Shown here: positions 1 to 22,221 of the stretch, one piece after another
Position numbering within the stretch: the stretch's first letter is position 1
Layout: the number at the start of each line of letters is the position of its first letter
Virus record (IMG/VR): IMGVR_UViG_3300012924_000006
Coordinates: 1 to 22,221 of that record
DNA: 22,221 nucleotides
Strand: one strand, 5' to 3'
From: a virus
Notes under the pieces: generated by a model
Databases searched by the model: none
What the model was told of the DNA's origin: nothing
The model's input: the letters and a program-made list of their open reading frames with translations, nothing else
Program-made: the position numbers and the translations under genes

Positions 1-123
1 AGCTACTTCAGGTGTGCAGTGGAACCACTGGCAGAGGTTGATAATCATCTCAGCCTCTACCAGTTCGTCCGGCTTTGTTACAACAGTTCCATCTGAAGTG
101 ACGGCATTGGGGAAATCTCGCCA
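1..123. repeat. Terminal overlap copy 1: identical to 22099-22221 (circular closure, unique genome length 22,098 bp)
   Basis: Direct comparison of both window ends: agctacttcaggtgtgcagtgg...ggggaaatctcgcca is 123/123 identical. The repeat lies inside coding sequence (chaperone -1 frame extension), so it looks like an assembly or circular-permutation overlap rather than a non-coding physical DTR. Confidence 0.95.
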
Positions 124-479
124 GAGGTCAAGTCTTTTCCCAGGTCTTCGTCTGCTCCAGACATACCCTGTGTCCATCCCTGGAACAGTCCAAGGATCAG
201 AGCAATCTCCTCATCAGGAAGTTCCGACAGAGGAACATCGTTCTCGTCATCATCAACCATATTCCAGGAGACAGCGTACTCGCTGATAATCTCAGCAATC
301 TTGTCTGCCAGTTCCAGAACGGCTTCTGTATCGTTGTCATCGATCTTGTCGAACTTGGTCATCAGAGGAATGAGAGTCTTGAATGTCTTGATCTTGAGTG
401 CCTTCATGACAACCTCAAGTCCATCATAATCACCATCGAACTTGACAGTGACAGTAGTGATCTTACGCTTGTAAGACAT
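78..479 (-). CDS. Tail assembly chaperone (gpG-like), 133 aa, zero-frame product
   Basis: Acidic small protein directly upstream (across the circular junction) of the tape measure gene. Strong RBS AGGAG attactact ATG. Contains a slippery heptamer near its 3' end with an open -1 frame downstream. Confidence 0.8.
   Translation of the reverse strand: MSYKRKITTVTVKFDGDYDGLEVVMKALKIKTFKTLIPLMTKFDKIDDNDTEAVLELADKIAEIISEYAVSWNMVDDDENDVPLSELPDEEIALILGLFQGWTQGMSGADEDLGKDLTSGEISPMPSLQMELL
135..141 (-). promoter_or_regulatory. Programmed -1 ribosomal frameshift slippery heptamer G GGA AAA (X XXY YYZ) in the chaperone gene
   Basis: Plus strand ttttccc = minus strand GGGAAAA. Phase checked: codons CTG(143-141) GGA(140-138) AAA(137-135) are L113 G114 K115 of the 78..479 ORF. 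The -1 frame from here stays open for 81 codons and stops at a TAA 15 nt before the tape-measure ATG. Lambda G/GT uses G GGA AAG. Confidence 0.75.
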
Positions 480-501
480 AGTAGTAATCTCCTAGAGTTT
501 C

Positions 502-924
502 TTAGGTCCAGGCAGGAATGTCACCAGAAGCAAGTGCGAAAGGCACTGCCCAGGTAAGCTCTCCTGAGTCCGAACGGGACAATGGATAGTCGGTCAACAG
601 CACTGTAAGCGCAGGAGTAACACCAAGTGAAACTCCTCCAACTGTGATATTGATCGTACGGGCAACAGCAGCAGAACCAGTGATGGTCTTGAATACGTCG
701 TGAGACTTGTTGGTGTCCGGATTGAAGGTACCGTTCATGGTTCCTGTGAAGTCAACCAGACCAAGGATGCGCTCGTATGCGTACTTGTCGATACCCGTAG
801 TCTCGATTACTCCACGTGGTGTGGCGAAATCAAGGGAACGAACGTCGTTCTTGATGTCTCGAAGTGTTGGAGTGTTGTCAGCAACTGACAGTGTAGTCCA
901 CCCCAAACCTGATTGCTTAGGCAT
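502..924 (-). CDS. Short tail-tube-like protein (140 aa), paralogue of the 243-aa major tail protein
   Basis: Start moved to the internal ATG at 924 (MPKQSGLG...), 1 nt after the upstream stop (926-928). Shares MPKQSGLG N-terminus, DKYAYER vs NKYAYER, a G-L..(I/F)..T..FNP block and a DY....(D/S)G.LT(F/W) block with ORF 1398..2129. Confidence 0.6.
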   Translation of the reverse strand: MPKQSGLGWTTLSVADNTPTLRDIKNDVRSLDFATPRGVIETTGIDKYAYERILGLVDFTGTMNGTFNPDTNKSHDVFKTITGSAAVARTINITVGGVSLGVTPALTVLLTDYPLSRSDSGELTWAVPFALASGDIPAWT

Positions 925-925
925 A

Positions 926-1378
926 TCAGTCTCTTTTCTCGATAGCGGAAATAATCTTGTCCTGAACCTCGGCAAACTCTTCTACCCAGAACTCAGGCTT
1001 GGTGTGGGTACGTGTTGCTGTACCCTTTGGATTCCCTCTGTGATCTCCACCCTTTACGATGAAGAGTTCAGGCTTATCCAGTCTCTTTGTATGTTCTCCC
1101 ATGCAACGCGTGCCCGGTGGATACTCAAAGATTGTCATCCCGAATTCATCGCGTGATTCCTTGGGTGATCTTTGAGTATCCTTTCTCAGAGCTACGGCAT
1201 TCTGCTGTCCAATAACCTTGGCCTCATCCACAGATACCTTAAAGCCTCTTGCCTGATATGGACAGTTGACTTCTTCGCATGTGGCTGGTGCCCAGTGTGA
1301 AGACTTTGGAGCACGGATACCAAAAGTGGTGTATAGAGATGCCGGACCATTTACCGGCATTCTGTTAAGTTCTCGCAT
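926..1378 (-). CDS. Basic Cys/His-containing protein of unknown function (150 aa) inserted between the two tube paralogues
   Basis: Long ORF with strong RBS AGGAG attactaca ATG. Motifs HWAPATCEEVNCP and TRCMGEH (possible metal site) and GGDHRGNP. No family recognised by eye. Confidence 0.6.
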   Translation of the reverse strand: MRELNRMPVNGPASLYTTFGIRAPKSSHWAPATCEEVNCPYQARGFKVSVDEAKVIGQQNAVALRKDTQRSPKESRDEFGMTIFEYPPGTRCMGEHTKRLDKPELFIVKGGDHRGNPKGTATRTHTKPEFWVEEFAEVQDKIISAIEKRD

Positions 1379-1397
1379 TGTAGTAATCTCCTTATGG

Positions 1398-2129
1398 TTA
1401 ATCAGCTAGGACAACGTATTCATTCTTTACCAGATTAACTGCAAAGGTAATGGATGAGAAAGTCCCTGCTGTAGTTGATACTCTGACGTATCGATTGAGC
1501 TGTTCAGTAGCAGTACCCAGGGCCTTGCGCTCAGAGGTCACTCCAGTTACAGAAGTAAAGGAAGCAACAGTAGCAAAGGTCAGATTATCTGCACTGTCTT
1601 CTACTGTAATTGTACAGTTAGTACCCGTGAAGGCGGTAACGTGCAGATATCCCTGTGCTCCAAAAGACTTCGATGCAAGAGTATCAATGGCAGTTCCATT
1701 GGTAGCCGTGACATCAGTACGTAGTCCTGCGGTTAGCGCTCTTCCCCAGTCCAGGCCATGAGCGTTTGACTGGGCATTAACGGAGAAGGTCAGTGCTCCG
1801 TCATCCGCTCTGTTCCCTGTGTAGTCAATCTGCTTTGCTACCAGTGAAGCTGCTGGAGATCCCAGTGTAGTTCCACGAAGATAGGTAAGCAGTACATCTG
1901 TGTAAGGAAGAGCGGATAGTGGAACATGCTCTCCAGTCGGATTGAACAGAGTAGTGAACTCAATGTTACCCGTGCGAAGTCCGCCTTGTCTTTCATAGGC
2001 GTACTTGTTGATAGCAGTGAAGTCCAGTGTTGAGATGCTTCCACTGATAGTACTCAGTGCGTTGACATCTCCTGAAAGATCATAGGAGCCAACATAGAAA
2101 TTGTCTCCTAGACCACTTTGCTTTGGCAT
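1398..2129 (-). CDS. Major tail (tube) protein, long form, 243 aa, with extra C-terminal beta-rich domain
   Basis: Lies between the tail terminator and the chaperone/TMP. RBS AAGGAG tcaat ATG. Gly/Thr/Ser-rich beta composition. The N-terminal ~140 aa are paralogous to ORF 502..924, and the C-terminal ~100 aa are an extra (decoration or Ig-like?) domain. Confidence 0.7.
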   Translation of the reverse strand: MPKQSGLGDNFYVGSYDLSGDVNALSTISGSISTLDFTAINKYAYERQGGLRTGNIEFTTLFNPTGEHVPLSALPYTDVLLTYLRGTTLGSPAASLVAKQIDYTGNRADDGALTFSVNAQSNAHGLDWGRALTAGLRTDVTATNGTAIDTLASKSFGAQGYLHVTAFTGTNCTITVEDSADNLTFATVASFTSVTGVTSERKALGTATEQLNRYVRVSTTAGTFSSITFAVNLVKNEYVVLAD

Positions 2130-2138
2130 ATTGACTCC

Positions 2139-2588
2139 TTAGTCTACTTCTTCCCATACGTCATTGACGATTAGAGGAAGAGTGATTTCCATTACTCGGT
2201 AAAGCTGTTCGTCAATCTTGACGTATCCAGCAATTGTGGAGAGTTCTTCTCCATGTGCTCCACCAATATCAATCATTCGTACAGTATCACCGAGAGTGAA
2301 GTCTCCATTGAGTCTTCCCATCACAGCGTCAAGAGCCTTAATGAGATAAGCCTCGGAATCATCACGTGGAAGATTATTGGCAGGGTAATACAGTGCCATG
2401 GCAAATGCTACTCGTGCAGATGTGTAGTCTAGTCCACCCTGTACAAAGTTGATTCGGTCAAGTACCACACTGCACGATACACCATTACCAGGAGCATTGT
2501 CCGGTTCATGAGTATTTACAGAGTCGAAATGACCAGTTGCCTGTGCATGGCTCACAAGCTTACCCATTAGGGTATCGATATCCAGCAT
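2139..2588 (-). CDS. Putative tail terminator / tail completion protein (149 aa)
   Basis: Called from size and position immediately upstream of the major tail protein and downstream of the gp10-like neck protein. RBS AGGAG aattact ATG. No motif-level confirmation. Confidence 0.45.
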   Translation of the reverse strand: MLDIDTLMGKLVSHAQATGHFDSVNTHEPDNAPGNGVSCSVVLDRINFVQGGLDYTSARVAFAMALYYPANNLPRDDSEAYLIKALDAVMGRLNGDFTLGDTVRMIDIGGAHGEELSTIAGYVKIDEQLYRVMEITLPLIVNDVWEEVD

Positions 2589-2598
2589 AGTAATTCTC

Positions 2599-2976
2599 CT
2601 AGTCGAGTTTGCGTAGCCACTTCATACGGAATGTTCTTTCCGCAATGTTGTCTGCTCTTCCATCAATAGCATCTGCCTCATTCTCAAAGATATGATATCC
2701 ACGGAATCGAGAAGTACGATTCTTCTTCCCAATTCCTTCTAGCCAGGGGCCATAAACAATTCCCCGGTCATTAATCTCTGTACCTCTTCCAGCACTAGAG
2801 ATATGAACATTGGATTCATAATGACCTGTTGGATGTCTGAAGTGAACATGCATTCGTCTCTGGATACCACGAAGAGCTTCCTTGGCGATATCCTTCTCGG
2901 CATCCTTGGCAAAGTCATCAAAGATCTTAATGGCTCTTCCATTGAAAAGAGGACCATCATAATCAACAGTCTTCAT
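2599..2976 (-). CDS. HK97 gp10-like head-tail joining (neck) protein, 125 aa
   Basis: Motif HPTGHYESN....D....YGPWLEG is typical of the HK97 gp10 family. Its start overlaps the adaptor stop as TAATG (translational coupling). Confidence 0.65.
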   Translation of the reverse strand: MKTVDYDGPLFNGRAIKIFDDFAKDAEKDIAKEALRGIQRRMHVHFRHPTGHYESNVHISSAGRGTEINDRGIVYGPWLEGIGKKNRTSRFRGYHIFENEADAIDGRADNIAERTFRMKWLRKLD

Positions 2977-4013
2977 TAGATAGCTCTCAGTCTGCTACGT
3001 CTTCCGTAATCCAGTCGGACATTCTTACGCAGCTCTGACAGACCCTTACCTGAAGACTCTCGCATGTTGTCTCCTGTACCCACAGTACGTGCGTAAGCTG
3101 ACTGTCCTTGCATGATGGTATTCAGAGCCTCTGCGATAGCCAGTTGACGAACAGGACCAGGGAATGCGAAACGCTCTACAGCGTCTCCTGACGTGTGTGA
3201 GGCAGTGGTTGACCCATTGATACCTCTGACTACTGTGAGGCTGCGAGGAGCCCATACAGAGGCCGTCGTGTGTGCAGCCAGGACAGTACCGTCATAGGCT
3301 CTCTGTACCGTAGCCGTTGTACCTGCTACGTCAAGCACAAGCATTCTCTCAGAATCCACAAGAATGGTCTCTCCTGGATTCAGGTTTCCTGATGTCAGTC
3401 CTGTAAGGGTTACAGCATTGTTAGCGGCCGTAAGAGATACGTCATCAAGAGTATCCACCATGGCCTTATTGCTTACGTTAATCCATTCTGTACCAATACG
3501 GATCATATCTCCCACGCCAACCTGAGACGAATCGTCAATTGGAATAGCAGTTACCGAGCTGTTGACAGTGGCAGTAATCGTTGTTGCAGCATCCCAGATA
3601 TTCTGGTAACCCCAAGTTCCTGCCACTACTGTCTGTCTCTGATGAGTAGCCTCAGCGTCAAAGTTAGCAGTAGAAGCAAGGTCAATCTCAATGCGATTGA
3701 AGGGTGGTCCCTCATTCACTGGCTCAAGGAAGTAATCGTTCGTTACGATAGTCGTTCCCCCAGAAGTCACTGAGGTAGCCGAGATCAACTGAGCAGGCTC
3801 ATCGATCCATTGTCTGTATGTAGAAGATCGACCACCATCAGGAAAGTCGAAGTATCTGGTTGTGATAGTAGGATAGAAGACTCTTCGTGTAAGGTTCTCT
3901 ACGCTACGTGTAGCTGCTTCTACAGCACGGTCAATGACACGGTCCATTCGAGTAGCTGTCTTGATGTCGAGAGATTCCTTTACGTCCTCTCTTGTGCAAT
4001 AAGTGATTCCCAT
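2976..4013 (-). CDS. Head-tail adaptor (gp6-like connector) enlarged by an internal insertion, ~345 aa
   Basis: N-terminus ITYCTREDVKESL... is typical of gp6-like adaptors. The ATG at 4013 is preceded by GAGGGAG ttccaa; the track start at 4028 is a TTG inside that RBS. The central ~150 aa carry two copies of a G(D/E).I.(I/V)..E.(I/M).V motif, the second followed by V.RA.DGT..A.H. Confidence 0.6.
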   Translation of the reverse strand: MGITYCTREDVKESLDIKTATRMDRVIDRAVEAATRSVENLTRRVFYPTITTRYFDFPDGGRSSTYRQWIDEPAQLISATSVTSGGTTIVTNDYFLEPVNEGPPFNRIEIDLASTANFDAEATHQRQTVVAGTWGYQNIWDAATTITATVNSSVTAIPIDDSSQVGVGDMIRIGTEWINVSNKAMVDTLDDVSLTAANNAVTLTGLTSGNLNPGETILVDSERMLVLDVAGTTATVQRAYDGTVLAAHTTASVWAPRSLTVVRGINGSTTASHTSGDAVERFAFPGPVRQLAIAEALNTIMQGQSAYARTVGTGDNMRESSGKGLSELRKNVRLDYGRRSRLRAI

Positions 4014-4046
4014 TTGGAACTCCCTCAATTAGTCGTTATGTATATT

Positions 4047-4211
4047 CTACAGGAAGTATTGCCAGCCATCAAAAGGACAATACAACTCGCCATTGGGACC
4101 AGTCAGTAGTGTAATACCATCATTAGGACAATCGATAGGAAGGGTAGTCTCCCAGTCGGCTTGTTCCTGTTCGGCCTCTTGATAGATAGAGATAATAGTC
4201 CAGTAGCCCAT
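4047..4211 (-). CDS. Micro-ORF, 54 aa, CPNDG...CPFDG (half zinc-ribbon-like), not in ORF track
   Basis: Hand translation: MGYWTIISIYQEAEQEQADWETTLPIDCPNDGITLLTGPNGELYCPFDGWQYFL. Strong RBS TAAGGAG aaagcta ATG. Fills an otherwise empty 250-nt gap in a tightly packed operon. Confidence 0.5.
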   Translation of the reverse strand: MGYWTIISIYQEAEQEQADWETTLPIDCPNDGITLLTGPNGELYCPFDGWQYFL

Positions 4212-4230
4212 TAGCTTTCTCCTTATACGA

Positions 4231-4272
4231 GTAAAGGCCGTACCGCATATTGATATACGATACGGCCTTTAC
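4231..4272 (-). terminator. Hairpin after ORF 4281..4739 (12-bp stem GTAAAGGCCGTA / TACGGCCTTTAC, 18-nt loop)
   Basis: Perfect inverted repeat 4231-4242 / 4261-4272, beginning 8 nt after the stop codon. No U-tract follows on the minus strand, so it may be an attenuator or stability element rather than a full terminator. Confidence 0.45.
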
Positions 4273-4280
4273 GAATTGGA

Positions 4281-4739
4281 TTAGGCAGCTACAAGAGTAG
4301 CGCCATCTGTCAGAGGAATCCATGTCACGTTAAACGTGATAGCTCCATCTGCGGACAAAGCTCCTACGAACTCAATCTGTCCTGTGGTTACCACTGTGTC
4401 AAGACGTACTTGTCCACCACCAAGGAAGGCAGGGGCTACAGTAGTTCCATGAGTCAGACCAAGAGTAGATCCTACAGAAACATCGGTGGCACCAAGAGCT
4501 GTAGCCGTAACTAGAGTCGTAGTGTCACCAGCAGTAGGATTCTGCTGTAGAGCATATGTACCAGTTGCGTTGGTAAGCGCAGTAGTTACCAGGCCATAGA
4601 CGCTGGTAATCATTACTTCGCCACCAGCAATAGTGAAGAGCGGAGTCGTAGGGTTACCGGAGATAGCTCCAGTAGCCTTGGATGCCGGACGTCCTAGTGC
4701 GATGTCTCTTACCTGAGAACCCTGAATCATTACAGTCAT
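4281..4739 (-). CDS. Unknown Gly/Thr/Ala-rich protein, 152 aa (probable virion, head-associated)
   Basis: Strong RBS AAGGAG cctgac ATG. Sits between the capsid gene and the adaptor. Beta-rich composition. No family recognised. Confidence 0.6.
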   Translation of the reverse strand: MTVMIQGSQVRDIALGRPASKATGAISGNPTTPLFTIAGGEVMITSVYGLVTTALTNATGTYALQQNPTAGDTTTLVTATALGATDVSVGSTLGLTHGTTVAPAFLGGGQVRLDTVVTTGQIEFVGALSADGAITFNVTWIPLTDGATLVAA

Positions 4740-4749
4740 GTCAGGCTCC

Positions 4750-5175
4750 TTATACGATCAGAGATGGTAGGTTGGCAGGTGTGCGCTGTGGGTGAAGCTT
4801 AGTCACAATAGCTGTAACCGTACCTGTAGAGGTAGATGCACAGCTTACGAAGGTCTTGCCATCGGATAGCTGCTCAGCATTGATAGTGATAGCGACACAG
4901 TCAGCGGATGCTACATAAGCAGATCCTACAGCCTGAGTAACCTTGGTCCAAGCTCCGCCAATACCGTTAGATGTGTATACATCAGTGATCTTGGCAAGTA
5001 CAGCAGAACCAGATCCACCAGCAACGGCTGCTTCACTGACTGTGTAGGTGTCTCCACCAGACTTGTAACCAATGAAAGTAACGCATTCTCCAGCCTTCAA
5101 GTTAACGAAGACAGCATCCGCTACCTGTACTACATTGAAATCACGCCCTACGGCGGTTCCATTTGTTCCGGCCAT
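4750..5175 (-). CDS. Unknown protein, 141 aa, immediately downstream of the major capsid gene (possible decoration or cement protein)
   Basis: Very strong RBS AAGGAGG ccatt ATG. Position and beta-rich composition only. Confidence 0.6.
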   Translation of the reverse strand: MAGTNGTAVGRDFNVVQVADAVFVNLKAGECVTFIGYKSGGDTYTVSEAAVAGGSGSAVLAKITDVYTSNGIGGAWTKVTQAVGSAYVASADCVAITINAEQLSDGKTFVSCASTSTGTVTAIVTKLHPQRTPANLPSLIV

Positions 5176-5219
5176 AATGGCCTCCTTGTCTATTCTTAAT
5201 AGGGGGTTTATTGCCTATT

Positions 5220-5257
5220 AGAAAAGAAGGGAATAGGGTTTGAATGCTATTCCCTTC
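5220..5257 (-). terminator. Rho-independent terminator/attenuator directly after the major capsid gene
   Basis: Minus strand reads GAAGGGAATAG cattcaaacc CTATTCCCTTC TTTTCT. The 11-bp perfect stem is 5226-5236 / 5247-5257 with a 10-nt loop and a following T-run, starting 11 nt after the MCP stop. Confidence 0.7.
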
Positions 5258-5268
5258 TCGACTAATTC

Positions 5269-6591
5269 TTAGCGAGCACCAAGCTTAACAACTGGGCTAA
5301 GCGCTGGTCCATTGTTCTTAGGTGTGATTGCACTGTTCAGCCACAGCTTACCATCCACACGAGAGATTACCTTGAAGGCAGTCTCGTCAGTCTGGAACTT
5401 GAAGTGAGGAGAAGAAGTGGCAGTCATCATCTGACGATCACCGATAAGGTAGTACTTGAGGTCAACGAAGGTAAGGTCACCAGCGTCTCCCAGCTTAGGA
5501 GCCTTCTCAGTGAAGATTACTGGACGGCCAAGGATCGTCATAGGAGGACCCTGTACACCGTTGTTCAGCCATACAGCAGATCCACCAGTACCAACAGACA
5601 GAGCCATTGTTGCAAGCTCAGGGAAGGTATCAGGAGAAGCAAGCCATACAGCAGATCCCAGAGAACCAGGAAGCATACGGGCATACATCTTTACGACGTT
5701 CTCCCATACGATAGTGTCGTTTGGCTGTCCGCTTTCCTTGGTAACAGATACACCAGCGTTAGCATTGTAAAGACCCTCTGGCTGTCCAACGCCATTACCG
5801 TTAAGGAATGCGTCGTCCTCATAGAATGCCAGTGCGGCAGGGAATGAAGACTGAAGGAATGCCTCGAAAGCAATACCGTCTGCAAGAAGCTCGTTAGGAA
5901 CCTCTGTGTAGGCAGTCAGCTTGTGAGCGTCCAGTACAGTACGTGCGAATGTAGGGTTAGAAGCGGTAAGCGCTCCACTCTCCTCAGTCCAGTAAGCGGT
6001 GATTCCACCGAATACAGAGCTGACGTTGGAAGTAGAGTCAACAGATGGAAGCAGGGTACGAGGAGAACTCATAGGAATAACTGTTGCACGTGGACGAACA
6101 ACACCATTCTCAAGGCTCAGGCTTAGCAGCTCAGAGCGCATTGTCTCAGGTACAAGGAATCCACCAGAGGCTCCGTCGTTGGAGCTTACAGCGTTACGTA
6201 CGCGCTGTAGCTTAGCCATAACGTCTGGAGTACGCTCAGTGTTGTGATGAATGGTCTGGAAGTAGTCAGCTACTCCCTCGAACTCACTCTCAATCTTTGC
6301 TCCTACAGCCTTTGCGTTGAAGACAGTGGCGTTTCCACCATTACCCGGACGGAAGTTAAGAGCGTCCTTGGTAAGCTTCTGCTCGTTCTTGTTAAGAGTA
6401 TCGAAGAGAATGGACTTTACCTGTGTGTCGATCTGCTCAGTAATGGTCTCGTCCTTGGTACGGACAGCAGTTCCATATGCCTTGACAGCCTCTCCTAGCT
6501 GACCGTTCTGGACCAGCTCACCTGCCTTGGCAGAATCGGACAGCATGTCAAGAAGCTCAGACTGAGTAGTCGGAATTACTAGCTTAGACAT
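5269..6591 (-). CDS. Major capsid protein, HK97 fold, with N-terminal delta (scaffold-like) domain, 440 aa
   Basis: SGGFLVPE motif, FLNGNGVGQPEG, ILGRPVIFTEK and overall HK97-family pattern. Helical N-terminal ~120 aa. Follows a ClpP-like protease. RBS AAGGAGG gtttta ATG. Confidence 0.95.
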   Translation of the reverse strand: MSKLVIPTTQSELLDMLSDSAKAGELVQNGQLGEAVKAYGTAVRTKDETITEQIDTQVKSILFDTLNKNEQKLTKDALNFRPGNGGNATVFNAKAVGAKIESEFEGVADYFQTIHHNTERTPDVMAKLQRVRNAVSSNDGASGGFLVPETMRSELLSLSLENGVVRPRATVIPMSSPRTLLPSVDSTSNVSSVFGGITAYWTEESGALTASNPTFARTVLDAHKLTAYTEVPNELLADGIAFEAFLQSSFPAALAFYEDDAFLNGNGVGQPEGLYNANAGVSVTKESGQPNDTIVWENVVKMYARMLPGSLGSAVWLASPDTFPELATMALSVGTGGSAVWLNNGVQGPPMTILGRPVIFTEKAPKLGDAGDLTFVDLKYYLIGDRQMMTATSSPHFKFQTDETAFKVISRVDGKLWLNSAITPKNNGPALSPVVKLGAR

Positions 6592-7480
6592 TAAAACCCT
6601 CCTTTAGGGCTCGAATTAGGGATTCAGTATCAATAGCGTCCGAGATCTGAATCCCGAACTTCTTGGCTGCCTTCTTGATTTTGGTCTTGATAGTAGCCAA
6701 TTGTTCTGAAGAATACTTTGATGCATTCTCAGACTTGTTGATGTACGACCATGCGGAACGTACATGCTCTTCGTTATCTACAGGATAGCGCTTTTGTCCA
6801 TCCTCTTGATAACCCGGATCAGCGTACTCGACATCTCCATAAGGTTCTGTCTTTGGCTTATCCGCATTCTTTGGTGCAGGAGCAAAGGAGCGACCTGCGT
6901 AGTTGAAGATCTGTAGATCCGATACATTACGGAATGCCTTCTTAGAGGTAACAACCTCATCAGCCAGTCCTACAGCTACAGCTTCCTCTGCTGAGTACCA
7001 GGTCTCGTCTCTCATAGCGTTACGCCATGTACCGATATCTCCACCAGCACGCTCCGCATACACAGAGGCGATGTTGTTAGAGGCACGGTCGAGAGTATCA
7101 ACCATACGTACGAGATCAGCAGCATTGCCTTGTAGCTGTACATGACCATCATGGATCATGAACTCAGCATTCTTAGCCATACGTACCTTGTCTCCTGCCA
7201 TTGCGATGACAGAAGCAATAGACGCAGCAAGCGCATCTACAGTTACCGTTACTTCAGCGGGATGTTCCTTCAATGCCTGGTAAATAGCGAATCCCTGGAA
7301 TACCTCACCGCCTACTGAATTGATATGTACATCTAGTTTATCAGACTTAATGGCATTCAGTTCATTCATAAAATCTTGTGCCGAAATGCCGTACCCACCC
7401 ACCTCATCATAGAGATAGATGGAAGGAGTGGCATCAGCCTTGTTGGTAATCTCATACCACTTGGTCATCTGGTTCTCCAT
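6584..7480 (-). CDS. Prohead (head maturation) serine protease, ClpP/S14-like, with conserved C-terminal extension, 298 aa
   Basis: INSVGGEVFQGFAIYQAL...AASIASVIAMAGD...MIHDGH is a ClpP-like catalytic core. The C-terminal YADPGYQEDGQKRYP...HVRSAWSYI segment recurs in phage protease/scaffold proteins. An alternative start at 7468 (MTKWYEI) has GGAG 6 nt upstream. Confidence 0.9.
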   Translation of the reverse strand: MENQMTKWYEITNKADATPSIYLYDEVGGYGISAQDFMNELNAIKSDKLDVHINSVGGEVFQGFAIYQALKEHPAEVTVTVDALAASIASVIAMAGDKVRMAKNAEFMIHDGHVQLQGNAADLVRMVDTLDRASNNIASVYAERAGGDIGTWRNAMRDETWYSAEEAVAVGLADEVVTSKKAFRNVSDLQIFNYAGRSFAPAPKNADKPKTEPYGDVEYADPGYQEDGQKRYPVDNEEHVRSAWSYINKSENASKYSSEQLATIKTKIKKAAKKFGIQISDAIDTESLIRALKEGFNV

Positions 7481-8759
7481 TCGCAGTGGTAGTAGGAGGA
7501 ATAGGAGGGTTGGGCAGATTGTTCTTCTGCTCCAATTGTACAGGCTTATTGTGTCCCATTGGTGGAAGTTCTACAACTTCAAGAACAGCAACAGGATCAT
7601 AGCCTGCATCAACCAGTGTTTTAGCCGCATTAGCTCTGGCAACCAGAGATGCATCCTCTAGTTCACGGTCATCTGGTTCAGGAGAATCATAATCGAATTC
7701 CACTCCCATTCCTGATGCACCGAATAGAGGAAGCAGATCGTTATTCAATGCCTGCTTAATACGTTCCAGTCTTGGCTTCAGCAGTGATCGTGCATACATA
7801 GTCTCGGAAGCCACAGCATTAGCACGGTTAACATCAGTCACATCACCAAGCTTGAACTTAGGGAAGCCGAATGCCTGAAGGATCTGAGTAGCAGATACCT
7901 GTCGTAGCTCAGCGAACTGAAGATCACGCATGTTGATAGAGTATGGTACCCACTTCATTCCACCTTCCAGGATGGAAGCCACGTGAGCGTTCTGTGTACC
8001 CTTGTGCTGCTCTCTCCAACGGAGCATAAGCTCTTGGAAGTGCTCGTCACTCAGTCTGTCTGGTACTTCAATAACACCACCAGGGTTGGCTGAGTTCTTG
8101 AAGAAGTTACGATTCCATTCAGCAGCAAGACGAGATGAATCCAGATCGGTAAGGATAGATGATACTGGTCCTACTCCTCTGTACAGGTTAAGAGGATCAG
8201 GCATTCTCAGCCCGATTACATCTTCTTTGTCCAGTGGAATCTTCATACCGTCTGGTGTTGTGTACACATATCCAGTAAGGAACTCAGTAGTATCCACAGA
8301 AATGGATACACGGTCTGGTCTCAGAGGCCATAGCTGAAGAGGCATTGCAGCAAAGTCTGATGATGCTACCTGTAGCCAAGCTTCACCAGTCAGATCAATG
8401 TGCTGCTGAATTACTTCAATGAATTCCTGTCGTGTCATAAAGGGATTAGGCTTATTCAGTAGCTTTAGTGCAGGATGATCAATAACTTCTACCCTGTCTT
8501 CTGTCTTACTATTGCCGTCAGTCTTACGATATAGCTTCCAACAGACTGCTGATGTGTCATTAGCCAGTCTATTCACCACAGCAAAGAGTGTACCCACTGA
8601 GGAGTACATGTCCAGAGGAGTAGTTGTAGAGCCCTTCTTGGGCATCTGGAACAGCTCTGTCATAGGGGAGTTCTGTGTCTGTGGTACTGGTGAAGTATTT
8701 CTCAGAGCCTTACTAACGGCGCTGATAAGGCTCAATCGGTTCGCCATCTGGCTCTCCAT
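7452..8759 (-). CDS. Portal protein (HK97-type), 435 aa
   Basis: Size, position between terminase and protease, and the typical HK97-family portal pattern. An alternative start at 8747 (MANRLS) has GGAG 6 nt upstream. Confidence 0.9.
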   Translation of the reverse strand: MESQMANRLSLISAVSKALRNTSPVPQTQNSPMTELFQMPKKGSTTTPLDMYSSVGTLFAVVNRLANDTSAVCWKLYRKTDGNSKTEDRVEVIDHPALKLLNKPNPFMTRQEFIEVIQQHIDLTGEAWLQVASSDFAAMPLQLWPLRPDRVSISVDTTEFLTGYVYTTPDGMKIPLDKEDVIGLRMPDPLNLYRGVGPVSSILTDLDSSRLAAEWNRNFFKNSANPGGVIEVPDRLSDEHFQELMLRWREQHKGTQNAHVASILEGGMKWVPYSINMRDLQFAELRQVSATQILQAFGFPKFKLGDVTDVNRANAVASETMYARSLLKPRLERIKQALNNDLLPLFGASGMGVEFDYDSPEPDDRELEDASLVARANAAKTLVDAGYDPVAVLEVVELPPMGHNKPVQLEQKNNLPNPPIPPTTTANGEPDDQVV

Positions 8760-8958
8760 TCTGTGTAATTAGCCATGAAATAACCATTGCGGCTATTCCC
8801 AATGCAATGAATCCTAGTGGAATTGAGAAGAGGAATACCCCAATTACCATGAATAGGGGGCCAATTACATCAAGAATTGAAGCCACCTTTGTACGGTCTT
8901 GTCCTAGTTTAGCAATTCTTCCTAGAATGGAAGGCAGCCATTTCCTATTCTTATTCAT
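8713..8958 (-). CDS. Small membrane protein, 81 aa, two predicted TM helices, between TerL and portal
   Basis: RBS GGAAGG tgtaaa ATG right after the TerL stop. Hydrophobic stretch VIGPLFMVIGVFLFSIPLGFIALGIAAMVISWLI and a charged C-tail. The 3' end overlaps the portal start by 35-47 nt. Confidence 0.6.
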   Translation of the reverse strand: MNKNRKWLPSILGRIAKLGQDRTKVASILDVIGPLFMVIGVFLFSIPLGFIALGIAAMVISWLITQNGEPDGEPIEPYQRR

Positions 8959-8973
8959 TTTACACCTTCCATT

Positions 8974-10272
8974 CTAGTATGTAATGTGTCTAATACGCGC
9001 ATGTGCACGTAGATCAAGATGAGCAACCATGTATCTCATAGCATCCATACCATGGTCATTGGTCTTCTTGGGTGCATCCTTATCTGTATTCCAGATGTAA
9101 CCAACGATCTCTTCCAGTGAAGAAGCTGGTTGCTTTGCTGAATCCAATAGCGGATCTCTGCGTACCAGTGCATCTCTACAGAAGTAAAGGCGGGGCTTTC
9201 CGTCTGGTTGTACTCTGAGGCGTTCAGCTACGGCCTGAATACCATCGGACACAGTCTTCTTTGCTGCGACAGTACCCATACCAAGATGACGTTCAAGGGT
9301 AGCTCTGTCCTCTGCGTCATGGTCACAGATGATATAACGAGGCTTAGGCTCTCTTTCTCTTCCCTGTGCAAGGATAGTCTTGGCATGATCTTCTACCAAG
9401 CCCTTGGTTGCATACAGCTCACGGTACAGATACAGTCTTCCATCATGATCCTCTGCCCACCACTGACATACGAATGGATTAGTGAATCCAAAGTCGATGG
9501 ACAGATAACGTGTCCAGTCATGAGGTGGCTCATCAATGTGATTGAAGATATGTACTGAAGGATCGTAGCCTTCATATACCAGTCCTTCTGCTGCTGCCCA
9601 GATTCCCTTTCTAAGACGTTCATATCTTACACCTGTGAGATTGTCCAGAGCTTGCATATACGCAGCTCCTACAGCCGTATGAAGCCCTGTACGAGGGTCA
9701 AACAGTAGAGGGTTGTCCTCGTGTCTCGAAGGAATAGACTTAGTCTGTCCTCTGTCACATCTGACCTTTAGCCAATGAGTAGGCATATCCGGATTACAGT
9801 CAGCGATCAATTGCTGATAAGGAATCTTTCCATTACGAAGACGAGTAGTCAGTGACTCCCAGTCATTCTCTGTCAATTCAGTAGCTTCCTGTGCATAAAC
9901 AATATCGTATTCAGTGGACATTACCTTTAGAGCTTTATCCATTCCACCCAGTACAATACGGCTGCCATTCTTATAGCGATAAGATGCAGGTTCCCTGGTA
10001 GATCCACCGAAGAATACTACCTCACCTGTTGCCAAGTGTTCCTTGGCCACATGAGATTCGTATGTCTGAATACCAGAGCCAGAGAGGGACACGAGTGTCT
10101 TACGTACCATGAGAATACGTGCGTCAGGATACTTCATGGCCAGTAGGTGTAGCTTCTCGATACATGCTCTGGACTTACCCGTACCTGCTGCGCCCTCATA
10201 GAGTACTTCAGGATCACGGGAATAGAATAGTTCCACTGCATTGCCAAATGGTTGATAATGATGAATAGCCAT
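8974..10272 (-). CDS. terL: Terminase large subunit, 432 aa
   Basis: Walker A EGAAGTGKSRA near the N-terminus, a Walker B-like IVYAQEATE, and a C-terminal nuclease-type region with acidic motifs (LSIDFGF, IICDHD). Position upstream of the portal. Confidence 0.93.
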   Translation of the reverse strand: MAIHHYQPFGNAVELFYSRDPEVLYEGAAGTGKSRACIEKLHLLAMKYPDARILMVRKTLVSLSGSGIQTYESHVAKEHLATGEVVFFGGSTREPASYRYKNGSRIVLGGMDKALKVMSTEYDIVYAQEATELTENDWESLTTRLRNGKIPYQQLIADCNPDMPTHWLKVRCDRGQTKSIPSRHEDNPLLFDPRTGLHTAVGAAYMQALDNLTGVRYERLRKGIWAAAEGLVYEGYDPSVHIFNHIDEPPHDWTRYLSIDFGFTNPFVCQWWAEDHDGRLYLYRELYATKGLVEDHAKTILAQGREREPKPRYIICDHDAEDRATLERHLGMGTVAAKKTVSDGIQAVAERLRVQPDGKPRLYFCRDALVRRDPLLDSAKQPASSLEEIVGYIWNTDKDAPKKTNDHGMDAMRYMVAHLDLRAHARIRHITY

Positions 10273-10289
10273 TCTATTCCCTTTCTCCT

Positions 10290-10730
10290 CTAAACCTTAT
10301 CGATATCAATTCCTGTAATTCGGTATTCAGCTACTTCAATAGCAAGCTTAGTCTGCAATTCACCAAGCTCTTCTGCCACAGAATTCAATAGCCTGTCAAT
10401 TACCTCTGCATTACGAGCAGAAGTCTTCTGGTCCATAAGCTCTTCAATCTCAGTCTGTCGTGTGGCCAGGCGATTATACTTCTCTGCCACCCACAGTGCT
10501 GCATATTCCTCAAGCAGCTTTTCTCTCCGAGCTTCGATAGCCTCCTGATGGCGCTTCTTGAACTTGGTAATGGCAGGCTGGCTCACACCATAATCTTCTG
10601 CCAAATCTCTTTGTGTCTTCTCATCAATAGCCAGATCATAGATGAGTTTTACCTTGGTCCATTCATTCGTAAGAGGTCTTGTACTGTGATTACTGGAACC
10701 TTTACTGACTTCTGTTACGTCGTCTTCCAC
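10290..10730 (-). CDS. terS: Putative terminase small subunit with N-terminal HTH, 146 aa (GTG start)
   Basis: HTH-like TQRDLAEDYGVSQPAITKFKKRH followed by a coiled-coil tail. Immediately upstream of TerL. GTG at 10730 is preceded by AAGGAG 9 nt upstream. Confidence 0.6.
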   Translation of the reverse strand: MEDDVTEVSKGSSNHSTRPLTNEWTKVKLIYDLAIDEKTQRDLAEDYGVSQPAITKFKKRHQEAIEARREKLLEEYAALWVAEKYNRLATRQTEIEELMDQKTSARNAEVIDRLLNSVAEELGELQTKLAIEVAEYRITGIDIDKV

Positions 10731-10827
10731 CAGTTCTCAACTCCTTTCTGAGGGTTTCGGCTAGATGCTTTGAGGATCTGGGGTCTGCTGCGTACTCACG
10801 TAGTAGAGTATCGATCTTCTTTTCCAT
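10702..10827 (-). CDS. Micro-ORF, 41 aa (MEKKIDTLLREYAADPRSSKHLAETLRKELRTGGRRRNRSQ), first gene of the late operon
   Basis: Hand translation. RBS AGGAGA ctaca ATG. Helical-looking. Its 3' end overlaps the TerS start by 29 nt. Confidence 0.4.
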   Translation of the reverse strand: MEKKIDTLLREYAADPRSSKHLAETLRKELRTGGRRRNRSQ

Positions 10828-10856
10828 TGTAGTCTCCTAGGGATCTGTAGTAATCC

Positions 10857-10885
10857 TGTACTATGTACATAACACCATTGTACAT
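10857..10885. promoter_or_regulatory. Operator-like paired palindromes: TGTACA at 10864-10869 and 10879-10884 (as ATGTACA-N9-TGTACAT) plus TGTACT at 10857-10862
   Basis: Read directly in the 96-bp divergent spacer between the late operon (first ATG at 10827, minus) and the Phd/YefM-like gene (ATG 10924, plus). The hexamers overlap -10-like elements TACAAT (minus, 10877-10882) and TACATT (plus, 10881-10886). Confidence 0.5.
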
Positions 10886-10923
10886 TACTAGAAGCAAAGC
10901 TTCGTTATCATGAGGAGAGAGAA

Positions 10924-11091
10924 ATGGTTATTGTTCCGGCAACAGTGCTACGACAGAAGATGGCTGACTACCTCAAGCTTGTCCAGGAGGGAGAAGAAGT
11001 AGTAGTCCATAAGTACGGTAAGGCTATTGCTAAGCTCGTACTAGTAGAAGAGCCTTCACTCCGTGGGCCCGAAAATCCCTCTGGGGAATAG
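10924..11091 (+). CDS. Phd/YefM-fold protein, 55 aa, N-terminal (DNA-binding/dimerisation) domain only, with no adjacent toxin gene
   Basis: Hand translation MVIVPATVLRQKMADYLKLVQEGEEVVVHKYGKAIAKLVLVEEPSLRGPENPSGE. It parallels P1 Phd INFRTARGNLSEVLNNVEAGEEVEITRRGREPAVIV. Strong RBS GAGGAG agagaa ATG. Below the ORF-track cutoff. Confidence 0.65.
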   Translation: MVIVPATVLRQKMADYLKLVQEGEEVVVHKYGKAIAKLVLVEEPSLRGPENPSGE

Positions 11092-11092
11092 C

Positions 11093-11135
11093 AAAGAACC
11101 CCAGCCCGTCCAAGAAGGATGAGATGGGGTTCTTT
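11093..11135. terminator. Bidirectional hairpin between convergent genes (11-bp stem AAAGAACCCCA / TGGGGTTCTTT, 21-nt loop)
   Basis: Perfect inverted repeat 11093-11103 / 11125-11135, starting 2 nt after the Phd-like stop. A-run on one side and T-run on the other are part of the stem. Confidence 0.5.
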
Positions 11136-11232
11136 AGAATGTGGGTGTCCTACGTCCACGGTTCTGTTGTCTATTGAAAGGGTCCACACCCATATCGGTG
11201 GACGTCCAGGCAATATATACAGTGTAACAGAC

Positions 11233-11376
11233 TTACTTCTGATTCTCAAGATGCCACTTCTTACAACGATGACAGTGAACAGCCTTCGGTTCCTGCTTGC
11301 CTTTTGACTGGACGAGAAGCTTTCCGGCCGCTAGTTTGGCCGATAGTTCGTCCTTGTACCCCTTGGGGCATCCCAT
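11233..11376 (-). CDS. Micro-ORF, 47 aa, Lys-rich with C3 and H-C-H-R-C-K-K-W-H cluster (Zn-ribbon-like)
   Basis: Hand translation MGCPKGYKDELSAKLAAGKLLVQSKGKQEPKAVHCHRCKKWHLENQK. GGAGAG atc ATG begins directly after the upstream stop. Preferred over the overlapping 64-aa R/G/S-rich track ORF 11261..11455. Confidence 0.4.
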   Translation of the reverse strand: MGCPKGYKDELSAKLAAGKLLVQSKGKQEPKAVHCHRCKKWHLENQK

Positions 11377-11385
11377 GATCTCTCC

Positions 11386-11598
11386 CTATGTTAGTAGAAG
11401 CGGCAGAAGGACTGCCAGTAGGGCAATGATAGTAGCTGTGGTGGGGATAGTCCATACCTTCTTCTCCAGGAGCCGAATACGCGTCTCATGGTCGTCGTGC
11501 GCCACTAGGTGGGTGGTATAAGTCTGGTTGAAGTGATCAAGCTTGGTCTCGATACGAGTTAGTGATGCAACGAGTTTGGGATCATCCATCGCGTCCAT
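11386..11598 (-). CDS. Tail-anchored membrane protein, 70 aa, coiled-coil N-part plus C-terminal TM (XhlA-like architecture)
   Basis: Start set to the ATG at 11598 (AAGGAG ttgatg ATG). SLTRIETKLDHF...HETRIRLLEKKVW is followed by TM segment IPTTATIIALLAVLLPLLL. This resembles the XhlA family layout, judged by eye only. Confidence 0.55.
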   Translation of the reverse strand: MDAMDDPKLVASLTRIETKLDHFNQTYTTHLVAHDDHETRIRLLEKKVWTIPTTATIIALLAVLLPLLLT

Positions 11599-11713
11599 CA
11601 TCAACTCCTTCCGGTCTTGTGGGTTAAATGTACACTTCAAGTATACCTGGTACCCGACTTTATAAAGATTTTACTAGTTAGAAGGGTCTGATTACTACCT
11701 ACCCAATCCTATG

Positions 11714-11722
11714 TGCTATACT
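11714..11722 (+). promoter_or_regulatory. Candidate early promoter, extended -10 TGcTATACT
   Basis: TG at 11714-11715 and TATACT at 11717-11722, 35 nt upstream of the first early ATG (11757). The -35 is poor. The same TGCTATACTG decamer recurs at 13672-13681. Confidence 0.4.
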
Positions 11723-11756
11723 GGTACTAAGACCAAGAACAACACTAGGAGATACC

Positions 11757-12002
11757 ATGCTAGAAGTATTCGCAGATGCCACGTTGCCAAGCGGAGCCAA
11801 GATTCTATGGATGTACATCATGCTTTACGGAGGTGATGGTGCCTACACTGCTACGCACGAAGAACTAGCCGCAGGAACAGGACTAGGAAGATCTTCTGTT
11901 ATCCGCTGCGTCAAGGTTCTTGAGGCCAAGGAACTGGTAACGGTACAAAGAGCATCAGGTGGCGCTACATCTAACATCTACTTTGCCCACCTACCCAAGT
12001 AA
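11757..12002 (+). CDS. Winged-helix DNA-binding protein, 81 aa (HTH_36/replication-organiser-like)
   Basis: Pattern LPSGAKILWMYI....THEELAAGTGLGRSSVIRCVKVLEAKELVTVQR...NIY. RBS AGGAGA tacc ATG. Paralogous to the N-terminus of the next ORF. Confidence 0.65.
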   Translation: MLEVFADATLPSGAKILWMYIMLYGGDGAYTATHEELAAGTGLGRSSVIRCVKVLEAKELVTVQRASGGATSNIYFAHLPK

Positions 12003-12061
12003 AAAGCGGCCCTCCCCCCAAGGAAAGACCGCTTAATCACACCAACGAAAGAAGCACTAAC

Positions 12062-13291
12062 ATGTCTAGACGTACAGCACCTACTTCACCCTCTAATTAT
12101 ACCTCGGATGCCGCCAAGGATACTAGCGTGAAGTACAAGATGTTTCATGCCGTGGCTCTCAGCGAACTGGCTGTGGGTAACAAGGCACTACTGCACTTCC
12201 TGATTGTATGCTGGAACCAGGAGACTGGCAAGCTGAATCCAGGAGTAGCAAAACTGTCAGCAGCCAGAGGGATTGAGAACGCCAAGAACTTTAAGGGCGT
12301 CGACAAGTACCTGCCAGGACTTGTTACTGTACACAAGAGTCCGGGCTTTGGCAACTCCTACTCTCTGAACATTCAGATGATTCTTGAACTCCCTCCAATG
12401 AAGGTAGCCACAGACAAGTACCGCAATAACCCTTCTGTGGAAGGGGTCAACAGTAGTAACTCAACTACCCCCCTTCACAGGAAGGGTACCCCCCCTTCAC
12501 AGGAAGGGTACTACCCCCCTTCACAGGAAGGGTACTACCCCCCTTCACAGGAAGGGTCTGAAAGAAAAGAAGAAAGTAAAGATAGAAAGAAAAACGAAAA
12601 CGGCATTGACCAGGGAGTTACTTATGTAGACCAGGAAGAAGTCTTGGCAGATACTAAGTCTTCCCTGGTAGAAGAAGTTCTTTCCTCTGGTGAATCTAAG
12701 AGAGTCTTGACTGAAGAGATTGAGATCTTGGGAATCCTTGGTCCTTCCCTGGTAGACGAAGTCACCGCTAACGCGGCTCCTTCTGTTTTTCCTCTGGTGA
12801 AGACTAATGTCCTTGATGATCTTGAAGACCTAGTAGTTTCCTCTGGTAGTCAGGGAGTCAACGAAGTTGATCTTGACAAGGTAGAGGTTACTCCTGGCAA
12901 GACTAAGAAGACACGTGCTTACTCATGGGTAGTAAAGAAGAAGGACGAGCTTTCTAATGTCAACGAAGTTGATCTTGGTAAGTCGGATGCCACAGATGCC
13001 TCTCTAAGCGCCACAGGCGCAGAGGATGAGGCGAAGGTCAAGGAGATCCCAGCAAAGCCTGAGAGACCCCTTTATGTTGATCCTAACCGTAGTCCTTACG
13101 ATGACGACGATGACTACGAGGATCGTAGAGGAAGAGCCTTCAAGGCTTACGTCAAGTACACGATGCCTGGGTACACACAGAGACTCTCTGACTGGGAGAA
13201 GAAGTACGGTAACCAGCCACTACTACCTATGTCACCAGGAGCACAGGCTCTTCAGGCTGGTCACACGAAGATTCAGAAGCACAACTACTAA
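12062..13291 (+). CDS. Putative replication initiator: N-terminal winged helix, repeat-rich acidic linker containing the iteron array, small C-terminal domain, 409 aa
   Basis: The N-terminal LAVGNKALLHFLIV....AKLSAARGIE....LPGLVTVHK...NSYSLN parallels ORF 11757..12002. The internal PPSQEGYY repeats coincide with DNA dyads. Architecture is analogous to lambda O. Confidence 0.6.
   Translation: MSRRTAPTSPSNYTSDAAKDTSVKYKMFHAVALSELAVGNKALLHFLIVCWNQETGKLNPGVAKLSAARGIENAKNFKGVDKYLPGLVTVHKSPGFGNSYSLNIQMILELPPMKVATDKYRNNPSVEGVNSSNSTTPLHRKGTPPSQEGYYPPSQEGYYPPSQEGSERKEESKDRKKNENGIDQGVTYVDQEEVLADTKSSLVEEVLSSGESKRVLTEEIEILGILGPSLVDEVTANAAPSVFPLVKTNVLDDLEDLVVSSGSQGVNEVDLDKVEVTPGKTKKTRAYSWVVKKKDELSNVNEVDLGKSDATDASLSATGAEDEAKVKEIPAKPERPLYVDPNRSPYDDDDDYEDRRGRAFKAYVKYTMPGYTQRLSDWEKKYGNQPLLPMSPGAQALQAGHTKIQKHNY
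12430..12557. repeat. Iteron array: five 16-bp dyads CCCTTC-N4-GAAGGG, four of them in 22-24-bp tandem units (candidate origin)
   Basis: Dyads at 12430-12445 (spacer TGTG) and at 12471-12486, 12493-12508, 12517-12532 and 12541-12556 (spacer ACAG). Tandem unit is ACCCCCC(C)TTCACAGGAAGGGTA. Confidence 0.75.
12559..12600. other. Purine-strand AT-rich tract adjacent to the iterons (candidate DNA unwinding element)
   Basis: gaaagaaaagaagaaagtaaagatagaaagaaaaacgaaaac has 11 G/C of 42 by my count, and nearly all purines are on the plus strand. Confidence 0.55.
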
Positions 13292-13304
13292 GAAAGGCAA
13301 CAAC

Positions 13305-13583
13305 ATGACATACAAGGCAGGTACGTACTCCATGAACGAAGGAGTCATGACCTACACAACACTTGACGGGGAGACCGTGGAAGTAGATGATGACCCATTT
13401 GAAGGAGCAACCTTTGATGTGTACCGTCAAGGACCAAAGCTCAATCCTGAAAAGGTACGTGAGATCCGTAGCGCTTACGCTTCTGGTAATGTCACACTAG
13501 CTTCTCTGGCTGATGCTTACAGTGTTACCACGTCTACTATCAGTAACGTCATCAATGGAGTTACCTGGAAAACCGTCGTGTAA
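13305..13583 (+). CDS. HTH DNA-binding protein, 92 aa
   Basis: Start set to the ATG at 13305 (MTYKAGTY), just after the upstream stop; the track ORF from 13026 overlaps the initiator gene. The C-terminal NPEKVREIRSAYASGNVTLASLADAYSVTTSTISNVINGVTW is a typical HTH. Confidence 0.6.
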   Translation: MTYKAGTYSMNEGVMTYTTLDGETVEVDDDPFEGATFDVYRQGPKLNPEKVREIRSAYASGNVTLASLADAYSVTTSTISNVINGVTWKTVV

Positions 13584-13603
13584 CTCCAAAGACAGTCGTA
13601 TAG

Positions 13604-13651
13604 GCAGAAGAGCCCTTTACCAAGATTTTACCTAGTAAGGGGCTCTTCTGC
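13604..13651 (+). terminator. Hairpin after the HTH gene (12-bp stem GCAGAAGAGCCC / GGGCTCTTCTGC, 24-nt loop)
   Basis: Perfect inverted repeat 13604-13615 / 13640-13651, 20 nt after the stop. It abuts the -35 of the next promoter. Confidence 0.5.
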
Positions 13652-13680
13652 TTCACATGTAAGAAGAACCATGCTATACT
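13652..13680 (+). promoter_or_regulatory. Sigma-70-type promoter TTCACA-17 nt-TATACT with TGc extension
   Basis: -35 TTCACA at 13652-13657, a 17-nt spacer, -10 TATACT at 13675-13680 preceded by TGc, 41 nt upstream of the RHH gene ATG. Confidence 0.6.
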
Positions 13681-13720
13681 GATATTAATGAAGCAAGAAG
13701 AAGCTACTAAGGAGTTAATT

Positions 13721-13924
13721 ATGGCTAGACCATTGATGATCAGTAAGACCTTCCGTCTAAGAGAAGACATCGTAGAGCAACTGAGCGAAGAAGCCAAGAG
13801 ACTTGAGACTTCAGAAGCAACCATCATGAGACAAGCACTGACTCAGTACCTCAATCCAGAGATGAAGTCCAAGGGCTTTGGAGCCTGGAAGAGAGAAGTA
13901 CCAGTAGTACCCACCATTCGTTAG
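13721..13924 (+). CDS. Ribbon-helix-helix (CopG/Arc/MetJ-type) DNA-binding protein, 67 aa
   Basis: Start set to MARPL (GGAG ttaatt ATG). KTFRLREDIVEQLSEEAKRLETSEATIMRQALTQYL fits a beta-strand-helix-helix pattern. Confidence 0.65.
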   Translation: MARPLMISKTFRLREDIVEQLSEEAKRLETSEATIMRQALTQYLNPEMKSKGFGAWKREVPVVPTIR

Positions 13925-13932
13925 TAAACGAA

Positions 13933-13964
13933 AGAAGGTCCCTAGCAGGAACTAGGGACCTTCT
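13933..13964 (+). terminator. Hairpin (13-bp stem AGAAGGTCCCTAG / CTAGGGACCTTCT, 6-nt loop)
   Basis: Perfect inverted repeat 13933-13945 / 13952-13964, 9 nt after the RHH stop. No downstream T-run. Confidence 0.55.
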
Positions 13965-13999
13965 GGACAAACCATTTCAGCAATTAAGGATGTAAACCA

Positions 14000-14137
14000 A
14001 TGACTTCAGTTCAATACTACCACAGCCTCATCGAGAAGGACGACGACCTGATCTGGGGAGAGATCAATGATCATCTCTTTGGTAATGACTTCGATGATGA
14101 CCTTGACAATCGTATCTTCAACAACTGGGAGCACTGA
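14000..14137 (+). CDS. Micro-ORF, 45 aa, highly acidic (MTSVQYYHSLIEKDDDLIWGEINDHLFGNDFDDDLDNRIFNNWEH)
   Basis: Hand translation. RBS AAGGA 9 nt upstream. Its stop overlaps the next ATG (cTGATGg). Confidence 0.5.
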   Translation: MTSVQYYHSLIEKDDDLIWGEINDHLFGNDFDDDLDNRIFNNWEH

Positions 14138-14307
14138 TGGTGGGCCGTTCTATCAACACCAAGATCGATAACTCTCCCAATGGAGAACTTCTCTGCGGAT
14201 GCTACTCATACACATCAGGCAAAGACACTGTGTATCACCACTGCAAGACACATTGCTACTCACACAGACCATGGTCCAAGGGATCTACACACTGTAGAGG
14301 ATGCTGA
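14137..14307 (+). CDS. Micro-ORF, 56 aa, six-Cys/five-His protein (C-x-C-x13-C-x3-C-x12-C-x2-C)
   Basis: Hand translation MVGRSINTKIDNSPNGELLCGCYSYTSGKDTVYHHCKTHCYSHRPWSKGSTHCRGC. RBS GGGAG cactg ATG. ATGA-type coupling to the upstream ORF. It competes with the 5' half of track ORF 14180..14467, whose ATG has no RBS. Confidence 0.5.
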   Translation: MVGRSINTKIDNSPNGELLCGCYSYTSGKDTVYHHCKTHCYSHRPWSKGSTHCRGC

Positions 14308-14308
14308 C

Positions 14309-14467
14309 ATGGATCTTACAGAGAGAATCCAGCAGCTCTTGTCAAAGGCAAGACATCCTAGTACCATCAACAACCGTCTGGAGATCAGACAGGAGATCCA
14401 GAGACTACAGCAGTTGAGATCACAGGCGGAAGCTGATACTGTACGTCCAACGAACCCCAAGACCTAG
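14309..14467 (+). CDS. Micro-ORF, 52 aa, helical (MDLTERIQQLLSKARHPSTINNRLEIRQEIQRLQQLRSQAEADTVRPTNPKT)
   Basis: Internal ATG of track ORF 14180..14467 with RBS GAGGA tgctgac ATG, 1 nt after the stop of the Cys-rich ORF. Confidence 0.5.
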   Translation: MDLTERIQQLLSKARHPSTINNRLEIRQEIQRLQQLRSQAEADTVRPTNPKT

Positions 14468-14476
14468 GAGAAACCA

Positions 14477-14743
14477 ATGAAGCGTCCCAACCCTTTTCTC
14501 GTGGCTGTTGTCTCAGGTGTTATCGGAGCCCTTGCGGTTCTTGGAACCCTGAGTGTAACGGAAGAGCCTAATAGGGCTCAGGAGTGTCTGTACGCCGCTG
14601 TGAGCGCCTATCCCAGCCTCCCTGTTACAACCTCTCCACTGGAGACTCTGGACGTCTGTAAGGGCCTCTCAGGCCCGCAGAAGCAAGAGCTTAGGGTTAT
14701 GGTGAACGGCTTCCTGGAAAGCGCACTGATCAAGAGCAGTTGA
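14477..14743 (+). CDS. Signal-anchored or secreted small protein, 88 aa
   Basis: RBS AGGAG aaacca ATG. N-terminal KRPNPFLVAVVSGVIGALAVLGTL hydrophobic segment followed by a soluble part with two Cys. Confidence 0.65.
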   Translation: MKRPNPFLVAVVSGVIGALAVLGTLSVTEEPNRAQECLYAAVSAYPSLPVTTSPLETLDVCKGLSGPQKQELRVMVNGFLESALIKSS

Positions 14744-14748
14744 ACGAC

Positions 14749-14788
14749 GAAAGACCCCTTACTGAAATTAATCGGTAAGGGGTCTTTC
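14749..14788. terminator. Bidirectional terminator between convergent early and late operons (14-bp stem GAAAGACCCCTTAC / GTAAGGGGTCTTTC, 12-nt loop)
   Basis: Perfect inverted repeat 14749-14762 / 14775-14788. T-rich (tttctt) on the plus-strand side. Confidence 0.75.
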
Positions 14789-14793
14789 TTAAT

Positions 14794-14811
14794 CTCTAGG
14801 AGATTACTACT
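14794..14811. promoter_or_regulatory. 18-nt element whose minus-strand (late mRNA) reading is the exact complement of the chaperone gene translation-initiation leader
   Basis: Plus 14794-14811 CTCTAGGAGATTACTACT equals the minus-strand reading of 497-480. It therefore sits as AGUAGUAAUCUCCUAGAG in the late-operon 3'UTR, 20 nt after the last stop codon and 5 nt before the terminator hairpin. Confidence 0.4.
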
Positions 14812-14831
14812 CTTCTATTCTACCTCATCTG

Positions 14832-15362
14832 TCAAGTAATTTCTCCAGCCGTTACAACAACGGTAGCTCCAGCAAGTGCCAGTAGTCCATTGTTCTGTAC
14901 TGTGACGGTTACTGTATTGGTATCTGTGATCGCCACAGAAGTGATAGCCAGACTTCCCAGTAGAGAAGAGGCCCCTGCCAGTACCGCAGATGCTTCATAA
15001 GAAGTACCTGACATCGTAGTGTCCAGGTCTACAGCTACGTTAGCAGAGGCAGATGCGAGGATATTAGGAGTCAGAGCGTATCCGGAAGCCAGTACGAGTA
15101 CAGGTGGTGAAGGCAGCTCTACGAATTGTGAAAGGTAGTTAGCGTTGGACCATCCTTGTGGGTCCTGATCAGATACCTCGAACTTGGTGAGCCAGCCATT
15201 AATGTCTACGTGGTTGACTGACTCCTCAAAGTTCTCCCAGGTGAGAGTTGTACCTGTGTCAGAGATCAGTGTAACGGAACCACTGAGCCATGTGTCAATG
15301 ATGTAAGACCCGTTCGTTCCATCGTACTGAATGGATTCCCGGTAAGGGACTACTAGAGCCAT
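14832..15362 (-). CDS. Distal tail / fibre-like protein, 176 aa
   Basis: Start set to MALVVPY (AAGGAA tacaat ATG), 10 nt after the upstream stop; the track N-terminal extension overlaps the previous gene. Ser/Thr/Ala/Val-rich beta composition. Last gene of the tail module. Confidence 0.6.
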   Translation of the reverse strand: MALVVPYRESIQYDGTNGSYIIDTWLSGSVTLISDTGTTLTWENFEESVNHVDINGWLTKFEVSDQDPQGWSNANYLSQFVELPSPPVLVLASGYALTPNILASASANVAVDLDTTMSGTSYEASAVLAGASSLLGSLAITSVAITDTNTVTVTVQNNGLLALAGATVVVTAGEIT

Positions 15363-15372
15363 ATTGTATTCC

Positions 15373-15894
15373 TTATCCGATTCTCTGGTATCTGAACCAG
15401 GAATCTGTGTAGACGACTGTTTCTGTTGCGGATGACGCGTTAGGATTCCATACGAATGTGTGGTTCCCAGCCGTTCCTCCATTGCGGATGATTCCCTGAA
15501 TAGGCGCGCACATGGCCGCATTGGTCACACCATAATACGTGCGAGCCTGAGCAACGTCATTGGACTCAGTACGAATACTGTAACCAGTCGTTGCGGACAC
15601 TCCTGATGTTCCTGATCCAGGAGCAAGTACTCCATACTCTCCAAGGCACCCTGAGGGTACCGTGAAGTCGAAAGCGATGTCAACAGCGGGGTCAGCGATG
15701 TACTTGATCATACCGTCGAATACATAGGTAGCATTTGCTTCCAGTGTAAAGAACAGCTCCGCATCCGCTGTAGGGGTAGTGGTGTTGATTCTTGATTCGT
15801 CAGCCGTCTTACGGACAACCTTTGGGATCATAGCATTCAGCTTATCCGCTGTAATGTCTTCACCACTACCCCACGTTGGGTAACTGTCAGCCAT
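15373..15894 (-). CDS. Minor tail protein, 173 aa (possible receptor-binding accessory)
   Basis: N-terminal YPTWGSGEDITADKLN resembles the start of many actinophage minor tail proteins (recalled pattern, not searched). RBS AAGGAG ttaaat ATG. Confidence 0.55.
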   Translation of the reverse strand: MADSYPTWGSGEDITADKLNAMIPKVVRKTADESRINTTTPTADAELFFTLEANATYVFDGMIKYIADPAVDIAFDFTVPSGCLGEYGVLAPGSGTSGVSATTGYSIRTESNDVAQARTYYGVTNAAMCAPIQGIIRNGGTAGNHTFVWNPNASSATETVVYTDSWFRYQRIG

Positions 15895-15904
15895 ATTTAA
15901 CTCC

Positions 15905-18900
15905 TTATGTGTAAGTAATTCCTAGAGCAGTATAGCTCTTCTTGTACAATTCTACCGTTTTACCTGTGACATGTGTCTTTACCACGCCATTTACTGAACG
16001 GGTCACATTCAATGTCTGATTACTCAAGGCGTTTGTCTGTAGGTTATCCCATGAAAAGACCACAGGAAGGTTGGAAGTAGCAGAAGAAGTAACACTTCGT
16101 ACTCCCACTTGACCTGATGCGGTCAGTGCTGAATCAGTAGCAGAGATAGTCCAGCTACCTGGCTCTGAGTAGCCCGTTCTCCAAGCCTTGGCCTTGAGTG
16201 TTGTACCAATACCCTGGATACGAACAGTGAACTGACGAGCCGCAGCATGAACTTCATCGAGTACGAAAGTACCCAGTACGCCATCCACACCAGCTACACG
16301 CTTACGCAGGGTAAGAGTAGCCACCGCAGTAGTAGCGAACTCCAGTCTTGCGTAGTACATGTTATTGGTATCGGCCCATCTTCCTACAGCATAGGCGAAG
16401 AGGCTTCCTCCAACTGCTAGCTTGTCTGTTGCCACGGTTACCGTAACGTCGAAGTCAGCGTTATTGTATGGAGTCGCCACAGTACTCTGCATAGCCGTAT
16501 TGGCTACTGTCTGAGCATGAGTACCCACACCAGAGCCTACATCGTAGTCAGCAGCGGTTCCACCTGTGTTGGTGTATGCCTGTCCTGTATCCGCAGATCC
16601 CCAGGTATTGACTGAGGTACGGGCAAAGGTATCTGTTACCTGAGCAACAGACGTACAGGTCATTCTCTCCCCGCCAACAACGATATCGAAGTCAACACCA
16701 CTCTGAATCCAGTATGCCTTGTCAGTTGTAGTGCTGACATCAATAGCAGTCTCAGTGGTATCAAGAGCCTCAGCCGTTACAGATACGAGACTGTCAGCCT
16801 TACTACTGGTTGTAGCTGTAGTAATCATTGTCTGTCCCAGATCAAAGACAGATCCGGGAATGGTGTTGAAGACAATGCTGTGCTGGAACTGATCGAATAT
16901 TTCAGTGTATCCAGCAATGATCAGACTCATGTCATCAGGCTGTAGGCGTAGTGGCACATCTTCCAGTGCGATCTTATGACCAATGTCAGCCTTAAGGAAG
17001 CGGTAGATCATATCGGAATCTGCACTGATACGAGGATTCTCCAGAGCAACAGTGATCGTATCTACTCGTAGATCGTCATTCGTACCCACGAAGACTCTCT
17101 GTGTGGTCTGGTACGGAAGGTCTCTGTCTCTGTAGAGGGAGATAGTCTTCTGATCTCTGTATCTTCCAATTCCATCAGGAGGAGAGAGAACAGAACGCTT
17201 ACCACTTGTCTTGACGTATCTGCCCTGAGTACCGAACTCCTTCTCTACAGTGATGTCATTGATACTTCCACGATTATCACGGTAAGGAGAGAAGTTACCA
17301 GAGAGATCATTACCCTCGTAGCTCAATGTCAGCATAGCTGGCTGATTGGCCATAGAGGCAGACGTACGATAACCCATACCTACCACCTGACGTGGCTCGT
17401 ATACGTATCCCATATCCACATCCTGTACTTCCTGAAGAAGAGCTGGATAAGACGTAGCTCCCTGAATACCCATCTCAGGACCACCACTACCGATGTTGTA
17501 GTTGATGATCTCTTCTTCCCATGTCAGACGCTCTGCTCTACGTGCTGCTGGCTCTCGTCTCCACGCATCCATAGGAGTAGTGAACAGACCATCGTACATT
17601 GCGGAACCGTAAGGATAACCATCTGAGTACACACCGTCAAAGGCTGCCACTTGTCCAAGATACACACCATTCATCAGCTTGTTAGGGCTAAGGCGTACCT
17701 CGTAGATTGATCCTGTAACGGTATCAGCTCCAGCCACAAGTGCCCCAGTGTCTACCCATGATCTGTTTGACTGGTTCTCATAGAGAAGGTTGTAGCCTGC
17801 CAGCCATCCTGTGATAGCGATACGGTTGTGCTTGCGATTCATAGGTACAGACAGAGAACCTGAGGTACCTACCTGAACACCAGCAGCATCATGCACGGTA
17901 AGAACCAGAGTGTCTGTTGCTGAATAGGTAAGACGAACAATACGGTCAAGTCCTGTCTGACGTACCTCAGCAATACGTGCGCCATTGGTAATACCATCGG
18001 GAGCATAGATGATAAACTCTGCTACCCAGGAACCTGTTACCGCCCCTGTTACAGGGAAGATAATCATGGAGCCTGTATTGAACTTAGCGGTGCTCTTGGA
18101 GCCGAAGAAAGTGGTATCCGAATTGAATTCCACTGTCCCTGTGACAATTCCAGGACGCTGGTCAACTACACCTGAACCTGACTGTTCTGCCGGATCGGCA
18201 TCAGTATCCACACCTGGAAGAGCATTGTCCTCCATAGGCCAGTACGCTACAGGATGAATAGGTCCAAAGACTCCTCCACCTGCTTCACCAGGAGTGAAGG
18301 CAAGTACTCCAGCAGCAGCCGTGTAGTTACGGTACAGAGATGAGTTCTCCTCTGGAGATCCCTGCTGTACGCGGTTCAGCAATCCTGTTGATTCCACATC
18401 CACGTACATGTAGTCACGCTTGTTATCCGCTGGCTGAGGCCAAGAAGTGATCTCTCCGTGATGACGGTACTTACGGTTGTGACAAAGTACGTAGCCATAC
18501 GCAACCCACAGATGGCTCTGAGAGTCGCTGAAAGAACGGGTACCAGTAGTCTGTGCCGTGAAGTCACAGGAGGCGATTACAGAGCCACTGAGGCTTGTTC
18601 TCATCTCCATTCCATAGATACGTCCACGTGTAGGATGCCAGATAGGTTCGTTTACAGTGATAGAACTAGGATCTCCAGGATCATTAGTAGTAACGTAAGA
18701 CTTGTTCTGAATGAAGTCTTCGTGATACTGAGCCTTGTTGTCAGAGTAGTACGTGGAAGGGAAGCCATCAAGGATAGGCTCAGTCATTCCTACAGTCAGA
18801 GCAGTCAGGTTATCTGAGTTGACTGACGTAGTACCTGCTGTAACAACAGAAGAACCAAGCTGAGTCCATGAACCAGAAATAGTATCCGCTGTGTAGAAGG

Positions 18901-20203
18901 TCACGGTATGTCCAGAAGCACCATTGTTGACGTCCAGTCCTACACGTAGAGCCTGACGGATACGAGTACCCACAGCCTGAGTAGCCATGACATCATGAGC
19001 AGCATTGAAACCTCCTACGCTTTCCACCCAGTAGAGGTGTGGGAATCCCTTGAAGTCGATGTAGAATGTCCATCCTGCTGAGGTAACACCCAGTCCTCCA
19101 CCAGGAAGCAGGGAGTGCTTGGCAGCAAGAACCTGATGCATCTTCCAAGTCTCTGGCTCCACATCTACTCTTACGTCCAGGTCTCCTGCTGTATTCAGAG
19201 CAGCAGCGTGAGAGGTACGGAAACGGGATACATCCTTGGCTACGTTATTGGCCACATCGTAGTATCCAAGAGTTTCCATAGCCACAGTTCCGTAAGCCTT
19301 TGAGATACGGCAGGGAACAGATAGATTCAGATATGGGTAATAGGTACTTGTAGGGTTCAGCACAGAATACTTTGCATCCTGATTATCCAGACGGAAGGTA
19401 GCTACAGAAGGATTGACCTGTCCTCCCTGTGTAGATGTTCCTCTGGTTACCTGTACGCCATTCTCGTACTTGACGTCACCGGTAACATCAGTCCATGTTC
19501 CATTGATCTCAAGCTCCACTACGTTACCTGTAGAAGCCCATGATTCATTAGCAGGTACGGCATCTGCTACGAAGAACTGCCACACCATGGAATTGGTGAT
19601 GGAGTTGGTAGGGTTGGCAACCCATGAACTTGCTACACCAGCAGTAGAGAACTCAGTAGCACCTGACTGTCCACGGTACTGAGTAAGACCAGAGTCTCCA
19701 GACACTACATCGAATACTTCAGTCGCGCCAGTCCATGTAACTGTGTCGGAGGTGGTGTCTCTCCAGGTATAAACAGAGTAACCGATACCATCACGAGAAG
19801 GAGCAATAGGCATAAAGCCTGACTCCCAGGGATCTGTAGATCCTCCACCAGTGAAGGACCATGTGTAGGAATCCAGTCCACCATGACCGGAGAACGTAGT
19901 AATGGACACACCGATGGTTCCTCCACCAGCACCAGGCTGGAAGGACCATACATAGGTGGAAGGCTCTGAAGCTCCTGCTGTCTTGATGTAGGCACGGCTA
20001 CGCAAGGCTGTTGAGTCATCATCAAAAGCCAGAAGTGTCCATCCTGTTGGAGCTGTGAATGTGTCGGCCGTATATCCATGTGTGACAGCAATCATCAGAT
20101 GCCCATTTAGGGTACCTGTTGGCTTGTTGACGGTTACGGAAATGGCATCGGTATTATTGGGGCTAACGGCTGTGGCGGACGCCACTACTGCAACCATAGT
20201 CAT
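15905..20203 (-). CDS. Giant minor tail protein, 1432 aa: Dit-like (distal tail) core split by large lectin-like insertions, plus N- and C-terminal extra domains
   Basis: First gene after the TMP. Dit-like segments: aa ~225-305 (ELEINGTWTDVTGDV...VTRGTS...ATFRLDNQDAKYSVLNP...VPCRI) and aa ~890-1125 (MLTLSYEGNDL...RDNRGSINDITVEKEFG...IIAGYTEIFDQ..HSIVF). LamG-like AYWPMED region at aa ~650-860. The start is probably the ATG at 20197, since AAGGAG is only 1 nt from the 20203 ATG. Confidence 0.75.
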   Translation of the reverse strand: MTMVAVVASATAVSPNNTDAISVTVNKPTGTLNGHLMIAVTHGYTADTFTAPTGWTLLAFDDDSTALRSRAYIKTAGASEPSTYVWSFQPGAGGGTIGVSITTFSGHGGLDSYTWSFTGGGSTDPWESGFMPIAPSRDGIGYSVYTWRDTTSDTVTWTGATEVFDVVSGDSGLTQYRGQSGATEFSTAGVASSWVANPTNSITNSMVWQFFVADAVPANESWASTGNVVELEINGTWTDVTGDVKYENGVQVTRGTSTQGGQVNPSVATFRLDNQDAKYSVLNPTSTYYPYLNLSVPCRISKAYGTVAMETLGYYDVANNVAKDVSRFRTSHAAALNTAGDLDVRVDVEPETWKMHQVLAAKHSLLPGGGLGVTSAGWTFYIDFKGFPHLYWVESVGGFNAAHDVMATQAVGTRIRQALRVGLDVNNGASGHTVTFYTADTISGSWTQLGSSVVTAGTTSVNSDNLTALTVGMTEPILDGFPSTYYSDNKAQYHEDFIQNKSYVTTNDPGDPSSITVNEPIWHPTRGRIYGMEMRTSLSGSVIASCDFTAQTTGTRSFSDSQSHLWVAYGYVLCHNRKYRHHGEITSWPQPADNKRDYMYVDVESTGLLNRVQQGSPEENSSLYRNYTAAAGVLAFTPGEAGGGVFGPIHPVAYWPMEDNALPGVDTDADPAEQSGSGVVDQRPGIVTGTVEFNSDTTFFGSKSTAKFNTGSMIIFPVTGAVTGSWVAEFIIYAPDGITNGARIAEVRQTGLDRIVRLTYSATDTLVLTVHDAAGVQVGTSGSLSVPMNRKHNRIAITGWLAGYNLLYENQSNRSWVDTGALVAGADTVTGSIYEVRLSPNKLMNGVYLGQVAAFDGVYSDGYPYGSAMYDGLFTTPMDAWRREPAARRAERLTWEEEIINYNIGSGGPEMGIQGATSYPALLQEVQDVDMGYVYEPRQVVGMGYRTSASMANQPAMLTLSYEGNDLSGNFSPYRDNRGSINDITVEKEFGTQGRYVKTSGKRSVLSPPDGIGRYRDQKTISLYRDRDLPYQTTQRVFVGTNDDLRVDTITVALENPRISADSDMIYRFLKADIGHKIALEDVPLRLQPDDMSLIIAGYTEIFDQFQHSIVFNTIPGSVFDLGQTMITTATTSSKADSLVSVTAEALDTTETAIDVSTTTDKAYWIQSGVDFDIVVGGERMTCTSVAQVTDTFARTSVNTWGSADTGQAYTNTGGTAADYDVGSGVGTHAQTVANTAMQSTVATPYNNADFDVTVTVATDKLAVGGSLFAYAVGRWADTNNMYYARLEFATTAVATLTLRKRVAGVDGVLGTFVLDEVHAAARQFTVRIQGIGTTLKAKAWRTGYSEPGSWTISATDSALTASGQVGVRSVTSSATSNLPVVFSWDNLQTNALSNQTLNVTRSVNGVVKTHVTGKTVELYKKSYTALGITYT

Positions 20204-20218
20204 TCTCCTTAAAGTAGT

Positions 20219-20250
20219 AGAGGGAGAAAGCCCTAAGACTCTCTCCCTCT
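20219..20250 (-). other. Inter-cistronic hairpin between the TMP and the giant tail gene (9-bp stem AGAGGGAGA / TCTCCCTCT, 14-nt loop)
   Basis: Perfect inverted repeat 20219-20227 / 20242-20250. No T-run, so the function is unclear (mRNA processing or stability?). Confidence 0.35.
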
Positions 20251-20271
20251 ATTCTAACGTATATTGTACAT

Positions 20272-21972
20272 TTATGTTCCTAGCACTACCTGTACGTTTC
20301 CTCCACGCTTACGAATGGTATTGCGGAAAGGATCGATAAGCATCTCAGCAAGCTTCTCATTACCGAGTTGAATAGTGATGTGCTGCATACCAGAACCTCC
20401 ACCTCTCTGTCCCATGATCGTACGAGAAGAGTCATTGCTTCGTACTCGGGAACCTGGTGGCATATCAACGATCTCAGGACCATTCTCACCAACAAGTACC
20501 TGGTTGGATCTAGGACCACCGTTAGCGGCAGCACCAATAATTCCACCATGAGCAAATCCCAGCATACTCAGTGCCTTCTTGGCACCTGATACGAATACCT
20601 TCACACCGATGGAGACTGTCTTACCCACAAGGTTTCTAATCTTGGAGATGACGTTACCTACTGCGTTAATAGCTGAGGAAGCTCCTCGTACGCCAATAGA
20701 GACTGTCTTACCAATGAAGTTACGGATCTTATTGATAGCGCCACCAACAGCGCTTACAACGCCTCCTGCACCTCTCTGAAGGATTGATACTGTCTTACTG
20801 TTGAACTTGCGAATCCAATTGATAGCTGAAGTTACCCAGCCAATTACTGTAGAAGCACCCTTCTGGAAGAACGATACAGTCTTGTTCTTGACATTCTTTA
20901 CCCAGTTGATAATTCCCTTTGCCCAGTCAATAACAGCTTGGGCACCCTTCTGGACAAAGTTGATTGTCTTTCCCACGATACGTGCGATCCATAGAACAAT
21001 CTGCTTAATCTGATCTACAGCGGCAGGAGCCTTACTGATAATCAGGGTAAGGAACTGTGCGATATAGCTGATTACCTTAGCCAGTAGTGGATACATGAAC
21101 TGAATGTACTTTACATAACCCTGTAGAAGTACCAGGAAGATAGGTCCAACAGCCTTACCAAGCTCTAGCAGAGCGGCACCCAGTTGCTTGAAGGAAGGCC
21201 ATAGCTGTGCGAACACGGCGGACAGAGCAGTGATGACCTTGATACCCACAGGAAGCAGGGAGAACAGTGCAGAGATGACACCAACGAAAGCATCGACAGT
21301 ATCCTTCTGCTGGAACTGCTTACCAAGATCTCCCATGGCTGCACCCAGATCTCCAAGAAGCTTGGTGAATACTGGACCCAAAGCCTTGATAAGACCGTTG
21401 AATGCAGTAGCCATAGGCTTAAGAGCTGGAGCGAATGCCTTGAATCCCTTCATTACAGCGTCAAAGAACGACTGCAATGCAGGAGCCATATCGGTAAAGA
21501 TACTCTTCAGCATCGGTCCTGCGGCCTTGGCAAAGTCTCCTACTGTCTTGGCCACATGAACAAGCACAGGTTCCAGAGGCTTAGCAGCCTCAGTCAGTGT
21601 CTTACCAATCGTATCCTTCATCTTACCGAAGGCGTTCTGTACTACCTTGGCCTTCATAGCAGCCATGATACCGATACCGGCAAGGGCTCCGCCGACACCA
21701 AGGATGATAGCTCCACCCATAAGAGTAGCCAGCATAGGTGCAAGGACACCTACCAGCCCTGTGATACCCGCAAGAACATAAGGGTTGGAACCTGCGGAGC
21801 TTAGGGATTGTCCTAGTCCCTGAGAGATAGAGCTACCAGCACTGGCAAAGGCAGATCCCATAGAAGAAACCATGCTGCTGACCGCTCCACCGATAGAGCT
21901 TCGCAGAGATCTCAGAGAGCCAGCGATACCAGATGTGGCAGCACGAATGTGAACGGTTACTGTACTCGCCAT
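20272..21972 (-). CDS. Tape measure protein, 566 aa
   Basis: Position after the G/GT chaperone. Ser/Ala/Gly-rich N-terminus with hydrophobic segments, long helical middle with 29-aa tandem repeats, and a C-terminal LVGENGPEIV motif typical of TMPs. RBS AAAGGAG ccagta ATG. Confidence 0.9.
   Translation of the reverse strand: MASTVTVHIRAATSGIAGSLRSLRSSIGGAVSSMVSSMGSAFASAGSSISQGLGQSLSSAGSNPYVLAGITGLVGVLAPMLATLMGGAIILGVGGALAGIGIMAAMKAKVVQNAFGKMKDTIGKTLTEAAKPLEPVLVHVAKTVGDFAKAAGPMLKSIFTDMAPALQSFFDAVMKGFKAFAPALKPMATAFNGLIKALGPVFTKLLGDLGAAMGDLGKQFQQKDTVDAFVGVISALFSLLPVGIKVITALSAVFAQLWPSFKQLGAALLELGKAVGPIFLVLLQGYVKYIQFMYPLLAKVISYIAQFLTLIISKAPAAVDQIKQIVLWIARIVGKTINFVQKGAQAVIDWAKGIINWVKNVKNKTVSFFQKGASTVIGWVTSAINWIRKFNSKTVSILQRGAGGVVSAVGGAINKIRNFIGKTVSIGVRGASSAINAVGNVISKIRNLVGKTVSIGVKVFVSGAKKALSMLGFAHGGIIGAAANGGPRSNQVLVGENGPEIVDMPPGSRVRSNDSSRTIMGQRGGGSGMQHITIQLGNEKLAEMLIDPFRNTIRKRGGNVQVVLGT
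20575..20970 (-). repeat. In-frame tandem repeats in the TMP: about 4.5 copies of a 29-aa (87-nt) unit starting KT(I/V)(N/S)...
   Basis: Repeat-initial Lys at residues 335, 364, 393, 422 and 451 (KTINFVQKGAQAVIDWAKGIINWVKNVKN / KTVSFFQKGASTVIGWVTSAINWIRKFNS / KTVSILQRGAGGVVSAVGGAINKIRNFIG / KTVSIGVRGASSAINAVGNVISKIRNLVG / KTVSIGVKVF...). Confidence 0.85.
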
Positions 21973-21987
21973 TACTGGCTCCTTTCG

Positions 21988-22221
21988 TTAGTTGTAATCT
22001 TCGTATTCATCGTAGGACTCAGAACCCTCTGGCGTATCATCCTTACGTCCTCGGTTGTACACATGCAAGAGCTGGATTACCGAAGCATCCATGTTCTCAG
22101 CTACTTCAGGTGTGCAGTGGAACCACTGGCAGAGGTTGATAATCATCTCAGCCTCTACCAGTTCGTCCGGCTTTGTTACAACAGTTCCATCTGAAGTGAC
22201 GGCATTGGGGAAATCTCGCCA
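21988..22221 (-). CDS. -1 frame extension of the tail chaperone (gpT-like part of the G-T fusion); continues across the circular junction to the slippery site at 135-141
   Basis: Hand translation of the -1 frame: ...RLDLWRDFPNAVTSDGTVVTKPDELVEAEMIINLCQWFHCTPEVAENMDASVIQLLHVYNRGRKDDTPEGSESYDEYEDYN, then stop TAA at 21988-21990. No stop and no own start/RBS. Predicted fusion is ~196 aa (115 + 81). Confidence 0.75.
   Translation of the reverse strand, partial: WRDFPNAVTSDGTVVTKPDELVEAEMIINLCQWFHCTPEVAENMDASVIQLLHVYNRGRKDDTPEGSESYDEYEDYN
22099..22221. repeat. Terminal overlap copy 2 (identical to 1-123)
   Basis: See copy 1. Confidence 0.95.

Follow-up and report, generated by a model that had tools for sequence, protein, structure and literature searches.

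The window analysed here (positions 1 to 22,221 of IMG/VR record IMGVR_UViG_3300012924_000006, 22,221 nt in all) holds a 55-aa open reading frame (ORF), encoded by a complete ~22-kb soil phage genome and lying antisense between the holin-like gene and g47 on one side and the terminase genes on the other (Table 1). A preliminary description of the locus had reported this ORF together with a strong ribosome-binding site, and both its coordinates and the AGGAG element check. The ATG is the sole in-frame start after an upstream in-frame stop at 10870-10872, and a terminator-like hairpin directly 3' of the stop codon separates the gene and its signals from the convergent g47. The putative operator/promoter, ribosome-binding site, ORF and bidirectional terminator form a self-contained cassette. 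A longer or frameshifted version of the gene is ruled out by the upstream stop and the terminator immediately downstream, and an antisense 93-aa ORF (10968-11249) was also rejected because it runs across the terminator and is reported by no gene caller. An Rfam search of 10500-12100 returned nothing relevant. We conclude with high confidence that the 55-aa ORF is a real gene encoding a Phd-type domain, and refer to it as the Phd-like gene.

There is no cognate toxin gene in the same operon, since the Phd-like stop codon is followed by the hairpin and then by convergent genes. No toxin or defence family was detected among the neighbours of the gene in Pfam, NCBIfam or PADLOC, and no toxin family was found genome-wide among the precomputed Pfam matches of called genes in the 22.1-kb genome. 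The claim that the protein is tail-less and without an adjoining toxin therefore agrees with the gene order and with a profile alignment that ends at position 44/74.

Table 1 Features of the Phd-like locus (window coordinates)
Feature	Position	Strand	Details
HTH protein in small-terminase (TerS) position	10290..10730	-	146 aa; followed by the large terminase gene (TerL) at 8974-10272
g41, conserved 41-aa ORF	10702..10827	-	ATG 10827; ribosome-binding site AGGAGA 10838-10833; overlaps TerS start
Spacer between Phd-like ORF and minus-strand g41	10828-10923		96 bp; divergent
Outer inverted repeat TAGTAAT / ATTACTA	10848..10890		Brackets the hexamer cluster; repeat search
Three GTAC-core hexamers, candidate operator	10857..10884		TGTACT 10857-10862, TGTACA 10864-10869, TGTACA 10879-10884
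Inverted repeat ATGTACA-N9-TGTACAT	10863..10885		Sequence and repeat search
Overlapping back-to-back -10-like hexamers	10877..10886	both	On the promoter-proximal TGTACA; poor -35 elements
Ribosome-binding site AGGAG	10913..10917	+	6 nt 5' of the Phd-like ATG; read from sequence
Phd-like 55-aa gene	10924..11091	+	ATG 10924, TAG 11091; called as gene on 7 contigs
Bidirectional terminator-like hairpin, AAAGAACCCCA...TGGGGTTCTTT	11093..11135	both	Inverted repeat and RNA folds on both strands
Holin-like tail-anchored 70-aa gene (11386-11598) and g47 (11233-11376)	11233..11598	-	In L010 both run directly into TerS

The preliminary description had the gene facing the late operon, with ATG 10827 as the first start codon of that operon. 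The Phd-like gene does face the terminase and structural genes, but the comparison with related phages argues against the second part. In the related phage L010, nothing interrupts the run of holin-like gene, g47, TerS and TerL, and TerS begins 2 nt after g47; this contiguity implies that the terminator, Phd-like gene, spacer and g41 are an inserted cassette. As judged from gene order, the late operon did not ancestrally start at ATG 10827, and the cassette sits inside a late operon beginning at 11598. The window and the relatives L008 and L009 share the order terminator, reverse-oriented gene, spacer and g41 between g47 and TerS, with a winged-helix gene occupying the slot of the Phd-like gene in L008 and L009, and g41 is found only in relatives carrying a slot gene. 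The features of a moron, or inserted cassette, are therefore present: occurrence in some relatives and absence from L010, a terminator of its own and an opposite orientation. In the window, as in L009, there is exactly one gene of each kind, winged-helix and Phd-like, and the two have traded places between these phages. The other small DNA-binding proteins of the genome are an 81-aa winged HTH protein, a 78-aa ribbon-helix-helix (RHH) protein and the 146-aa HTH protein.

Protein family, fold and C-terminal segment

In Pfam, residues 1-43 of the Phd-like protein align to positions 1-44/74 of PF02604 (E 2.3e-6) with 27.7 bits against a gathering score of 29.8, and the score for the NCBIfam model TIGR01552 is 21.0 bits, its cutoff being 20.8. 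This borderline status is explained by the absence of half of the domain, and the core residues conserved in the family (R10, G32, K33 and A36) are present. The match to the N-domain of Phd/YefM antitoxins is thus real though marginal by curated thresholds, falling below that of PF02604 and above that of TIGR01552; as read from the alignments, homology to the N-domain of the superfamily appears secure. A family profile, made from the protein together with the 23 relatives closest to it, matched in the PDB the N-domain of VapB46 (3e-10), P1 Phd (3e-5), VapB5 and Mtb RelB, with YefM absent from the matches at E < 0.01. By sequence, the protein is accordingly placed nearest to the VapB (PIN-partnered) and Phd branches and not to YefM.

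The AF2 models contain a helix at residues 6-17/21 and strands at 25-30 and 33-39, with pLDDT values of 82-88 in the core and below 56 in the tail; in them the folded core comprises residues 1-40, and the tail, predicted to be disordered, is residues 41-55 (VEEPSLRGPENPSGE). This C-terminal tail of 13-15 residues is rich in Pro, Gly and Glu. Foldseek with model 1 gave as top matches the isolated Phd-family N-domains 6jqy (TM 0.67 on target), 4zlx and 3hs2, all with E > 0.1, and these are 43-58-residue constructs crystallised on their own. Model 2, the MSA-based AF2 model, was no better than the single-sequence model and had no significant match, its top hit being a chance thioredoxin. The structure prediction suggested in the preliminary description gave a confident core that in model 1 lies nearest to Phd-family N-domains, whereas the structure search fell short of significance; because chance thioredoxin matches dominate the list for the MSA-based model, the fold claim rests on the profiles and not on the structure search. 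The toxin-binding C-terminal segment is absent, as the alignment ends at profile position 44/74, and all tailed relatives are 70-96 aa long. We conclude that the product is predicted to be the N-terminal beta-alpha-beta-beta DNA-binding/dimerisation domain of the Phd/YefM superfamily alone, without the toxin-neutralising tail.

Word-indexed and exhaustive HMMER searches of ~15 billion proteins gave no orthologue above 45% identity, and the 7 contigs with the gene share 99.8-100% identity, so that there is no population variation to show selection. Among cultured phages, there was no DNA match to the window and no protein match to the Phd-like protein at E up to 1, and the nearest cultured TerL, that of Streptomyces phage Dagobah (61%), is too distant for synteny. 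Relatives of TerL are spread across Actinomycetota, Chloroflexota, Armatimonadota, Deinococcota and Planctomycetota and indicate no host. Beyond already known loci, IMG/VR scans with the family profile and with the proteins of L009 and L013 yielded L088 and L089 only, a scan with the g41 alignment gave nothing that was confirmed, and no Phd-like gene was found near TerL in 74 bacterial-genome loci. The related phages L013, L015 and L009 have short solo Phd-like versions of 58-61 aa, one of which scores 34.7 bits in Pfam.

GTAC-core repeats in the divergent spacer and in related phages

The spacer contains the three hexamers and the inverted repeat ATGTACA-N9-TGTACAT that the preliminary description had reported, and the hexamers sit 40-67 bp 5' of the Phd-like ATG. 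The inverted repeat occurs once in the window and in 0/100 dinucleotide-preserving shuffles, and no TGTACA elsewhere in the window lies within 20 bp of another. At the observed rate of 16 per 22 kb, the probability that any one 96-bp stretch contains two TGTACA no more than 20 bp apart is ~1e-3 by simple arithmetic. Chance does not account for the repeat. TGTACA as such is over-represented in the genome (16 vs 7.5 +/- 2.7), GTAC is commonplace at 7.5 per kb, and a second triple-GTAC cluster (16261-16279) falls within a structural gene. In the other divergent region (11629-11728), GTAC motifs flank -10-like TATACT hexamers; the slightly larger region 11620-11735 includes TGTACA...GGTACC and TATACTGGTACT.

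The yefM-yoeB operator had been accurately described as paired palindromes with a TGTACA core; their centres are 12 bp apart, and one natural case with 18-bp spacing has been reported (PMC1802561). YefM and Axe recognise TGTACA cores and Phd recognises GTAC cores, a motif established before this analysis, with footprints that extend over the -10 element (PMC1802561; PMC7730913). Taking the paired-palindrome criterion for autoregulation of the YefM/Axe/Phd type from PMC1802561, the spacer has a (T)GTAC(A)-core pair within ~80 bp of the start codon that overlaps a putative promoter. The likeness to YefM extends to the TGTACA core but not to the canonical centre distance (12 bp for YefM/Axe, 13 bp for Phd): with hexamer centres at 10859.5, 10866.5 and 10881.5, neighbours are separated by 7 and 15 bp and the two outermost hexamers by 22 bp. 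Nine nucleotides of the spacer (CATTGTACA) are identical to part of the L repeat of E. coli yefM-yoeB (TCATTGTACAATGA). On the strength of these motifs, we regard the GTAC-core repeats upstream of the Phd-like gene as a credible candidate operator.

The hexamers were also said to overlap -10-like hexamers in both directions, and such an overlap is present, with TACATT (+, 10881-10886) pointing to the Phd-like gene and TACAAT (-, 10882-10877) to g41. These -10-like hexamers are nevertheless weak, with 4-5/6 matches and poor -35 elements; none passes a promoter scan at 9/12, and the cassette's own promoter is weakly predicted. L008 and L009 have -10 hexamers (TATACT and TATAAT) 35 nt 5' of the g41 ATG, and the TACAAT and CATAGT of the window occupy the same zone before g41, atop the GTAC hexamers.

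Triple-GTAC clusters, defined as three within 30 nt by a criterion set after seeing the data, adjoin the Phd-like gene in three phage lineages, namely the window, L015 (~40 nt upstream of the Phd-like ATG) and L009 (between the Phd-like and primase genes), and they are present in only 0.83% of 600-nt windows across 787 kb of DNA from related phages. No such cluster occurs in the spacers of L008 and L009, in which the winged-helix gene fills the slot. Triple-GTAC clusters therefore accompany the Phd-like gene in three lineages and not the slot. Upstream of the nearest homologue, P0007, is a GTAC-N8-GTAC with centres 12 bp apart. No GTAC clusters lie upstream of the Phd-like genes in the phage relatives L088 and L089, nor upstream of the PIN-linked cellular relatives examined. 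Judged by these PIN-linked examples, GTAC does not characterise the nearest (VapB-type) relatives in general.

Possible roles of the Phd-like protein

Our working hypothesis, held tentatively and as the most likely single role, is that the Phd-like protein would act as a toxin-independent autorepressor on GTAC-core operators, maybe also gating the promoter at which g41-terminase transcription would restart. Dimers would bind the GTAC-core hexamers of the spacer, and occupation of the promoter-proximal TGTACA (10879-10884) would repress the protein's own promoter, as YefM, Axe and Phd do. Because there is neither a toxin co-repressor nor a disordered C-terminal domain, this binding would be independent of toxin. 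Because the -10-like hexamers of both directions overlap the GTAC hexamers, the protein may also gate the g41-terminase restart promoter, in which case occupancy would repress the promoter that restarts g41, TerS, TerL and the structural genes after the terminator. We consider the chances of binding to the adjacent repeats, and hence of autoregulation, to be about evenly balanced, and we are rather doubtful that the packaging and structural genes are gated as well. The late-gene switch proposed in the preliminary description is thus retained in part: the GTAC repeats are credible as an operator, but the winged-helix gene in the slot of L008 and L009 implies that the Phd-like protein is not a conserved late switch at this position. 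The non-canonical spacing of 15/7 bp, the VapB-type affinity, the frequency of GTAC, the weak -10-like hexamers and the singleton status of the protein all run counter to the mechanism. Antitermination could also carry late transcription through the terminator, and with such read-through the spacer promoter would be dispensable.

The insertion of the cassette raises the alternative that it is an autonomous moron, which represses itself and has its true target outside the phage late genes, with an outcome in superinfection or anti-defence; we consider this unlikely, and equally so the targets proposed for it, namely Phd/YefM-type GTAC-core operators of the host or of rival phages, or heterodimers with the N-domain of a resident antitoxin. 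Such a role would suit a unit with its own terminator and opposite orientation between lysis-like and terminase genes, the position that bor occupies in lambda, and also the absence of the cassette from L010 and the replacement of the slot gene by an unrelated fold in L008 and L009. Orphan antitoxin-like genes are documented in phage counter-defence (PMC11825919), and the solo Phd homologue PA0691 and PfiA influence Pf4 phage production (PMC7549136). Yet each of the two folds found in the slot is that of a small DNA-binding protein, suggesting a regulatory task bound to the place, and the swap of one winged-helix and one Phd-like gene between the window and L009 is as expected of parts of a core circuit; moreover, extra repression of a host toxin-antitoxin operon would tend to free toxin and thereby harm the phage. 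It is quite improbable, in our view, that the GTAC repeats serve something else (a late promoter or activator, a pac/cos site for the HTH/TerS-like protein, or a winged-helix or RHH site) and that the Phd-like protein binds other DNA or none. The repeats are indeed situated 30-70 bp upstream of g41/TerS, as one would expect of pac or late-promoter elements, their spacing is non-canonical, TGTACA is over-represented genome-wide, GTAC motifs recur around the TATACT hexamers of the other divergent region, and the genome encodes further small DNA binders. However, the triple-GTAC cluster of L009 and L015 adjoins the Phd-like gene at a distance from TerS, no such cluster precedes g41/TerS in the spacers of L008 and L009, and three characterised members of the family are documented to recognise GTAC cores.

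The truncated alignment also bears on whether the gene is a decaying remnant of a Phd-family toxin-antitoxin module that has lost its toxin and antitoxin tail and has little or no function now, a reading to which we assign little probability. It would account for the presence of only the first 44/74 profile positions, the mostly PIN-paired closest tailed relatives, a protein that is a singleton among ~15 billion, and contigs without the variation needed to show purifying selection. Against decay, the gene is a tidy unit with a canonical ribosome-binding site, conserved core residues, a stop codon followed by the terminator and no frame-shifted continuation, and the equally short solo versions in L013, L015 and L009 argue for a maintained short form. 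The other proposal of the preliminary description, a classical decoy antitoxin by which a host toxin of the YoeB, Doc or VapC type would be bound and neutralised in abortive infection, is disfavoured because the toxin-binding tail is missing, and we regard it as highly improbable. Antitoxin decoys are an established concept in other families (Dmd, pseudo-ToxI, DarG-like NADAR) and the protein belongs to an antitoxin superfamily, but the C-terminal segment, toxin-binding in family members (PMC1802561; PMC10135005), is absent, neither a PADLOC nor a toxin-partner signal was found, and the Phd-like protein keeps the DNA-binding half only, where a counter-defence orphan antitoxin of the Dmd or DarG-like NADAR kind would be expected to keep the part that neutralises the toxin or its product.

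Generalising the preferred autorepressor role, tail-less Phd/YefM domains might be toxin-independent regulators of this ~22-kb soil phage family that recognise GTAC-core operators and can trade places with winged-helix regulators at both divergent promoter junctions, the early/replication one and the packaging one, which we consider possible but somewhat unlikely. RHH, HTH-Xre and AbrB-type folds are used in antitoxins and as ordinary repressors, phages included; we found no use of the Phd/YefM fold outside toxin-antitoxin biology in the searchable literature. If the generalisation held, Phd/YefM would join RHH, HTH and AbrB as an antitoxin DNA-binding fold working as a free-standing phage repressor, and Phd-type antitoxins and phage regulators may exchange DNA-binding modules. 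A natural Phd/YefM domain pared down to the DNA-binding core would demonstrate that this fold is able to act as a free-standing regulator, and would offer a minimal natural system for the reading of GTAC-core operators without toxin-driven conditional cooperativity. The gene also calls for caution in annotation, as PGAP-style rules would label it a type II antitoxin despite no toxin and no toxin-binding segment. Its practical weight is limited by an uncultured phage and a protein without close relatives, and it is probably a modest new use of a known domain.

Comparison with known systems

The preliminary description had considered the arrangement undescribed, but its general ideas are already known: phage orphan antitoxins that serve counter-defence have been described (PMC11825919), and PfiA of the Pseudomonas phage Pf4 is a phage Phd-family antitoxin controlling phage production (PMC7549136). 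PfiA/PfiT and PA0691 resemble the Phd-like protein in that Phd-family proteins affect phage production or phage-mediated lysis (PMC7549136); PfiA, however, has the ParE-type toxin PfiT as co-repressor and PA0691 is host-encoded, and neither is a tail-less domain in a late-operon cassette.

The nearest sequence relatives are VapB-type antitoxins (VapB46, 6jqy; VapB5, 3dbo; and the metagenomic P0004, P0018, P0019 and P0025), which are 38-45% identical to the Phd-like protein over residues 1-44, and the VapB46 N-domain of 43-44 residues is the best structural match of the model. Unlike the Phd-like gene, these relatives have 25-50 extra C-terminal residues and an overlapping PIN toxin gene. YefM/Axe and the window have in common TGTACA-core hexamers that overlap a -10 region (-10-like in the window), but the centre distance of 12 bp is strictly conserved in YefM/Axe and 15 bp in the window, and YefM and Axe are partnered by YoeB or Txe, which they bind through a region at the C-terminus.

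Genes of the same size class with no recognisable toxin are the short solo genes of L013/L015 (58 aa, = P0005), L009 (61 aa) and L088 (~67 aa). L009, L013 and L015 belong to the same TerL-defined phage group as the window and, as in the window, a GTAC cluster adjoins their Phd-like gene; L088 is without the GTAC motif, and its protein has the same Pro-rich ...LVPLEEPKL... tail as that of the window. The short solo phage genes are 28-39% identical to the window's and differ in site, lying at the head of the primase operon in L009 and in a leftward operon in L013/L015.

Arc and Mnt of phage P22, with the RHH fold common to type II antitoxins, are toxin-free repressors at overlapping divergent promoters; they differ from the Phd-like protein in this fold and in being experimentally established. 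The literature within reach of our search contained no described case of an Arc/Mnt-like toxin-free phage repressor with the Phd/YefM fold.

P1 Phd, like the Phd-like protein, is phage-borne and has a homologous N-domain (profile E 3e-5), which has been crystallised alone (4zlx, 3hs2). It is an autorepressor on palindromic GTAC-core operators (PMC1802561), and GTAC cores are also present in the spacer of the window, with spacings of 15 and 7 bp compared with two 8-bp palindromes 13 bp apart in the P1 operator. In contrast to the Phd-like gene, P1 phd encodes a disordered C-terminal Doc-binding domain and is followed by doc, and Doc tunes repression. In toxin-free Phd, the disordered tail hinders the occupation of adjacent sites (review, PMC10135005), and a tail-less domain would therefore be without that brake. 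Unlike phd-doc of P1, the Phd-like gene is monocistronic and inserted in a late operon.

The Phd-like gene and its protein

The coordinates that the preliminary description gave for the ORF, the spacer and the hexamers were all correct when re-checked against the sequence and are collected below with those of the other features. Directly 3' of the Phd-like stop codon lies a hairpin with 19-nt arms (AAAGAACCCCA...TGGGGTTCTTT). Residues 1-43 of the protein align to positions 1-44 of the 74 in Pfam PF02604 (E 2.3e-6) with 27.7 bits, which is 2 bits below the gathering score, and the protein exceeds the cutoff of NCBIfam TIGR01552 by 0.2 bits. A family profile that combined the protein with its 23 nearest relatives, searched against solved structures, matched the VapB46 N-domain (3e-10), VapB5, Mtb RelB and P1 Phd (3e-5). 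These matches establish the homology to the N-terminal domain of Phd/YefM antitoxins that had been proposed. Structure prediction (AF2), suggested earlier as a check, agreed in part: the models contain a helix (6-17/21), two strands (25-30 and 33-39) and a disordered tail, and the top Foldseek matches of model 1 were isolated Phd-family N-domains (6jqy, 4zlx, 3hs2) with E >0.1, while model 2 gave no useful match; because of this outcome, we rest the fold assignment on the profiles. Neither a search of 5.8 billion clusters nor an exhaustive HMMER search over 1.84 billion representatives returned an orthologue above 45% identity, and the protein is, judged by its sequence, a singleton.

Past strand 3, the tail comprises 13-15 residues (VEEPSLRGPENPSGE). 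Relatives with a tail have 70-96 aa, and most of those examined have an overlapping PIN toxin gene downstream (the metagenomic VapB-type relatives P0004, P0018, P0019 and P0025). The neighbours of the Phd-like gene had no toxin or defence match in Pfam, NCBIfam or PADLOC, and the precomputed Pfam matches of the window genes included neither toxin families nor an integrase. Thus, the earlier observation that a toxin-binding tail and an adjacent toxin are missing is borne out, and because of both features the gene belongs to no toxin-antitoxin module and is not, functionally, an antitoxin. The early operon encodes a second DNA-binding fold of antitoxin type that has no toxin partner in the window, a 78-aa ribbon-helix-helix protein with weak RelB/CopG-like matches.

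Coordinates of features in the window and, where named, in related phage loci
Feature	Position	Strand	Description
Long minus-strand block	from ATG 10827	minus	41-aa ORF, HTH/TerS-like, TerL, portal, ClpP-type protease, HK97-type capsid
g41	10702-10827; L008 606-722; L009 5392-5509		conserved basic ORF, 39-41 aa
Spacer	10828-10923		
TGTACT/TGTACA/TGTACA	10857-10884		hexamers
TACAAT	10882-77	minus	-10-like
CATAGT	10865-60	minus	-10-like
TACATT	10881-86	plus	-10-like
Phd-like gene	10924-11091	plus	solitary 55-aa ORF
Hairpin	11093-11135	both	strong fold
Structured stretch	11093-11214		~120 nt
Promoter-like site	11221-11249	minus	end of g47
g47	11233-11376	minus	short pair with holin-like gene
Holin-like gene	11386-11598	minus	70 aa
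TGTACA + GGTACC	11629-11654		20 bp apart
Extended -10	11714-11728		TGcTATACT, then GGTACT
Early block	starts 11757	plus	81-aa wHTH, then 409-aa protein, then 78-aa RHH
Hairpin after wHTH gene	11997-12034; L008 49-80		
409-aa protein	12062-13291		early
78-aa RHH	13688-13924		early operon
Iteron region	L009 3884-4527		640 bp
Phd-like/HExxH pair	L089 1291-2021		

A cassette inserted in the late operon

The first 25 nt of the window are repeated at 22099, and its last 25 nt are also found at 99-123, giving an overlap of ~123 nt (1-123/22099-22221) and a unique genome of ~22.1 kb. Because of this overlap and the lengths of three further assemblies (22,090-22,215 nt), the window represents a complete phage genome, circularly closed or terminally redundant; the same genome is present in several soil datasets as contigs of 22,090-22,221 nt that are mutually 99.8-100% identical. 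The long minus-strand block continues across the contig end into genes for proteins of 566 and 1432 aa. In the 409-aa early protein, PPSQEGYY is repeated in tandem; the protein has 383, 401 or 409 aa among otherwise identical contigs, with a 24-nt indel relative to L002, which is a repeat-number polymorphism inside one phage population.

Comparison with TerL relatives from IMG/VR (TerL identity 67% for L010, 81% for L008 and 68% for L009) revealed an uninterrupted order of holin-like gene, g47, TerS and TerL in L010, with the g47 stop 2 nt before the TerS ATG. Because of this contiguity, the terminator, Phd-like gene, spacer and g41 form an insertion in the late operon, and the g41 ATG, previously regarded as belonging to the first gene of this operon, is not its ancestral start. 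L008 and L009 carry the same kind of insertion, in which the reverse-oriented gene encodes a 74-78-aa winged-helix protein. g41 was seen only in relatives with a gene in this slot; it overlaps the TerS start, follows the pattern KKID.L....P..K....LR.ELR..G and has no family match. The Phd-like protein of L009 has 61 aa, matches Pfam with E 0.0019 and shares 36% identity with that of the window across 28 residues. Its gene heads the primase operon, and the winged-helix gene of the window heads the early operon; thus, each phage has one winged-helix and one Phd-like gene, two regulators in swapped places. L013 and L015 have a solo Phd-like gene (58 aa, 34.7 bits in Pfam) at yet another position.

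The hairpin after the window wHTH gene is 83% identical to that beside the slot wHTH gene of L008; in the window, the adjacent genes lie on the other strand from its T-run. This hairpin resembles a remnant left when the wHTH gene and its terminator moved together. Beside the Phd-like gene of L009 lies an intergenic region full of (G)ATGACA/TGTCAT iterons with two near-consensus promoters (TTGACA-17-TATACT), which probably acts in early control or as an origin of replication. In L089, a 92-aa Phd-like gene overlaps a gene whose 151-aa product contains an HExxH motif (IHEYCHIL), possibly an unusual pairing of antitoxin with metalloprotease.

GTAC-core repeats and candidate promoters

The inverted repeat ATGTACA-N9-TGTACAT occurs once in the window and in 0 of 100 shuffles. 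As the preliminary description accurately cited, YefM autoregulates through palindromes with a TGTACA core: the yefM-yoeB operator contains palindromes L (TCATTGTACAATGA) and S, 12 bp apart centre to centre, its footprints include the -10, and the GTAC-core palindromes of Phd are spaced by 13 bp (PMC1802561). The Axe-Txe operator has the same design as yefM-yoeB (PMC7730913). In contrast to the 12 bp of YefM/Axe and 13 bp of Phd, the hexamer centres in the window are 7 and 15 bp apart.

Defining a GTAC cluster as three GTAC within 30 nt, a criterion picked after the data were seen, we found that clusters go with Phd-like genes: they are present in the window (10858/10865/10880), in L015 (~40 nt upstream of the Phd-like ATG) and in L009 (between the Phd-like and primase genes), with a spacing of the outer GTACs of 22, 21 and 24 bp, or about two helical turns. 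L013 has two GTAC plus one GTAA near its Phd-like gene, and P0007, the nearest homologue, has GTAC-N8-GTAC upstream. Across 787 kb of DNA from related phages, 0.83% of the 600-nt windows contain such a triple, with within-locus fractions of 0.05-0.09; the motif is absent from the spacers facing g41/TerS in L008 and L009, from the PIN-linked cellular relatives examined and from the phage loci L088 and L089. GTAC as such is common in this genome.

L008 and L009 have -10 hexamers (TATACT and TATAAT, respectively) 35 nt 5' of the g41 ATG. In the equivalent zone of the window, TACAAT and CATAGT overlap the GTAC hexamers, and TACATT is directed at the Phd-like gene. The overlap with -10-like hexamers in both directions thus holds as first described, but these elements are weak, lack a good -35 and do not reach 9/12 in the promoter scan. 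A protein at 10879-84 would cover both candidate -10 elements. The sole 9/12 promoter-like site near the Phd-like gene (TTGAGA-17-TACACT with TG) is directed into a structured stretch (fold z ~-2.7) ending at the bidirectional terminator, and the corresponding position in L009 holds a perfect TATAAT. Two possible functions of this stretch, comparable to lambda PR'/6S RNA, are a short terminated transcript and a leader that mediates antitermination into the packaging genes. In the other divergent region, between the holin-like and wHTH genes, TGTACA and GGTACC flank a minus-strand TATACT, and GGTACT immediately follows the extended -10 of the wHTH gene; the Phd-like protein may have additional sites here, or the motifs may simply follow from the abundance of GTAC in the genome.

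Proposed role and relation to known systems

Most likely, the Phd-like protein is a toxin-independent autorepressor, a bare Phd-type DNA-binding domain. We infer that it dimerises, and it would bind the adjacent GTAC-core hexamers and repress its own gene without a toxin. The bidirectional terminator of the cassette would separate the packaging and structural genes from upstream transcription and, because of this isolation, occupancy of the hexamers plausibly also controls a promoter from which transcription of g41, TerS and TerL restarts. The disordered tail of free Phd hinders the occupation of neighbouring sites (reviewed in PMC10135005), and a tail-less version, which would be free of that brake, fits a simple repressor.

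We also considered that this solitary gene might be an accessory moron with host or rival-phage targets, which is unlikely, given at about one chance in five in our judgement, and that the repeats might belong to a late promoter, a pac site or another DNA binder, for which the chances are somewhat lower still. GTAC is frequent in the window (166 copies, 7.5 per kb) and TGTACA is over-represented (16 vs 7.5 +/- 2.7 in shuffles); short palindromes are often avoided in phages, and by that measure this abundance is unusual. Slightly less probable again is a decaying toxin-antitoxin remnant; the ORF has a single possible start, with AGGAG 6 nt 5' of the ATG. A classical decoy that binds a host toxin, as had also been envisaged, is very improbable because the toxin-binding segment is missing.

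Phage orphan antitoxin-like genes and Phd-family proteins affecting phage production have already been described (PMC11825919, PMC7549136); our literature search returned no natural tail-less Phd/YefM domain as a free-standing phage regulator cassette exchangeable with a winged-helix regulator. As an autorepressor, the Phd-like protein would be closest in mode of action to the repressors Phd, YefM and Axe, and by sequence it is nearest to the VapB-type N-domains.

Follow-up and report, generated by a model that had tools for sequence, protein, structure and literature searches.

Where does a small phage start to replicate when no replication enzyme can be recognized in its genome? The source here is a small, uncultured soil phage with a complete, circular genome of 22.1 kb (22,098 bp); the analyzed stretch, referred to below as the window, measures 22,221 nt. 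Scans of the ORFs of this complete genome against Pfam and PHROG detected no polymerase, helicase, helicase loader or primase domain, in agreement with an earlier sequence-only reading, which had noted the lack of a polymerase, helicase and primase. Our analysis points to positions 12430–12600, probably with their continuation to ~12850, as a likely theta-type origin located inside the gene of its own initiator. Cumulative GC skew across the whole genome mostly falls, shows no clear minimum at 12430–12600 and is uninformative, and a genome scan for DnaA boxes found no cluster.

Dyads and AT-rich tract within the initiator gene

The locus comprises a small upstream gene and a larger one, whose putative product we call the initiator. 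Its features, in window coordinates, are as follows.

11757–12002, + strand: gene of an 81-aa winged-helix protein, directly upstream of the initiator gene, with a strong AGGAG ribosome-binding site
12062–13291, + strand: initiator gene, an ORF of 409 aa from the ATG at 12062, holding the dyads, the AT-rich tract and the second repeats
12140–12424, + strand: modeled N-terminal winged-helix domain, residues 1–95 of the 383-aa product, putative iteron binder
12430–12445, no strand: iteron 1, CCCTTCTGTGGAAGGG, 41 bp upstream of the tandem array, read NPSVEG
12471–12486, no strand: iteron 2, CCCTTCACAGGAAGGG, read TPLHRKG, in frame 1 versus frame 2 for the other four
12493–12508, no strand: iteron 3, CCCTTCACAGGAAGGG, read PPSQEG
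12517–12532, no strand: iteron 4, CCCTTCACAGGAAGGG, read PPSQEG
12541–12556, no strand: iteron 5, CCCTTCACAGGAAGGG, read PPSQEG, the last repeat before the AT-rich tract
12559–12600, no strand: AT-rich tract, putative DNA unwinding element, 10 G/C in 42 nt, 38 of 42 purines on the + strand
12662–12849, no strand: second repeat family TCC(Y)CTGGTRR, five copies starting at 12662, 12683, 12746, 12790 and 12839
13037–13288, + strand: C-terminal helical domain with the motif PxKPxxPxYxxPxRxPY...WExKYG, putative module for recruitment of host machinery

The five dyads CCCTTC-N4-GAAGGG span 127 bp (12430–12556), 290–480 nt inside the initiator coding region. They are the sole matches in the 22,221-nt window when up to two mismatches are allowed on both strands; dinucleotide shuffles yielded 0.66 ± 0.83 dyads, and none of 100 shuffles reached five. 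The last four make up a tandem array at 12464–12557 (period 24, 4.0 copies, 94% matches), within which the dyads are spaced 22, 24 and 24 bp apart. Only these four contain the spacer ACAG, that of the first dyad being TGTG. Codon by codon, the copy at 12471 is read ACC CCC CTT CAC AGG AAG GGT (TPLHRKG), whereas the copies at 12493, 12517 and 12541 are read CCC CCT TCA CAG GAA GGG (PPSQEG); the copy at 12430 (NPSVEG) stands in the same frame as these three. The sequence-only reading had described five such dyads within 127 bp, the tandem spacing of the last four and the change of frame at 12471. All five were recovered at the positions it gave, with none elsewhere in the genome, and both the spacings and the frame change were confirmed.

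The AT-rich tract follows the array. Positions 12561–12600 form the lowest-GC 40-mer of the genome (22.5%, where the mean is 48.1%); no other 40-mer of the window is as purine-biased (92.5%), and this region encodes SERKEESKDRKKNEN. The tract had been described as 42 nt with 11 G/C and nearly all purines on one strand; the purine bias is as described, but the G/C count is one lower. The tract is built from units of ~12 nt (GAAAGAAAAGATA, 2.7 copies), and the AT tracts of relatives likewise show a 12-nt periodicity. Both this periodicity and the second repeat family are new relative to the first reading. A reading of the repeats as a pac site was rejected, as no link to the terminase was found; a putative small terminase is encoded at 10290–10730.

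Conservation among relatives

In all 10 distinct lineages that were read as DNA, three to five CCCTKC-N4-GMAGGG sites directly follow the N-domain, usually at a spacing of 21 or 24 nt inside the array; L005, L006, L012 and L013 all carry iterons. The order of iterons and AT tract noted in the first reading extends across the family: the lowest-GC 40-mer of the gene begins 2–14 nt past the last repeat at 10 of 11 loci, namely those of the 10 distinct dyad lineages and of the phage L016, whose repeats have been swapped (see below). The peptide encoded by the AT minimum is Lys/Glu-rich here and Ser/Asn-rich in relatives. The purine bias is peculiar to this phage, AT-richness alone being conserved.

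We examined codon usage in motif instances picked by peptide alone. Among 35 such instances, which correspond to an effective sample of ~10 lineages as repeats in one genome are not independent, the Pro codon of the half-site is CCT in 35 of 35 (background 81/174), the Glu codon GAA in 21 of 21 (118/247), the Ala codon GCA in 14 of 14 (69/256) and the Gly codon GGG in 27 of 28 (34/152). The codon preceding the motif ends in C in all 35 instances, with a varying amino acid (N, P, H, T, S, G, R or A). In the spacer, by contrast, the synonymous base is variable (T19, A12, C7). The relative L012 reads one repeat in three frames (PPSHAG, TPLHAQG and PPFTRRV), and L006 carries perfect dyads outside the gene, one of them ~190 nt upstream of it. 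The fixed synonymous half-site bases in 10 lineages, the three frames in L012 and the extragenic dyads in L006 all bear out, more strongly than the first reading could, the earlier proposal that selection on the repeats acts on the DNA and not on the peptide.

KNFKG, the predicted recognition-helix motif of the large protein, is nearly invariant in the family, and so are the CCCT/AGGG cores of the dyads. The terminases of the window and of the sibling phage L016 are 76% identical, but the L016 initiator aligns to the window's from residue 152 onward only. Its HTH_36 N-domain is a different one, and the phage has a repeat of its own, with four copies of CATAGTGTCACCAGTGAACCTAT spaced 48, 24 and 24, and then an AT-rich stretch. 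In this phage the DNA-binding domain and the repeats have been replaced together, which, like the paired conservation of KNFKG and the half-sites, lends indirect support to binding of the repeats by the N-domain.

The initiator protein

Public gene calls start the initiator at the ATG at 12140 (383 aa). A word-indexed search found three homologues and a profile search 69 representatives, which correspond approximately to clusters at 50% identity. By itself the initiator protein gives no significant match in Pfam or PHROG, and neither blastn with the initiator region nor tblastn with the 409-aa protein found a match among 50,697 GenBank phage records. Likewise, a scan of IMG/VR with the initiator protein returned no relatives, and a search of 72,556 plasmids with a central family member returned no match. 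In these searches no cultured phage or plasmid was seen to carry a member of the family.

The N-domain carries the family motif RGI-x-x-x-KNFKG-x-x-x-YLPGLVT. Its AF2 model, computed from an alignment of 26 sequences (pLDDT 93.9, pTM 0.83), displays a helix-turn-helix followed by a β-hairpin wing. A fold search of the PDB returned winged helices only (CodY, MarR, ArsR, AspA, TubR, the plasmid Rep–DNA complex 5kbj and RepE54); all matches have E > 0.03, so that they support the fold but no specific family. A PDB sequence search with the N-domain profile also yielded winged-helix proteins only, at E > 0.1, and fold matches in BFVD at E ~2e-4 are phage HTH proteins, one of them a putative replication protein O. 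Pfam HTH_36 is matched by 22 of 26 family N-domains (best 5.8e-8), and PHROG "replication initiation O-like" families by 6 of 26 (best E 4e-5). With a central family member, tblastn gave weak matches to the N-terminal parts of phage genes annotated as replication protein O (about 30% identity, E 1e-2 to 3e-5). The window's own N-domain shows no significant match to HTH_36 or any other Pfam or PHROG family, and its assignment as a winged helix of the HTH_36 type is based on family homology and the model. On these grounds the N-terminal winged helix named in the first reading holds up, and the N-domain is confidently modeled as a winged helix, probably of the HTH_36, replication-initiator-O-like kind.

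The AT tract is separated from the C-terminal domain by about 170 residues of predicted disorder, out of about 220 such residues in the full linker. The array therefore stands at the start of a long linker. It had been placed between the N- and C-terminal domains, which is correct insofar as it lies in the linker, but not in the sense of its middle. The full-length AlphaFold model (three sequences, pLDDT 38.9) was used for disorder and secondary structure only. In the C-terminal domain, for which no Pfam match was found, three helices are predicted with low confidence. The domain is conserved in P0002 and P0003 and recurs in P0028, P0058 and P0062 fused to unrelated HTH_36 or MarR N-domains.

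Second repeat family and the 81-aa protein

Beyond the AT tract, 12662–12849 contains five of the six window matches to TCC(Y)CTGGTRR, versus 0.28 expected in the whole window. The exact 13-mer TTTCCTCTGGTGA occurs at 12681 and 12788 and is common to relatives with ~40% identical initiators, where it is found on both strands; it is likewise present in L016 with its swapped initiator and absent from short family members. The TCC(Y)CTGGTRR copies are read in two frames, LSSGE and FPLVK. They possibly represent a second set of protein-binding sites, across the AT tract from the dyads.

The 81-aa protein encoded upstream matches Pfam HTH_36 at 5.2e-6, the better-scoring match to this family in the window, and the N-terminal regions of the PHROG families "replication initiation protein" and "DnaD-like helicase loader" at ~1e-7. 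L001, L003 and L016 encode homologues ahead of their initiator genes; in L012, where iterons are present, no separate gene is called directly upstream of the initiator. BLASTP detected no similarity between the 81-aa protein and the N-domain of the large protein and so gives no evidence that the two are recent paralogues. The small protein may act as a regulator or assist in binding the origin, and it is a possible alternative binder of the dyads in this clade. The first reading did not separate this gene from the initiator and overlooked the repeats at 12662–12849.

Proposed mechanism and alternative explanations

We infer the following mechanism. In the initiator, a long disordered linker would join an N-terminal winged helix to a small helical domain at the C-terminus. 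The N-domain would bind the five dyads as dimers; each dyad is made up of two inverted CCCTKC half-sites 4 bp apart, and the dyad spacing of 22–24 bp corresponds to about two helical turns. On supercoiled DNA, the nucleoprotein complex so formed would melt the adjacent 40-bp AT-rich tract of 12-nt units, and the C-terminal domain would then bring in the replicative helicase and primosome of the host. The origin would be placed in the part of the gene that codes for the disordered linker, where the peptide can tolerate whatever the DNA signal dictates.

A more elaborate possibility, which we consider doubtful, is a bipartite origin in which the AT-rich unwinding element would have CCCTKC dyads, bound by the winged helix of the initiator, on one side and TCC(Y)CTGGTRR sites, bound by another factor, on the other, with recruitment of the helicase without a loader. 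It is equally doubtful that the TCC(Y)CTGGTRR sites would then be bound by the 81-aa winged-helix protein or a host protein, and we place no more trust in direct recruitment of the host helicase by the orphan C-terminal domain, with neither a phage nor a host loader. If true, a bipartite, loader-free origin would be an undescribed minimal replication start for a phage of 22 kb whose hosts are probably actinobacteria.

Several other explanations of the repeats deserve consideration. Dyad symmetry is meaningless for a peptide, and we regard it as highly improbable that the array is a slippage-made tandem repeat for a proline-rich linker (PPSQEGYY), with selection on the peptide and no function in cis. 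The repeat does lie within the predicted disordered linker, peptide repeats of the form (N/D)TPAVEG or PPSxEGYY occur across the family, and most copies share one frame, their spacings being divisible by 3; yet the half-site positions are invariant where synonymous changes would be allowed, the preceding amino acid varies under a third base that is always C, identical DNA is translated in two frames here and in three in L012, the copies in L006 are perfect outside the gene, and the AT minimum past the repeats encodes very different peptides. That the palindromes are mRNA hairpins or DNA cruciforms, acting in translational pausing, RNA stability or nuclease recognition, is scarcely credible. 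In this phage each copy could fold into a stem of 6 bp closed by a 4-nt loop, and four such copies lie in tandem, but the family shows no compensatory variation: dyad positions 5 and 12 vary independently and are complementary in 17 of 38 copies, yet both arms fit the one half-site CCCTKC, which argues for a binding site rather than a hairpin. Moreover, GCAGAC variants break pairs 1–16 and 2–15 while their arms remain near CCCTKC, and all four full-consensus copies of L001 contain a G-A mismatch.

Repressors and centromere-binding proteins share the winged-helix fold. Repressors typically bind dyads as winged-helix dimers, the fold matches include MarR, ArsR and CodY as well as the centromere binders AspA and TubR, and the L006 dyad ~190 nt upstream of the gene would fit autoregulation; in plasmids, iterons often act in replication and autorepression alike. 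Five sites 290–480 nt inside a coding region would nevertheless be ill-placed for promoter control, and a consensus scan found no promoter-like site on the + strand near the array. Partition-ATPase families have no match in any ORF scanned, proteins related to the domain in sequence carry annotations as replication initiators, and the invariant coupling to an AT tract with 12-nt periodicity is the signature of an origin, not that of an operator or a centromere. We thus consider it quite unlikely that the dyads are operators for winged-helix transcription control or a partition (centromere) site. It is very unlikely, too, that the locus is an origin whose iterons are bound by the 81-aa protein, with the large protein as an adaptor. 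This protein is the window's better match to HTH_36 and to replication-initiator N-terminal regions, and the 22-kb phage group has kept it ahead of the initiator; L012, however, has iterons with no separate gene called directly upstream, the iterons of L016 changed together with the large N-domain while its small protein is still homologous to those of L001 and L003, and near-invariance is shared by the KNFKG motif of the large protein and the CCCT/AGGG cores.

Relation to known origins

The preferred reading, an origin within the gene of its own initiator, can be compared with three known systems. The lambda origin consists of four 18-bp iterons and a 38-bp AT-rich sequence inside gene O, with O binding as dimers, and lambdoid origins, including those of the Stx phages P27 and 933W, contain four to six dyad-symmetric iterons of 18–19 bp and an AT tract of ~38–40 bp (PMC3349717, PMC7466680). 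The likeness to ori-lambda proposed in the first reading is borne out by this anatomy: several dyad repeats lie inside the initiator's own coding sequence, here and in 10 related lineages, and the AT-rich tract directly adjoins them. As in lambda, the putative origin follows the part of the initiator gene that encodes the N-terminal DNA-binding domain, dyads preceding the AT tract; extra iterons add residues to the initiator, which is devoid of an ATPase domain; and N-domain and iterons form one specificity module, as the swap in L016 suggests. In contrast to lambda, the iteron sequence and the C-terminal domain are unrelated, no P-like or DnaC-like loader gene lies adjacent, and the linker is much longer, with ~220 predicted-disordered residues and a second repeat family. 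The relationship to phage replication O proteins is at the generic winged-helix level only. At E ≤ 0.01 the family N-domains match no Pfam family but HTH_36, so that the lambda O family, Phage_rep_O in Pfam, is not among the matches; the initiator is not a member of that family.

In SPP1, oriL lies in gene 38 and combines G38P-binding boxes with an AT-rich unwinding element, and G38P, of family pfam09524, has no AAA+ domain (PMC5737612). The two systems share the origin-in-gene anatomy, the repeats with an AT-rich element and an initiator devoid of AAA+, but SPP1 has its own helicase G40P, loader G39P and SSB G36P, none of which was detected here. No Pfam or PHROG match to the G38P family was obtained for the initiator or the family N-domains. 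Theta plasmids with iterons (RepE, RepA, Pi) resemble the locus in their winged-helix initiators, in tandem sites about two helical turns apart and in an AT-rich unwinding element of short repeats; RepE54 and a staphylococcal Rep–DNA complex are among the fold matches. Their iterons, however, are usually intergenic direct repeats bound by monomers with two winged-helix domains (WH1–WH2), whereas here there is one winged helix and the sites are dyads inside a gene, with no DnaA-box cluster and no plasmid homologue. The locus is thus of a known kind, represented by lambda ori/O and SPP1 oriL/G38P, and the initiator family itself is uncharacterized.

For uncultured soil phages of ~22 kb and related integrated elements, the locus provides a precise candidate for both origin and initiator. 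It suggests that the lambda solution, an origin within the initiator linker, recurs in an unrelated lineage, and its fixed synonymous sites, together with the repeat read in three frames in L012, make it an unusually clean case of a DNA signal overriding the peptide. Given that no helicase, loader or primase is recognizable, the orphan C-terminal domain may embody a new means of capturing the replication machinery of the host. With a host in hand, the short cassette of origin and initiator could be developed into a replicon for genetic tools. The hosts are probably actinobacteria and not, as for lambda, enterobacteria; L013 and the similarity of the portal to a Streptomyces phage make Nocardioides or a related actinobacterium the candidate host. 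Among the related integrated elements, one resides in a Nocardioides genome and another adjoins an integrase.

Dyad repeats within the initiator gene

The dyad CCCTTC-N4-GAAGGG occurs at 12430, 12471, 12493, 12517 and 12541, and the genome holds no other match even when two mismatches are allowed. Shuffled sequences gave an expectation of 0.66 copies, and none of 100 shuffles reached five. The last four copies form a tandem array (12464-12557) with a 24-nt unit and spacings of 22, 24 and 24 nt. The 22-nt step shifts the frame: the copy at 12471 is translated as TPLHRKG, the other four as P-S-x-E-G. A sequence-only reading had described five dyads followed by an AT tract; its dyad positions, spacings and frames were all reproduced.

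For comparison, we used DNA from ten distinct lineages of the initiator family.

Lineages carrying the initiator family
Window (= L004): this phage
L001 (= L002, L007, L008): 22-kb contigs from JGI metagenomes and a GenBank WGS contig (LLBY01)
L003: 3.5-kb contig, ENA
L005: IMG/VR contig
L006: IMG/VR contig
L009: metagenome contig
L010: metagenome contig
L012: Logan assembly
L013: Nocardioides flavus genome NZ_BNAD01000010.1, 1-8021, a lower-GC island
L017: NCBI assembly GCA_040651075.1, about 2 kb downstream of a phage integrase gene

All ten have three to five CCCTKC-N4-GMAGGG sites directly after the N-terminal domain, usually with an array spacing of 21 or 24 nt. Since GMAGGG is the reverse complement of CCCTKC, the consensus is a true dyad, which at the sequence level fits binding by a dimer. 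In L013, GC content is 47-57% near the gene versus 65-73% toward its far end. Members in this island of an actinobacterial genome and near the L017 integrase show that integrated elements carry the family too. Actinobacteria are the probable hosts, even though the window itself has 48% GC. Many short family members have a distal dyad copy some 50-100 codons downstream (e.g., L013 2243 and L010 1408). L006 also contains perfect dyads outside the initiator gene, CCCTTCTCTAGAAGGG (859-874) and CCCTTCCAGAGAAGGG (3006-3021), which flank the replication module and may be autoregulatory or looping sites.

Selection on DNA rather than peptide

Motif instances were chosen by peptide alone, as P-[SAT]-x-[EA]-[GD] (n = 35, 10 lineages), and their codons were compared with those in the rest of the same genes.

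Codon use in the motif and in the background
Pro, CCT: motif 35/35; background 81/174
Glu, GAA: motif 21/21; background 118/247
Ala, GCA: motif 14/14; background 69/256
Gly, GGG: motif 27/28; background 34/152

Fisher p values ranged from 5e-7 to 4e-14. The codon before the motif has C as its third base in 35 of 35 instances, with a variable residue (N, P, H, T, S, G, R, A). The synonymous position within the 4-bp spacer, which serves as an internal control, varies freely (T19, A12, C7). Between the window and L001, codons at conserved residues are identical at 19 of 20 positions in the repeats versus 83 of 133 elsewhere (p = 0.002). That the same DNA is kept in two frames had already been taken as a sign of selection on the DNA, and L012 (1250-1432) generalises the argument: one iteron, CCCCCCTTCACRCGMAGGG, is read there in three frames within a single gene (PPSHAG, TPLHAQG and PPFTRRV). 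As copies within a genome are not independent, the comparison effectively has about ten data points, one per lineage, and all ten lineages agree. The repeats are very likely DNA sites that are bound by protein and maintained by selection. A role of the dyads as hairpins or cruciforms is unlikely, since positions 5 and 12 change independently of each other and would pair in only 17 of 38 copies; the GCAGAC variants, which break outer pairs of the dyad, also count against it.

The adjoining AT tract

The tract at 12559-12600 contains 38 purines in 42 nt and 10 G/C, one fewer than the 11 originally counted. Within it, 12561-12600 combines two extremes: no 40-mer of the genome has less GC (22.5% versus a mean of 48.1%) or a stronger purine bias. 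The tract has a 12-nt periodicity (unit GAAAGAAAAGATA, 2.7 copies), and L012 carries a 12-nt tandem repeat, AATAACTCAAAG, in 3.8 copies in the AT tract after its iterons. Seven distinct fetched loci (L001, L003, L005, L010, L011, L013 and L017) share instead the 8-mer ATAGTTCA at 12-nt spacing, confined to the post-iteron AT tract (L001 7380-7399, L005 1640-1659, L013 2092-2135, L017 4470-4501, and others), an arrangement recalling the 13-mers repeated in bacterial unwinding elements. In 10 of 11 loci (the ten lineages and L016, a sibling phage), the 40-mer with the lowest GC in the gene begins 2-14 nt past the last repeat; in six of those it is the minimum of the entire locus. The encoded peptides are wholly different, being Lys/Glu-rich in the window and Ser/Asn-rich elsewhere. 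As judged from these loci, AT-richness is the conserved property of the tract, and the purine bias is peculiar to the window phage.

The initiator protein and a natural domain swap

The open reading frame at 12062-13291 (plus strand) encodes 409 residues; public gene calls begin at 12140 and give 383. The protein has no significant match in Pfam or PHROG, and a word-indexed search of 5.8 billion proteins returned only itself and two relatives (42% and 38% identity). A profile search of 1.84 billion cluster representatives yielded 69 proteins, 58 of them at E <= 1e-10, which share the N-terminal ~95 residues and the nearly invariant motif RGI-x-x-x-KNFKG-x-x-x-YLPGLVT. The N-domain model, built from a 26-sequence alignment (pLDDT 93.9, pTM 0.83), shows a helix-turn-helix with a beta-hairpin wing. 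Its top PDB fold matches (CodY, MarR, the plasmid Rep-DNA complex 5kbj and RepE54) are all winged-helix DNA binders, every one at E > 0.03; predicted viral structures match at E ~2e-4 and are 'helix-turn-helix domain' phage proteins, including a putative replication protein O. Pfam HTH_36 is matched by 22 of the 26 family N-domains (best 5.8e-8), and several match PHROG 'replication initiation (O-like)' families. With a central family member as query, weak matches fell on the N-termini of annotated replication protein O genes of Pseudomonas and E. coli phages.

Residues 84-304 are predicted to be disordered, and 324-378 to form three helices, at low confidence. The C-terminal domain, with the motif PxKPxxPxY...WExKYG, has no Pfam match. 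It is a separate module, since it is also joined to unrelated HTH_36 or MarR N-domains in the family proteins P0028, P0058 and P0062. Many short family members (among P0009-P0059) lack it and instead have an acidic C-terminus whose last residue is Trp (..EEW, ..DDW, ..ELDW, ..KEW), reminiscent of the SSB-type acidic aromatic C-terminal tails that dock onto replication proteins.

L016, a sibling phage of 22.8 kb, shares its gene order with the window and has a terminase 76% identical to that of the window. Its initiator (4001-5257) aligns with that of the window only from residue 152 on, after the AT tract, at 34% identity. The part upstream of this stretch differs: it encodes another HTH_36 domain and contains another repeat, CATAGTGTCACCAGTGAACCTAT, in four copies (spacings 48, 24 and 24), after which an AT-rich stretch again follows. 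The recombination boundary lies at the AT tract, so binding domain and iterons are swapped together, with linker and C-terminal domain kept. Among the sequence comparisons, this swap is the strongest indirect support for the N-domain recognising the repeats. The 81-aa winged-helix protein encoded upstream (11757-12002, plus strand) is disfavoured as the binder, as it is homologous across these phages while the L016 repeats have changed.

Proposed origin mechanism

We consider it probable that the repeats and AT tract constitute a replication origin bound by the N-domain. N-terminal winged-helix dimers would occupy the five dyads, and the assembled complex, on supercoiled DNA, would open the adjoining AT tract. 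The C-terminal module would then bring in host helicase and primase, although helicase recruitment by this domain is speculative; transcription of the initiator gene itself would run through the origin. From binding onward, the scheme is inferred by analogy from lambda O/ori-lambda and SPP1 G38P/oriL. In ori-lambda, four 18-bp iterons and a 38-bp AT-rich sequence lie in the middle of gene O, whose product binds in dimeric form, and in Stx phages the iterons number six (PMC3349717, PMC7466680); SPP1 oriL, with binding boxes and an unwinding element, is embedded in gene 38 (PMC5737612).

By this analogy, the region would work like a lambda-type origin. Membership of the lambda O family is rejected, as there is no profile match and no adjacent helicase loader, and the C-terminal domain is unrelated. 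The initiator is neither a two-winged-helix plasmid Rep nor a G38P relative. Iterons and an unwinding element inside an initiator gene are a well-known system type; the initiator family is uncharacterised. The anatomy will be familiar to a specialist, and the interest lies in the clean DNA-level selection, the modular swap, the second repeat described below and the absent helicase and loader.

Genome context

An exact 123-nt direct repeat at the ends of the window (1-123 and 22099-22221) shows that it is a complete phage genome of 22,098 bp, assembled as a closed circle. PHROG matches of its open reading frames are those of a small tailed phage.

Structural genes, all on the minus strand
1398-2129: major tail protein
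5269-6591: major head protein
6584-7480: head protease
7452-8759: portal
8974-10272: large terminase
15905-20203: tail protein, 1432 aa
20272-21972: tape measure

Two leftward structural blocks enclose a rightward early region (~10.9-14.7 kb). By portal, the closest cultured relative is Streptomyces phage Dagobah (48% identity). The open reading frames scanned gave no match to any polymerase, helicase, primase or helicase-loader family, in keeping with the sequence-only reading, which had noted a genome without the first three. A 55-aa open reading frame (10924-11091) has an N-terminal Phd/YefM antitoxin-like match just under the Pfam cut-off (E 2.3e-6), with no recognisable toxin gene beside it. 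A 14-bp imperfect stem-loop, AAGCGGCCCTCCCCCCAAGGAAAGACCGCTT (12003-12034), separates the 81-aa winged-helix gene from the initiator gene; it is terminator-like on the minus strand only and could be an attenuator or a bidirectional terminator.

A second repeat family

Downstream of the AT tract we found a further repeat, TCC(Y)CTGGTRR, which the sequence-only reading had not described. Five copies lie within 12662-12849, a region that holds five of the six genome matches; 0.28 matches are expected in the whole window. An exact 13-mer, TTTCCTCTGGTGA, at 12681 and 12788 is identical in relatives whose initiators are ~40% identical. In the window the repeat is translated in two frames (LSSGE and FPLVK); in relatives it is found on the opposite strand. 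The 22-kb phages that combine a long linker with the C-terminal domain and the small winged-helix gene, L016 included, carry it; the short family members lack it. The copies may be a further group of binding sites that flank the unwinding element. Outside the N-domain and iterons, nucleotide conservation in the gene peaks at 12744-12790 (residues SLVDEVTANAAPS), a stretch that overlaps two copies of the repeat and has ~84% nucleotide identity to the relatives with ~40% identical initiators.
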